A DNA stretch of 64,000 nt, taken from an uncultured Nitrososphaeraceae archaeon (GTDB taxonomy: Archaea; Thermoproteota; Nitrososphaeria; Nitrososphaerales; Nitrososphaeraceae). The notes below the pieces were generated by a model. The model worked only from the letters and a program-made list of their open reading frames with translations, made no database searches and was not told the DNA's origin. Each line of letters starts with the position of its first letter. Within the stretch, counting starts at the first letter, position 1. The stretch is from positions 96,001-160,000 of the forward strand of contig CAWIMJ010000050.1 in assembly GCA_963837175.1 (NCBI GenBank), in the 5' to 3' direction. A program made the position numbers and the translations under genes. This document shows positions 1-64,000 of the stretch, piece after piece.

Positions 1-33
1 AGTCATTGCTGGACTAATTCTCCTAATATAGGC

Positions 34-309
34 TTGATAATAACAAGCACTGGTGGCATTTGGCTTATTGTAAGAAGAAGAGAAAGAACACAAAAAGTAT
101 CATCATCAGGAGTAAGCATAGAGATGATAAATAACAATAGACTGAAAGGACAAGAATACCTGTTCACTCCTAAGAAGGCGCTGATCTATTCCATAATTGT
201 AGGACTAATTAGCGCGATACTCTCTATTGTCAGGTTGGTTAAAGTTATTTTATATCGCAGCTTTTGTATTTGCATCAATTTGCATCAATTACCGTATGGT
301 ATAGGTTAG
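34..309 (+). CDS. Membrane protein fragment, probably begins before the window
   Basis: Hydrophobic segments (ALIYSIIVGLISAILSIV); the frame appears to run off the window start; no family recognised. Confidence 0.35.
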   Translation: MIITSTGGIWLIVRRRERTQKVSSSGVSIEMINNNRLKGQEYLFTPKKALIYSIIVGLISAILSIVRLVKVILYRSFCICINLHQLPYGIG

Positions 310-592
310 GCGAGAAGTTTCATAGATAGAGAGAAAGAAGAGGAGAATAAGGATCTGATATATAATGATATATAATAGATTATAAGTAACTTCTAGATAG
401 ACAAAAGCACATATTGATTATAACATTAAACAGGTCTCTAATTATTTTATCTATCTAAAACAATAACGAACTCATTTTACCAAAGTTCAAAAATGGGTTA
501 GAAACTATCAAAATAGAACGACAACAACAGCTGAATGAATTCATCCTATAATCTACGCAGTATATTTATCTTATTTATTCTAGTCTATCTAT

Positions 593-865
593 CTATTCGT
601 TACCCATCATAAAGTTACAATGTTTTACTTTCTTTCCTTCAAATTCTTCTGAGTAGCATTCTCCTTGTCGCATACATTGTATTGTACCGTTTATACTTGC
701 AGGGAGTTGATCAGCTGCACAATTATCTGATGACGATGAAGTTTGATTTCCTTGATACTGCTGTGCATATGCTGCTTGAGGTATTGTAGTTGTTAGTATA
801 GATACACCCATAACGATTGCTGTTGCTATCATCGCTATTACAAACTCTTGTAGAATTGTTCGCAT
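593..865 (-). CDS. Small secreted Cys-containing protein
   Basis: Signal peptide ending AAYAQ; mature part of about 55 aa with 4 Cys. Confidence 0.6.
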   Translation of the reverse strand: MRTILQEFVIAMIATAIVMGVSILTTTIPQAAYAQQYQGNQTSSSSDNCAADQLPASINGTIQCMRQGECYSEEFEGKKVKHCNFMMGNE

Positions 866-1656
866 CTGAGTAATTCAAACATAATATATAGAAGGGTGTA
901 TTATATATCTTATATCTGATTTTGCTCAGCTATAGTGTAATACTGCTCAATCCTCATGCTGTAGGAATAGACTTGCAGATATCATTGTATTCTCTCTTAT
1001 TCTTACAATTATCAAAATCTCATCTGTCCGTGTGATAATTTCCATGCAATAAATTGTTTGTCTGATTCACTTCAAGTCTACGATAATGAAGGCTGTGATG
1101 GAAGGGTAAAGGCTCTACATAAATATAGGCAATTCAATACTATTTTCAATTGCAGAATCATTGTCATATTGTAACACTTTACTTCTATTTTCAATATGTT
1201 TAAGGGCAAAGTAACCATTATACAACTTCTTACAGCATCATAATATTCTTCATTATACAAGGTATTATTGATTTGCTTTTGTAATTTATTTTAAGTTATG
1301 ATAATAACTATCAAATAAAATGACCTCTTTTCTACTAATTGACTTACCCTAATATGTGCTGCGATAGCAATTGTAGATATAGTATGAATCTTATATACTA
1401 CTTTAAGTGAAAATTCCATCAGGACAGCTAGCAAGGTTGATTAGGACTAGGTAAATATCCTAGTTAGATTTACCAAAGGATTCTTATTGTATTTTAAATT
1501 GCTATTTTGAAGGTTGCTATATATTCATGATGTTTATGCAGTTATAGGAGATTCCTTCAGAGATCAGATCCATCGATAAACAATGCTATTGGAAATGCGT
1601 TAAGAATATACCTAAATCAAAATAATAATAAGCAAGTATTCAAAAAGACACTGGGA

Positions 1657-3048
1657 TTATTGTTGCTTAGGAACTATTCTAAATATTGTGCCATCGACTT
1701 TATCAAATGTAAGTACATATAGATAACCATCAGGTCCAACTTCTAAATCCGTAATACCACCAAATCCATGAGCAAAGACTACCTGTTGGTCCTCCCCTTT
1801 ATCTGCAACTTTATCGGCAAGTGGTCCATCTAGGAGCAATCCAGTTCTGTTCGAGTCTAGTTTAAAGTGGTAAATGTTACCATAGTTGATGTCTGCTACA
1901 AATAAATCATTTTCATATTGTTTTCCCAATTTATCAGAGTTTAGGAACTTGAGTGCAGTAGGACCAAAAGAATCAGCCCATGTAAGTTCAGGAGAACTGT
2001 ATTTTCCCTTTCCACCAAAGTCTTCCAAACTATCACCAGGATTTAGTCGAGGAGCAGTAGGATCTACTACTTCTGTTCCTTTACCCCCTCCTTTAGCTCC
2101 TGCTTGATCTACTGTCCATATTCCCTGTATCTTAGCCCAGCCACCATTAAATCCTGGTTCAACAAGATTGATTTCATCACCAAAGGATGGACCATTTTCT
2201 GTATCCCATAGCTTTCCTGTAACAGGATCAAAACCAATTCCAAAACTATTCTTTATTCCATATGCATAATATTTGTTTAGAGGATCCTCATTTCCAAGTA
2301 TACCTACACCCCCTACTACTCCGCCATCTTGAGTAATTCTAAGTATACCAGCCCTTCCATCAACATCTATTCCGTTTATGTAATTTTGAGCTTTAGTTTG
2401 AAAATCTTTGCTTAGAAAATCTGCAGAGGTTTTGAGATCACCAAGAGGAAAATATAGATTATTATCAGGACCGATTATAAGCTTACCACCATTGTGGGAA
2501 GGTCCTGGTAAAGCTGGCAGATTTAGAAGTAATTTAGGATTTACCAGCTTATTATTTACCAATTCATACCTATAAATACGATTTCCTGCAGCAACATCAC
2601 CTTTTGTTGGTCCGGCTTCAGTAAAATACAAGAAAACATAGGTAGGAGAAGCTCCGGTTCCAGTTGTATTATTCTTTGCAACAGCAATTCCCAACAGACC
2701 TCTTTCATCTGAAGGTGACACATTAACATGAAGTAATGGTTCTGCTAACATTTTGCCATCTACTATCCTTTGCACTGTGCCATCATTTTTCTCCAAAACC
2801 AGTATGTCATTAGGACTCAAAAATGCCATACTCGTAGGGAATTTGAGTCCTTTAAAGAATACTTGAGCAACAAGATTAGGATCATTGATAATTGGTCCTT
2901 CAGGCGACATTACTGCTCGGGCAGCATAGACATGAGGAGCAAAAGAGAAAGTAATACTTGGAATGACACTAACTGATCCAATCAAGCTTAAAGCCAGCAG
3001 CAAGAATAATAATGCCTTTTTGCTTTTATTTTTGTTCATAGGTATCAC
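1657..3048 (-). CDS. Secreted PQQ-dependent glucose/sorbosone (aldose sugar) dehydrogenase family beta-propeller
   Basis: Signal peptide; motifs ERGLLGIA, HNGG-x-L-x-x-GPD, YAYGIKNSFGIGFDP, LWDTENGP-x-x-GDEIN, DLEVGPDGYLYV. Confidence 0.9.
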   Translation of the reverse strand: MIPMNKNKSKKALLFLLLALSLIGSVSVIPSITFSFAPHVYAARAVMSPEGPIINDPNLVAQVFFKGLKFPTSMAFLSPNDILVLEKNDGTVQRIVDGKMLAEPLLHVNVSPSDERGLLGIAVAKNNTTGTGASPTYVFLYFTEAGPTKGDVAAGNRIYRYELVNNKLVNPKLLLNLPALPGPSHNGGKLIIGPDNNLYFPLGDLKTSADFLSKDFQTKAQNYINGIDVDGRAGILRITQDGGVVGGVGILGNEDPLNKYYAYGIKNSFGIGFDPVTGKLWDTENGPSFGDEINLVEPGFNGGWAKIQGIWTVDQAGAKGGGKGTEVVDPTAPRLNPGDSLEDFGGKGKYSSPELTWADSFGPTALKFLNSDKLGKQYENDLFVADINYGNIYHFKLDSNRTGLLLDGPLADKVADKGEDQQVVFAHGFGGITDLEVGPDGYLYVLTFDKVDGTIFRIVPKQQ

Positions 3049-3344
3049 TACAATCTCACTAGTCAGTTATTTAAAATTAACTTTAGACTCATATTTGGTC
3101 AAATGAAAGGATCTTTGTACTTTTGTATTTCAAATAATATAAGGGGCACTGTAAGAAGTTCTCTTTTTAGTTTCTTAAAAATCTTCTATAATAGTCTTAA
3201 TAAAAGAAATGAACTTTCCCAAAGACCTTTTGTGTAATTAGTTCAAATGTTAATATCATTCAAACCTAGTCCTTTTCAACGAAAGACGATGCAATTGATT
3301 CAGTTATTGGCACTCCTGAATTTTTTACTGAATACAGTTAAGAA

Positions 3345-4274
3345 TTACTTTTTTGTAATACTAAATTGGTCTATCATTATTCCATTTTTATCAGCATAAA
3401 ACTTACCTGTTAATGTTTTTCCATTACTTGTTATATCTATATTTAAGATCCCAAACCCTAGATACTGTTTAACACTGTAGTCTGCTATATCAGTAAAGTT
3501 ATGAATTTTTTTTCCGCCTGTTCCTACTGTAAGAAATATTTGCCCATCAGGATCTGTATAGCTGTTTGTATTTGTACTGGTTTCTATTGGATTGGTGACA
3601 TTATTATTATTGAATTTAATAGGATATGTTCTTTCATAGTGGTGGTTATGTCCTTGCAATACAAGGTCTACATCATACTTTTCAAACAGCGGCTGATATG
3701 TATCTGGTAATAAAAATTCTGGAGGATGGCGTGAAGGTGAAGTAATCATCAGTTTATGAAAATACACAACTATCCAGTCTATATTTGGGTCTGATGCTGC
3801 CTTTGAAAGGTCGTTGTTTACAAAGTTATATTGATCTGAATTTACTCCATATGGAAGTTCCGTTGACATTACAGTAAAATGAACATTCTGATAGTTAAAA
3901 GAATAATACTGTTTTGTAAGGTTAAAATGGCTCATATACTGTCTGAGTAAAGGTAAATTTATATTTTCATGGTTACCTATTGCAATTTTCATTTTTTCAT
4001 CGATAGGATCTACTATTTTGAGCCAACAGTCAGCACTAGTATTATTATAAGAGTAGTCCCCCAATCCAAGTACTAATTCCGGATTTTTATCTATTACGTT
4101 TTTTATAGTATTTTTTGCATTAGTATTACAGCCCCAATCTCCTGCAGCTGCAAAGTTAAAATCAGCATGTACAGTTTGAGCAACTACCATCTGTTTTGCT
4201 GGGGTTTGGGTGAGAGATGTAATCGATGAAAATAAGAGTACTGTTATTGCAGAGAGAACTAGTACTCTTTTCAT
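3345..4274 (-). CDS. Secreted metallophosphoesterase, purple-acid-phosphatase-like (copy 1)
   Basis: Signal peptide; PAP metal motifs GDWG, GDYSY, GNHE, YFH, GHNH. Confidence 0.9.
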   Translation of the reverse strand: MKRVLVLSAITVLLFSSITSLTQTPAKQMVVAQTVHADFNFAAAGDWGCNTNAKNTIKNVIDKNPELVLGLGDYSYNNTSADCWLKIVDPIDEKMKIAIGNHENINLPLLRQYMSHFNLTKQYYSFNYQNVHFTVMSTELPYGVNSDQYNFVNNDLSKAASDPNIDWIVVYFHKLMITSPSRHPPEFLLPDTYQPLFEKYDVDLVLQGHNHHYERTYPIKFNNNNVTNPIETSTNTNSYTDPDGQIFLTVGTGGKKIHNFTDIADYSVKQYLGFGILNIDITSNGKTLTGKFYADKNGIMIDQFSITKK

Positions 4275-4867
4275 ACATAGCCACTCTTTTGCTTTGCTAT
4301 ACTTTCCATATAGTTAATTCCTTTGGCTTTACATCGAAATTTTTTAAAAATCTTCATATTCATGAGAGATGAATTAACAGGTGGTAATTATTCTATTAAT
4401 ATGTTAGTAGTAATAAAATTATTATAATATTTGATATTTCATAATATTAGTTCGCAATCTCATAAGCTTGCGCCTAGAATTTAATTCTCAATTGCATATT
4501 ATTAGATATTTTTCCACATTTGGTTCCACGTATTAAATTAAAGCAGGAAAAGCTGGTATCCATTAAGTCTACGCAAGTCACCTATTCTTATCTATACTCT
4601 CTGTCACATGTAATACTGGTAGTAGTACACGCCTCATACCCCTTTCGTCTTCGTATGCTAAGATTCTCCCAAGATCGACTGCAATATCTCTATCTTAATC
4701 TTAGTCCACAGCTTTATCTGTCAAATCTCTATTATTACACTTCTCCATTTTCTCTTTATTCTGTATGACTTTTATTGTGGAGTGTGTCCTCCAACGATAA
4801 TGTAACATATTTTAAGACCAAATGTATTACAAAGGGTATTTATTTTTAAAAATAATTATAATTACTT

Positions 4868-5650
4868 ATGAACACACATACAATAGTAATTTTATTATCT
4901 TATATATTAGTAATATATTCTATCGGAATGGTTTATGCCATTCAGACTGTATATGGTCATTACTTCTCCAAAGATGATAGGGCCTCATTTTTGGCTCTAG
5001 TACATCAAATAAATGTCGAAACCAAACTGATCAATACTAATTTCCCCTCCAATGTTTCTCTAGCTATAGAACACACAGAAAATACTGCTAAACTTTTGAA
5101 TCATGTTTATCAGTTCGGTGAAGATATTGCAGATGATAATGACTTTATAAGAGAATATAATGAACAAATAAATAATACTAATTCTACCGTACAAGCTTTA
5201 ATTCTTGCCAATGTTGTAGATGAAATCCTCAGAAATTATGGTAAAGCATTGGAAGTTGACTATGATCTGACAAACATGTCAAATATGGTAATGTCAAATA
5301 ATAGCCATTCTACTACGATGATGATGATGATGGGTGGTAGTATGAAAAATTCTAGTATAATTAGAGAAAAGAGTGATAATAATATGACCAACAATATGAT
5401 AGTAAATTTAGCTGACTATCAGACTGCTCAAGCGCTTTCTGATAAAGCTCTGCAAATATTCGATAAAGACCTTAAACCCATGGCAGTAACATCTAATGTA
5501 ACTAATTTTATTAGTAATCTGGAGAATGGTTTGAGACAGCTAAGGGATGCAATAAACGAGAATGCAGCACCGACGGATGTGATGATGATTGTACATACTC
5601 AAATCCATCCAAATCTGCAAAAAGCCTATAATTTGCAGTTGATATCATAA
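4868..5650 (+). CDS. Secreted alpha-helical protein with a Met-rich loop
   Basis: Signal peptide; MSNMVM...TMMMMMGGSM tract; C-terminal MMIVHTQIHPNL. Confidence 0.75.
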   Translation: MNTHTIVILLSYILVIYSIGMVYAIQTVYGHYFSKDDRASFLALVHQINVETKLINTNFPSNVSLAIEHTENTAKLLNHVYQFGEDIADDNDFIREYNEQINNTNSTVQALILANVVDEILRNYGKALEVDYDLTNMSNMVMSNNSHSTTMMMMMGGSMKNSSIIREKSDNNMTNNMIVNLADYQTAQALSDKALQIFDKDLKPMAVTSNVTNFISNLENGLRQLRDAINENAAPTDVMMIVHTQIHPNLQKAYNLQLIS

Positions 5651-5727
5651 TTTTCAGTTCCCTTTTGTTATTAATAGCTGTAGTTTTAATTTAGTTTATG
5701 ATGGTGGCAATAAAATGATACTTACGA

Positions 5728-5985
5728 CTGTTTTGAAAACAGCATATAGCATTAGTGAACCGGTCCGGTGCTATCTAAATGCGATTAATAGAGAGAAGAG
5801 ATCGTATGTATGTAGCCTGAAAAGTCCCAAGATGTGGGCTACAGTCTATCAGTTGATGGATGGATGCTGAACCACTCAGATTTCATATCAGATGATGCTT
5901 TGATATTTAGGTGTGGAAAGAAAGAAGAGCATCTATAGAACCTCGAGTCGCATATGGGATCTAAGGAAAGCGTAATACTATAGCA
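5728..5985. other. Structured non-coding segment (candidate ncRNA or orphan mobile-element end)
   Basis: Higher GC than flanks; stems 5811-5818/5836-5843, 5845-5851/5854-5860, 5885-5892/5899-5906, 5863-5868/5928-5933 and long-range 5779-5786/5946-5953. Confidence 0.4.
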
Positions 5986-6056
5986 TATTGTTTTTCTATA
6001 GAAGAAACTATTTTCATTTATTCAGCTATGCTGCATCTGTTGTCCATTTCATGTTG

Positions 6057-6521
6057 CTAGATTTCGACTATGAACTCTAATTCAACTGCACTATCCAATG
6101 GTAGGCTGCTCGCTCCTATCGCTGACCTTGAATGTATACCTTTTTCACCAAAAAGCTGCACAATGAAATCTGACGCGCCATTAATTACTTGGGGATGATT
6201 TCTAAAAGAAGGGTCACAATTAACAAAGCCTGAGACTTTGATAAATCTCCTTATTTTGTCAAGACTACCAAGAGTAGATTTAAGCTGTGCAAGAGCATTT
6301 ATTGTACAAAGCTTTGCAGCCTCTTGTCCTTCCTCAACTGATATATCTCTACCTACTTTCCCTTTAAATTTTATCTGCATAGGAATTGAGCCAGGCTCCA
6401 CAGGGATTTGCCCAGAAACAAAGACAAGATTTCCTGTGATTACAATTTGAACATATGAACCAGCAGATTTCGGAGCATCGGGTAATTTAATTCCTAACGA
6501 GAGAATTTTCTCTTCTATCAT
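6057..6521 (-). CDS. RidA/YjgF/UK114 family protein
   Basis: GNLVFVSGQIP, INGASD, HSRSAIGASSLPLDSAVELE. Confidence 0.9.
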   Translation of the reverse strand: MIEEKILSLGIKLPDAPKSAGSYVQIVITGNLVFVSGQIPVEPGSIPMQIKFKGKVGRDISVEEGQEAAKLCTINALAQLKSTLGSLDKIRRFIKVSGFVNCDPSFRNHPQVINGASDFIVQLFGEKGIHSRSAIGASSLPLDSAVELEFIVEI

Positions 6522-7327
6522 TGGGTATTATTCATAGCATTAGTAAGTAACTATTAATATTATCCTATTACATATTAAAAAATATAAATGAGTATAATTA
6601 CTGATTGCTCTATCTCCATCACCATAACTAAAAAATATTTGGATTTATTATTATAGTATATAATTAACTTTTATTAATACGATAAATAGAATTCAACTTC
6701 GCAAATCTTGTTCCTTCAGTGTAAATACATAAAAGCCATTTAGCCATTCGAACTGTAACGACAATGAGCGAAATTAGGTATTTGAGATCCAAAAAGCTTA
6801 TGGAGTCATAATTTGATACACTATACCATCTTTGTTATATTTATGATTAAATATCCATGATTCCATTATGAATGTTCATCTGCTCATCATATAAGGTATA
6901 TCCATCACGCGCACAATCGTTAGAGCGGCAATTTCTGCAAATAAGGATTCTAGATGCTATATCTATTAAATACCAGCAATATTATATTGTAAAAAGAGTA
7001 CTACTGTATCTTACAAACTGCTTTAGAATAAATTTGTTATTCAATTTCTGACTACTATCTCTTGAATATTGCAATTGTCAAAATGTGTGAATATCTTCTG
7101 CAAGAGTGTTTACTCTTATCTGAATTTTCTTCTCATTATCTATTTGTTTATTCTTCTTCTTCTCATACATTAATTCTCTGGCTTCATATTTAATCCTTAA
7201 CTGAATTCCGTGTAGAACACATGATTCTTCATCTATGCTAGAATTATGAGAAAATGGAAAAAATAATCGTCACTGCTCAGAAGAATTTTTTATGTTTATT
7301 TTTAACACTATGAGTCAGTTCTCATAG

Positions 7328-7987
7328 ATGATATATATAACAGAAAGAGATTTAAAAGCGCTATCGATAAACAGAGAAATGAAAAATATGTCTTTAAAAG
7401 CTGGTTTGTTATTAATATCAGTTGGTTTCGTTATTTGTATTATCATTGGTTCAGAATCCATATTTGCTCAATTAGAATCTACAAACATCAATAGTACAAA
7501 TGCTACTACTCCTATTAATATCACTGCAAGTTCTTTAGCTATGAGCTTGCAAAATCCAATAACAGGATCTTTTGGAGATGATCGCTTGACAGGTACAAGT
7601 GACATCGATATCATGATAGGTTTTCTAGGAGCAGATACAATACATGGTCTAGCAGGTGATGACGCAATTCAAGGCGATGAAGAACCGGATAAACTTTATG
7701 GTGATGCTGGCAACGATTTACTTCAAGGTGGCATAGGAAGTGATCAGCTATACGGAGGAGAAGGAGATGATATTCTCGCAGGAGGATTAGACGACGACTT
7801 TTTAGCAGGAGAAATCGGAAATGATAAGTTATATGGTGATGTGGGTGACGATATTTTGATAGGAGGACCAGATGCAGATTATTTTGACTGTGGAGACGGC
7901 ATAGATGTAATCATGGATTTTAATCTAACACAAGGAGACGATCGTGCTGGCAATTGTGAAGAAATAATTCAACTTCAAAGCTCGTAG
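7328..7987 (+). CDS. Secreted RTX/haemolysin-type Ca-binding repeat protein (start probably near 7379-7388)
   Basis: Signal peptide; multiple GGxGxDxLx nonapeptides; C-terminal DCGDGIDVIMDFN...GNCE. Confidence 0.85.
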   Translation: MIYITERDLKALSINREMKNMSLKAGLLLISVGFVICIIIGSESIFAQLESTNINSTNATTPINITASSLAMSLQNPITGSFGDDRLTGTSDIDIMIGFLGADTIHGLAGDDAIQGDEEPDKLYGDAGNDLLQGGIGSDQLYGGEGDDILAGGLDDDFLAGEIGNDKLYGDVGDDILIGGPDADYFDCGDGIDVIMDFNLTQGDDRAGNCEEIIQLQSS

Positions 7988-8946
7988 TCAATAATTTCTA
8001 CTCGTCAATACGTTACAATATTCTAGACTAACAGCTTCTAGTTTATCAAATTAGTTAATTTTGTGCTTTATTGTATAACTAAATTAATCGCAATGTTTAA
8101 CCGAATTTCCAGAGTTCCAAAGACTAATGTGAATACAAATTTGGTGATAAAATGCGAAATTTTCAAATCATATTGATGAATATCAGAATTATGCGATGAA
8201 GCAGAAGAAACTAAAAGTAGAAATACAAGATATCAAAGTGAAAAACATCTTGTACTAAAAGACTATGATATAACCATGGATATTCTTTAAGTAATACATC
8301 TGATCCATTGGCAAGAGATTTTTTGGATAATATTATCTTCATTTACTAACATTGCCACGGGAAAATGTCTTTGTCGGGGACTTATATGCCTACAATGATA
8401 AACGTGGCCCTGGTTCTGGTAATATTGTCAATTTTCTTGAACCCCATTTTGCCCTTCCATCTATACATACTTATGAAAGTGTGGCAAGTGTTTATGGACA
8501 GATATCAAATAATATTGAGGCAGGAATATGATTGGATTTCTTGATATCTTTCAAATAGCATTAGGGGGTGTTTTCACAGATATTCAAACCATTTTTGAAT
8601 CGTCAGGTCCACGGTCATAAAATTTCGATTATCCAACCTAACAAGAGATTGGATCGATGTAATGGAGATTGGAAAAGATATCAATAATTATTCAATTAAT
8701 AACAATCATCATGGACTATATGCAAAAGAATACCGCTTTTTTCTTGTTACAGCAGTAATACTTACCAATTCTATTAGCATAATAGCGGACACAGAAAGCA
8801 ATCCACTACCTATATTCTTCTCTTCGTTTTGTGAAGGTTTTTGCTGCTTTATTCTCTATTCTGAGCTCATCAAAATATCCCGGTCCCCCTCCTCCCTGTA
8901 AAGAGCTCGTTTTTATAAATAGTAGACCTAGCTAGGAAGTAATAGC

Positions 8947-9177
8947 ATGGTTAATACATTTAGAAATAAACGAGTTTACGGTAATACTATTTTATTATTT
9001 AAAAATAATGATATACTTTCAAATCCGATCAAAGAAGAAAATTATCAAGTAATTGACCTAGATCCAAATAAGCCAATAATGTTTGAATATGATCCAAAGG
9101 AGAAAAAATATGCGATTAGAAACACTGCAAATAATCACTACAATAATAATAGTATCAGGTTAATAGTTCCTATGTAA
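8947..9177 (+). CDS. Hypothetical protein upstream of the helicase
   Basis: 76-aa ATG ORF with a TTTATAAAT TATA-like element about 30 nt upstream; no family recognised. Confidence 0.5.
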   Translation: MVNTFRNKRVYGNTILLFKNNDILSNPIKEENYQVIDLDPNKPIMFEYDPKEKKYAIRNTANNHYNNNSIRLIVPM

Positions 9178-9232
9178 TAGAGTTATTTCATTTTCCTTTC
9201 AGTGGTTAGACAATAACGTTGGGAATAATATC

Positions 9233-10759
9233 ATGATAAAAAACATAAAAGAAAGACCACTGACAGAATCATTCAATGCATCAATACCAAGTATTTTGAA
9301 TCTAAAATTTCCTTTTAACCTTACAAAGGATCAACATAAAGCAGTCGACGCGTGGTTTTCTAATAAATGCAGAGGATCTATAATATATAGCACTGGAACA
9401 GGAAAGACAGAGATAGCCTTTGAATGTGCAAGAATAAGGGCAGCGGCGGCAGTAGAATATGAACAAAAGATAAAACCAGATAATAATAATATTGTTGTAG
9501 ATTGCAATAATAATAACAATAATAATAACAATTATCCTTATTCTTCTTCTGATAATGCCACCGCTACTACTGCTACTAGTTTCAATATACTATTTTTAGT
9601 TCCACGAATAGTTTTGATTGAGCAGAATTTTAAAAGGCTACTGTCTTATAATATACCTAAAGAATCCATAGGAGTATATTTTGGAGAACGTAAAGAAATA
9701 AGAGAAATAACAATAAGCACCTATCAAAGTATAATTAACAAATTAGAATTAATTCGTAATTCTAATATGATAATATTTGATGAAATGCATCTATTGACTG
9801 ATTCAGCAATAACATTAAGAAAGATATTTGATCTTCTACGAGAAGAAGATAATTCTGTTAATAAAAAAGCATTATTAGGATTAACTGCAACAATAGATGA
9901 ACAAGATCCTAACTATAATACAGTTGTCTCGTTACTCCCACCAGTCAAAAAATATATGATAAGAGAGGCGGTAGAAGATGGAAGACTTGCAAAACCAATA
10001 GTAATACCAATAAAGGTTAAACTGACATTTGAGGAGAAAAAGCTCTATGATGACTACTCTACAAAGATCAGGAATATTTCAGACGAGTTGAATATATCTG
10101 ATCCACAATTAATGTCTTCTTTATTGAGAAACTGGGGCTTACCAGCCAAATTGGCAAGATCATGGTTTGAAAATGTAAGGAATAGAAAAAATCTAATTAA
10201 TTGTGCTCAAAATAAACTGTCCGCTGCAACTGATCTGATAGCAACAAAGCATCCATCAGAAAGAATAATGGTTTTCAGTGAGACAATAGAATCTATTAAG
10301 AAATTAAAGGATATATTAGAAAAAGAAAAGGGAATAAAATCAATGATAATTGAAAGCAAACTAAAATCTAAAGACCGGCAGGCGATTTTATCTAAGTGGG
10401 GAACAGATTTTTATCCTTTGCTTTCAGTTCATACATTGGAAGTTGGATACGACGTTCCTCAGGTAAGAATAGCCATCATATTGGCAAGCACTTCAAACAT
10501 CAATCAAGCTGCTCAAAGAATAGGAAGGATTCTGAGAAAGGCTGAAGGAAAAAATGCCGCATTGATATATACGATATATCTTTCAGGTACACATGACTAT
10601 AACCATTTGGGTGTAGTAAAACAAGCAACACAAATGGATGGTAAAAGGAAAGAAGCAAATAATAACAATAACACTGGCATCAGGAGCCAGACGCAAACAG
10701 CAGCAGCAACAAACTGTAGATTAGACTTTTTTTTAACCAATAATTCCTCCTCATCCTAG
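9233..10759 (+). CDS. SF2 DEAD/DEAH helicase, XPB/Rad25/ResIII-like
   Basis: Q motif (LTKDQ), Walker A STGTGKT, DEMH, TAT, motif VI QRIGRILR; Asn/Ala/Thr low-complexity inserts. Confidence 0.88.
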   Translation: MIKNIKERPLTESFNASIPSILNLKFPFNLTKDQHKAVDAWFSNKCRGSIIYSTGTGKTEIAFECARIRAAAAVEYEQKIKPDNNNIVVDCNNNNNNNNNYPYSSSDNATATTATSFNILFLVPRIVLIEQNFKRLLSYNIPKESIGVYFGERKEIREITISTYQSIINKLELIRNSNMIIFDEMHLLTDSAITLRKIFDLLREEDNSVNKKALLGLTATIDEQDPNYNTVVSLLPPVKKYMIREAVEDGRLAKPIVIPIKVKLTFEEKKLYDDYSTKIRNISDELNISDPQLMSSLLRNWGLPAKLARSWFENVRNRKNLINCAQNKLSAATDLIATKHPSERIMVFSETIESIKKLKDILEKEKGIKSMIIESKLKSKDRQAILSKWGTDFYPLLSVHTLEVGYDVPQVRIAIILASTSNINQAAQRIGRILRKAEGKNAALIYTIYLSGTHDYNHLGVVKQATQMDGKRKEANNNNNTGIRSQTQTAAATNCRLDFFLTNNSSSS

Positions 10760-11007
10760 ACAAAAGACACAATATATCCATATATAGCTAGTAATGGTAT
10801 GCAAAATACCTCCATTATATCCACCATTTCCACTTTGCCTATGACGATGGGACGCATCCGCATATCTTCAAACATATGATTACAGTATACAGTATACCAC
10901 ATCATAATTTCGTATATCTTTTAAAACCAAGTAAAAGGATTTTTTAAGCATAGTAAACCTTACATATTAAGAAAAATCTGTAAACGAACTTTTGTTAGTT
11001 AGTATAG

Positions 11008-11874
11008 CTAGTCTAACGATCTTATAATCAACTTCTTTATCTCTACATCTTTAGGACCTTCTTCTTCATCTGTATTCTGACCGTTTACTCTAACCCAGGC
11101 ATATGATTTCTTCAAGTATAGCGCTTTATCAAGCATGTAAGGTAATGGCTTTGGGTCTTTCCATCTTCCTACTTCTATAAAGTTACCGTTATTATCATAA
11201 TCAATCTCTAGCCACATCTCTACCTGTTTACCATCTGCAGTATCATGAACTGAATATCTAAGAGTGTAAATCTTGCCGTACTCCATCTTACGAGGTAGTT
11301 TAAAGTCTGGAAAACTTGTATGCACGTTGTGATATTCCTCTCTTGCTGCCTCAACTTTATCAAGAGCCACTGTAACGCCGTACCCACCGAAACGGTTCTC
11401 AGGCGGATCTGGCTCATTATGTCTAGAACGTAACCTAAGACTTAGTGTATTATCAAGTGATGGATTTGGAATGTATGATATCTCCATCTGTGCATTGTAG
11501 TTATTTACATGGATATAGATTCTTGCTCTATCCCCTGAAATCTTGGCCGTACCATCACCAGATACCTCAAACTTTCTACTAGAACCTGCTGCAACTTCTA
11601 CATTCTTGGAGTATGGGTCAAACTCATTAGCGCTGGTTATCGTTCTCTTTCTACCGTTATTCCACTTGCCATTAACATTAGAGTCCCATAGAACTGTGCC
11701 GTTTGCAGGTGGCGATGGTTGAGTAGTAGTGATAGTAGCAGGAGAAATGATATTTTTAAGCATCTCTCCGTATTGTGAAAGTGTTACGACCAGTATGGCC
11801 GCACCCACAATCACTGTACCTAATACTAGTGAAATCTTAATTTTATAATCCAACCGGAAATTCTCCACCATCAC
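11008..11874 (-). CDS. Membrane-anchored extracellular beta-rich hypothetical protein
   Basis: N-terminal TM helix, Pro/Thr linker (PATITTTQPSPP), then about 230 aa rich in beta-strand and aromatic residues. Confidence 0.75.
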   Translation of the reverse strand: MMVENFRLDYKIKISLVLGTVIVGAAILVVTLSQYGEMLKNIISPATITTTQPSPPANGTVLWDSNVNGKWNNGRKRTITSANEFDPYSKNVEVAAGSSRKFEVSGDGTAKISGDRARIYIHVNNYNAQMEISYIPNPSLDNTLSLRLRSRHNEPDPPENRFGGYGVTVALDKVEAAREEYHNVHTSFPDFKLPRKMEYGKIYTLRYSVHDTADGKQVEMWLEIDYDNNGNFIEVGRWKDPKPLPYMLDKALYLKKSYAWVRVNGQNTDEEEGPKDVEIKKLIIRSLD

Positions 11875-12747
11875 TTTCCTAATTCGTTTTATGTTGGCTA
11901 ATCAATACAACTATAGCAACAACCAGACAGACCTCAGCAAATTCTGAGTGTCATTCACGGAGCCTTGCCACCATTTTACTGTTACTGTTCTATCATCATA
12001 CATCAATAAATACAATGATTTGCAATATACTTTAATATTTCACAAGACTTCTCGAAGTCAAAAAATAAACCCTAAAAATGGTTATCATGTATACCGTTGT
12101 TGTCAGTATAACCCCTATTATAAAAGAAGCTTTCGAAAGATAAACTCTTTTAATAGTCCTTGTACATGTTCAGATAATTTTATTGATTAAAGTGACTTGC
12201 GAAGTTCTATACATATGCCATTACAATAAATCATAGGTCGTTATCACTTATCGGTGATATCAACACAAACATCAGAAGTAATCACGTGTAATTCTTCTAA
12301 TCTGACTTTTCTTTATAAATTCTGCTATTTTATTTAATATGACGTTAAGGCTGCTAGTTTAGAGCTTTCAATTGTTGCTTGAGTATGATATTCAGGCTGC
12401 CTATGAACTTGCTTTAGTATTATCTTACTGTAAATCAGTAATTCTGATATACTTTCTTCTTTTATCAATCCAGCTTTATATTCAAGCTTGGTTCGTATAA
12501 CAAAAATGCGTCATAATTGTCTATCGACAGTTTGTTGATAATAATCTGTTATCATTGAATTGGTAGTCTTGATTACTATTCTAAATTTGTGGCTTATTAA
12601 TATATTTGGGTCTTAAGTTTCATCGTATGTATCATTCTTATGGTTTAGTTTCTGCAAATATTATTACATGGTTAGTATATAGGAGAATTATTATCTAAGC
12701 TGCTATAACAATTCTTATATTATTACGCTGTTACCTTTTCTTATAAT

Positions 12748-14031
12748 ATGAAAGATATTGCGAATATTTCATTATCAATGCAAATGAATCCAAGATTATT
12801 ATATAAGATTGTTGCACTTGCATCTTGTTGTTATCTAATAATGTTAACATTTTTATTTTCTGCACATATTGTCCTGGCTCAGGAAGAAGACGATTCACCA
12901 AAGACCACAAAAAAACCCAGTAAAACAAACTTTAACTTTGCAGCCGCAGGAGATTGGGGATGTACAGATGACACAAGGAATACCGTAGACAACATGGTAG
13001 ACAAAAAACCAGAATTAGTACTTGCGCTGGGTGACTTTTCATACGAGCCTACTGCAGATTGTTGGCTTGATGTAATACAGCCTATAGATAATACTATAGA
13101 TAACGCAATGAAAATTGTAATAGGCAATCATGATATAGAAGACCTACAAAATTATATGAACCATTTTGGTCTTACAAAAGAGTATTACTCATTTGACTTT
13201 AAGAATGTTCACTTCATTGCACTTGGAACAGAAGAAGAATATCTTGATTTCAGTAATAATATAGCAAAAGAACAATTAGCGTTTGTACAAAGTGACTTAG
13301 AAAAAGCTTCAACTAATCCCGATATAGATTGGATTATACCATTCTTTCATAGACTAATGTATTATGATGATAATGGTCTGTGTGATAATCTAGTTGATGA
13401 ATATGACCATAATCTGGTAGATGTATACCATCCACTCTTTGAGAAATATGGAGTAAGTCTTGTGTTACATGGACATGCACACACATATGAGAGATCATAT
13501 CCACTTAAATTTAATTCTGGAGACAGTAAACAACCAATAGTAACAGATGAAGGTTCAAATAACTATCGTAGTGAAGATGGACTTGTAGTAGCTACAGTAG
13601 GTACTGGTGGTTCAAAATTTACCGAGACATGCCTTATCCCTGAATTGGCAGCAGTTCAGTATGCGAATTTATTTGGATTTTTAAATGTGGATGTATCATC
13701 TGATGGAAGAACACTAGTCGGTACATTTTATGATAATGCAGATGGACAAATAAAAGATACATTTACTATTACAAAATCATCGGTACCATCAGTAGAAAAT
13801 GAAAATGCTGATGATAATAATGACCATAACGACAAACAGATAATGACAAAAGATGAATTACAAAGTGAATCACAGAAGGACGACTCTGCGACCGATGAGG
13901 AAGTATCAACAACAACAACAGAACCTAGTGAGAAAAATGGAAATGAAGAATTTAGTATAGGAAATCAGGATAATAAGTATAAATATGATATCGCATTTGA
14001 TAATATTAATACATATAGTAACAGAGGCTAA
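12748..14031 (+). CDS. Secreted metallophosphoesterase, PAP-like, with acidic C-terminal tail (copy 2)
   Basis: Signal peptide; GDWG, GDFSY, GNHD, FFH, GHAH; D/E/N-rich tail. Confidence 0.9.
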   Translation: MKDIANISLSMQMNPRLLYKIVALASCCYLIMLTFLFSAHIVLAQEEDDSPKTTKKPSKTNFNFAAAGDWGCTDDTRNTVDNMVDKKPELVLALGDFSYEPTADCWLDVIQPIDNTIDNAMKIVIGNHDIEDLQNYMNHFGLTKEYYSFDFKNVHFIALGTEEEYLDFSNNIAKEQLAFVQSDLEKASTNPDIDWIIPFFHRLMYYDDNGLCDNLVDEYDHNLVDVYHPLFEKYGVSLVLHGHAHTYERSYPLKFNSGDSKQPIVTDEGSNNYRSEDGLVVATVGTGGSKFTETCLIPELAAVQYANLFGFLNVDVSSDGRTLVGTFYDNADGQIKDTFTITKSSVPSVENENADDNNDHNDKQIMTKDELQSESQKDDSATDEEVSTTTTEPSEKNGNEEFSIGNQDNKYKYDIAFDNINTYSNRG

Positions 14032-14426
14032 TACCAATGAAAAACAAATATCCATTTTTTATTACTCTTACTATTTATGGTAGCCTATATTGATTATAGG
14101 AACAGGAACAGAATAACGAAGCTGAATACACTCTCTCAATTTTCATTATATTTGACAGCGATTATGCGTCAATCTACTTCTAATAACAACATAATATTAA
14201 TAATAATAAACAATCCAAGAGTGTAGTGATTGCCAAAACAGTAGATCAAACAGTTGATAATTGTCCTGAAGTTTTAGAATAAGAATAGGACAAATTATAG
14301 GCACAAAAAGAAGATTCTACACCAAATAATTTCTAGATAAAAGATAGAAGCACACTGATAGTGATTAATGTTACTATTATTTGTTTACAAATATCAATAT
14401 TTGGTATTAATTAGGTATCATTTTAG

Positions 14427-15116
14427 ATGTATGAACAGAAAATGATAGTAGTAGTTGTTTTGTCCGGAGTAGTAGCAATGTTATTTTTATTGTTTTCAGT
14501 TACTCCTGCCACTATTACCAACATCCATCAACAAGAAGCGTCCGCCTTTTTCCATGAAAAGTTGTTTGGAGGTAGTAGGAATTCTGACGCTCAACTTACA
14601 ACTGATATTAAACCCACAAATACAACTACGACTACTGCCACTTCCAAACAGACTGGAACTCCAGATAATGACGATATGAGGGGTTCAGATCAAAATGATG
14701 TTATAGTAGGTCTTGCTGGAAAGGATATAATTACAGGACAAGCAGGAGATGATAAAATTGATGGTTCTGAAGGAAATGATTACATAATTGGAGGCCCAGA
14801 CAATGATACTCTAATTGGTGGAGCTGGTATTGATGTAATTGAAGGTAATGCAGGAATTGACAATATATATGGTTCTGAAGGAAATGATTACATAATTGGT
14901 GGCCAAGGTGCGGATACTCTTAAAGGCGCAGCTGGCAATGATACTCTAATTGGTGGTCCAGGGGCTGATACTCTTGTTGGTGGCCCAGGTCAGGATAAGT
15001 TTATCTGCGATCAAGGAAATGATATAGTTTTAGATTTTAATGCTACTGAAGGCGACATTAAATCAAATGACTGCGAAGATAATACTAATAATAATAATAA
15101 TATAGCAGGAGAATAA
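14427..15116 (+). CDS. Secreted RTX/haemolysin-type Ca-binding repeat protein
   Basis: Signal peptide, Thr linker, GGxGxDxLx repeats, C-terminal ICDQGNDIVLDFN...NDCE. Confidence 0.88.
   Translation: MYEQKMIVVVVLSGVVAMLFLLFSVTPATITNIHQQEASAFFHEKLFGGSRNSDAQLTTDIKPTNTTTTTATSKQTGTPDNDDMRGSDQNDVIVGLAGKDIITGQAGDDKIDGSEGNDYIIGGPDNDTLIGGAGIDVIEGNAGIDNIYGSEGNDYIIGGQGADTLKGAAGNDTLIGGPGADTLVGGPGQDKFICDQGNDIVLDFNATEGDIKSNDCEDNTNNNNNIAGE
14761..14956 (+). repeat. Internal duplications within the RTX gene
   Basis: 31-bp identical copies at 14761 and 14869 (108-bp period); 21-bp identical copies at 14801 and 14936 (135-bp period). Confidence 0.85.
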
Positions 15117-15151
15117 ACTGTCACTGATTAAGGGTAATGCTAATATTATTA

Positions 15152-15526
15152 TTATAGGAACCGCAAGTACAACACCTTTATTAAAATAAGAAATTGGCTA
15201 CCAATAGCTTCAGAAGTATTACTCCACATAAATTCAGGCTCACTGTATTTTTCTTTCCCATCAAAGTTTTCTAAATCATCCTCAGGATCAAATCCGTTGA
15301 CAAGAAAAGCAATTTCCATCATCTGTTTCAATCCACCCTTAAATCCTGGTTCAACAAGATTGATTTCATCACTAAAGACTGGACCATTTTTTATATCCCA
15401 TAGCTTTCTTGTAAAAGGATCAAAACCAATTCCAAAACTATTCTTTAATCTATAGGCATAGTATCTGTTTAGAGGAGCATCATTTGCAAGTATACTTTTA
15501 TTCTTATTGTCCTGGCTCTTTAGTGG
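15152..15526 (-). pseudogene. Internal fragment of a second PQQ sugar dehydrogenase
   Basis: Translates ILANDAPLNRYYAYRLKNSFGIGFDPFTRKLWDIKNGPVFSDEINLVEPGF...KYSEPEFMW, matching the 1657-3048 protein; no N-terminus. Confidence 0.85.
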
Positions 15527-17473
15527 TTAAACCATAATTTGCGGTCTATTTGAGAGATTCTTTGGAAGGTTTAATGGGAGATAAGGCTTGCTATTAGTCT
15601 GGATCTTTATTTCGTTAACAAGGTCTTCCATTTTAACATCGTTGCGTTGTTTCTTCTCGTTTCTATCTCTAACAATAAATTTTTGACTTTGCAGTTCTTT
15701 ATCGCCAATCACCAAAGTATAGCGAATCCATTCTGTCTCCGATTCTCTGATTTTTTTCCCAACTGATTCATCTCTATCATCAATGTCTGCTCTAATCTGT
15801 ACATTTGAAAGCTCTGTAGCTATTTTTTCACACAGATCTATATGCTGCTTACCAACTGGAATTAGGCGGACTTGGGTATGAGCTAGCCAGAGGGGAAAGG
15901 AAGCTATTCCACCAGCCTTTGAAATTTTAGCCGATCTTTCTAACAATGCGTAAATTATTCGTTCTACTGCACCGCTAGGCGAATTATGTAATATGATCGG
16001 ATTCTTGCGACTTCCATCTTCATCTACAAATTCTATTTTGTAACGAATGCCATTTTCTACATCTATCTGATCTGTAGAGAGTGCAGCAGCCTTGTCTGAG
16101 TTATCGATGAAATTAAACTCCCACTTCAATGTAAAATAAAAGAATCGCTCTTTCCACATCTCAACTATAATAGGCTTACCGAATCGGCTAACGATCTTAT
16201 TTATAAAATCCTTGTTTTCATTGTAAAAATCCTCTGTAAATCTTATTGCCATCTCTATGTCATCATTGGTTGACAATCCTAATTCATTTATCACAGTAAT
16301 CGATAATTCCAGTCTCTTCAAAAATTCTTCTTTAGCCTGGTCTAAGTCTCGGCAGATAGCATGGCAATCAGGCATACTAAAAGCTCTCAAACGTCTAAGA
16401 CCAACTAATTCTCCTCTTTTTTCATTTCTAAAACTATACCTAGTGAGTTCATATAATTTTAGTGGGAGGTGCTTATAAGATATTTGAAAATCCTTAGCCA
16501 TCAAAAATTGACCAAAGCAAGCAGCAAATCTCAAAAAAAGTTGTTTATTATCTGATGTTATATTATACTGACGCGCAGGAAATCGGTTAAAGTAACTTTC
16601 CATAGATGGATGTTTAGAATCATACATTATAGGAGTCTCGACTTCTATACCTCCATATTCCATTACTTTTTTAGTAACGTATTGTTCGATTAGTGACTTC
16701 ATTAATCTACCTTTTGGATAAAACCTCATATTTCCGAGATCGGAGGCTGGTTCATAATCTGCTATTGACAGCTTTTTCATTAATTTAACATGAGAAGGCA
16801 CTTCATCAACTGTCCTCTTCTTGGCCATCTCATAACTGGCAAGGATCTGCAGGTTTTGTTCTTGTTTTTTGAATTCAAATGTTCCCATAGGAGATAATTC
16901 ACCTCCAGGCCTGAGAATATACCAAGATGACTGTTGTTTTTCTTCTGCCTTTAAAGCAGTTGATAATTGCTCTTCAGTATGTTCACCATCCGCAACATTA
17001 CTAGTTGTGGCATTATTCTTATCTACAGTCTCATGCAAAATAACGCCCGAAGTAGTCTTCTGCTTTGTTAACACTTTGGCGCTTTCTGCCAAAGGATGTC
17101 CTTTGACCTTGATATTAAATGCCTTTGTCCAGCCAAAAGGTGCCATACTTACAACTACTTTCATGTCTTTTGCCAATCTCTCCGTTAATTTTAAGAGTTC
17201 ATAAGCGTATTTAGCAGAAGCAAGGTCAGAACTCAGATGCGCATACGGATAAATAAGTAGTCTTTTACTTTTCACAGTATCAAGATATTTTTTAATCTCC
17301 TCAACTGCAGCCTTTGCAACACTTTCATCATCTCCATGCTCCACAGCAATAAATGTAACAACAAGATCTTCATATCGAACCTTGGATCCATAGATATTTT
17401 CCTCTGCATCTTTAATTTCTTTAGATATGGGTTCGTATTCAATGAAATCTGAATGAAGATTAAGCATGCGCAT
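15527..17473 (-). CDS. thrS: Threonine--tRNA ligase (archaeal type, N-terminal editing domain)
   Basis: MRMLNLHSDFIEY, YPYAHLSS, FGWTKAF, LRFAACFG, GLRRLRAFSMPDCH, HNSPSGAVER. Confidence 0.97.
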   Translation of the reverse strand: MRMLNLHSDFIEYEPISKEIKDAEENIYGSKVRYEDLVVTFIAVEHGDDESVAKAAVEEIKKYLDTVKSKRLLIYPYAHLSSDLASAKYAYELLKLTERLAKDMKVVVSMAPFGWTKAFNIKVKGHPLAESAKVLTKQKTTSGVILHETVDKNNATTSNVADGEHTEEQLSTALKAEEKQQSSWYILRPGGELSPMGTFEFKKQEQNLQILASYEMAKKRTVDEVPSHVKLMKKLSIADYEPASDLGNMRFYPKGRLMKSLIEQYVTKKVMEYGGIEVETPIMYDSKHPSMESYFNRFPARQYNITSDNKQLFLRFAACFGQFLMAKDFQISYKHLPLKLYELTRYSFRNEKRGELVGLRRLRAFSMPDCHAICRDLDQAKEEFLKRLELSITVINELGLSTNDDIEMAIRFTEDFYNENKDFINKIVSRFGKPIIVEMWKERFFYFTLKWEFNFIDNSDKAAALSTDQIDVENGIRYKIEFVDEDGSRKNPIILHNSPSGAVERIIYALLERSAKISKAGGIASFPLWLAHTQVRLIPVGKQHIDLCEKIATELSNVQIRADIDDRDESVGKKIRESETEWIRYTLVIGDKELQSQKFIVRDRNEKKQRNDVKMEDLVNEIKIQTNSKPYLPLNLPKNLSNRPQIMV

Positions 17474-17719
17474 ATAATTTCTTGAACACGAAAGTAGTCG
17501 AGCCGAATTAAAGGTTTTTGATTGTTTTTATCTAATAAAGAGACAAATAAGAAAGGCTCATTTATAAATTTGGATAAGAAGTAAAAGCAGGCATATGAAA
17601 TATATTATTTTATATTGTCATAAGTTCCTTAGTTTTTCCCTTTCCTTTATATATCATATGCAATACAATCATAATTATTTTATATAATAAATAGAGTAAC
17701 CAAGAATTAACATCGTATA

Positions 17720-17929
17720 TCAGTCCCAACGAGCTCGTTCATTTTCCCGCTCGCTTTTGGAAGCCTTTTTCCACTCTCTGTAGTGTGCTTTACAAAGATA
17801 AATTCTTTTATTTGTTGAATCGAGATCCATATTTACTGCCATACTTGCTTTGCTTCCACTCATTGAACGTTGGGCCATTTGATCACAGCCCTGAATACTA
17901 CAGTTGACTCCTTTATCTACTCGACCCAT
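17720..17929 (-). CDS. Small putative Zn-binding conserved protein
   Basis: C-x4-C ... LCKAHY; basic C-terminus; co-oriented upstream of thrS. Confidence 0.75.
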   Translation of the reverse strand: MGRVDKGVNCSIQGCDQMAQRSMSGSKASMAVNMDLDSTNKRIYLCKAHYREWKKASKSERENERARWD

Positions 17930-18269
17930 TTTATCTGGAAATTACTATTGAAGTATAAAAACCTGATCTGAACTGGCTATAAATATCGGTATATCTTTTA
18001 TCTTTGAATCAGTACCATGATAGGAATGCTTTGCTATAGATACTTTTACTCTTTTGCGTCTCTGCATTTTGCCAACACCGTTATGCCTATATTTTGTTTT
18101 TAAGAAAAAAAGGCATAACTCTTTCTTATAATACTAGATTGTGCTGAATTACAAGTAAATCCATAATATTATATTATTTATTTTATTTTTTTATGTAAAA
18201 TCATCGTATGATTTGACGCCGTTCATTTAGTTATTGTTTCCGATAATCATTTTGTTATTTTTGTTATAC

Positions 18270-18515
18270 ATATTTATATGTGACAAGAGAAGAACTAACT
18301 TCCTCACCTGTTTTAGTTATGGCTTTCCTTTCTGCACAAGAAAATAGTCCATCAAAACATTCTATTCCAGCTTTGACATTTTTATGGATTGTATGCCACA
18401 TGCTTTTTCATAAGATAAAGGTGTAATAGATGGTTTTTTTATTCAGTAATTTACAGCTACATCCATTAGTTTGGTAATATAATCTCAGAAATTGGATGTT
18501 TTCTTCCTTATTAAA
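18270..18515 (-). mobile_element. Highly decayed IS6-family transposase remnant (boundaries approximate)
   Basis: Broken frames give GRKHPIS, SYEK and KAGIECFDGLFSC, colinear with the better-preserved copy at 31341-32140. Confidence 0.55.
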
Positions 18516-18774
18516 AAATATACAATTGAAAATTATATACGACAACATATAGCCATGCATATGCAAAAACACACTACTTTTCAAGAAATACAAGGGTCTT
18601 TAGCTATAAACTCATTGTAAGTGAATAGACACTATACCTACCAAAGGAATAAAATTTCTACTATTCTATCTGTTATTACAAACCAATCCAAAGAATCGAT
18701 AATTTGAAATCTGTCTCTTAATAATCTAAGGGAACTAATTATAGTGGAGTACTCTAGTTAGCAGAATTATAAAA

Positions 18775-20067
18775 CTAATCCAATAAATTCTCCTGAAAGG
18801 TCCATTTTTTGTTGAGTAAAAAGTTACTTATTGATGCAATTGCAATTGCAATGATTAAGGATACTCTATATTGTATTCCATAGTCTATTACTAGTAGATA
18901 TAATAGCAATAATTGAATACTAGCGCCTACGGCGCTGATACCTGCAAATGAGCAATACTGTTTCAAAGTCTTTCTTACAGATAAATCCCTATCTTCAAAA
19001 GTCCATATCTTGTTTAAGAAGAAGTTGGAGGTCGTTGATATAATTATTCCAACAAGTGTAGCCTGAAGATACCAGGTATTAGATAGAGATTTCACGGAGT
19101 TTGCAACATTATCGGCCAGCAAAAATGATACCAGATAATTTATCAGCAATCCGCTTGCGCCAACTGTGTAAAATCTGCTGGCCTTAGATAATAGTAACAC
19201 AGATTTGCGTCTCTCATCCTTCTTTTGTGAGCGCCGTTTTGATTTCTGTCCATATCTGTAAAGCTGCCAAACAGCTCCAGCATAATCAAGTATTACATTG
19301 AAATTCATCTTGCTTTGGCCAGATTTTCTATCGCGAAAGGTATACGGAACTTCTCTTACTCTAATATCTCTTGACTTTACTAATATTTCTAATAGTATTT
19401 TAAATCCCTTAGTATCAAATTTTATATTCTTTATCACATGACGAGGAAATGCAAAGAAACCAGACATAGGATCGCTAACATTGCGTACCTTCAATCCATG
19501 TCTTGCAATTTTAGCTGCTCCTTTGCTAATAACACGTCGTTTATATGGCCAGCCTATTATCGATCCACGGCTAATATACCGTGAGCCAATAACTATGCAA
19601 TTCGGATCCTTTCTTAACTCTTCTACTAACAGTGGTATAGTCTCTGGCGGATGAGAAAAATCAGCATCCATTATCAAGATACTCGCTCCCCTGGAAGATT
19701 CTATTCCTTCTAGAATCGCAGGAATAAGACCAGTCTTATCTTTTCTATGGATGACTCTGACTAAATATTTTTGGTTATCAACTTTAGAATGAATATGCTG
19801 CTGCAATGATGAATCAGTATCGATATTATTATGGATATAGTTTTCAACTATTTTGCCGGTCTCATCAGGAGAATTGTCATCGACTACTATAATTTCTGAA
19901 GTGATATTGGATGGAAGATTGCCCTTTATTGCATCTATCAGTTTCAGGATATTTTCAGATTCATTGTACGTTGGTATTATAATAGATAAGGTTGGTAATT
20001 TTGTATCTGATGCTAATTCTTCTGTATGTCCTAATTCCACTGTATCTATAGTTTTGCCATTAACCAT
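18775..20067 (-). CDS. Dolichol/polyprenol-phosphate mannosyltransferase-like GT2 fused to a GtrA-like membrane domain
   Basis: IIIPTYNE, VVDDNSPDET, MDADFSHPP, IGSRY, DPMSGFF, GFKILLE; C-terminal GtrA-like helices (VGASGLLIN, SNFLLNKKWTF). Confidence 0.9.
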   Translation of the reverse strand: MVNGKTIDTVELGHTEELASDTKLPTLSIIIPTYNESENILKLIDAIKGNLPSNITSEIIVVDDNSPDETGKIVENYIHNNIDTDSSLQQHIHSKVDNQKYLVRVIHRKDKTGLIPAILEGIESSRGASILIMDADFSHPPETIPLLVEELRKDPNCIVIGSRYISRGSIIGWPYKRRVISKGAAKIARHGLKVRNVSDPMSGFFAFPRHVIKNIKFDTKGFKILLEILVKSRDIRVREVPYTFRDRKSGQSKMNFNVILDYAGAVWQLYRYGQKSKRRSQKKDERRKSVLLLSKASRFYTVGASGLLINYLVSFLLADNVANSVKSLSNTWYLQATLVGIIISTTSNFFLNKIWTFEDRDLSVRKTLKQYCSFAGISAVGASIQLLLLYLLVIDYGIQYRVSLIIAIAIASISNFLLNKKWTFQENLLD

Positions 20068-20218
20068 CTATTAAGATTATGACTAAATAAACCAATATTT
20101 CTTATAGCTCTATCTACTTAAATAAGGATGTATTAAAGTAAATATTAAAAAAGGAATAGTAGAATAATACTTCACCTATGATATCAAGTCTTATGTTTTG
20201 CCAAGTTTAATTATCAAG

Positions 20219-21094
20219 TTACTTGTAAATAGTAAACTGGTCTATTGTCGTCCCATCTGCATTATCATAAAACTTGCCTGTTAGTGTTCTTCCATTATTT
20301 GTAATATCTACATTCAGCATACCAAAACCAATATACTGTTTAACAAAATAATCTTCTTTACCTCTAAAAGGATAAAGACTATCTCCTCCTGTGCCTACTG
20401 TAACAAATATCTGCCCATCAGGATCTGTATAGTTGGTTGTATTTGTACTGGTTTCTATTGGATGGCCTGGATTAACACTATTGAATTTGATAGGATATGT
20501 TCTCTGATAGTTGTGATTATGTCCTTGAAGTACAAGGTCTACTCCATACTGTTCAAACATAGGATGATAGATACTTCTTAAGAAAGTAATAGCAGGATGC
20601 GTACTTGGTAAGGTATACATTGGTCTATGGTAATATGCTATAATCCAATCTATGTTTGGATTTGATGCTGCCTTTGAAAGATTGTCCTTGACAAATTTAT
20701 ATTGTGCAGAATTTACATTGAATGAAACTTCTGTTGAAAGTGCAAGAAAGTGAATATTTTGGAGATCAAATGAATAATATTGTTCTCTGAGTCCAAAGTG
20801 GTTCATAAATGCAGGCAGCTTTTCATCGTCTCGATCATGATTTCCTATTGCAATTTTCATTTTTTCATCTATAGTATCTATTCTTTGAAACCAGCAATCT
20901 GCAGTACTTTCATAGGAGTAGTCACCTAACCCCAGCACTAATTCTGGTTTCTTGTCTACCATGTTGTCTACGGTATTCCTTGTGTCATCTGTACATCCCC
21001 AATCTCCCGCCGCTGCAAAGTTAAATTCGGAAGGAGTAATAAATGTGGGATGTGGTCTCATAGCAATAGATATAATTGTTATCGTTATCATCAA
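20219..21094 (-). CDS. Metallophosphoesterase, PAP-like (copy 3); true start may be a few codons upstream
   Basis: GDWG, GDYSY, GNHD, YYH, GHNH; hydrophobic N-terminus. Confidence 0.88.
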   Translation of the reverse strand: MMITITIISIAMRPHPTFITPSEFNFAAAGDWGCTDDTRNTVDNMVDKKPELVLGLGDYSYESTADCWFQRIDTIDEKMKIAIGNHDRDDEKLPAFMNHFGLREQYYSFDLQNIHFLALSTEVSFNVNSAQYKFVKDNLSKAASNPNIDWIIAYYHRPMYTLPSTHPAITFLRSIYHPMFEQYGVDLVLQGHNHNYQRTYPIKFNSVNPGHPIETSTNTTNYTDPDGQIFVTVGTGGDSLYPFRGKEDYFVKQYIGFGMLNVDITNNGRTLTGKFYDNADGTTIDQFTIYK

Positions 21095-21189
21095 AGCAGA
21101 AACAGCAAAAATAATGACTAAAAACTTATTCAGTTATGGTGCCTCCTGTATCTACGCAGGCTTTATCCTTGAAATCTCCATAATAATCC

Positions 21190-21643
21190 TTTCGAGTCTT
21201 AGAAAAAATCTGTATGATATGCAAGGATCTGTTCAATACCAATTATCCTGACTAGAAGAAATGCAGAAGATAACTTCAGCTAGACAAGGCTCATATAAAT
21301 TTTATTTTCCTTATGGGATTTTTAAGGATAATGAAAAAAATATATTGCAAGTATTAAGCCAAGATACTGCAAGAAAAATACTGATGTTTATTATTGAGCG
21401 AAATAATCCAACTCATACAGATATCGTAAACAGCATTGGAATATCAGCAGCATCTGTAAACTGGCATGTCAGACGCTTAATTGCTCTTAAAATAATATAT
21501 GAGATTAGATTAGAGACGGAAGGTACAAGAGATATCAACTTCCTGATAGTGCTGATTCCAAATACATAGTGGTATTGTTGAAGAATTATTATCCTGACAT
21601 TTGGGATAAGTGGAGTAATAGACAAGCCATGCTTGCAAAGTAA
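21190..21643 (+). pseudogene. Tandem winged-helix (ArsR-like) transcriptional regulator, disrupted
   Basis: QGSVQYQLS*LEEMQKI has an in-frame TGA at 21249; second HTH SIGISAASVNWHVRRL; 5-bp ATTAG duplication at 21504-21513 shifts the frame away from EIRDGRYKRYQL...YYPDIWDKWSNR. Confidence 0.75.
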
Positions 21644-21822
21644 TTTGATTATCAAAATCTATCATGCAAATCTTTATCATGATCTGCCTATCGAAAAATG
21701 TATGTAATAGAGATCAACATATTGCTAAAGGATACGATACATTTTTATTTTATCTAAAATTCTGATATATCATACCAGCTATGAGTTTAAATGCTGTTCT
21801 TAACAACATGATGTGAGAAAAT

Positions 21823-22893
21823 TTGTACTACTACTATAATATTCACAATATAGTTAAAGTTAAATCAGAAGTATTGTTATATGAACTTGAATATTTTGCA
21901 TCAAATGAATTTGATGACGCTGATATCCTTATTAATGTAAAGAACGCTATACTGTCTGGAATACATTTTAAAAGAACACTAACGCCAGATCCACATCCAG
22001 ACTATTACAAAGTAAATTACTCTGAGCACTTTGGATCTCTTGGTGCACAGTTTTCAATGGAATTTTCAGATAAAGTTAATATTTCTATAAACAAACTGAT
22101 AACCAAATCTAGGCATGTTATATACGTGAATTTAGTAGAGCCTATGTTGCGTTTTTTACTAATATCCAAGGGTTTTGTTCTTCTTCACTCTGCCTGTATT
22201 GATATTAAGGGAAATGGTATTCTTTTTTCTGCACCACCAGATACAGGAAAAACAACAACTGTATTAAAGTGCATCAAGAGTGGCTTTTCCTTTTTATCTG
22301 ATGATATGACAATAGTGCGTTTACCAAACGAAGCCATGTGTTTCCCAAAGCCTATGACTATAAGTTCACATACATACAAAACAGCTACCACGGTAGCAGA
22401 TAATGATCATGACAAAATACAGTACAGGCTACGTAGTTTGATCCATTCAAAAACTGGTAGACAATTTATGCATAAACTTGCCAAGTATAATGTACCTATA
22501 TTTACATTAAATACCATAGGACAGGCAATAATTAAACCCCCGAAATTTAAGATCGAAAGTTTATTGCAATCAGTCACTATTCAGGAAAAAACCCAAGTTA
22601 AGAGTTTGTATTTTTTGGAAAGAGGAGGTAATGAGCAAATGGAAGAGATTCCCACAAAGGTCGCATTAAGAAAAGCAATAGAGAACAGCGATGATGCATT
22701 TTTATTTCCCCCCTATGCTGATTTAATCCATCATATTAATATCGGGGGTAAGACGGCAAAGGAATTGCTACAAGAAGAGAGAAGTTTGTTAGAAAAGTTT
22801 TTGACAGGTGTAAACTGTTGGATAATCAAAAGCAACAAAAGAGCATGGTATCAAATGATTATGCAAGTTGATCAGCCGAAGGTTAATAAATAG
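21823..22893 (+). CDS. HPr-kinase-like P-loop protein of unknown substrate
   Basis: LLHSACI, Walker A APPDTGKTT, FLSDDMT (HPrK/PEPCK-type H...GKT...DD signature). Confidence 0.75.
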   Translation: MYYYYNIHNIVKVKSEVLLYELEYFASNEFDDADILINVKNAILSGIHFKRTLTPDPHPDYYKVNYSEHFGSLGAQFSMEFSDKVNISINKLITKSRHVIYVNLVEPMLRFLLISKGFVLLHSACIDIKGNGILFSAPPDTGKTTTVLKCIKSGFSFLSDDMTIVRLPNEAMCFPKPMTISSHTYKTATTVADNDHDKIQYRLRSLIHSKTGRQFMHKLAKYNVPIFTLNTIGQAIIKPPKFKIESLLQSVTIQEKTQVKSLYFLERGGNEQMEEIPTKVALRKAIENSDDAFLFPPYADLIHHINIGGKTAKELLQEERSLLEKFLTGVNCWIIKSNKRAWYQMIMQVDQPKVNK

Positions 22894-22945
22894 AATAGAG
22901 GAGTTCCCTTGTAGAAACTTAAGGAAATATAATGAGTATAGATAA

Positions 22946-24106
22946 ATGAAATTGCGATTTTTAAGTTCTCATAAAGGGCTAATTTATATAACTTTGGGAA
23001 ATCTGGTAGGTGCTGCGGCCACTGGTATATTTTGGCTGCTTCTGGCCTTTATTCAAAATGCACATGAATACGGAAGGACTAACTATGAAATATCTATAGC
23101 ATCATTAGCGGCAAGTGCTGCTCTTCTTGGCCTTAACACCACCGTTACCACCTATGTTGCAAAGGGCTCAAGCAAAATAAATGTACAAGCGAACCAAATA
23201 ATACTCCTTTCTTGTGGAGTTGCTGCCATAATAGTTGCTTTCTTCAACTGGATGCTTGCTTTCTTCGTCATTGGCATGGCCTTCTGGATGATGAGCAGTT
23301 ATGAACTTCTTGGAAGAAAAATGTACAAACAGTATGCGTTTGTCATTATTGGAGCAAGGGCATCACAACTTTTTCTATCTATCTTATTGTATTATCTTTT
23401 AGGAATAACGGGTATAGCAATTGGTTTTATTATTTCTTTTCTTATATTTAGCCAAAGATATTTTATTTCTACTAGACAATTTAGTAAAGATTTTAGTGAA
23501 ATCAAAGATAAAATGAAGTTTTCATTGAATGTATATTCTTTTAATATGTCCAATGCATTCCTGTTGTATTTTGATAAACTCGTCATTGCACCTTTATTTG
23601 GTTATGCTGTGCTAGGATATTACCAGCTTGGTTTTCAATTCTTATTATTTCTAGGAATGATTCCTATTAGCTTTTATCAATATCTTATTTCTGAAGACAC
23701 AAGTGGTCTAAAACAGACAAGGGTAAGGTTTTTCGGTTTGTTGGTTTCAATAGGGCTCACTGCATTATTATTTTTATCGAGTCCATGGATATTGCAACAT
23801 TTATTTCCTCACTATACTGCTTCTCTTGATGCCATGAGAATTTTGAGCATAGGAATTATTCCTATGATGTTAGTTTGGACTCTTAATTCAAAGTTTCTTA
23901 ACATAGGCGATACCAAATATGTTCTATTTGGATCTGCAATTTATCTGACATTCCAGATAAGCTTAATTTTTTATCTGGGGAACGCACTGAAGGTAATCGG
24001 TCTTGCATTAGCTGTCGTGCTTGCACTGATCGCACAGGCATCATTCTTATTTATATCCGACAAGCACCTACAGCATAAGAATAAGAATAATAGTTATAAT
24101 TCATAA
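22946..24106 (+). CDS. Wzx/MOP-superfamily oligosaccharide flippase
   Basis: About 12 TM helices; FDKLVIAPLFGYAVLGYYQLG. Confidence 0.85.
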   Translation: MKLRFLSSHKGLIYITLGNLVGAAATGIFWLLLAFIQNAHEYGRTNYEISIASLAASAALLGLNTTVTTYVAKGSSKINVQANQIILLSCGVAAIIVAFFNWMLAFFVIGMAFWMMSSYELLGRKMYKQYAFVIIGARASQLFLSILLYYLLGITGIAIGFIISFLIFSQRYFISTRQFSKDFSEIKDKMKFSLNVYSFNMSNAFLLYFDKLVIAPLFGYAVLGYYQLGFQFLLFLGMIPISFYQYLISEDTSGLKQTRVRFFGLLVSIGLTALLFLSSPWILQHLFPHYTASLDAMRILSIGIIPMMLVWTLNSKFLNIGDTKYVLFGSAIYLTFQISLIFYLGNALKVIGLALAVVLALIAQASFLFISDKHLQHKNKNNSYNS

Positions 24107-24164
24107 TAGACTAACAGTGTTATGTAGACAGAAAGACAGACAGAGAGGGAGAGCGAGCGAACTA

Positions 24165-24201
24165 GAGTCGAAAGAAAAGAAAAGAAAAGAATAAATAAAA
24201 T
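24165..24201 (-). terminator. Oligo-T tract terminator candidate for the GH5 gene; (GAAAA)n on the plus strand
   Basis: TTTTATTTATTCTTTTCTTTTCTTTTCTTTC on the minus strand just downstream of the stop at 24215, between convergent genes. Confidence 0.5.
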
Positions 24202-24214
24202 TGCTTTCTGCAAG

Positions 24215-25465
24215 TTAACTTGTAGAATTTCTTGATGTGATTTCAGGAAAGATGCTTGAATATGCATTTTTAACAATATCAAAGTACTTTGTTGTTTGTA
24301 TGGCTCCTGTGGCGTCTGTAGTTATGAGATTATAGTTTGCTATCTGATGAGTATCAATATTCCATTGCCAGTATGCCATTCCCCAAACACCAACATCCTT
24401 GAATGTTTTAACAATGAGATTGGCCTCAGTCTGATTTATATTACTTAGGTCAGGGTTTATCTCTGTTACAATATCGCCTTGTTCATTAATGCTACTCTGG
24501 CGTACAACGTTATTCCATTCTCCTATATACAAAGGAACTCCTGCCAGTTTTCCTGCTTGAACGAAAATATTGAGCCTGTCTCCCTGATAACTATTAGGAG
24601 AAGGTACACCATACAGGCTAACTTTGAATACAACATTTGTTTTATCAGCTGGAGCCATTTTTGCCAAATTGTCAGGATTTACAGCGATGGGCCCCTTAAG
24701 ATCTACTGGTATATTCATACTGTATGCTATTGTTTTTTGAGTAAGGGTTCTCAATTCATTTGTAATTAATGTATTGAAGCTTCCTATCTTTTCCCATTGA
24801 TCTACATTATGTACTTGAGGTTCACTCAGTATTTCATAACCTAAGGTACTTTGATGAGAATCTACAGTAGTTACTATTTTTTTCAAAAACTCTGTCAATA
24901 ACGTCCAACCATCTCTTCCATTGACATCCTTTACCAATCTATTCCACCAGTCTGTCCACCATAGCTGTGCAGCTGGAAATTTGGTTCCACCTCCACCACC
25001 TGAAGGATATATGGGATTACTTTCAAAAAGAAAAGATGGAAATCCTGTTCCTCTTTGAGGATTCAGCCATGATGAGGTATGGAATTGGTGGTTATCATAG
25101 ATGACCTTTATTCCCCATTTATCAGCGGCGTTTGCAACAGTGGTTAACTCATTCATAAAAGAAGCAGGATCTTTTACATATGATTCCCAATAAAATATAA
25201 ACCGTACATGATTCATACCTGCTTCTGACAGTATCCTGAAAGAATCTTCAAAATAATTTGCTGGTAAATCATAAGAAGGATTTCTTGCTTGCGGGTCGCG
25301 AGTATAAAAACCACTCATATCCACTCCAAGATAAGGTACGTTTCCCTTAGTCTGCTGGGCTGATACTACTGCTATAGAGGGAGTAATGATAATAAGAATA
25401 CTAATGATGATAATTGAGGATAGAAATTTTAATGAGTTAATATTTTTATTCAATTTGTGATTCAA
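24215..25465 (-). CDS. Secreted GH5-like (clan GH-A) glycoside hydrolase
   Basis: Signal peptide; GMNHVR, YDNHQ, acid/base GYEILSEP, nucleophile LYIGEW, GMAYW. Confidence 0.8.
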   Translation of the reverse strand: MNHKLNKNINSLKFLSSIIIISILIIITPSIAVVSAQQTKGNVPYLGVDMSGFYTRDPQARNPSYDLPANYFEDSFRILSEAGMNHVRFIFYWESYVKDPASFMNELTTVANAADKWGIKVIYDNHQFHTSSWLNPQRGTGFPSFLFESNPIYPSGGGGGTKFPAAQLWWTDWWNRLVKDVNGRDGWTLLTEFLKKIVTTVDSHQSTLGYEILSEPQVHNVDQWEKIGSFNTLITNELRTLTQKTIAYSMNIPVDLKGPIAVNPDNLAKMAPADKTNVVFKVSLYGVPSPNSYQGDRLNIFVQAGKLAGVPLYIGEWNNVVRQSSINEQGDIVTEINPDLSNINQTEANLIVKTFKDVGVWGMAYWQWNIDTHQIANYNLITTDATGAIQTTKYFDIVKNAYSSIFPEITSRNSTS

Positions 25466-25648
25466 TCAATGAATCTCTTACTTTCGTTTTTATATTTCTA
25501 TCTATCACTCTTAAATGGTAGGCACCATTTCCCATTTTTTGATCATATTCTAAAATATTATGATATCCATATATACCAATTTATAAAAAGAAATATGTTT
25601 TTGTTAAATTTATGAAACGTTTAATTATAATAGTATGGCTTAAACGCT

Positions 25649-27649
25649 TTGAACCGCGTTAATGTATCATCACCACATCTATTTAGATCAATGAAATCTA
25701 TGAGACAAATATTGCCAACAATTTTGATTTTAATTGGAATTGCACCCTTTTTACTAATATCAATTACAGTCGATATATCAGGGAAATTAAGTTACATATC
25801 AGACGACACACAGAGTCTCAGACCTTTGTCAGTTAATCCATCAAAAGCGGATGAACAGAAAATCCTACCAAGGAGCAATTCTTTTTGTGTGAATTATGAT
25901 AATAAGACTATGACGATAAACATTTGTGGAGGGAAGATGGACATGACAGCACTTGATAGTGTCATAAATAATTCAAAAGTTTTGAATCAAATATCACCTA
26001 AAAATTGGTTTCTTAATGCCAATATTTCAATAGCAAAAGGTGCGACTCTTTTTATTAATTCTACCGATACAGATTGGTTGAAAATAAATTCAACAAGAGG
26101 AACAGCATATTCAATAGTAACAAAAGGGAATTTGCTCATAGACAATACAAAGATATCTTCATGGAATTTCACAACCACGTCAGATACTCTGTTGAATTCT
26201 AAAAATGAGCCTAGGAGTTATTTAATAGTCCCTTGGGACAGCACAGGACAGATGAATATAACTAATTCAAATTTAAGTTATTTGGGATATGACAGTGGGA
26301 AAGATAATACAGGAGGCATCTCCTATTATGCCGGTGATGGCAGTATTATTTTTAATAATTATTTTTCTTTTAATTATAAAGGTTTTCAGGTATCTGGCAA
26401 TGTGTCAGATATTATGTTCGTAAATAATACAATTAATAATAGCTATCAAGACGGATTGGTAGCTGGTATCAACTCTACTAATCTTCAAATATACAATAAT
26501 GCAATTTACAATAACACAAACCATGGTATAGTTTGCTCAGAATTATGTAAAAACATCTTGGTCAATAATAACTCTGTTTATAATAACACCGGAAATGGAA
26601 TCTTCTTAAACCAATCTACAGTAAACTCTGAGATCGAGAATAATTCAGTATATTACAATGGTCGTTCCGGTATAATACTATCTAATTCATCGAGAAATGT
26701 CATTACCAATAATACAATTGACGGAAATTTCTTTGGTGTAATACTTAGTCAAAGCTCCCATGATAATTCAATTCAACAAAATAATATCAAAAATACCCAA
26801 TTAAATGGTATCTTTCTCTACGAAAACTCCAATAATAATACGCTCAAAAATAATATCATAAGAGAATCTAGAGGCAATGGCATATATGTTCAAGGTAACG
26901 GGACAGCTAATAATATTTTTATCAAAAATAATGTAACTAGAGGGGCAAGCTATGGCATTCAATTTTTGAATGCTTCTACTAATATCCTCCTAGATAATAC
27001 GATATATAATAATTCCAACTCTAATTATTACGGACAGTCCGGAAGTACCAATATTATAGCGAATACTATATTTAATCATACTACAATAGGTGTATCCGAA
27101 GATAACAGCAGCTTTGTCTTACGCTATACAAATAACGGAATTAGTGGAGTTTCTCCTAAAAGAATAGTTAATACTGCTTATCCTTCCAATACAACTATTC
27201 TGATAACTCCAATCAGTAACAAAATAATTTTAGATACCTACAAAATGAATGTAATTCCTTCCTCTAATTATGTTAATGTATCTTCTTTTAATGACGATTT
27301 CAACTCTAATGAAACGTATAAAAAATGGTCAGAGATTTCACCACCAGCTCCTGCTATACCTATTACAACGAGATATACGGTAGGTGGATTTGAGCCCAAT
27401 AAACAAATTGCGATCAACGTAAATGGTTCATTTTGGAACGCCTATACTTCTAATTCATCAGGATACATCACGTTTCTTTATGAAGATGGACATTATACAC
27501 TAAAGCGATTTGAAGCTGAAGCCAATAATACACCAGCCTTAGCAGCAATACTGTTCCTTGTGATTATCGTCGTAGGTCTAATAACGCTATTTGTTATAGT
27601 TAAAAAACGCAAGAGTGTAAATAAGATCCCTAAACATCAGATCGGTTGA
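25649..27649 (+). CDS. Right-handed beta-helix protein (NosD/AlgG-like) with C-terminal membrane anchor
   Basis: N-terminal hydrophobic helix; many NNxxxNNxxxGIxL PbH1 repeats; WFLNANISI...WLKI...ISSWN...PRSYL...LSYLGY N-terminal region; C-terminal TM followed by KKRK. Confidence 0.85.
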   Translation: MNRVNVSSPHLFRSMKSMRQILPTILILIGIAPFLLISITVDISGKLSYISDDTQSLRPLSVNPSKADEQKILPRSNSFCVNYDNKTMTINICGGKMDMTALDSVINNSKVLNQISPKNWFLNANISIAKGATLFINSTDTDWLKINSTRGTAYSIVTKGNLLIDNTKISSWNFTTTSDTLLNSKNEPRSYLIVPWDSTGQMNITNSNLSYLGYDSGKDNTGGISYYAGDGSIIFNNYFSFNYKGFQVSGNVSDIMFVNNTINNSYQDGLVAGINSTNLQIYNNAIYNNTNHGIVCSELCKNILVNNNSVYNNTGNGIFLNQSTVNSEIENNSVYYNGRSGIILSNSSRNVITNNTIDGNFFGVILSQSSHDNSIQQNNIKNTQLNGIFLYENSNNNTLKNNIIRESRGNGIYVQGNGTANNIFIKNNVTRGASYGIQFLNASTNILLDNTIYNNSNSNYYGQSGSTNIIANTIFNHTTIGVSEDNSSFVLRYTNNGISGVSPKRIVNTAYPSNTTILITPISNKIILDTYKMNVIPSSNYVNVSSFNDDFNSNETYKKWSEISPPAPAIPITTRYTVGGFEPNKQIAINVNGSFWNAYTSNSSGYITFLYEDGHYTLKRFEAEANNTPALAAILFLVIIVVGLITLFVIVKKRKSVNKIPKHQIG

Positions 27650-27694
27650 CAATGACAAAAAATATTGTGCGTGCACGATAATGAGCAGTGGCTC

Positions 27695-28618
27695 TTATTT
27701 TCTTAGCCAAGGAGATTGTGACGAGATTAATTCCTCCATCTTTTGATTAATATCAAGGGCTACCTTAAGCAAATCTGGATTTAACTGCAACTTTTTAATA
27801 AGTCCAGCTAATGCTTCCGTGTCTTTTGGCAAACATGCTCCCTCAAATGGTTTACCGAACTGCGTTCCATAGTTTCCTATCCTCTTGTCCAGCGAAACAC
27901 CTAAACTCACAGCCTTGTCATCGATTCCCATTTGCTTACAAGCCAAGCCGATTTCATTAAAGAAGGATATTTTAAGTGAAAGAAAGCAATTGGAAGCATA
28001 CTTTATCATTTCAGCAGCTTCATAACTAGTTACAACAATATTGGGAGTTAATTGCTGGTAGATTTCCTTAAGAGGTTCCGAGCCTCCTTTGTCATCTTCT
28101 CCTATAACTACTCTGTCTGGCTTAAAAAAATCCTCCAAAGCAGTATTTTGCCTCAAGAATTCTGGATTAAAACAAATATTATAATCTCTTCCAATCACAG
28201 AGAATGGACAATTGCTTTGTAAATAATTAATAACTACATTTCTCATGGTCCCAGGAAGCATGGTACTTCTGAAAACAATAAGATGAGGATTGCGTCGGTC
28301 TTGTTGTTGTCGTCCGTTTCTAGTACCGAGCGCATTTGCTATGTCATAGAGGACAGACATAAGTTGTGATAAATCCTGCTCGCCATTGTTCTTAGCAGGA
28401 GTATTTACACAAACAAATGAAAGATCTGTTTTATCTATGATTTCTGACACGCTTGATGCAACTTTGTAGCCATTATCCTCTAGATCACGTAGTCGTTGTT
28501 TGGAGATATCGTAGAATGTTATATCATGACCCAGTTTGTGAAAGCCCTTACCTGTTGCACTTCCAACAACACCTGAGCCGATAATCCCAATCTTTTTCAA
28601 TACTAATCTATCAGTCAT
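27695..28618 (-). CDS. UDP-glucose/GDP-mannose dehydrogenase family protein (short form)
   Basis: GSGVVG Rossmann motif, CVNTP, RSTMLPGT, NPEFLR, AEMIKYASN, catalytic GACLPKD. Confidence 0.92.
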   Translation of the reverse strand: MTDRLVLKKIGIIGSGVVGSATGKGFHKLGHDITFYDISKQRLRDLEDNGYKVASSVSEIIDKTDLSFVCVNTPAKNNGEQDLSQLMSVLYDIANALGTRNGRQQQDRRNPHLIVFRSTMLPGTMRNVVINYLQSNCPFSVIGRDYNICFNPEFLRQNTALEDFFKPDRVVIGEDDKGGSEPLKEIYQQLTPNIVVTSYEAAEMIKYASNCFLSLKISFFNEIGLACKQMGIDDKAVSLGVSLDKRIGNYGTQFGKPFEGACLPKDTEALAGLIKKLQLNPDLLKVALDINQKMEELISSQSPWLRK

Positions 28619-28700
28619 TTTCCTCTTATAGACCTTCTTCTCAAAGTGTTAAATAGATATTTATATACTCCTATATCTTCTTATTTGATAAAGTTTTGAT

Positions 28701-28727
28701 TTATCTTACAAAGTATTTTGTAGATAA
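28701..28727. promoter_or_regulatory. Imperfect palindrome in the divergent promoter region
   Basis: TTATC(T)TACAAA-gtat-TTTGTAGATAA: 11-bp arms with a 1-nt bulge. Confidence 0.35.
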
Positions 28728-28842
28728 TATATAAAGAAGTATTTAGAACAATATTTTTCCATTCAATTAATAACAGCTTCATATCTAATAGCTAATTAGG
28801 GCAATGGATATATAGAGAGAAAAAGATGAAAAATTTGTTCAA

Positions 28843-30297
28843 ATGAGCCTGGAGATGAGGTCTATAGATCTGATAGTTTTTCCAACCATTGCCTTAATGG
28901 TAGTAATCATATTTCTTATCTCCTTATCGGTATTCCTTCCATCTTGGTTTAATTTTTCTATACTTGGAATCGACATTATCGGTTTTGCTGCAAGATTCAC
29001 AGATGAACTAGGCAGCATACTGGTTAGAAGTGCTGAAAACTTTTTGATCTATATACCCTTAGGAATAATCGGGCTTTGGAGATGGGGAGTGTGGCTATTT
29101 AAGAAATTAGGTTCGTTATGTTATAGCCCGATAAATCCAGGAAATCAAATAGAAAATCACACATTTGCTATAATAACACCGGTCTATAATGAAAATCCAA
29201 GCGTTTTCAAAACAGCATTGCATTCGTGGCAATCAAATAAGCCTGATGAATTGATTGCAGTAATAGATCAACGAGATCTGCATTGTATTAAAATATTTCA
29301 GGAGTTTGCTCAAGATAAGCCATGGACAAAACTCATAGTTACTTCAAAGCCTGGCAAAAGACCCGCATTGGCAGATGGGATTTTAGCATCAAAATCTGAG
29401 ATCGTGGCGCTAGTGGATTCAGATACGATATGGGGGCATAATATAAGAGATAACTTGCTTGCGCCATTTCAAAATGCTATGATAGGAGGGGTTACTACAC
29501 TACAGCATCCGATAGAGCGTAATTCCATATGGCAAAAGATGACAGATGTCTTTTGGGATATGAGAAATTATTATGATTTGCCTTCTCAAACAGCAATGGC
29601 AAAAGCATTGACATGTCTTTCTGGAAGAACATCTTTATATCGTCGGCAAATAATATTGCCTAAACTAAATGAATTTCTCAATGAGATCGTTTTTGGAAGA
29701 AAAAAAGAATCCGGTGAAGATAAATGCCTTACAAGATTAGTTCAAAGGGATGGCTGGAAAACTTACTATCAAAGCAATGCGGTAGTATTCTCTTCGGCAG
29801 CTTCCGACTTTAAAACCTTTTGGAATCAGAGAATTCGTTGGTCTCGAAATAGTCATAATTCGGATATTATCAGCTTGTGGGATGGGTGGGCATGGAAGAA
29901 TCCCTATCTTGCTTTCTATATGATAGACAGATTTATTACAATATTCACCCTATTCTTTGGACCGATATTTTTCTCGATTTCACTTTATTTGAATGACTGG
30001 GTTGTGGCATTATCTATTGTAGCTTTGTGGATCTGTGGTAGAGGTATAAAAATAATACCTCATTTAAGACGACATCCAGAAGATATCTATCTAATCCCGG
30101 TATACGTAGTAATAAACTTTTTACTCGCATTGGTGAAGTTATATGCTCTGGTGACTATACGAGAACAGAAATGGATTAGAGGGGTAGAAGAAAGAAGCGT
30201 AAAACGCAAAGGATACCTTAAGAAAATAAAAGACATCGTTCTCACTACAGAGATAATCTTTAGTATTGCACTTTTCGCATTTTTCGTACTTCAATAG
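28843..30297 (+). CDS. Processive membrane GT2, hyaluronan-synthase/NodC-like
   Basis: PVYNE, GKR, VDSDT, CLSGRTSLYR, GEDKCLT, QRIRWSR; N- and C-terminal TM helices. Confidence 0.88.
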   Translation: MSLEMRSIDLIVFPTIALMVVIIFLISLSVFLPSWFNFSILGIDIIGFAARFTDELGSILVRSAENFLIYIPLGIIGLWRWGVWLFKKLGSLCYSPINPGNQIENHTFAIITPVYNENPSVFKTALHSWQSNKPDELIAVIDQRDLHCIKIFQEFAQDKPWTKLIVTSKPGKRPALADGILASKSEIVALVDSDTIWGHNIRDNLLAPFQNAMIGGVTTLQHPIERNSIWQKMTDVFWDMRNYYDLPSQTAMAKALTCLSGRTSLYRRQIILPKLNEFLNEIVFGRKKESGEDKCLTRLVQRDGWKTYYQSNAVVFSSAASDFKTFWNQRIRWSRNSHNSDIISLWDGWAWKNPYLAFYMIDRFITIFTLFFGPIFFSISLYLNDWVVALSIVALWICGRGIKIIPHLRRHPEDIYLIPVYVVINFLLALVKLYALVTIREQKWIRGVEERSVKRKGYLKKIKDIVLTTEIIFSIALFAFFVLQ

Positions 30298-30674
30298 AAA
30301 AACAACCGATATTTATTTTCAGGAGCGGTTTTATTAATAATTGAAAATCTCGAGATTTCCTCCTGTCGGAGGACAAGATTTATTTTTGAATTAGAATCTT
30401 ATACACTGCTCTTTTCATACTTTAATCATTGCAGATATTTTCGACCTCGGAGTTCGGGACAGAAAAGGATATCTTATTCAAAAGTAAATGATTACGGCAG
30501 TGGTCGCTATAGCTAAAAGAATAAAATCAGAAGTCGATCAATATAATTAAAAATAATACAACTTTCTAAATTATTACTTTATATGTCAATACACTAGTTT
30601 GCAAAATTGCTATGATGAGAATAATATCATTATTATAATTATATCTGACATATTAGAGTTACAGTAAAAGGATA

Positions 30675-30902
30675 TTAATCCATAGGTAAGTTACTAGCTG
30701 CTGATAACTTTATGATATTTTTGTTTCTACTCTTAATTATGTTTCCTTGTTTAAGTCTTTGCCCATTAGAATAATTAAGATTTTTACGTTGGTTTTCACA
30801 TTCTATTCTGAATGCATCAAGCAGCTCATTTTCATTGTCAATTGTGCTTATGATTGCTTCCATTCCGTATGAAGGAATATCATCAGAAGGGCTCTCGCTC
30901 AT
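30675..30902 (-). CDS. Hypothetical protein
   Basis: 75-aa ATG ORF with protein-like composition; no family recognised. Confidence 0.4.
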   Translation of the reverse strand: MSESPSDDIPSYGMEAIISTIDNENELLDAFRIECENQRKNLNYSNGQRLKQGNIIKSRNKNIIKLSAASNLPMD

Positions 30903-31340
30903 ATATAATATATATTTAGCCTTTATTTGTAAATAAAGTTACATTGAAGAATATTTATATTTATATTGAATTTCAAGATTACTGGTAATTTTTGACTTTG
31001 CAATTAAGGTAGAAGGATCTGTCGTACATGTTATTTCGATACTGCCAATTAAGATCTAAAACTCATATGGTTTAACAAATTGGAGCACGATTCAGAAGGT
31101 TGATAGGTGAGGCTATTAGTTGGCTTAAAAAAATAACTACGGATTTAACCGTTAGATTCATCATGCTAGAAATATCGAAATTTGAACCGTTACTTCTCAT
31201 CATTTCATCAACAGAACAGAATAAAGAATAATCTGCCTTTAATTTTAATAGCAGCCCATAATATATACCCCTTATTTCCACGTGATATCTGTTGTTGGGA
31301 TTCTACTCAGAAGATCTAATTTTTACATATTACTTACAAA

Positions 31341-32140
31341 GGCTCTGTTAACTTAAGAACATCATCATCTCATTTTGAATAAGTTTATTATGAATATCCG
31401 CAAACATACTCAACCAATTTATAACGTGATACAATTTGCATCTTTTTCTTCTTCTTCTTAGTACAAGGAAAATAATAATATCATCAAAACTTTCAGTCCT
31501 GTCCTTAAAATATTGTACTGTTCTTTCTTTCTATATATGATATACTTTTTTCAAATGAAGAATATATGTAGATGATGATGATGTTTTAATTTCAGAAATT
31601 TGCAGGCTTGTGGTGGTGGTAGATACCATGTACCACCACCATCTGAAGATACTTTACTTTATGTTTTGCCTATTTTATTACTAAATGCTTCAGAAACTGT
31701 TCTGCTGCTACTACAATCATATTTCTTCTTTCCAATGAAAGGTGAATTTCTAAAACTTACTTACTTCCTTATTTATTGGATGGTTTTATAATAGCAACGA
31801 ACCCATAACATAACCAGAAATAGTCCTTGCCTATTTGAATGAATTAGGGTTTCATCAATGATAAATTCAGAAATCCTTTTTCTTTTACACAGTATATTTT
31901 TTGGGGATTATAATGATGCTGCTGTAACCACTTTTAAATTGAAACATGACTTCTTTTTTTAACAAATGGAGATAAAGCTTTTGAGGACGTATCTCTAAAA
32001 GATAATCCTAAAAAATAATATATATAAGTATAACCCATAACAAACGTACTTTGCAGACGTTCTGTTTCTTTTAAATAAATATGTGCATAAAAGAAGTAGG
32101 ATTCATCCAGCTATAGATTTATCGCTAAGTTAACAGAGCC
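31341..32140 (-). mobile_element. IS6-family insertion sequence, 800 bp, with a pseudogenised transposase
   Basis: Perfect 15-bp terminal IRs GGCTCTGTTAACTTA (31341-31355) and TAAGTTAACAGAGCC (32126-32140); broken frames give RNRT..YGLYLY, LGLSFRDTS, EFIIDETL, SSDGGGTWY, QYFKDRTESFDD. Confidence 0.92.
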
Positions 32141-32465
32141 CCTTATATCATTATATCTACCTCTCGCTTAATGATAGGACAAAACACTTGAGATTGAAAT
32201 TTGAAATAATACATCTTATATAACTCTAGCTAACTATTAACTACTAAGAAATTCTATTAGAAGCTTCTTTTTTATTGGATATTATCATAAGCTTAAAATT
32301 GACTATTGCAAAGGCAGTAAATTAGAATGCATATTCGCTAGGATTTCTGTAGTAAGATCTCAATAAATTCCTCACGTTCTTTATTATATTGCATTATATT
32401 ACATAAAATTAATGATACATACATACAGACTGTTTAAATGATATAAATGCGTGTTCGTTAAACAC

Positions 32466-32615
32466 ATGCATCCTGGAGATCTCGACTGTATATGGACATG
32501 CCATGAATGTAATTCTAGTTTTATTTTTCATTCAGACGTTGATGAACATAAAGAAAAGACTGGACATTCAGTAGTATCAAAGTTTGATCTACTTTCAGGA
32601 AAATTATTAGCCTAA
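32466..32615 (+). CDS. 49-aa C2H2-type zinc-finger microprotein (not in the ORF track)
   Basis: MHPGDLDCIWTCHECNSSFIFHSDVDEHKEKTGHSVVSKFDLLSGKLLA fits C-x2-C-x3-F-x8-H-x5-H; TTTAAA/TATAAA upstream. Confidence 0.75.
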   Translation: MHPGDLDCIWTCHECNSSFIFHSDVDEHKEKTGHSVVSKFDLLSGKLLA

Positions 32616-32993
32616 GCCTTACCAATAGCTTCTACTGACCAGCACTTATGTTATGACAATATATGCACATATCGCATATTGTAATTTATAGTGGAGAAAT
32701 ATAAGGACCATAGTAAAGGTTTTCAGATCTATTTTGTCGTTTAGGTAGTTCCATTCTTTACTGGAGCGCAATGTACTACAAGCACACAAAATTTCTATTA
32801 ATGTATATATGTATACATGTTCATTTGATTTAGCATGGAAAAAAGATTATCTGATGAATGTATGAATATGTATACTTTTGCTCATAATATCTTTATCATT
32901 AAAGCAAAAATATCTTATAATAGATAACCATGCATAATCTTATAATTGGGTCATTATTAAGATATAATTGTTATATATATGCCTAATATAAAC

Positions 32994-33495
32994 ATGTCAC
33001 AAGAATTAATAGTTGTTCTTATAGTGTTAATATTATTACTAACTGAAATATCCACTGTTCCTTCATTACAAATAAGAATCTATGGGCAGGCAGCAGAACA
33101 CCCAACAACAAACCCAACCAAAAATCGAGCAGGACCAAATTATTGATATGAGCAAAGTGATTAATCAGATTGGACAACAAGTTGCAACCGCAAGACCTGA
33201 TAGCAATTCAACCCTTGTACAGCAAGTAATTATACAATTAGCTAAACACGCAGCCGAACATTCTAGCAAAGCACAGGTAGACAAGGAAATTGCCCTGATC
33301 GCTTCACAAGTTGATAAAGATCCCAACGGTATTGTATCACAACTATTATCGCATTTTGCAAAAGAACTATCATCACAGCAAGGGGGAAATGGATTTGATG
33401 ATGCTTTGGTAGGACAAGACCAAATGCCATCTGTAGTAACCACACTGCCCGATGGAGAAGTGGCTACTGAGCCTGATAACTCTGGAGCAGGATAA
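32994..33495 (+). CDS. Secreted Gln-rich helical protein, frameshifted at about 33090
   Basis: Signal peptide MSQELIVVLIVLILLLTEISTVPSLQIRIYGQ joins the 33082-33495 frame if one G at 33090 is removed. Confidence 0.6.
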
Positions 33496-34103
33496 AAATA
33501 AGTACGATACAGTCATTCAATTGTAGAATAACAATTCTCTTTTTTTATGTTTGTTATACTTTATTTAATATGAAAATAAATAAAATCCTATCCTTCTAAA
33601 CAACAAAAGTAAATATAAGAATCTGGCAAGGAAAAACCTGTGAGATAATTAAGATCTATACAAGTATACTAATGCATTGATAGAAAAGTTATAAATGACC
33701 ACAAAAATTCCGTCGACCACAGTACCAAATCAATAGCGTGAGGTCTTATATGGATGAATTGGCGACTATTTTTCTAAATTAATAATTATACTGGTATCGT
33801 GATGTGTGTTTTATATCCTCATCAAGTCTATTTGGTCAGAAAAGGTGGCAGCAACATACTCTATTAACTTACAACCACTATCTCGAATATCTTAATCGAT
33901 GACTAATCGTCATTTTGTCACTTTCTATATGAGGTTACATAGATATTATTAGCATAGTAAGTAGTTTTTAATATCTAATGAAACTAATAAAAAAACTAGA
34001 CTCATTTATGGCTATATTAAAAGTGCTAAAAGTGACATGACATCTAAAATACTTGGATAAAAAAGATTAAAAAAGGGGATTAATATATTAATTTTATGCT
34101 ATC

Positions 34104-34298
34104 TCATTGTGGCTCTGAAAATACTTTGAGTTCTTGAGGATTTTTCATCTTTTTCTTATATTGCCTAAGATAGTCAGTTGCCTCTTTTTCAGATTCAAAT
34201 CGTGCTTCTCCTCTAAATGATCCATTCTTGTCAATTAGAGTGATAGCGTTCCAAGTTCCATTTTTTCCAAGTCTTTTCACAACATACATCTTCTGCAT
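34104..34298 (-). CDS. Small hypothetical protein
   Basis: 64-aa ATG ORF, globular composition (GTWNAITLIDKNGSFRGEARF). Confidence 0.7.
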   Translation of the reverse strand: MQKMYVVKRLGKNGTWNAITLIDKNGSFRGEARFESEKEATDYLRQYKKKMKNPQELKVFSEPQ

Positions 34299-34647
34299 TA
34301 TTAATATAATTGCAATAATAAAAGATAGATCTTCTTTAAAACAGCATATACTGGAAGACTAACAAGCAGTCCTTTAGAATTGCTAATGTTTGAAGCATGG
34401 CAGATTCATCCATTTATTATTAGATTCAGTAATATGTTGGTGGAGATTGCTTAAACAATAACTTGGAAAGGTCGGGAGTAAAATTTCAAAACTGATATGT
34501 CTATATTTGAGTTTATTGAATATTTTTTATGTTTTATTATGTAGACTATAACGTTGCCATATCTATATCTAATTCTTTTACTTGTTCTATGCATATCAGA
34601 GCATTAGATCCATTTGAAAATATTAAATCTACCAAGGTGACCACTAT

Positions 34648-35040
34648 TTAGATATCTAGAATCATATCAGCGAGTCTAGCAAGTCTAATAGGTTTTATTA
34701 TTATTCCGACTTTTTTATTTCGGAAAAACTCATCATTATTCAATTGTTCTTTTATATTTTCATAAGCCGTTATTATCAGAATTTTGGCAGAGGGAAATTT
34801 GGCAAAGATTTCTCTTGCGGCCTGAAGACCATTCTTTAGTCCAGGGAGCTTATAGTCTATGATTACCAGATCTGGTCTGTATTTTTCAAAATCCATCAAC
34901 GCGTCATCAGCCGTTGTTGAGCTTGCAATTATAGAATGTCCCTTAGTCTTCAGATAATCCTTGTATAATACAAGTATGTCATGTTCATCCTCTACTATCA
35001 TAACTTTACGAATCTGTCTTTGTTGCCGGTCCATTCTCAT
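34648..35040 (-). CDS. Stand-alone response-regulator receiver domain
   Basis: IVEDE, DLVIIDYKLPG-x-x-NG, IITAY, KP. Confidence 0.92.
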   Translation of the reverse strand: MRMDRQQRQIRKVMIVEDEHDILVLYKDYLKTKGHSIIASSTTADDALMDFEKYRPDLVIIDYKLPGLKNGLQAAREIFAKFPSAKILIITAYENIKEQLNNDEFFRNKKVGIIIKPIRLARLADMILDI

Positions 35041-35625
35041 CTAGGTTATATTGTAAATAATTGTTAAAAAAGATATTATGGATACCTTTGAGGAAATATA
35101 AGGCATAACACTTTGATTTTTTTGATATTGCATTATTTTCGTATTTAATACGATGAGAATTAACAACGTATATCGGTTAAACGTTCAAAAAAATTAATAG
35201 TACTATCTCAGAACTATCCTTCACCACACTACTTACCTCATTTGGCTTATCTAGTCTGACTAGTAATAGCAAATATGCGAGGGGGAAGGAGCCTAGTCAG
35301 TTCTATCATACTAATAGCAAAATAATCGAAGGCATAAGTAGAAGTTCAAGATATACACTTAAGATATACACAGCAGCCTACTTTTTTTCCATTCTCAATC
35401 ATTGCTTTTCAAAAAATTCTCATTATACAATCGATTATATGCCATATTTAATTAGGCAACCTATTTTCTTTCATTATACTTACAAGCTGATCATGAATTG
35501 ATAATTTCAGAATATGACTACTCTATTATTGTAATACGCTGATTTGTGTTTATGACAAGAATCATGCGATATTCACTATCAAACGGCTAGTATGTAGTTA
35601 GATTCATATAAACTAAATCTTCTTT

Positions 35626-36921
35626 TCACACAGATGCCGGCCTAAACCGCAGGAGCGCGCCAATTTTTCCCAAGCTGACCAGCTGTGCTCCTTCCTCTGT
35701 TCTGCCGGATATGACCTCTAGCTTACTACCTGTCATTATAGTCATTTCCTCTAAGTAGTCGACAATATCCTTTTCAGCAGTTTCAAAGTCAACTGCTCCA
35801 CAAGAAGGACAAGGTTTTGATAATATTTCCTGCCTTGCTGAAATCAATGTAGACCTATCAAGAAATTGCTCTTGAATGTTACTACATCTTTTACATTTTA
35901 CATCAATTTTCAAATAGCCAATATCATCTGTAACTATGACCAGCTCGACAATGCCATTTTTCAATGCTTTTATCACATCGAAGATCCCATATATGCCAAG
36001 ACCTTTTCCAGAGTATACCTCACCCATGAACTTTTTTAACATTTTTTTTTCTTCCATCAGACGATATTCTGTCATTACCCCTTGTTCCTGAATCTTGTCA
36101 ATGAGTTCTCTGACTCCTTCATCTCCAGAATATGAGGAATCCAGTGTGGAAATAATGTTATTCTGCAATCTATAATCAAGATACTCCTCTCTAAGAAAGT
36201 TATCCTTTGTTGGACCAGGTCCACCTACAATGATACCTCGGACTTTGAATTGGTCGACAAAGACTTTTTGGGCGTGGTCTGCTACCCTATGATAAAATTC
36301 ATTTAATTCATTATCGCGAAGCCGTTCAAATCTTCTAGCAGATTGACCCCCTTGTCTATGCTTTCCTGCGACGCCAGAAGTTAAAGTGTCTATGACCTCC
36401 CATCTATCTCCAGTAAGAATTCCAAGACCTGCCTCCTGAGTATCTAAAGCTAATATTCCTGTTACCTTATCATCTTTCATCATATCTTTCAAATGATCGA
36501 TCCAAAAATGATCGTCACATCGATAAAGATTAATTTGAACGGGTTTGGGTGGAATGACAGAATAGAGTTCAATTTTTTCTGTACCAAAACCTTTACCCGT
36601 TGGAATAGCGCCACAGAAAATGACAAGACCATTTTCAGGTGGTTCTTTAAAGAGCTTAAGATGTTCTATAGTTCTATTTAACGCGTCTTGGACATGCGTC
36701 CTCGTTAGATCAGACTTTATATTCGATGCGGTTCCAGCCTCATTTCGTAATTGAGATATAATATCAAAAATAGGACGTCGTGGAGGAATATATACAGTCA
36801 CTAACTCTGTTCCATGACCTGATATATTCGATAGTTCGTTAAGCATTTTTGTAAGTTTATATCTTTTAACCGAGTCCCATTTAGACTGATTAGTATTTGA
36901 ATTCATTGCAGCTAATAACAA
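35626..36921 (-). CDS. prf1: Peptide chain release factor aRF1 (start possibly ATG 36906)
   Basis: TASNIKS, YRCD, GGQS; C-terminal CxxC...CxxC. Confidence 0.97.
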   Translation of the reverse strand: MLLAAMNSNTNQSKWDSVKRYKLTKMLNELSNISGHGTELVTVYIPPRRPIFDIISQLRNEAGTASNIKSDLTRTHVQDALNRTIEHLKLFKEPPENGLVIFCGAIPTGKGFGTEKIELYSVIPPKPVQINLYRCDDHFWIDHLKDMMKDDKVTGILALDTQEAGLGILTGDRWEVIDTLTSGVAGKHRQGGQSARRFERLRDNELNEFYHRVADHAQKVFVDQFKVRGIIVGGPGPTKDNFLREEYLDYRLQNNIISTLDSSYSGDEGVRELIDKIQEQGVMTEYRLMEEKKMLKKFMGEVYSGKGLGIYGIFDVIKALKNGIVELVIVTDDIGYLKIDVKCKRCSNIQEQFLDRSTLISARQEILSKPCPSCGAVDFETAEKDIVDYLEEMTIMTGSKLEVISGRTEEGAQLVSLGKIGALLRFRPASV

Positions 36922-37102
36922 CGAAATTGAAATATAACGTATATAAGGCTATCAAATATTACTTTCGAAAAGATCTTTCCAGAGCCATTTATTAATCATA
37001 TACTTAAATAATCTCTGGATTACAAGACATTTAGTAAATTATTATTTTTTATTGAGAGAATGTACCGAAAGTAATTGATGCGAAATTATAAATCAGTATC
37101 CA

Positions 37103-37678
37103 ATGAATATAAATCTATATACAATGCTTCCGAGGCTTGAATATATTAAACAAGCAAGAGTTAGATTAAGTATAACACAGCGAAGATTGGCACAACTTGC
37201 GGGCATCAGCACGTCCATGATTAATCAGATTGAGTCAGGTAGATGCAAACCTAGTTATGAAACTGCTAGGAAGATATTTGAGATTTTAAGTTCTTTAGAA
37301 GGTCAATCGTCGATGAAGGCTGGCGATATATGTAACCGTAACTTGATTTCTGCACAAAAGCATGAAACTCTCCATGCCGTAATTAATAAAATGAGAAGTA
37401 ATTCAATAAGCCAGGTACCTGTATTCGATGGTTCCCGCGTTGTAGGAATTTTGAGTGAGGATGCCCTTGCGAAAAGCATGGTAGAGAAAGATGAAAAGAA
37501 GCTACGAAATATCATGATCATGATAATGATGGAGTCTCCTCCACCAGTTGTTGACGTTTCCACGCCTGCAAAGGCTCTTGTACCTCTAGTGAGATTCGCC
37601 AAATGTGTGTTGGTCAGCGAAAAAGGAGATGTTGTAGGCATAATAACTGTAACTGACATTTTAAAAATGGTAGAATAG
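37103..37678 (+). CDS. XRE-HTH plus CBS-pair transcriptional regulator
   Basis: ITQRRLAQLAGISTSMINQIESGRCKPSY; CBS motifs ISQVPV and VVGIITVTD. Confidence 0.92.
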   Translation: MNINLYTMLPRLEYIKQARVRLSITQRRLAQLAGISTSMINQIESGRCKPSYETARKIFEILSSLEGQSSMKAGDICNRNLISAQKHETLHAVINKMRSNSISQVPVFDGSRVVGILSEDALAKSMVEKDEKKLRNIMIMIMMESPPPVVDVSTPAKALVPLVRFAKCVLVSEKGDVVGIITVTDILKMVE

Positions 37679-37693
37679 TATAATATTAATCAG

Positions 37694-37882
37694 TCACGTA
37701 ATTTTTTCCAGGCCAATGCAACAATCTGCAGACTTAATACATTCACTACAAATATTCAGTTCACTATTTTCTGGCAGTGAGCATTGGCACAATGCACATT
37801 CTTTCTTTACATGTGCTTCATTTAGATTTTCCGTTACCAATATGATAACATATGAAAAGGAATATTTGAATTCTTCTGTCAA
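37694..37882 (-). CDS. Cys-rich putative metal-binding microprotein (start uncertain)
   Basis: CALCQC...CSEC...CC within about 30 aa. Confidence 0.5.
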   Translation of the reverse strand: MTEEFKYSFSYVIILVTENLNEAHVKKECALCQCSLPENSELNICSECIKSADCCIGLEKIT

Positions 37883-38096
37883 TTTATTAAATTCTTCTTA
37901 TAGAAAAATATTATCAATAAGGTATGTTGCAAGCAAAGTCATACTTATAGAATTAAGCAAAGTGCAGGTTCGATGGATTTGTATGTATTACTTATTTAAT
38001 ATGAGAGAAACACAATTTCTTTATTAAACTCGTATAAATAATATCAATTGATTTTTTTATTAGAATTTTATCGGTTAATTTTATAGAATTTGAGAA

Positions 38097-38130
38097 CTAT
38101 AAATATAAATATAAATATAAATATATATAT
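38097..38130. repeat. (TATAAA)n / (TA)n microsatellite
   Basis: tataaatataaatataaatataaatatatatat. Confidence 0.7.
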
Positions 38131-38511
38131 TTATTCTGTTGTTCAGAAAGATTAGGATTTAATCAGGTGACATATTTTTTGTGCCAGTTAATTTAAGAGC
38201 CTTATTAATGATCTTAGTCTATTTTTTCTTCCCAAATAATTGGTTCAGTTCTTGAAAATTGATGCGATTTACTATCTTAATCGTGATATTTGAACTTTAA
38301 AACTATTCTATTTAGCCGGTTATTGCAATTCGTAAATATGCAAGGCACATTTACTACTATTATTATTTTAAGCTCACCTTATAAATTGATTATATTTAAC
38401 CAGCAGCAAGTTATACGGAAAACACTGCTCAGTTAATCAATTGATGAATTGGATTTTTACAAAATCATTTGAATCAATTTAATCTTCTTTATGACATTAC
38501 TAATACATCTT

Positions 38512-39911
38512 CTAAATGCTCACAGGAAGTTCAACCTTCTTCCATAGCGTTCTGCTTTTATGGTCCATTAGTTCAACATTATAATTATCAATCAATTTCC
38601 TTCTGATAAAATCAGACTCTTGAAATTTTTTTTCAGTTCTAAATTTATTTCGGAGTAACAATTAGATCTTCAATTTCTTTTCTTTCGTTTTCTGCTGGTG
38701 CTAGTACTCTAAGCCCTAGTATTTCCATACAATGGTTAAAAGATACTAGAGCTATCTGAGACATATCCAAGGTAAGATTTTCATCTGCTGCATAGCGGTT
38801 TATAGCTCGCTACAAACTTCATAAAAATTGTAAGGGCCATTGATATATTCAAATCATCTTCTAATGCAGCCTTGAATTCTTTAGTATAATCTTGAGATAA
38901 TAATTCTATGGCTTTGAGCTGTCCTCCGTATCCATTGGCAAATCGTAGCTCATACGCACAGGTTTCTATCTGTCGCCATCTCTGTATGGATTCTAAAAGA
39001 ATTTGATCTGAGAAATCAAGTGGTTTAGAATATTGCACCGAAATACAAAAAATCCGTAGAGAATTTGCTCCCCATCTATCAATACCTTCGCGAACAGTTA
39101 TGATATTACCAAGAGATTTTGACATTTTTTCAGAATTGATAGTAACCATGCCTGTATGTAGCCATAATTTTGCGAAGAGATTTCCAGAGAAGGCCTCTGA
39201 CTGAGCAATTTCATTTTCGTGATGTGGAAAAATAAGATCACTTCCACCTCCATGTATCTCAAAAGGATTTCCAAAATATTTCAAAGCCATCGTAGAACAT
39301 TCTATGTGCCATCCAGGTCTGCCTTTTCCCCATGGACTATCCCATGTCGGTTCCTCAGAATAAAATTTCCATAAAGCAAAATCAAGGGGGTCCTGTTTAG
39401 ACTTATCAATCTCAACTCTTGCTCCTGCTTCCAATTCTTTGATAGTTTTCTTTGATAATTTACCGTATGTCGAAAAGGACTTGACACGAAAATAGACGCC
39501 ATTAAGCGAGATATATGCATAATTCTTTTTGATAAGGTATTCAATAAGATTTATCATTTCTTCTATATGCTCGGTAGCGCACGGGAATAGATTAGCTGGC
39601 CGTACATTTAGACAAGAGAAATCTGTTAAATAATTTTTAATATATTTTGTAGCTATTTCTTTTGCACTCAATCCTTCTTTTTTAGCACGATAAATTATCT
39701 TATCATCTACATCGGTAAAATTTTGAATAAAGTTTACGGTATATCCCTCAAATTCAAGGTATCTACGTAGCACATCAAAAATAATTATTGTTCTTGCATG
39801 ACCTATATGAGAGTCATCGTATACCGTGACTCCACATAGATAAATTCTCACAGTCTTGTTTTGCGTGCCAATTTCTTCAACAGTCCTAGTAAGTGTATTG
39901 TATAATTTCAA
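38512..39911 (-). CDS. cysS: Cysteine--tRNA ligase; the 3' end has two +1 frameshifts (about 38807 and 38655)
   Basis: CGVTVYD..HIGH, GRPGWHIECS, HGGGSDLIFPHHENE, KMSKS; shifted frames continue AINRYAA...EILGL, then RNKFR..KKFQESDFIR..ELMDHKSRTLWKK to a stop at 38512. Confidence 0.93.
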
Positions 39912-39981
39912 ATTTCAAAACCTTCAATTATGAATATTTTATTTAACGTGATTTGTCAGAGCTTCCGTCAGAAAATATTTT

Positions 39982-40287
39982 TTAGATATCTACAAAAATC
40001 TCATTATTATTTATGTTAACTTCATATGTTGTTAGCTTTACGCCTTCTAGGTAGTCTAACAATTCACCGGTTTTGATATTATAGTGCCAGGAATGTAGTG
40101 GACATTCGAGTACTTCGCCGTCAATTTTTCCTGGGGCTAAAGAACCGTCCTGATGACGACATAGTGCCTCAATGGCATAATATCTGCCGTTTGCGTAGAA
40201 TAAGGCAATTCTTGTGCCATTTATGTTGATCTCTTTTCCATGATTGTCTTTGATATCTTCCTGATGGCCTACTTTGATCCATGTCAT
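39982..40287 (-). CDS. Rieske [2Fe-2S] ferredoxin
   Basis: CRHQ ... ECPLHSWHY. Confidence 0.92.
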   Translation of the reverse strand: MTWIKVGHQEDIKDNHGKEININGTRIALFYANGRYYAIEALCRHQDGSLAPGKIDGEVLECPLHSWHYNIKTGELLDYLEGVKLTTYEVNINNNEIFVDI

Positions 40288-40649
40288 TACGATTCTTCTT
40301 TAATACGACGTACACGGCTATAAAATCTTATCAAAATTTAATGAAGCTATGGATTTTTTTATTTTCTTGATACTCCGCAGAGGGAATAAACTTACACTAG
40401 TTCGCTGCTAATAATTATATCAGGAGGATTTTTTACAACAGCCGTAAGCATCTAGTTTTATCAGATTTCTCCGATAACACAATATCACAAGCTAGGCAGG
40501 AAACATTTACCATATTAACAATACGTTAACTCAGAAGTGTGTGCTTATACAATAGCTCTATTGAAACTAAAGAAGATTAATATAAAATATTTTCTAATCG
40601 TAATATTATTTGGTTTTGAATAATACCTCTTCAATAGGAGAGCTTGTAG

Positions 40650-41051
40650 TTATTTTTTTGTCTTATACTTTATAGCCCATTGTTGATACATTTCAATTAA
40701 TTGGATAACGTCATCTGAATTCTCTGAATATGCAATTATAATACCAAATTTCCCCTTATTATCGTGTCCTCTTGCAAAATAACCCCAATAGCTATCTGGT
40801 AGCCTTTCGAAATTTGATTTATTCATAGCAATACCCATCAGATTTTCGCCCACACTTTTGACAACCTTAATGGCATCATCTGCTTCAATCATTATCATTC
40901 TAATAATACAATAAGCTATCATAACATCTTTTGCTTTTCGGACCAAGTGGATCAAAACTATCGTCATTCTCTTCATATGTGTTCGGTAGTGTTGTAAAAT
41001 ATTATAGCAGGTGACAGAATTAAATAAAAAAGGTTGAACAGTGTCTCTCAA
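40650..41051 (-). CDS. Hypothetical protein (real start probably ATG near 40892-40898)
   Basis: C-terminal 80 aa look protein-like (FERLPDSYWGYFARG...FGIIIAYSE); the N-terminal extension looks spurious. Confidence 0.6.
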   Translation of the reverse strand: MRDTVQPFLFNSVTCYNILQHYRTHMKRMTIVLIHLVRKAKDVMIAYCIIRMIMIEADDAIKVVKSVGENLMGIAMNKSNFERLPDSYWGYFARGHDNKGKFGIIIAYSENSDDVIQLIEMYQQWAIKYKTKK

Positions 41052-41348
41052 ATCAGGAAAAAAAGAATCTAATTAATAATGGTAATATAAAATATTGGAT
41101 TATTTATATGTAAAATCATCTAGAAGATTCAAAGTTATTAGAGGAAATATAACATATTATTTTGCTTTATTGCTTTATTAATATATTACAGGATGTAATC
41201 ACCATTTAACTTTATCATGTTTATGAGACGACTAGATATAGATAAGTAATAACGTCTATACAACTCATTGCTTTTTGTGCTTGAAGACCTTTGGAAGGAA
41301 AAATTTAGAGTTGCAATACTAAGACATTATGCATTAAATGAATTATAA

Positions 41349-42578
41349 CTAATCCCATTTATCAAGATAAAGTCTCTGTGAGTCTGTCATTGTATCAATT
41401 TCTATATTCATGGCAGCAAGTGCATATTTAGCAATGCTTAGATCAATTTCGCTTGGAACACTATAAACCTTATTATCCATCTTACTGTAATTTTTTGAAA
41501 GAAAGATAATTGACATTATTTGATTTGCAAAAGATAGTGCCATTACTTCTGGTGGATGTCCTTCTGCACCAACAAGATTAACTACTCTTCCCTTCGATAC
41601 GAGATAGATTTTCTTACCAAGAATCTTGAAGCAATCGATGTTGGTTCTAACAGTTACAGGTGATTTATCTTGAGAATAGAGGTATTTTATATCAATCTCT
41701 CTATCAAAATGACCTGCATTGGTTAAAATAGCGCCACACTTCATTTTTTTAATATGTTCTTTACGAATGACATTTGTCTGACCAGTACAAGTTATAAATA
41801 TATCTCCGATAGAAACAGCATCATATAATGGCTTTACATTGAAACCATCCATATTTGCTTCGATTGCTTTTATAGGGTTAATCTCTGTTACAGTAACGAT
41901 AGCTCCCATGCCTCTAGCTCTAGCTGCAACTCCTTTACCTACCCAACCATAACCACATACAACAATTTGTTTTCCTGGTATGAAAAGTGACGTAGTCCTT
42001 AAAATGCCATCTATCGTGCTTTGGCCTGTTCCATATCTATTATCAAACATATGCTTTGTATAAGCATCGTTGACTGCTATTACAGGGTACAATAATCTTT
42101 TTCTTCTCTCTAATGCTTTCAATCTCTTCACACCAGAAGCCGTTTCTTCCGAACCTCCAAATATTTTCGCTTTCGCTTTATTAGCAGCTATATGTAAATC
42201 AGAACCATCATCAGTTATGATGTTGGGTTGAAATTTAAGGACAGAACCAATGCATTCATCATACTCTCTTTTTGTTTCACCTCTCCAGGCAAAGGTGATT
42301 ATTCCTTCAGAGGACAGAAATGCGGCAATATCATCTTGTACGGATAAGGGATTTGCGGAGCACAAGGCTATATCTGCACCAAGTTGTTTTGCAGTCATCA
42401 CTAAAACAGAGGTTTCCTTTGTGATATGAAGGCAAAAACCTATTCTATAGCCTGATAGAGGCTTTTTCTTTTCATATTTATTTTTGATCTTATCAAGAAT
42501 TGACATATGATCGCTAGCCCATTGATATGATAATTTTCCCTTTTGCGCTAGCCTAATATCTGCTATTTTAGAAGACAA
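41349..42578 (-). CDS. ahcY: Adenosylhomocysteinase (paralogue 1)
   Basis: CLHITKET, NPLSVQD, DDGSD, EETASG, KHMFDNRYGTGQS, GYGWVGKG, NAGHFD, EGHPPEVM. Confidence 0.93.
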   Translation of the reverse strand: MSSKIADIRLAQKGKLSYQWASDHMSILDKIKNKYEKKKPLSGYRIGFCLHITKETSVLVMTAKQLGADIALCSANPLSVQDDIAAFLSSEGIITFAWRGETKREYDECIGSVLKFQPNIITDDGSDLHIAANKAKAKIFGGSEETASGVKRLKALERRKRLLYPVIAVNDAYTKHMFDNRYGTGQSTIDGILRTTSLFIPGKQIVVCGYGWVGKGVAARARGMGAIVTVTEINPIKAIEANMDGFNVKPLYDAVSIGDIFITCTGQTNVIRKEHIKKMKCGAILTNAGHFDREIDIKYLYSQDKSPVTVRTNIDCFKILGKKIYLVSKGRVVNLVGAEGHPPEVMALSFANQIMSIIFLSKNYSKMDNKVYSVPSEIDLSIAKYALAAMNIEIDTMTDSQRLYLDKWD

Positions 42579-42965
42579 TTAAGGATATAGTGAATATCAT
42601 ATAAAAAAAGGTAATGAGAATATCAGGATGAAAAGTAACTTTCATTTTTAAGTGTTATTGCGCTTTGAATCCCGAGCACTCTTTCATTGTAGAGCCAATA
42701 ATGCAATAGAGATCTTAGTTGTCATGAATTAAAGCCATTCATTTGTATATCCTGATTCTTCTATAGATATACTTAGAAACAACTTGGCGAGTATCGTAAC
42801 AAGTACCACCAACTTCTCTTCATAAAAAAACTATAGAATGATTTTCTTACATTTGATCAGAGATAGGTCTATAACGGCTAAAAAATATATATACAATTTT
42901 AGATGATTTTGGTTATTTCCAGCCGAAAGATAGCTTAAAATCAGTCAGATTATGACCACCTTTTA

Positions 42966-44645
42966 GTGCAACATAAACCATATTCTAAGATTACAAGTGC
43001 TATAGTTACGAGTGCTCTTCCGTATGCTAATGGCGAAATTCATCTCGGCCATATTGCATCTACCTACTTGCCGGCGGATATTTTTGCAAGATATTCAAGA
43101 CTTAATGGAAGAGAGATATACCATGTTTGTGCCTCTGATGATTTTGGAACTCCGGTGTTAATCAAAGCTGAAAAAGAGAATAAAACACCTTCTGAATACG
43201 TCGATGCTTGGAACAAGCGAGATTATGCTGATTTTAATTTGCTGGGAATCTCCTTTGATATTTTTTCCAAAACAAGTTCAAAAGAAAATATAGAATTTGT
43301 CCAATATGTATTCAAGAAACTCAATGATAAGGGTCATATTTACAAAGAGGATGTAATTCAGTTCTATTGCCCATTTGACAATAAATTTTTGCCAGATAGA
43401 TATGTCATGGGAAAATGTCCCACTTGCGGGGCAGAAAATCAATATTCTGATCTGTGCGAAAAATGTGGTCGTGTTCCATCCCAGATATTAGATCCTGTGT
43501 GTGGTATATGCGGAAGATCCCCAATTAAAAAGAGTAGTACGCATTACTTCTTTAAACTTTCGAACTTCTCCAACCAACTCAAACTATGGTTGATAAACAA
43601 TAAGAATCTTCAGCGTGATGTTGCTAACTACGTAATGAATTGGATTGAGGAAGGACTTAAAGACTGGGATATAACTAGAGATTTATCGTGGGGTGTGAGG
43701 ATACCTTTATCTGAAGCAAAAGGAAAAGTGTTCTATGGATGGTTCGATAATCATCTTTGTTACATTTCTACTTTCTTAACTTTTTTTAAAAGTTCAGGGC
43801 GGAAAGACAAAGAGTTTTGGAATAACTCAGAAATCTATCACTTTATAGGTAAGGATATAATTTATCATCATTATCTATTTTTGCCTGCGATGCGTATGGG
43901 ATTAGATGAGGAGTACAAACTCCCTGATTATCTGCCCACCAGAGGACATTTGATGCTTGACAGTCAAAAAATCTCTAAGAGTAAAAATTGGTATATTGGT
44001 TTAAGGGAGTTTATAACTGCATTTAATCCAGACTATTTGAGATTTTATATAGCATCAATAACACCTTACTCGCAATCAGATATAAATTTTGATTGGAATT
44101 CATTCTTGGAAAAAATCAATAATGAACTCATAGCAAATATTGGGAATTTTGTTAATCGAACATTAACATTTATTCAGAAAAAGTTTAATGGTAAAGTTCC
44201 AGAGCCGATCAGCTATGACATAGAGGATCTGTCAAGTATAGAGGAGATCAAGGATATATCTACCGAAGTTGGTTCTCTGTTATCCCACAATGAATGTGAT
44301 AAGGCATTGAAGCACATTCTGAAATTTACTACTCATTTTAATCAATATTTTCAGAAAAAACAGCCATGGGCTAATATCAATCAGGCTGCAACCACAATGT
44401 ATATTGCCGTAAACGCGGTCAGGTCTATTGCTATTATGCTCGAGCCCTTTATTCCCTTTTCTAGCGAGAAAATTTGGTCCCAATTAGCTATTTCTGGAAC
44501 TGTGCATCATCAACAATGGCAATCTGTATCAGAATTGAAAATTCCTGCTGGTCATACTATCGGAACTATTGAAGCTCTTTTTCGTAAAATTGAACTCACT
44601 GAGATTGAAGAACAAAGAGCAAAATTAGGAAAAAGGAATGAATGA
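42966..44645 (+). CDS. metG: Methionine--tRNA ligase
   Basis: ALPYANGEIHLGH, Zn knuckles, DWDITRD, HFIGKDI, KISKS. Confidence 0.97.
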   Translation: MQHKPYSKITSAIVTSALPYANGEIHLGHIASTYLPADIFARYSRLNGREIYHVCASDDFGTPVLIKAEKENKTPSEYVDAWNKRDYADFNLLGISFDIFSKTSSKENIEFVQYVFKKLNDKGHIYKEDVIQFYCPFDNKFLPDRYVMGKCPTCGAENQYSDLCEKCGRVPSQILDPVCGICGRSPIKKSSTHYFFKLSNFSNQLKLWLINNKNLQRDVANYVMNWIEEGLKDWDITRDLSWGVRIPLSEAKGKVFYGWFDNHLCYISTFLTFFKSSGRKDKEFWNNSEIYHFIGKDIIYHHYLFLPAMRMGLDEEYKLPDYLPTRGHLMLDSQKISKSKNWYIGLREFITAFNPDYLRFYIASITPYSQSDINFDWNSFLEKINNELIANIGNFVNRTLTFIQKKFNGKVPEPISYDIEDLSSIEEIKDISTEVGSLLSHNECDKALKHILKFTTHFNQYFQKKQPWANINQAATTMYIAVNAVRSIAIMLEPFIPFSSEKIWSQLAISGTVHHQQWQSVSELKIPAGHTIGTIEALFRKIELTEIEEQRAKLGKRNE

Positions 44646-45180
44646 GAAACTAATACGTGGAATAATGGTAGGTCGTTTTCAACCCTTTCATAAAGGACAT
44701 CTTTCTCTTGTGAAGCAAATACTGGGAGATTGCGATGAATTAATAATTGCTATAGGAAGTGCACAATATAACTACATCTTTCAGGATCCATTTACTGCCG
44801 GCGAGAGAATGTCAATGATTCACAGGGCACTAACAGAAGCAAGGATCGATCTTACAAAGTGTTATATTGTACCGATTATCAACGATGAAAATAATGCACG
44901 ATGGCTTGCTCATTTGAGATCGATGGTTCCTCATTTTGATATCTTATTTTCTGGCAACCAATTTGTTAGGACGCTTGTTGCAGAAGGTGTTAAAATTAAG
45001 AAGCCGGAATTCATAGCAAAAAAGTACTACAATGGAACTTATATACGGAAAACAATAGCGGAAAAAGACAATTGGAGGAGCTTAGTTCCTAATGGAGTTT
45101 CTGAAATAATTGAAGAAATAGGAGGAGTGGCAAGGATTAAGATGCTATTACATTCTGATAGCAATCCACAAAGATGGTAA
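44638..45180 (+). CDS. nadM: Nicotinamide-nucleotide adenylyltransferase
   Basis: GRFQPFHKGH, IGSAQ, PFTAGER, NGTYIR, WRSLVP. Confidence 0.93.
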   Translation: MNEKLIRGIMVGRFQPFHKGHLSLVKQILGDCDELIIAIGSAQYNYIFQDPFTAGERMSMIHRALTEARIDLTKCYIVPIINDENNARWLAHLRSMVPHFDILFSGNQFVRTLVAEGVKIKKPEFIAKKYYNGTYIRKTIAEKDNWRSLVPNGVSEIIEEIGGVARIKMLLHSDSNPQRW

Positions 45181-45460
45181 ATTTTAGTAGACAGCACAGA
45201 TCTTGTCCTATTTGTCCTTACTGTGGCTCGAAAAAATTCAAGGTTTTGGATCGTCTTCAGGAAAATATAATTTTAGAGTGTTTGAAGTGCACTAAAAGGA
45301 TCTGTATTTGATATGGATAACTTCTGATTTATTACTCGAATTATTAAGCCTCCTAATCAATATACTAATAACAAAATTTATTCTTGAGTATCTTATTTAG
45401 GATGGTAACATCATAATAAATAGCGTCAAGTTTGCACATATTTGGGATCTAGTTTTAGAC

Positions 45461-46504
45461 ATGATAGCGCATATATATACCAATTTCTCACTCATGCTTA
45501 TGCCTGCTAAAACATGGCTGGACAAGGAAGTTAATCTTCGTTCAATTAAGGATGAAACTATTGCAGTGATAGGTTATGGTATTCAGGGTCGAGCACAGGC
45601 CAATAATATGAAGGAATCTGGTCTAAACATAATAGTTGGTTTAAGAAAGGATGGAAATTCATGGAAAATGGCACAGAAGGACGCCCATAAAGTAATGGAG
45701 ATTGGCAAGGCCGCAAATGAGGCAGACATTATTCACATCTTAATCCCAGATATGGAACAAGCTGATATATATAGAAGAGAGATAATGCCCTATCTTATAG
45801 AAAACAAAGCACTAAGCTTCTCACATGGTGCTGCTATTCACTGGAAGTGGATAGAACCACCAAAGAATATTGACGTCATTATGGTGGCTCCTAAAGGACC
45901 AGGGCAACGGGTGCGCGAGTTATATTCTGAGGGTTTTGGTACGCCGTCACTAGTAGCTGTATTCCAGGATTATACGAAGACGGCATGGAATAGAGTATTG
46001 GCAATGGCTAAAGGCATTGGTAGCACAAGACCAGGAGTTATTCAAACAACTTTTAAAGAAGAAGTCGAGACCGATTGGTTTGGAGAACAGGTTGACCTTT
46101 GTGGGGGTACTCACGCGTTGGTCATGCATGCATTTGAAACCCTAGTTGAGGCAGGCTATCAACCAGAAGTTGCATATTTTGAGTGTCTGCACGAATTAAA
46201 ATTAATTGTCGATCTGATTCATAAGTATGGCATTACCGGAATGTATAACCGTGTTAGTGAGACTGCCAGATATGGTGGATTGACTAGAGGGCCGAAGATA
46301 ATCGATAAAGATTCAAAATTAAAAATGACAAACTTTCTTAAAGATATTCAATCTGGAGAATTTGCAAAAGAGTGGGTAGGAATCTATAGGAAAGAGGGTA
46401 AAGATTCATTTACTCGATATATGAAAGAGATTGAAGAGCATCCTATAGAAAGAATAGGAAAGGGTATACGTAAAATGATGTGGCCAAATGAATCCGAATT
46501 TTGA
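45461..46504 (+). CDS. ilvC: Ketol-acid reductoisomerase
   Basis: GYGIQGRAQA, FSHG, APKGPG, ETDWFGEQVDLCGG, AYFECLHELKLIVD. Confidence 0.97.
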   Translation: MIAHIYTNFSLMLMPAKTWLDKEVNLRSIKDETIAVIGYGIQGRAQANNMKESGLNIIVGLRKDGNSWKMAQKDAHKVMEIGKAANEADIIHILIPDMEQADIYRREIMPYLIENKALSFSHGAAIHWKWIEPPKNIDVIMVAPKGPGQRVRELYSEGFGTPSLVAVFQDYTKTAWNRVLAMAKGIGSTRPGVIQTTFKEEVETDWFGEQVDLCGGTHALVMHAFETLVEAGYQPEVAYFECLHELKLIVDLIHKYGITGMYNRVSETARYGGLTRGPKIIDKDSKLKMTNFLKDIQSGEFAKEWVGIYRKEGKDSFTRYMKEIEEHPIERIGKGIRKMMWPNESEF

Positions 46505-46949
46505 TGGAAACATTCTATGTAGCGTAGGTTCGGCTTAGACATAAAGTTTCTTTGAATATGGTCTAACCACTGCCCAACATTCGAGTTCAATTTTATACCT
46601 CTGAATCCAGAAACAAGAAAAATATCAAAAACCAAATCTAATAAAATACTTATGAATGGGAAAAGCAAGCAAGTGACAAAAAAGGACTTATATTCGTAAA
46701 TCCATAGAATCGATGTATTCTAATATCGCTATCCTTAACTTTTAAATAAGTAGGCATATTTTAAACAGTTTTTACTATTGATGCAAAGTGATAGAAGGAG
46801 TACCTAATTAAAAGGCAGATTCAATGGTTGAAATAAACACGGGGATACACATTCATAGGATATCGCAATGATAGTGACCAACAAAATGAGAGTTCTGATA
46901 AAGCTTGAGTATAATGATATAATTGATTTTGTTGTAAGGTGACAAATGT

Positions 46950-48441
46950 TCAAGAATTTCTTTCTGTCTTATAAAAGAGCCCCCTCTTTTCTAAAGAAAC
47001 CTCTTAAACTTCCGATCACAAAAGCAGGCATTGTACATAAATTTAAAAATAGTAAAGATAGTGAGTCTTTCATATCGTAATTTCTTATATGGCTACAAAG
47101 AGGCATTGCCAGAAGACTAGTTCCAATAATAGCTAAGATGTTAGCAATTTGTATAAATAACGTTAGATTCAATAGATTATTGTTTCTGATGAATTCTATT
47201 CCACTACTCATTAGTATGGTGCAATCCATAATGATCAAAGCAAACAGGGGAATGAACTTTGCATATTGTCCTCCTATAAAGAAGAACTCTATTTTATCGA
47301 TTAATCTTATTTTACTAGTCAATATCTTTATGAGATTTCTTCTAAATGCTCTGGTATGACCTTCACTTACTCTCATTCTTTGTCTGAAATATGGTTCAAG
47401 TTCGGTTGATGCTTCACAATATGATACAAGTAACGGGTCAAAAATTACTTTCTTACTATTTCTATTTCTCCAACAATTGAAATTTGCTTCATCGCCATCT
47501 GAGGACGTCATATTAGATTGAAAGTATATATCCAATGTTAATTCCCAATCTTCACACAGATCATTTGAAAAGCCAAACTGTTTAATTAAGTCTGATCTTA
47601 TCATAAAGAGACTGCCGGTGATCTGAACAGGCAAATTAATGCGATCCTTAGCCAGAAATTCTATTTTATTTCTTTGTGCGAGTCTGAACTCAATTCCTCT
47701 GGCGACCCAGTTACTAGTACGAAAATCTAAGACGGCATTACTATTATTAAAAACGGTTGATATTGGATAGCCTTGTATAGCATCTATGTGATTCCCATTC
47801 GAATTATATTTAGAGAAATATGTTACAAATCTTTCCAATGTGTCATTTACAAGTATACTGTCTGCATCTACAACAAAAACATACGAACTCTTAATACTTA
47901 AATTTTTGAGAGCCAGATTAAGAGCGCCTCCTTTCCATCCGGTCCGCTCATTTCTATGTATGAGTTTAAGATTTGAAATTTGTAGTTTCCACTTTTTTAG
48001 AACATCAAAAGTATTATCTTCTGAATCGTCAACCACGATAATCTCAAACTTATCACTATTATATGTTAATACAGCGCATGATCTCATTAAACGATCTATT
48101 ACCAAACGTTCATTGTATGTTGCAACTAATATAGAAATAAAAGGAGAGTCAAATCCCTTGATCCTTATGCTCGTTGTTTTCTCATTAACGGAGTTGTTCA
48201 TGTGTAAATAGCTTACATTAAAATTTATTGTATTATTATTCAAATTTATGCCTCTGTTAAGGCGGTTGTCTATTGAGGCAGAGACAGACGAGGAGTTATA
48301 TAAATTATAAGAGGATCGCCTTTTTTTCTGTAACTCTCTTATAGCAGTAAAAGAAAATAATAATGACCTGATTGAATAAGCAGATAGGAATAATGATAGA
48401 ATCAATAAAAATGCTGTTACAATGACAGGAATCATTCTCAC
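46950..48441 (-). CDS. Cellulose-synthase-like membrane GT2; probable +1 error in the C5 run at 46980-46984 (ORF-track stop 46969)
   Basis: ATYNE, VVDDS, GWKGGALN, VDAD, CEDWELT, QRMRVSEG; removing one base gives ...KEGLFYKTERNS* ending at 46950. Confidence 0.85.
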
Positions 48442-49193
48442 TATTTATATCATTATATAGCTTATAAAACATTGAAAGAATCTGATAGAAATACAATAAT
48501 AAGATCTCACAAATAAGGCAGAATATATTCATGTTATTTAGTTAGTGATTTCAAACGATATTATTCACTCTAATGGCTCTATATAATTTGTTAATTGGTT
48601 CATTTTATTTGTAGCTTGTCAGCCTTAAGAACACTTTGAAGCGATCATCGATGATTTAGTTATAATACTTCCATAATCCAAGTATTCAAAACTGATGGTT
48701 TCAATTGTCTCCTCAGCAGCGAATAGCAGTGTCAGTTATTAATCAGTAGCAGGTGTATTAGGGTTATCGTTATTTGAAGAAAATGAGTTTTAGAAGGTGT
48801 TGTCATTTTTATTGTATTATACTCCAACAATATCTTAAAGATAATTACAAGTATAAAACACATATAACTCCTCTTGATTATTAATAAAAGAATTAATTAT
48901 TTAATTTCATAATGAACTCTCGATGTATATAATTTCAAAAGGATGATCGAATTTCTCCAGTTCTCAAACTAATTTTGAATTTTAATATTTAGATATACTT
49001 GATATTAGAGTAGTTTTATTCTATAGAATGTTTATGAATCTAGGTCAATTTCATCGAAGTTATAGTTTCCCTTTAAACGAGCCATTAATAACACTAATAT
49101 CGAAAACATTTTCAGACGGTTATTATTATAAGACAGTTATCATCAGAGTTCGATCCTACAAACTGGTAGGTATATAAGAAAATATTAAAAGAC

Positions 49194-49457
49194 ATGAGAA
49201 ACGAAAATAAAAAGAAAAAAGAAGGAGAGAAAATAAAATCTAATAAAGAGAATTATAAGAACAGAAGATGGGATGCAGTAGTAGTAGGAATTGGAATGTC
49301 CACTGCATTTGTTATAGTACTTATGAAACTAACCGGGTATTGGCCTTGTGAAATTCTCTCTCTACGAATTGAGGAGATATCATGTGATAAGTCTATTCAG
49401 GATAACATGGCTTCTATAGTAAATTGGCTGCAGAACGGTCTCTTTCACCATTTCTGA
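49194..49457 (+). CDS. Small single-pass membrane protein
   Basis: Basic N-terminus followed by one TM helix. Confidence 0.45.
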   Translation: MRNENKKKKEGEKIKSNKENYKNRRWDAVVVGIGMSTAFVIVLMKLTGYWPCEILSLRIEEISCDKSIQDNMASIVNWLQNGLFHHF

Positions 49458-50382
49458 GCACAATTTCTTCAAAGTATCGAATTATTGTAATTTCGGAGAT
49501 AGAGGGCTTCACAATATCTTTTCCATTTATCATGTCAATAATCATTGCAGGAAAATTCGCCCCGGCCAACGTTGTAAATATCGTTCCACCTCCTAACCTC
49601 GGATTTATTTCAATTATCTTAAGAATGCCTTCTGCTGACTCCTTCATCTGAATACAGCATGGACCTCTAATACCTACATGTTTTGCAATATTCATACATT
49701 CTGTTTCAGTATTTTGGTCATTTACGATTCTTCCTTTGGTAGATACACCCGCCTTAGTTTGTATCCGTAGTCTAGGTACGGCCATTATTGGTTCTTTATT
49801 CATATCAGACAATACATCTATTGTATATTCTTTACCAGGAAGATATTCTTGAAATATCATATCATGAAACTTTGAGGTTACATATCTCAGATCCACTTCA
49901 TCTTCAATTTTGATAACATTTCTACTACCTTTTCCGTATCGTGGTTTTGCAATTATGGGAAATGCTCTAATCCTCTCTGGTTGCATAGTCGTAAAGGGAT
50001 GTTCAAAATTATTGGAAATAGTCTCAAAAGTCAACATCTTGTCACGACAAATTTCAAGACTATCTCTATCGCTTACTATTGCGTGCGCTCCTATCTCTGC
50101 TAATTTCTTACGATTTTCACTATATGGATAAATATCGAAGCCTGAAGTAGGCAAAAGAACTTCTACGTTATGTTTTATTACGATTTTTAACAGTCTATCC
50201 ACAAAAGAGTCGTTCTCCGCTTCAGGAACCTCTTCACTAGCATTAGCCATGAAGAATCCAGCTGACAAAGGGCTTGAATCTGTAGCAACAATTTTACCCC
50301 TATAGTTAGCCATCTTTAAAGACTTTATTGAGTTTATACCTGCAGGGCCGGAGGCCCCTGGAATGAGAACAACTGATATCAT
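49414..50382 (-). CDS. ATP-grasp fold ligase (carbamoyl-phosphate-synthase-like)
   Basis: CRDK, KPRYGKGSR, QEYLPGKEYTID, IEINPRLGGG. Confidence 0.9.
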   Translation of the reverse strand: MISVVLIPGASGPAGINSIKSLKMANYRGKIVATDSSPLSAGFFMANASEEVPEAENDSFVDRLLKIVIKHNVEVLLPTSGFDIYPYSENRKKLAEIGAHAIVSDRDSLEICRDKMLTFETISNNFEHPFTTMQPERIRAFPIIAKPRYGKGSRNVIKIEDEVDLRYVTSKFHDMIFQEYLPGKEYTIDVLSDMNKEPIMAVPRLRIQTKAGVSTKGRIVNDQNTETECMNIAKHVGIRGPCCIQMKESAEGILKIIEINPRLGGGTIFTTLAGANFPAMIIDMINGKDIVKPSISEITIIRYFEEIVLRNGERDRSAANLL

Positions 50383-50502
50383 TAACTTACGTAAAATACA
50401 TTATCAATACTTATATTCGTTATAATTAAATTACTTTTAAACATTTACTTCTTTAAATCACAAAGTTGAAATTTCGCTAATGGAAAATTCAATTGTATAC
50501 TT

Positions 50503-51126
50503 TTGAACCTCAAAGAAGATTATCATGTACACTGCAATTATAACGATCATTCTGCACGTGATCTAACAATCAAAAATGTCATAAGACAGGCCGAAGCAAT
50601 TGGCTTAGAAACTCTCGCTTTTACTGAGCACGTAAGGAAAAATTCAGAATGGATACCTAAGTACCTTAAAGAGTTAGAGTTTTACGATAATAATTCTCCA
50701 ATAAGGATCCTTCACGGATTTGAAGCCAAGATTCTTGAGGATGGCTCAATAGATTGCCCGGAACAATATAGTAGAGATTATTTCATTATTGCTAGTTTTC
50801 ATACCAAATATAATAGCAAAGAAATTTGGGTAAACGCACTCAAGAAAGCTATTGAAAATCCCGATGTCGATGTAATAGGACATATCGCACCAGAATACTC
50901 ATTTGCACTTGAGAGCAGAGAAGTCGATCAGTTGGCTTCTCTGATGGTAAAAAATAAAAAAATCGTCGAACTTAATGCTAAATATCATAGACCACCTGGT
51001 GATTGGGTAGTTATATTTAAGAAAAGAGGTGTTACATTACATCTTGGAAGCGATGCCCATTGCTTGGAAGCGATAGGACAGTATCAAAAAATTTCAGATC
51101 TTATTTCCCTTGCTGATTCCTCTTAG
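50503..51126 (+). CDS. PHP-domain phosphoesterase
   Basis: DYHVH, FTEH, ASFH, VIGH, LGSDAH. Confidence 0.9.
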   Translation: MNLKEDYHVHCNYNDHSARDLTIKNVIRQAEAIGLETLAFTEHVRKNSEWIPKYLKELEFYDNNSPIRILHGFEAKILEDGSIDCPEQYSRDYFIIASFHTKYNSKEIWVNALKKAIENPDVDVIGHIAPEYSFALESREVDQLASLMVKNKKIVELNAKYHRPPGDWVVIFKKRGVTLHLGSDAHCLEAIGQYQKISDLISLADSS

Positions 51127-52182
51127 ATTTCTGTCCTTGAAATTAAGAATGAATTAGCTTAGTCTATAATATACTTTAGGTTCCATTTATTTTTTAATGC
51201 ATAAAAGGTGATAATTTTAAACACATTATTCAGTGCTATATTGGCATTATTTTTCTTTCTCTTTTAGAGAAAATTTTTTTTCCATTTGTAGATGATGAAA
51301 TGATATGTGTAAAATTTAGAGAAGTGAAGATGATATCAATAGTATCATGCACGATCGATCTTAATATACTAGGATATTTCTCCATTTATTTCTCTGCTAA
51401 AGAACGTAGAGATTGTTCTATTACTCAAAATAAATGTTCATTTTTAATGAGGCATGAAATCGATGGATTAACTATCTTTTATCTATCTGTGTTTAGTTAT
51501 TTACATCGTTATTTACATCCAAATCTAAAGAATCCCGATCTAAAGGTAATGATTATTCATCTATTAAAACACATGTGTTTGTCAATATGTATCTAATAAT
51601 TTTTCTTTTTTCTCTTGCAGAAAATTTTTATTCATACTGCTAAACTCATTTCGATGAAAAGTAGGGTGCATATCATGACAATATCCTCTCTGTACAAATA
51701 TGATGATGTCTCTCTGCTAAATTACGATAATGAAAGACGAACAAAGTATAAATCCATAATCAATATTTTTCAAGATCTCGTCTATCTTATTTCATATTCA
51801 AGCGCCTATCAATTATCATGATCATAGGCTGAGAATTAATTTGCTACAATATCATCTGGATAAGAGATTTCTAGTGCAATAATATATTTTCACGCAAGTC
51901 CATTTTGTTCAGGCGTTTTTTATAAGCTATGGTAATATTCTCTATAGTTGAACAGAGCTTACTCTTATCTGACTGCCTATGATTTCTTTCAATATTTCAG
52001 TATTGCGAATATGAACTGTTTCAACTTGAATCGAATCAATATGAGCAAATACGGAAGAGTTAGGCATCGTATCTAAAATTTACGACTCTGGTTTATCTCT
52101 TGTTTTGCTCTAAATTTGGGAACTACTGAAACACTGTTCATTGATTTTTTGTATAACGCCGTGAATATCTAACTATCTAAAA

Positions 52183-53583
52183 TTAAAATTTTCTCGCTTT
52201 TGGATTCAGAATAGAATCAAGCGTATTACCTATAAGTACAAAAGAAAGTCCTGTAAGGGCAATCATGAATCCGGGAGGCATTATCCACCACCATAAACCT
52301 CGAGAAACTGCTCCAGCTGAATTTGCTTCATGGAGAATTTGTCCCCAAGTAGGAATAGTAGGATCTCCTAATCCCAAGAAACTTAGAGCTGCTTCTCCCA
52401 GAATAGCCCCAGGAACTGAGATGGCAATACTCGCAAATGTTAAAGGAAGAAGTTGTGGGATTATATGTTTGAATATTATTTTTATATCAGATTGCCCCAT
52501 TAATTTCGCTGCTTCGACATATTGTAAATTCTTTATTTGCATGGCAAGACTCCTTGTAACTTTTGCTGTACCAGCCCAGCCAAAAATTACTAAAAAGCCA
52601 GTAATGAGAAATATACTTCGACCAATAGTAACAGACATTATAACAAGGAGAGGAAGGGCTGGTAGCGTATAAAAAATATCATTAATTCGCATTAGTCCTT
52701 CATCTGTTCGATTTCCTTTGTATCCAGCCATAACTCCGTAAATCAATCCTATAACTACAGATCCTATCGACACACTCAACCCAATGAATAGTGCTACGGG
52801 CGCTCCCCATAGAATGCCTATTGCCAGATCCCGGCGTAATTCATCAGTACCCATTAATCCATAAACTCTTCCTCCAAGAATTAATCCAGATTCTTGGACA
52901 GTATCAGAATCGTTAAAAAGGTAAAATGTTTCTTTGACAATATATTTTCCCTTCAATACTTTGTTTTCTTCAACGTCTGAAAATATCATCACCTGTGGTT
53001 TTGATATATCCTGAGGATATCTAAAAGAGTCTCCTATTTGTCGAAGATATTCACTTATGATTGGATCCGTAGAAAATATTCTGGATGAGAATTGGTTTTC
53101 ATTGCTCTTTACTAAAGATGAAGGTAAGGAGGAATAGTAAATTTTAAACTGCTCTCCATCTGGTCTTATTATGTCCACCTGCAATACTGGAGGTATCTGA
53201 CCATATTGTACAGAGTATGGAATTATGAAGTCACTTGGGTAAGAATCGTATGAGAAATCTATCGTGTAGGAATGAATTTCAGTTTGTATATTATCAGCGA
53301 TTACTATCTTTGTTATTGACGCATCATCTAAAGTCATGATAAGATGTTCAAAGACTTTAGGAGCAAATATTCCCGCGTTTGTCCATTGAGGCGCTGCTGC
53401 TTTAGGATAATTAATCCAATAGTCTGGATTATTCCATTGTCTAAATGATTCCAATGGGACTGCTAGAATTGCATACAACGAAATTATAATCAGTGACAGC
53501 AAAATGATAAGACCTACTATTCCACTTTTAGATCGACGGAATTCTGTTAAGAAAGCAGAACGAGGAACTATTTGGTTAGTCAT
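52183..53583 (-). CDS. Peptide/nickel ABC transporter permease (DppC/OppC-like)
   Basis: LMGTDELRRDL, EAA loop YVEAAKLMGQS, LSFLGLG, WWWIMPPG. Confidence 0.93.
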   Translation of the reverse strand: MTNQIVPRSAFLTEFRRSKSGIVGLIILLSLIIISLYAILAVPLESFRQWNNPDYWINYPKAAAPQWTNAGIFAPKVFEHLIMTLDDASITKIVIADNIQTEIHSYTIDFSYDSYPSDFIIPYSVQYGQIPPVLQVDIIRPDGEQFKIYYSSLPSSLVKSNENQFSSRIFSTDPIISEYLRQIGDSFRYPQDISKPQVMIFSDVEENKVLKGKYIVKETFYLFNDSDTVQESGLILGGRVYGLMGTDELRRDLAIGILWGAPVALFIGLSVSIGSVVIGLIYGVMAGYKGNRTDEGLMRINDIFYTLPALPLLVIMSVTIGRSIFLITGFLVIFGWAGTAKVTRSLAMQIKNLQYVEAAKLMGQSDIKIIFKHIIPQLLPLTFASIAISVPGAILGEAALSFLGLGDPTIPTWGQILHEANSAGAVSRGLWWWIMPPGFMIALTGLSFVLIGNTLDSILNPKARKF

Positions 53584-54626
53584 CTTGCTTTTATCCTTGG
53601 ATCAAAGAATACATAGAAGAGATCTGTAATGAATATCGCAACAACAAAAATTAAGGTCGAGACATATGTAAGACCAATAATAATAGGGACATCCGAGAGT
53701 CCTATCGCGTCATAATACAACTTACCTATTCCAGGCCAATCAAAAACTGCCTCAACTGTTATTGCTCCTCCAAAGGAAGTCGCCAAACTTAGTGCTATGA
53801 TAGTTACAATTGGCGGGGCTGCGTTTTTTAAAGCATGTGAATATAGAATTTTCCGCTTGGATATTCCTATGGCCCTTTTAGATACTATATAATCTTCGCT
53901 TAAAAACCTCTCGACAAAATATCTAACTATATATGCCCATGATCCAAAACCTACCAGAATTAGGGTCATAAAAGGCAATATCATATGGTATAGTAAATCC
54001 GAAATATAAGAGACATCGGAGGGTGAAGTGAGGGGAGTAGACCGGGAAGGAAAAATATGGAATACAAACGCAAATGCGTATATCATTAACATACCTATCC
54101 ACCAAATTGGGAAGCTTGTGCTAAATACCGCAAGTGCAGAATTCGTTCTATCCCAAATGGATCCAGCCTTGCTTGCTACAAATGCACCAAGAAATAGTCC
54201 GATAATTGTTATAACTATTGTTGATGTAGTGAACAATAATAAAGTCTTAGGGATCCTTTCTATTATGATATCGCGTACACTCGAGGAGCCTGAATCAGTA
54301 GTAAAAAAATGAGAATTTCCCAGATCTAATATCGCTACCTTAAATAAAGTATTTAAAAATCGTGTAGGTGAATACCACGGCTCATTTAGGCCTAACGTTT
54401 TGTATTCAAAATCTTTTTGTACGTCTATATATTTTTGCCGGTCTTGGACGCTTTCAAATTTTATATCGCCTTTATTTACTTGATCAAGAACATTTACATT
54501 CACTGAATTTTTCAAAACTTTGTCCATGGTGTCGCCTAACAAACCTATCGTCATAACTAATGTTACAAAGAGAACTATCATCATATTCATTGATCTCTTT
54601 AACAGATAATGAAGAAAGCCTCCCAA
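53580..54626 (-). CDS. Peptide/nickel ABC transporter permease (DppB/OppB-like)
   Basis: LDLGNS, DYIVSKRAIG, HALKNA, VEAVFDWPGIG, DPRIK; overlaps the next gene. Confidence 0.93.
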   Translation of the reverse strand: MGGFLHYLLKRSMNMMIVLFVTLVMTIGLLGDTMDKVLKNSVNVNVLDQVNKGDIKFESVQDRQKYIDVQKDFEYKTLGLNEPWYSPTRFLNTLFKVAILDLGNSHFFTTDSGSSSVRDIIIERIPKTLLLFTTSTIVITIIGLFLGAFVASKAGSIWDRTNSALAVFSTSFPIWWIGMLMIYAFAFVFHIFPSRSTPLTSPSDVSYISDLLYHMILPFMTLILVGFGSWAYIVRYFVERFLSEDYIVSKRAIGISKRKILYSHALKNAAPPIVTIIALSLATSFGGAITVEAVFDWPGIGKLYYDAIGLSDVPIIIGLTYVSTLIFVVAIFITDLFYVFFDPRIKAR

Positions 54627-55196
54627 GCCTCGTTTAAGATCATAAAGATTGGTGTATTAATAGTCTGTGATCTATAGTCGTAAATCATAGCATGTCGTTA
54701 CAGAATTCTCTGAACTTAATAAGAGGATAGTAACCCTTGATTGTGGATAAGATAAACTATTAAACAATAAATCAACGAATGTAAAAGTGGGGCAGAACAT
54801 AGTAATATAAACGGAAGGATCCCAATTTTTAAAACTCATTCCTAAGTCTGACTGTAGAGCAACAATAGCTAATGGTAATGGATGTGCGCTTTATCACCGC
54901 GCTTGCCATTGTTTTAGCAAAAAGGATCCCTATTTCTCCATCTTAATAGAATCTGCCTTTTCTGAGACATTTAGTAAAACCTTACTTGCGATGCAAGGTG
55001 AGATTTAAAAGTTGATGTAGCAGTAGGACCTCTTGTTATTTTTTATGTCGTTCCGTTCTTTGTGAATATTGGTCTGCTGATTTCATAGGGCCTGTGCATT
55101 TAGTGTGCTATAGCATAGGATTCGACAATACTGTTAAAAAATCTATTTATTCTCTTCATGAATTCAATTTATAACTACACTGTATCTAGTTCGTGT

Positions 55197-55547
55197 TTAG
55201 AACTTATGCATTCTAAATGGATTGAACTTTCCTTTACCTAAATCTGTAGAACCATCAATAGTTGGATTCAAATATCGACTCGACAAATATCTAGTAAGAT
55301 CGTTTGGGCCTACTGTATCTGGTTTCCTTTGATTTGAGAAAGTAGTAGATATGTGTATTAATCCCATGTTTTCATTTTCTTTTGATTCATCCAGAATTTC
55401 GCAAAACATACTTGTCATGGAACATGTAGCCTTAAGATCAGTACCCTTCTTTATCCATTTTAGGTTTGAAAGATTTGTATCTATAGATTTTTCCCATGTA
55501 GGATCATTTTCTACTAGCCATCTAGGTATGCGTTGAATATTTTGCAT
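55197..55547 (-). CDS. Hypothetical protein
   Basis: 116-aa ATG ORF; no family recognised. Confidence 0.5.
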   Translation of the reverse strand: MQNIQRIPRWLVENDPTWEKSIDTNLSNLKWIKKGTDLKATCSMTSMFCEILDESKENENMGLIHISTTFSNQRKPDTVGPNDLTRYLSSRYLNPTIDGSTDLGKGKFNPFRMHKF

Positions 55548-56061
55548 TATTCATCTCTACTCAGAACCTTTAATTAAAACTTTGTTTAAATTGACAATAC
55601 TGACTGCAAACTTTTCAGAATGACCTTAACTTATTTAAGGTCTCGTTCTGGGCAATAGTAAATTGTCCTTCTCATCTATAATATACAAACAGACAAGGTT
55701 AAGGCCTGTAAAATTACAGAATCTGACGGTTTATATATCCGATAACTGTGTCCTGAAGGAATAATCAATATCTGTAGTATTGAGTTATAAAATTAACAAT
55801 GTAACAAACTATGATAAATCTAAAGACACATTAGATTATGTGGGAAGAAAACAAAATATGTAGGCTTGCGACAGTTAGTTATATTTTTTTCAAGCTTCTA
55901 AAGAATTATTCACTGTTATTAAGATTATATAATCAATAATCAATATTAAATGATTTATTTAGTAAATATATTATAATAAAAATTTACTATAGTAATATTT
56001 AAATAATAGAATAAAATATTTATACTAGTTGGCGGGATGCCGTCAATTTTATGGTGAAAAA

Positions 56062-56977
56062 ATGGTAAAAGATATCTCAATGTTTAGTGATAGATGTCCT
56101 CGCTGCGGAAAGGGGCCGATGGTAACTGATAATTCAAGCGGCGAGATGTTTTGCGGAAATTGTGGATTTGTTGTTACAGAAAGGATAGAAGAAACAGGTC
56201 CTGAATGGCGCGCATTTTCGAAGGAGGAACATGAAGATCGAAGTCGCGCAGGAATCCCAACTTCGCTTGCAATGCATGACATGGGACTGGCTACTATTAT
56301 TGGCCCCGTAGATAAAGATGCTTCAGGCAAGCCATTATCGGCTTCTATGAAAAGCACTATTGAAAGGTTAAGGACTTGGGATAGTCGTAGCCAAGTTCAT
56401 GAACCAGTAGATCGCAATTTCCGACAAGCATTTAGTGAATTAGACAGATTAAAGGATAAACTTGCAGTAGGCGATGCGGTAATTGAAAAAGCCGCGTACG
56501 TATACAGAAAGGCTCTGGAAAAAGGGCTAGTCAGAGGACGTTCTATTTCTGCTTTAGTTGCTGCTGCTCTATATGCGGCATGTCGAGACACAGAAACACC
56601 ACGAACCCTCAAAGATATTGCTAATGCAAGTAACATTAAGAAAAAGGATGTAGCGCGTTGTTATAGATTGCTAATTAGAGAACTTGATCTTAAAATGCCG
56701 GTAGTGGATCCTGTAAAATGTGTTGCAAGAATTGCAAGTAAAGCAGGTCTCTCAGAAAAGACGAAACGTAAAGCACTAGAGATCTTAAAGAAAGCAGAGG
56801 AAGGAAAAATTTCTGCCGGAAAGGATCCAATGGGTTTGGCAGCTGGCAGCGTTATATGTTGCTTGTGTGATGAATGGAGAAAATAAAACACAAAAAGATG
56901 TTGCAGAGGCAGCGGGTGTAACAGAAGTAACGATCAGAAATAGATACAAAGGTCTTAAGATGCATCTTAAGCTCTAA
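56062..56977 (+). CDS. tfb: Transcription initiation factor IIB (TFB); extra G at 56845-56846 breaks the C-terminus
   Basis: Zn ribbon CPRC...[25 protein letters not shown]; the shifted frame continues [37 protein letters not shown]. Confidence 0.96.
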
Positions 56978-57416
56978 GGTCATTTAGCAATCTTCTCCTT
57001 TCATTTACTAGTTCTTTAAGGAAACTCACTTTTTCATCTATTGTTGTCTGATTCACATGGTGTTTTAGAGCAAACTCGAGTGAAACGAGGAGCAAAGTAA
57101 TATCTGAATCAAGTGATAAGAGGTGATCGATATCTAAATTCTTAAGAGTTCCATTGGGAGTCAATGTAAGTTCATACCCGCTTAGCATAGCTGGCAAAAT
57201 AGAAATCAATTCATCGTATGTAACTTTATCAATGGATGGCTTCATGGAATTTATTCTTAGTTTTATATTATGAGCCACTAAATTATTTGCTGTGTGCATT
57301 TCGACATAGCTTGCATGTCCTGTTCTTATACCTCTTTGCAGTATTGATGCCGCCCTGACCATTGTATTTAGCTTTGGATATTGCTTTCTCTTTTGTCGTC
57401 TGACGGGTTTATGCAT
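56967..57416 (-). CDS. Hypothetical protein
   Basis: 149-aa ATG ORF, convergent with tfb. Confidence 0.65.
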
Positions 57417-57792
57417 TAACGGAATTTGAGATTACCCTCTTAAATGCTTTCTTTCTTAAAAAAAGGATTATAATACGCTATATTTTTTATTCTTTTATTC
57501 CAGTGCACGTTTATTTGAATTTCGAGCCGTCATCATTTATGAGATTTAAAAAATGATGCGCCTAAAAAGATTCCATTAGGATTACAAGGCAATATGTGTG
57601 CTAGTTTTTTTATTTCATAACTTCAATTCTATTAATGTTCTATAGCATATTGGAATTAGCGAATATATTAAAGATGTGTACTATAATCGACAAAATTTTT
57701 CAAAGAACAACTTTACGTCTTTAAAGAAAGAAGAGCAGATTAAAAAAATCATGTAACTAATTGTCGGAAAATAGTACCATAGTTCCTAATCA

Positions 57793-58101
57793 TTATTGTA
57801 CCTCTATAGCTGATTCATTAAATCCCATTTTAACCAAATATCCTTTAACGTCATCTCGATGATCTCCTTGCAACATAATGAAACCACCTTTTGCAGTCCC
57901 TCCACATGCAAATCGACTCTTTAATTCTTTAACAATACGTTGCATATCGCTTAATTTTGGATCAATGCCCTCTATCATAGTAGTTGTCTTGGAAAAACGT
58001 CTTGTTTCAAGGCGGACAACAACTCGAGCATCTTCCTTTTCAAGTTCCCCGCAGGCGCAAAGATCATCTGGCAGACCACATTTTTTGCATATAATCGCCA
58101 T
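57793..58101 (-). CDS. Translation initiation factor aIF1 (SUI1/YciH family)
   Basis: CGLPDDLCAC, ELKSRFACGGT, LQGDHRD. Confidence 0.95.
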   Translation of the reverse strand: MAIICKKCGLPDDLCACGELEKEDARVVVRLETRRFSKTTTMIEGIDPKLSDMQRIVKELKSRFACGGTAKGGFIMLQGDHRDDVKGYLVKMGFNESAIEVQ

Positions 58102-58174
58102 CTTATAGTAGAATTCTATTTGTCAGATCCTATTATTAAGCCTTCCCGGTGCAGACAAAAGGAATTATAGAGTT

Positions 58175-58597
58175 ATGTTTCTAGAAATATTAATGTCCAT
58201 AGATGATACGAGACAGTATAAGGAACCATCGGCAATAAAAAATGCAGCAGAATTACTTACAAGAGGAGCATCGCTAATAAACGAAGGATGCCCCAAATGT
58301 CGAGGTGTTCAAGTCAAATTCAAGGAGATAATTACGTGTATTAATTGCGGAAATCAACAAAAAGTATCTAATAATGTATCTTCAATACACTCAAAACAAC
58401 ATTCTATGGTTGAAGATTCTAAAGGGCTCCCTCTAGAATTAATAGAGAATAGAATTGCCTATAATATAATAAAGCTAGTAAATATACTTGATTATAATGA
58501 AGATATTAGCAACCAGAAAAAAAAGGCTGATCTTCTTGAATTATATCTTACGATAATTGAAAAAACTAGACACTTGAGAAATAAAGCCGATTTTTAA
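58175..58597 (+). CDS. UPF0148 / autoantigen-p27-like Zn-ribbon protein
   Basis: AAELLTRGASLINEGCPKC...CINCG followed by a helical C-terminus. Confidence 0.8.
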   Translation: MFLEILMSIDDTRQYKEPSAIKNAAELLTRGASLINEGCPKCRGVQVKFKEIITCINCGNQQKVSNNVSSIHSKQHSMVEDSKGLPLELIENRIAYNIIKLVNILDYNEDISNQKKKADLLELYLTIIEKTRHLRNKADF

Positions 58598-59005
58598 ATA
58601 TCGGATGTAACTGGATCCAGAAGTTCTTGATACAAAATGTTATCAACAGATTCTACCGTCATTAATACTGTAACACGTAACAATTTGGTTTTTCTTTGTA
58701 CTATCGAACATAGACCATCTCATAAATTTGGGAGCAGCTTATATGTAATAGCTTTATAGCTGGACATTATTGTTTTCATTATTTCTCGAATTCTAGTTTT
58801 TTTCTTTGGTGGTAAAAGAATCCGCTAAAAATTTAGAGAATACTCAAGTTTTCATTTACGAGAATCCTCAGTTGTTGTAAATTCTTTCTTTCTCCATGAC
58901 TTGAATAGTAACTATATATTGGATGTTTCAATTGTAAAATAAAAAATGACGAGCAAACTTACAACGTAATCTATTTAAGGCCTGAATACAACTCATTGAT
59001 TTGTT

Positions 59006-59173
59006 ATGAGTAAGAAGAAGAACGCTCCTTTGCCTGCTTCCAGTGCAGGATTACTAAGATTTTTTGAAGATGAAACCAAGGGAACAAAAATTAAGCCTGA
59101 AATCGTATTAGGCGCTACTGGTGCCTTAATAGGAATATCTATTTTAATTAGGATTCTCTTTCCAGTCTCATAA
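59006..59173 (+). CDS. secG: Preprotein translocase subunit Sec61beta (not in the ORF track)
   Basis: MSKKKNAPLPASSAGLLRFFEDETKGTKIKPEIV followed by a TM helix. Confidence 0.93.
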   Translation: MSKKKNAPLPASSAGLLRFFEDETKGTKIKPEIVLGATGALIGISILIRILFPVS

Positions 59174-59182
59174 TGACGATTA

Positions 59183-60955
59183 ATGTTTGGTCCTCGCTTA
59201 GATAGTATATCAAATATTCATAGAAGATGGTCATTTACTCGATTAAATCCATCATCATATAAACTCTCTTACCTTGTCTCTATTGCGAGTACTACTACTA
59301 TTATTATTATTTGTCATTTCTACCTTCTTAAAACGGATTGGTTCATTTTTGCTTCTCATATGCTGTTAGGCTTAGCAACCATAACGGGAGCAAATATTCT
59401 TGATTTTTTTTTATTGCAGAGAACTCCAAATAACAAACTCACAAAGGTACATCATGTTTCTGCATTTGCAAATCTTCTGTGGGTTATAACAATCTTTCTT
59501 GGAATTACATCGGATATATTATTATCATCTAGGAACGAGACTATTACAACCTATATTGTTGAAGGGATGTTCTTAGCAGTTGGATTACGCATAGGAATTT
59601 TTACTTCTGTTTTTGGTGCAACTATCAGTAAGGCCATAACAGTAGCCTTTATTTCACCACTGCTTTTATTATTTGCTTTTTTGCCTTTTAATTTTTATTT
59701 TGAGGCTTTAACAACACCAATCGTTCTTGGTTTCGGGTCTTCACTTTTGTTGCTTGGAATTATATGGACTATATTCGCTGATAGGTCTGGGAGGCCTGGA
59801 ATTAAGAGCACTTTTAGAGTTTTGCAAGCATTTCTTGCTGCGTGGACTGAAAACAAAGCAGACAATATGGAAGCGATTGCAGAGTCAAGGGCCCACATTG
59901 AAACTGTAATTACATATGTTCTAAAATTTAAAACTATGAATTCTGATAAGGTATTTATTATTCTCCCTGATCTACATCCTGGGCCATTCAATCCTATAGG
60001 CGGAAGTAACCTACCTTATGTTCTTTATACGTTATTTGCTAGAAGTGCTATGGTTATGCACAGTGTATCTGGCCACTTTCTAAATATTCCTTCAAAAAAA
60101 GAAGTTGATATATACGTCAAGGCCTTATCTACTTCCAGACTGTCTGAAGCAGGAAGTTCTTGCACCAAGCCTGTCCAAATCAAAATGGAGAAGTGCACAG
60201 TCACAGGAATTGCATTTGGTCATAGTGTTATTGTGCTCCTCTCAATGGCTCCAACAGGTATGGATGATGTACCTGAACATATTCGCACTTGCTTAGAACA
60301 TTATTCGTCAGAGATTGGATTTCAGAATATACTCATTATCGATACTCATAATGCAATGGGCGAATCCTTAAATCAACAAGATAGCGAAATTATGATATCT
60401 GCTACAAAACATTGCTTAAACGAACTAAAACGCGCAAGGCAACACAAATTTAAAATCGGGTTTGCTAACTCTGACGAACTTTCATATAATATGAAATCTA
60501 TGCCTGATCTAGGACAGTCTGGGCTTTCATCGCTACTGCTGCTTGTGGAAGGAAATGCATATTTCATAGGTTGGGCAGACTCTAACAATATGTGTAATGA
60601 ACTTCGAAATTACATTATCTCCCAATTAAATAATAATATGATAAATATGCTAGAAATCTGTACATCCGATACTCATTCGACTTCTGGAAAGAGGAATCGA
60701 CACGGATACTATACTTTTGGCAATTTTAGCACACCACAGGAAGTTGTTAAGATCTATCTTGACTTAGCAAGAAAGTCTATTGAAAAAGTGAGCCCCTCCA
60801 CATTTGAGTTACTTACGAATAGCTCACGCATCAAGGTTATGGGCAAAAGCCAATTTAAAGATTATTCTATTGCCCTAGACAAATCTATGAATATTACTAA
60901 GCTTTTTCTTATCATTACTCTTCTGGTATTTATAGGAATGTTAATTTTCAGTTAA
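59183..60955 (+). CDS. DUF2070 family membrane protein
   Basis: Multi-TM N-terminus; HPGPF-x-P-x-GGSNLP, MHSVSGH, IDTHN, DSNN, TSDTH. Confidence 0.85.
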   Translation: MFGPRLDSISNIHRRWSFTRLNPSSYKLSYLVSIASTTTIIIICHFYLLKTDWFIFASHMLLGLATITGANILDFFLLQRTPNNKLTKVHHVSAFANLLWVITIFLGITSDILLSSRNETITTYIVEGMFLAVGLRIGIFTSVFGATISKAITVAFISPLLLLFAFLPFNFYFEALTTPIVLGFGSSLLLLGIIWTIFADRSGRPGIKSTFRVLQAFLAAWTENKADNMEAIAESRAHIETVITYVLKFKTMNSDKVFIILPDLHPGPFNPIGGSNLPYVLYTLFARSAMVMHSVSGHFLNIPSKKEVDIYVKALSTSRLSEAGSSCTKPVQIKMEKCTVTGIAFGHSVIVLLSMAPTGMDDVPEHIRTCLEHYSSEIGFQNILIIDTHNAMGESLNQQDSEIMISATKHCLNELKRARQHKFKIGFANSDELSYNMKSMPDLGQSGLSSLLLLVEGNAYFIGWADSNNMCNELRNYIISQLNNNMINMLEICTSDTHSTSGKRNRHGYYTFGNFSTPQEVVKIYLDLARKSIEKVSPSTFELLTNSSRIKVMGKSQFKDYSIALDKSMNITKLFLIITLLVFIGMLIFS

Positions 60956-60994
60956 ATCTATAGGCCAATTTTATGCTGATAGGAAATAAAAAGA

Positions 60995-61069
60995 TGGATG
61001 GGGAGAGATTTGAACTCTCGACCACCTGTGTGTGAGACAGGTATCATGACCGGGCTAGACTACCCATCC
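60995..61069 (-). tRNA. tRNA-Val (anticodon CAC), no intron, CCA not encoded
   Basis: Reverse complement GGATGGGTAGTCTAGCCCGGTCATGATACCTGTCTCACACACAGGTGGTCGAGAGTTCAAATCTCTCCCCATCCA folds as a cloverleaf; anticodon arm CCTGT-CTCACAC-ACAGG. Confidence 0.96.
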
Positions 61070-61927
61070 AGTTTGTGACTACATCTTTATAATAAAGAAT
61101 AAGAAATTATACTTTCTAAAGTTGTAAACGCTTACCATATTAATACCTTTAAAAAAACCATTGACTTGTGGCTGCTCAGCTTTTAAGAGTAAATTATTAT
61201 TTGAGAAAAAATTTGACACTATGACAATGTGTCTAATATTCTAACATAGGGAACTATAATTAATTTAGAAGGTTTATCAAAAGATCAAATAGCATTGATA
61301 AACATAAGTTTTCTCAGCTTAAATTCAGAGAATAGAACTATAATAGGTTATGCGGTCCACTAATCAATTTGTTAACAACTCTAAATATGATATGATATAG
61401 TATACACCAAGATGATATAAATCTAAATTCCTATATTTGTTGTTTTCCTATAGTTACTGAGTTCATTATTCTAGATAAAGATACTACCCCCATTGATGTT
61501 TCACTTATAGGAACGGATGTATGATGTCATTATTTCAATGGGTTATGATGACTGGAAGAATTGTCATTAGTCATTTGATAAAAAACATGTAAAGTGGGGA
61601 GATAGATTTAACTTACTAAATATACTAGGTACCTGAGAATATTGCATAAATGTCAGATACGTAAAAAGTATCAAAGTCAGACTTGTTATAGCCGGACTAT
61701 TTCTCTCCGAAAACACATAATACTAGAAAATTTAAAGGGAAACGGATAGGAAGAAAAAGATCTTCAAGTAGTATAAAGAGCATTTACCACCCTTCAACGA
61801 TCCTAAGCTTAAGTACAATCGATAAGAAAAATCGTAGAGCTGAAGCAAGGAAAGATTGTTGAAGTGATTCTCCTGTCAGCCAGCGATGAGGAATCCTGAC
61901 CATCATATTATTAAGTGGACTTTATAG

Positions 61928-62151
61928 ATGCTGTATAAATTTATTATAAAGCCAATAATAATTGTGCCAAAGGATTGTCTCCATCTGATAAGACTAGACT
62001 TCCTTTTGGATAAATTAAGAAATCGAAAGATAGAACCAAATGAGGTCATAGAATTAAAGGAAATTTTAAAAAACGAGCAAAGAAACACTAATGCTGAGGT
62101 AATAATGCAGTTATCCTTGGCATAACAATACTGATGGGATTAGTAGCATAA
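61928..62151 (+). CDS. Small hypothetical protein, possibly frameshifted near 62100
   Basis: RLDFLLDKLRNRKIEPNEVIELKEIL; an alternative frame gives a hydrophobic tail NNAVILGITILMGLVA*. Confidence 0.35.
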
Positions 62152-62283
62152 GAATTTTCAAATAGAAAATTTAATCTAGATAGTCTTCTTAATTTTGAGT
62201 TAGAGAAAAAGAAAAGATGATAAATTATCTCCATTAATATAATAATAAATTCATATATGTCTATATATACACACGCTATATCT

Positions 62284-63540
62284 CTATGTGCCTTCACTAA
62301 ATCCTTCTAAATATATCTTCTGCTCCTCAGTGAGTTTGTCAATAGATATATCCATAGATTCTAACTTAGCAAGAGCAATTTCTTGATCCTGACTTTTTTC
62401 GATATTATATACTAGTGGTTTCATACTTCCTTTGGACTCAGCCAGTCTTATTACTGATAAGAATTGGTTCGCAAAGCTCATGTCCATAACCTCGGAAGGA
62501 TGACCTTCTGCAGCTGCCAAGTTTACTAAGCGGCCTTCGGCGATTAAATATATTCTGCTTCCACTCTTTAGGGTATACTGCGTTATGTTTTCATTCATTT
62601 GCTTCTTGTTTACAGATTCACCTTCTAGTGCAGTAACAGATATTTCAACATTGAAATGACCAGCATTTGCTAGTATTGCCCCGTCCTTCATTTTGCTAAT
62701 ATGCTCTTCAATGATAACATCTTTACAACCAGTGGTGGTAATGAAGATATCTCCTTTAGCAGATGCATATTGCATAGGTGCCACAGAGAAACCATCTAAC
62801 TTTGCCTTTAGAGCTGCAATTGGATCTACTTCAGTTACTATGACATTAGCTCCCATTCCAGATGCGCGTCGTGCAACACCCTTTCCAACATGCCCGTATC
62901 CTGCCACGACAAAATTCTTACCTGAAAGGAGTACGTTTGTAGCACGTATAATACCATCTAAAGCTGACTGCCCGGTACCATAAACATTATCAAAGTCATG
63001 TTTAGTTTCGGCATCATTAACCGCAATAATCGGATAAATAAGCTTTCCACACTTTTGCAATGCTCGTAGTCTAATAACCCCAGTGGTCGTTTCCTCCGTA
63101 CCACCATAAACCGTTGCTAGAGATCCGTTATTTTTTTTATGCATTTCAATAGTTAAGTCTGCACCATCGTCGATTGTTATATTAGGATTGATATCCATAG
63201 CTGAATGTATATCGTCATAGTATTCTTTTGTAGATACTCCTCGTCTTGCAAATATTGAAATGCCTTCATCAGCCGCCAGCGAAGCTGCGACATCGTCTTG
63301 AGTACTTAATGGATTACATCCACACCATGAAAGCTCTGCCCCCGCTATTTTGAGACTTCGGATCAACACAGCAGTTTCCTTAGTTACATGCAAACAACCA
63401 GAAATTTTAACACCCGTAAGCGGTTTAATCTTCTCATATCTCTGTCCCAACGCAACAAGAACAGGCATGTGTGCTTCTGCCCATTCAATTTTCTTTTTAC
63501 CCTCTAAAGACAAAGTAATATCTTTGACCCGATATGTCAT
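62284..63540 (-). CDS. ahcY: Adenosylhomocysteinase (paralogue 2, canonical)
   Basis: CLHVTKET, CNPLSTQD, EETTTG, KHDFDNVYGTGQS, GYGHVGKG, EGRLVNL, EGHPSEVMDMSF. Confidence 0.96.
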   Translation of the reverse strand: MTYRVKDITLSLEGKKKIEWAEAHMPVLVALGQRYEKIKPLTGVKISGCLHVTKETAVLIRSLKIAGAELSWCGCNPLSTQDDVAASLAADEGISIFARRGVSTKEYYDDIHSAMDINPNITIDDGADLTIEMHKKNNGSLATVYGGTEETTTGVIRLRALQKCGKLIYPIIAVNDAETKHDFDNVYGTGQSALDGIIRATNVLLSGKNFVVAGYGHVGKGVARRASGMGANVIVTEVDPIAALKAKLDGFSVAPMQYASAKGDIFITTTGCKDVIIEEHISKMKDGAILANAGHFNVEISVTALEGESVNKKQMNENITQYTLKSGSRIYLIAEGRLVNLAAAEGHPSEVMDMSFANQFLSVIRLAESKGSMKPLVYNIEKSQDQEIALAKLESMDISIDKLTEEQKIYLEGFSEGT

Positions 63541-64000
63541 ATCTCTGGAAAATAATTTTACCTTATATATATCACTGGAACGTTTATCCTTGAAAAAATA
63601 ATTTTGTTATATACTGGAAAGAACTGATTTATTATGAAGCCTATAAATTTTTTTTATGTGCCTTGTCTCAAAACCACATACTATCAATGCATTTTCTTCA
63701 TTCAAATGGATAAATAGTTTTTAGATACACTCATTGAATATTGAATATTGAATATTCATCAATATATTTTGTAAAGCAATGAAACGGCAAGAAAAATATG
63801 CATTGGTATAGTATCTGAGTTTATTGAATACCTTCCTAAAAAGTTGATATGTTAATCTAATAGAATAATGAACTTGTTGAGCTGTGATGGAGTATAGCCT
63901 AAACGAGGATAAGGATATGCCAGAAATGATCGTATCCAGTTATTTGTAACTACATTTTTTCTTTTTATCTTAATTGTTTATCTGGTAAATATTCTTTAGG

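Follow-up and report, generated by a model that had tools for sequence, protein, structure and literature searches.

Which of the genes between positions 18775 and 30297 of the 64,000-nucleotide stretch of DNA analysed here (the window), from an uncultured Nitrososphaeraceae archaeon, belong together, and what glycan would they make? The initial annotation had read nine genes in these 11.5 kb as a single uronic-acid exopolysaccharide system. All nine open reading frames were found where it had placed them and its domain assignments stand in Pfam and NCBIfam; the features considered are the following.

18775..20067, minus strand: DPMS-like GT2 with a GtrA-type C-terminus of four transmembrane segments, 430 aa (PDB 5mlz)
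20219..21094, minus strand: purple-acid-phosphatase-like (PAP-like) metallophosphoesterase, 291 aa (Pfam Metallophos)
21261..21569, plus strand: small winged-HTH ORF, 102 aa (HTH_24, E 1.4e-6)
21823..22893, plus strand: HPrK-related P-loop protein, 356 aa (HPrK_C-like, E 1e-4, under the Pfam cut-off)
22946..24106, plus strand: flippase-like (MOP/Polysacc_synt-like) membrane protein, 386 aa (Polysacc_synt_3, E 7.8e-4, under the Pfam cut-off)
24215..25465, minus strand: secreted GH5-family glycoside hydrolase, 416 aa (Pfam Cellulase, E 3e-12)
25649..27649, plus strand: extracellular AlgG-like right-handed beta-helix protein, 666 aa (Pfam Beta_helix/NosD)
27695..28618, minus strand: short UGDH/GMD-family NAD-dependent 6-dehydrogenase, 307 aa (UDPG_MGDP_dh N-terminal and central domains)
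28619..28842, no strand: 224-bp intergenic region separating the divergent, head-to-head dehydrogenase and synthase genes
28843..30297, plus strand: processive membrane GT2 synthase with a class I hyaluronan-synthase (HAS) fold, 484 aa (Pfam, NCBIfam, AF2 and Foldseek)
31341..32144, minus strand: IS6-family element, about 805 bp long, whose transposase frame is disrupted; it adjoins the module and lies outside it (tblastn)

The conserved unit consists of four genes only, which encode the GT2 synthase, the short dehydrogenase, the GH5 hydrolase and the beta-helix protein. At 80 Nitrososphaeraceae loci, the neighbours of the synthase gene include the short dehydrogenase gene in 73 cases, the GH5 gene in 57 (within 10 kb) and the beta-helix gene in 32. 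The synthase gene was identified in 17 of 61 related genomes (same genus, 6/6; same family, 16/36; other families, 0/24), and the dehydrogenase gene occurs in the same 16 family genomes, the remaining 20 having neither gene. The co-conservation check that had been proposed thus came out in favour of the four core genes across these 80 loci and 61 genomes and against the DPMS-like, PAP-like, HTH, HPrK-like and flippase-like genes, and it bears out the central claim, in which a beta-helix and a hydrolase join a core made up of a processive synthase and a dehydrogenase of the nucleotide-sugar type. Literature searches found no published archaeal system of the same gene composition, in agreement with the annotation, which knew of no such characterised pathway. 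Judged from sequence, the four-gene module appears to be a real synthase-dependent system, undescribed in archaea.

The five remaining genes present a different picture. The DPMS-like protein aligns along its entire length with DPMS of Pyrococcus (5mlz, E 1.6e-52), and its gene is loosely linked to the module, being present in 10 of the 80 loci and having a 58% paralogue 26 kb away (C50:88413-89600). The PAP-like phosphatase, whose sequence reads GDWG/GDYSY/GNHD/GHNH, has DNA paralogues of 85%, 81% and 73% identity, one of them at window positions 3353-4163. The HTH ORF is part of a 404-bp repeat with copies on contigs C21 (98.5%) and C10 (78%), and is probably a recent insertion outside the module; no analysis shows the regulator to be dead, as it had been called. 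The HPrK-like protein has only unnamed clusters as Atlas neighbours and belongs to an uncharacterised family, while the Atlas neighbours of the flippase-like protein, which has about nine transmembrane segments, are 'oligosaccharide flippase' clusters (scores 0.99-1.0); both genes are genus-specific neighbours, and a place for the flippase-like gene in the module is doubtful. IS6 remnants had been reported on both sides. The right-hand one was recovered (31341-32144) by tblastn with the genome's own IS6 transposases (E 1e-21, split over frames) and has five copies of 94-96.5% identity on other contigs, but the left-hand one near 18.3 kb was not significant (E 0.4-5); PF13610 had no match anywhere inside the window.

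Contigs from soil metatranscriptomes (four runs from four studies; at least 95% identity) map to the dehydrogenase, synthase, GH5 and DPMS-like genes, and RNA-library contigs map to the HPrK-like gene as well, which is a hint of expression and not proof of transcription.

That the whole 11.5-kb locus forms one system, in which an acidic polymer is decorated through a Dol-P-sugar and a flippase and has phosphate added or removed by the HPrK-like and PAP-like proteins, is highly improbable. The genes are contiguous, with their order kept within the genus (L024, L030, L031, L037, L038, L040, L041), the DPMS-like gene adjoins the GH5 gene in genus g10 (L026, L032), and both the DPMS-like and HPrK-like genes are covered by RNA-library contigs. 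Against this, the flippase-like, HPrK-like, phosphatase and HTH genes were found outside the genus at 4, 5, 1 and 0 of the 80 loci, respectively, the phosphatase and HTH genes are multi-copy in the host genome, the DPMS-like gene has its paralogue, and all five genes are absent from the Patescibacteria modules examined. The single-system reading of the initial annotation therefore does not hold for genes that are confined to the genus, are paralogues or repeats in multiple copies or, as for the DPMS-like gene, are linked at so few loci, and neither lipid-linked decoration nor phosphorylation of the polymer gained support from any analysis.

The synthase carries the motifs DSD (192-194), GEDKC (291-295) and QRIRW (329-333), which are invariant across 31 homologues. 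Pfam and NCBIfam place it in GT2, with NodC as best NCBIfam match (98 bits, the cut-off being 550), its match among PDB sequences is Cv-HAS (E 3e-7), and the top 13 Foldseek matches of its AF2 model (pLDDT 83.6) are all HAS (E 4e-20 to 2e-16; TM 0.62-0.68). Its relatives in NCBIfam and Foldseek include NodC and chitin synthases, and weak matches to Glyco_transf_21 and HpnI were obtained with Pfam and NCBIfam. With class I hyaluronan synthases as the best sequence and structure matches and NodC at the top of NCBIfam, it is possible, though rather unlikely, that the product is a hyaluronan-like or glucuronan-type glycan and not mannuronan, built, as by hasA/hasB, from UDP-GlcA alone or together with UDP-GlcNAc; in that case the beta-helix would have glucuronate residues as its target or be no more than a scaffold. 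However, the finding that the nearest solved fold is HAS is biased, because the PDB results for the synthase include no Alg8-type mannuronan synthase.

The weak Glyco_transf_21 and HpnI matches, together with the DPMS-like and flippase-like genes at the locus and the 33 N-x-S/T sequons of the beta-helix protein, might also suggest protein N- or O-glycosylation or glycolipid synthesis instead of exopolysaccharide, a reading that we regard as very unlikely. The window ORFs scanned include neither an oligosaccharyltransferase gene nor another of the Agl type, and the synthase has the full multi-transmembrane HAS architecture with QxxRW. The conserved genes moreover fit the pattern of synthase-dependent exopolysaccharide systems, pairing the dehydrogenase with a hydrolase outside the cell and a beta-helix of the epimerase type.

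The dehydrogenase had been assigned to the right family, that of UDP-Glc/GDP-Man dehydrogenases, but it is not a full enzyme: it ends with the central domain, the C-terminal nucleotide-binding domain (PF03720) being absent, a point that had been overlooked. The complete orthologous ORFs, 52 in number, all measure 287-335 aa; among the best 150 cluster representatives, 74 have lengths of 260-345 aa; and in a FastTree phylogeny 67 short and five N-terminally extended sequences split from 63 long and 11 short ones (SH-like support 91). Residues D37, T119, K206, N210, C262, K265 and D266, which we take to be the catalytic Cys, Lys, Asn, Asp and Thr of UGDH, are invariant among 57 short homologues, and the AF2 model has a pLDDT of 93.9. 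The shortness thus appears to be a conserved form and not decay, and the short enzyme looks functional. Its gene ends 45 bp from the convergent beta-helix gene and lies head-to-head with the synthase gene in every archaeal locus holding both, 28619..28842 being a putative shared promoter region. In genome G041 another short member of this dehydrogenase family is located in an unrelated GT4/aminotransferase glycan cluster, so this type of enzyme is not tied to the synthase.

As for the substrate, GDP-mannose is favoured and UDP-glucose is possible. The best family matches are UDP-glucose enzymes (NCBIfam: AglM, 195 bits; TuaD, 163 bits). Together with the PDB comparison (3vtf, 7.5e-46; AlgD 1mfz, 1.6e-42), these scores argue for UDP-GlcA as the donor, but the sole biochemically tested short dehydrogenases found are GDP-mannose enzymes (PMC4782291).

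The beta-helix protein has transmembrane segments at 21-39 (N-terminal) and 633-651 (a C-terminal anchor), and its top PDB matches are AlgG (4nk8/4nk6/4ozy, E 5e-15). The DPHD motif is described as typical of the ManC5-E catalytic site in PMC11468063. In the alignment this position reads VAGI in the window protein and DPHT in archaeal genus g10, and most archaeal orthologues likewise lack DPHD. The absence of the epimerase motif in the host's genus had been overlooked; the motif being lost there, the beta-helix probably guides, binds or processes the polymer without epimerising it.

The synthase was also identified in 10 of 301 Patescibacteria genomes, with a short dehydrogenase directly upstream in nine of the ten loci and a beta-helix fused to it or directly downstream in nine. 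Synthase and beta-helix are fused in at least five of the genomes, and five of the fusion ORFs are intact, at 855-961 aa. By sequence, these ultra-small bacteria seem to carry the same core as a soil ammonia-oxidising archaeon, partly fused into a single protein. DPHD is kept in three of seven Patescibacteria beta-helix sequences; that of the L127 fusion aligns with AlgG at E 5.6e-36, DPHD on DPHD, and all eight of its PDB matches are mannuronan C5-epimerases. Every DPHD beta-helix epimerase that we know of acts on mannuronan, which argues against a glucuronate-based glycan. The fusions also hold a LysM domain, however. Domains of this kind as a rule bind glycans with GlcNAc, so a GlcNAc polymer may be indicated, and the domain speaks for the hyaluronan-like alternative.

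The GH5 protein has a signal or transmembrane segment at 18-36, and 56 orthologues without exception keep both E215 (in SEP) and E316 (in GEW); no match to the protein was found among PDB sequences. Polyuronates are usually degraded by lyases and not by GH5 hydrolases, whose usual substrates are neutral beta-1,4 glucans or mannans, and a search of the host genome (91% complete) for lyases of PF05426 and PF08787 gave none. The product might be a neutral polymer or oligomer (chitin-like, beta-glucan, beta-mannan or a NodC-like oligosaccharide), the dehydrogenase serving another glycan or acting as a reductase, and the usual GH5 substrates, the NodC and chitin synthase relatives, the missing epimerase motif of the window's beta-helix and the G041 cluster are consistent with this. 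Such a product is nevertheless improbable given the strict co-occurrence of synthase and dehydrogenase (16/16 carriers and 20/20 non-carriers in the family), their adjacency in archaeal and Patescibacteria loci alike, the invariant catalytic residues of the dehydrogenase and the fusion of a DPHD uronate epimerase to the synthase in orthologous modules.

The four-gene system therefore probably yields a polyuronate. With moderate confidence, we favour a joint reading in which the core is a vertically inherited module of Nitrososphaeraceae that makes a secreted, synthase-dependent, uronic-acid-containing beta-glycan, most likely mannuronan/alginate-like. The short cytoplasmic dehydrogenase would oxidise C6 of a nucleotide hexose to give the uronic-acid donor, preferably GDP-mannose to GDP-mannuronate, or possibly UDP-glucose to UDP-glucuronate. 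The synthase, with its HAS fold taken from the model and its substrate presumed, would polymerise the donor and move the chain across the membrane in a channel of its own. The membrane-anchored beta-helix, which in some orthologous modules carries the DPHD epimerase motif, would take up the nascent chain extracellularly, and the secreted GH5 enzyme, with both catalytic glutamates kept, may trim or release the polymer. The five flanking genes would be unnecessary for this scheme.

Compared with known systems, the module is unlike those for alginate in that the window beta-helix lacks DPHD and the synthase gave no Alg8-like match in the NCBIfam search. The nearest solved relatives of the synthase, the hyaluronan synthases, use UDP-GlcNAc and UDP-GlcA and not GDP-ManA. 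At the position of the HAS/NodC motif GDDR/GEDR, however, the window synthase has GEDK, invariant in the 31 homologues, which counts against a hyaluronan-like product. The dehydrogenase resembles those of brown algae: oxidation of GDP-mannose has been shown for recombinant GMDs from Saccharina (320 and 315 aa), which carry GxGxVG at 14-19 and GGxCLPKDV at 259-267 (PMC4782291), and among prokaryotic proteins one from Woesebacteria (CPR) is reported to match brown-algal GMD best (PMC11468063). The window protein is similarly short, with GSGVVG at 14-19, P257 and C262.

The genome that carries the window (3.81 Mb in 58 contigs, 91.5% complete, ~33% GC) encodes an archaeal AmoA (E 2.7e-118), and the public genomes nearest to it are MAGs of uncultured Nitrososphaeraceae. 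Ammonia-oxidising archaea of soils rank among the main nitrifiers; the composition of their surface polymers and biofilm matrix has been little described. The locus is surrounded by housekeeping genes, with ThrRS at 15527-17473 and eRF1, CysRS and MetRS downstream. The initial annotation had read the entire stretch from 18775 to 30297 as a single uronic-acid exopolysaccharide system; all nine ORFs that it named lie where it had placed them, and their domain assignments were upheld by Pfam and NCBIfam. The main features are as follows.

18775-20067, minus strand: DPMS-like GT2-GtrA protein (solved structure 5mlz, E 1.6e-52, residues 26-423 against 24-371)
20219-21094, minus strand: PAP-like phosphatase (GDWG/GDYSY/GNHD/GHNH pattern)
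24215-25465, minus strand: secreted GH5 (PF00150, 3.3e-12; N-terminal signal/TM segment)
25649-27649, plus strand: AlgG-like beta-helix protein (PF13229, 4e-32; N- and C-terminal TM segments)
27695-28618, minus strand: short dehydrogenase, 307 aa (PF03721, 2.8e-32; PF00984, 1.5e-25)
28843-30297, plus strand: HAS-fold GT2 synthase (motifs, AF2 model, Foldseek)
31341-32144, minus strand: IS6-like element of ~805 bp (tblastn E 1e-21 to the genome's own IS6 transposases, split over frames)

At a threshold of E<=1e-20, the synthase query had matches in 17 of 61 related genomes, among them all six other members of the genus and 16 of the 36 members of the family, and in none of the 24 genomes from other families of the order. 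The short dehydrogenase was found in the same 16 family genomes, the remaining 20 being without both; in the relative G024 its match was weaker (37% identity) and lay on a different contig, and matches outside the family were mostly to full-length enzymes with 422-465-aa open frames. A one-genome-per-species scan gave 80 synthase loci of 2.2-21 kb, a set that shares some genomes with the earlier locus set and is not independent of it. When gene content was scored by tblastn (E<=1e-8), the conserved companions in the 80 loci were the short dehydrogenase (73), GH5 (57), ThrRS (50) and the beta-helix (32), and the rare ones were the DPMS-like (10), HPrK-like (5), flippase-like (4) and phosphatase (1) genes, with the HTH ORF in none of the 80. 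Seven loci were without the dehydrogenase: the synthase lies at a contig edge in five of the seven, and in another, L062, the synthase is an additional copy, its MAG having a complete module as well. As defined by these counts, the conserved unit is the synthase plus the short dehydrogenase, always head to head, together with GH5, with or without the beta-helix, and usually beside ThrRS. Co-conservation across the 80 loci held for the synthase, short dehydrogenase, GH5 and beta-helix but failed for the phosphatase, HTH, HPrK-like and flippase-like genes, whose 4.5-kb stretch is an insertion peculiar to the window's genus. A 69-aa Cys-rich protein with no family match (17720-17929) also accompanies ThrRS in 48 of the 80 loci. 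The synthase paralogue of L062 (9857-11308, 62% identity) has no adjoining dehydrogenase of this kind, its neighbours being PMT_2, glucose/sorbosone dehydrogenase and NHL-repeat genes; the full module of the same MAG is locus L072.

For the flanking genes, the DPMS-like protein scored 62 bits against AglJ (cut-off 325), and a paralogue of its gene (58%) is found 26 kb upstream. A match to an N-glycosylation (Agl) cluster, the possibility raised in the initial annotation, was not seen among the 36 window ORFs scanned, which include neither an AglB oligosaccharyltransferase nor other Agl families. The phosphatase has DNA paralogues elsewhere at 73-85%; three Metallophos (PAP-like) paralogues are found within 18 kb (3345-4274, 12748-14031 and 20219-21094), with more on the window's contig C50 and on contig C51, and two RTX-repeat proteins (7328-7987, 14427-15116) are interspersed among them. 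An Atlas search with the HPrK-like protein returned unnamed clusters only. The supposed "dead regulator" is a 102-aa HTH_24 ORF, not shown to be dead, within a 404-bp repeat (21225-21628), possibly a small unit that moves or was duplicated, with a 98.5% copy at C21:68703-69106 and another of 78% on contig C10. IS6 remnants had been reported on both sides. The right-hand one is probably real (E 1e-21) and is multi-copy, with five copies at 94-96.5% (contigs C25, C3, C48, C8 and C10) and dozens of diverged ones, but the left-hand candidate near 18.3 kb was rejected as insignificant (E 0.4-5). PF13610 had 23 matches in the genome, several with internal stops, and none inside the 64-kb window, and a repeat comparison of the module's two flanks gave short AT-rich matches only. 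The window also contains two S-adenosylhomocysteine hydrolase paralogues (41349-42578 and 62284-63540).

For the synthase, 31 homologues all conserve the motifs DSD 192-194, GEDKC 291-295 and Q329/R332/W333, which align to Cv-HAS; within GEDK (291-294), a Lys stands where the HAS/NodC-type motif has Arg. Its sequence matches in the PDB were Chlorella-virus and Xenopus hyaluronan synthases (E 3e-7 to 1e-5), and its identity to HAS is 17-20%. The AF2 model (pLDDT 83.6) has three N-terminal and five C-terminal helices, and the top 13 Foldseek matches to it were all hyaluronan synthases (E 4e-20 to 2e-16, TM 0.62-0.68), in alignments to HAS structures that span 455-494 columns and are nearly full length. 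The next tier consisted of BcsA, PcManGT and chitin synthases (E 1e-11 to 1e-8). As modelled, the protein belongs to the processive synthase-translocases with a HAS fold, and its donor sugar is not deducible from sequence. A further GT2 of 490 aa is encoded at 46969-48441, ~17 kb downstream of the module.

The dehydrogenase belongs to the family named in the initial annotation (TIGR03026, 231 bits against a cut-off of 189.8), but it ends right after the central domain. It aligns to the first 302 of the 413 positions of the nucleotide-sugar dehydrogenase model, with the stop codon directly after, and has no PF03720, the C-terminal nucleotide-sugar-binding domain; the sole PF03720 of the genome is in a 534-aa UDP-ManNAc-dehydrogenase-like gene on contig C13. 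The gap to the convergent beta-helix gene is only 45 bp. All 52 complete orthologous ORFs measure 287-335 aa, the short form being likewise kept in a set of 11 loci, the 120 closest database proteins measure 299-320 aa with PF03720 in none, and D37, T119, K206, N210, C262, K265 and D266 are invariant across 57 short homologues. These residues would correspond to the NAD-ribose Asp and to the Thr, Lys, Asn, Cys and Asp that act in catalysis in UDP-glucose dehydrogenase. The enzyme's AF2 model has a pLDDT of 93.9. Given the uniform length of orthologues and relatives and the invariant residues, the missing C-terminal domain is, judging from the sequences, not a sign of decay. Of the best 150 representatives of clusters at 50% identity, 74 measure 260-345 aa and 66 measure 381-500 aa, and a FastTree tree separated 67 short and five N-terminally extended proteins from 63 long and 11 short ones (SH-like 91). 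Monophyly of the short dehydrogenases is a lead from FastTree with local SH-like support only. Dehydrogenase-synthase fusions were sought in eight long proteins of the representative set, none of which had a GT2 domain; PF03720 was present in five and absent in three, and the extra length consisted of a second dehydrogenase copy, a response regulator, DUF4214, a nucleotidyltransferase domain or unassigned N-terminal sequence.

Short enzymes of this kind also occur in brown algae, where an Ectocarpus enzyme without the C-terminal ~120 aa was reportedly described by Tenhaken et al. in 2011. According to PMC4782291, the recombinant GDP-mannose dehydrogenases (GMDs) of Saccharina japonica measure 320 and 315 aa, carry GxGxVG at 14-19 and GGxCLPKDV at 259-267, and use NAD+ on GDP-mannose with a Km of 177-289 uM, the product being confirmed by HPLC/MS. 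Set against the figures printed in that paper, not against the algal sequences, the window protein has GSGVVG at 14-19, P257, and EGACLPKDT at 259-267 including C262. The active Saccharina enzymes, as presented there, indicate that the short architecture can handle a nucleotide sugar alone. In the relative G041, a 301-aa short dehydrogenase of 46% identity (L133:8339-9244) overlaps a GT4 gene in a cluster that also encodes a DegT aminotransferase, an epimerase/dehydratase and several methyltransferases, and the short form would thus serve further glycan pathways.

The beta-helix matched AlgG (4nk8) with E 4.9e-15 over residues 109-396 and contains 33 N-x-S/T sequons. DPHD is described as typical of the ManC5-E catalytic site in PMC11468063. 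This motif is absent from the window beta-helix, which has VAGI at the motif column, and L038 of the same genus has VAHI there. In an alignment of 18 sequences, the column reads DPHD in three of seven Patescibacteria (L127, L128, L132) and DPYN in one; among the archaea it reads DPHT in the genus g10 (L051, L063) and NLDS, KLDT or NMES in other genera. For GH5, 56 orthologues share E215 and E316 without exception, and these are, presumably from the NEP/GEW pattern, the catalytic acid/base and nucleophile pair; the GH5 sequence had no match in the PDB. A paper on Nitrosocosmicus lists a 'nosD' in the genus-unique genome, asks whether it concerns N2O reductase maturation, and leaves the outer layer open (PMC11559005). 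Synthase-adjacent genes annotated as Beta-helix/NosD, for example in the Nitrosocosmicus-labelled locus L094, look polysaccharide-related, and the beta-helix genes of such modules should not be annotated nosD.

A counterpart of the module is found in Patescibacteria. Locus L078, one of the 80, is on a truly bacterial contig (Obg, MgsA, RmuC, type IV pilin motif) of a 0.5-Mb genome, and at E<=1e-40 the synthase was identified in 10 of 301 Patescibacteria genomes with 40-46% identity. A short dehydrogenase of 294-330 aa is directly upstream in nine of these ten loci, and a beta-helix is fused to the synthase or directly downstream, likewise in nine. Intact fusion ORFs of 855-961 aa occur in five loci (L126-L130) in the order GT2 - LysM - beta-helix, LysM being present in four of the five; extra beta-helix paralogues lie near those of L126, L129 and L130. 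The fused beta-helix of L127 matched AlgG with E 5.6e-36, its DPHD falling on the DPHD of AlgG, and all eight of its PDB matches are mannuronan C5-epimerases. A DPHD-type epimerase works on uronate residues within a polymer, and this epimerase-type beta-helix fused to the synthase, with the dehydrogenase adjoining, is the strongest argument for a polyuronate product. In a second FastTree tree (local SH-like support), the bacterial and archaeal synthase-partner dehydrogenases fall into separate groups of short forms, so that the partnership may have been assembled more than once. Two mosaic loci, L078 and L106, combine an archaeal-like synthase (59-62%) with a bacterial-like dehydrogenase.

In the likeliest mechanism, the cytoplasmic dehydrogenase would supply a uronate donor, and the GT2, whose fold is seen and whose substrate is presumed, would polymerise and export the chain. 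The anchored beta-helix would take up the chain outside the cell, in the window's genus probably as a guide or binder given that it is without the epimerase motif, and the secreted GH5 may trim or release the polymer. The product of the module is probably an acidic polymer. Should it be acidic, we lean towards a mannuronan type, with a glucuronate-containing type as a real though lesser possibility. Several points count against the scheme: the dehydrogenase appears, by sequence score, slightly closer to UDP-glucose enzymes than to AlgD; solved relatives of the synthase take UDP sugars; the LysM domain possibly points to a GlcNAc polymer; for a polyuronate, GH5 is an odd companion; a short dehydrogenase is also present in an unrelated GT4 cluster; and the partnership of synthase and dehydrogenase may have arisen more than once. 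The alginate lyase family PF05426 was not found in the 91%-complete genome, and PF08787 had no match there either, but its control also matched nowhere, so that this result is uninformative.

In soil metatranscriptomes, 26-31% of the core's sampled words were present in each of six runs. Contigs at >=95% identity from four runs of four studies covered, in every run, the DPMS-like, GH5, dehydrogenase and synthase genes, with the proviso that RNA libraries can carry DNA and that neither the level of expression nor the strand follows from contigs. Most of the beta-helix gene, the flippase-like gene and intergenic stretches were uncovered, holes that prove nothing. Contigs of two runs share a 3-nt insertion (GTC) at window position 28308, in the QQQ low-complexity region of the dehydrogenase, which looks like strain variation.

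Literature searches on AOA, archaeal C5-epimerase/alginate, truncated UDP-glucose dehydrogenase and Patescibacteria/CPR returned no description of the module. Its parts list of a short dehydrogenase, a HAS-fold synthase, an AlgG-like beta-helix and GH5 is unusual among synthase-dependent polyuronate systems, and its distribution in soil AOA and Patescibacteria is unexpected. The pairing of the short dehydrogenase with the HAS-fold synthase, fused in Patescibacteria to an AlgG-type epimerase, suggests a second, Alg8-independent polyuronate route. The four genes are a concrete target for heterologous expression and extracellular polymer work, and the cross-domain result weighs more than the archaeal target itself. 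A bolder proposal is that the GT2 is an Alg8-unrelated mannuronan synthase and that the module of Patescibacteria and AOA (short GDP-mannose dehydrogenase, GT2, DPHD epimerase) is the counterpart, possibly the source, of the brown-algal pathway; we consider this unlikely, and if true it would make Nitrososphaeraceae the first archaea known to produce an alginate-type polyuronate.

Among known systems, the pairing of synthase and dehydrogenase is familiar from streptococcal hasA/hasB and from Chlorella virus, in which HAS occurs with a viral UGDH. The module resembles class I HAS systems in its single-protein synthase-translocase of the same fold, in the DxD, G(D/E)D and QxxRW motifs, and in the family-related dehydrogenase gene alongside; it differs in the 17-20% identity, GEDK in place of GDDR, the short dehydrogenase, and the additional beta-helix and GH5. 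The pneumococcal type 3 capsule, an acidic polymer made without Wzx/Wzy, likewise has a two-gene core of a processive GT2 (Cps3S) and a UDP-glucose dehydrogenase (Cps3D), although Cps3D is full length and neither beta-helix nor GH5 is present. The alginate systems of Pseudomonas and Azotobacter consist of AlgD (GDP-mannose dehydrogenase), Alg8/Alg44 (synthase), AlgG (C5-epimerase), AlgL (lyase) and AlgK/AlgE (export). The module follows their logic, with a dehydrogenase to make the donor, a membrane GT2 to polymerise it, and outside the cytoplasm a beta-helix of the AlgG type and a depolymerase to handle the chain; AlgG is the best solved match of its beta-helix (E 5e-15 in the window, 5.6e-36 in Patescibacteria) and AlgD (1mfz) the second-best of its dehydrogenase. 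Unlike those systems, its dehydrogenase is without the C-terminal domain of AlgD, its synthase is HAS/NodC-like with no Alg8-type match in the NCBIfam and Pfam tables for the locus, PilZ/Alg44 and outer-membrane parts are missing, GH5 takes the place of the lyase, and the beta-helix of the window's genus is without DPHD. From the brown-algal pathway the module differs in that its genes are clustered, and in bacteria fused, in the addition of GH5 in archaea, and again in the beta-helix of the window's genus having no DPHD. The two are alike in their short dehydrogenases, as the algal GMDs have 315-320 aa, the same motif positions and proven GDP-mannose activity (compared by figures printed in PMC4782291, not by sequences), and DPHD is present in the algal epimerases. 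According to PMC11468063, the best prokaryotic match of the brown-algal GMD (40%) is a Candidatus Woesebacteria protein, and the algal mannuronan synthase is a GT2 with no candidate validated, the algal GT2s not being homologous to Alg8. The expected algal synthase is a non-Alg8-like GT2, and the GT2 of the module is a testable candidate for this long-sought type.
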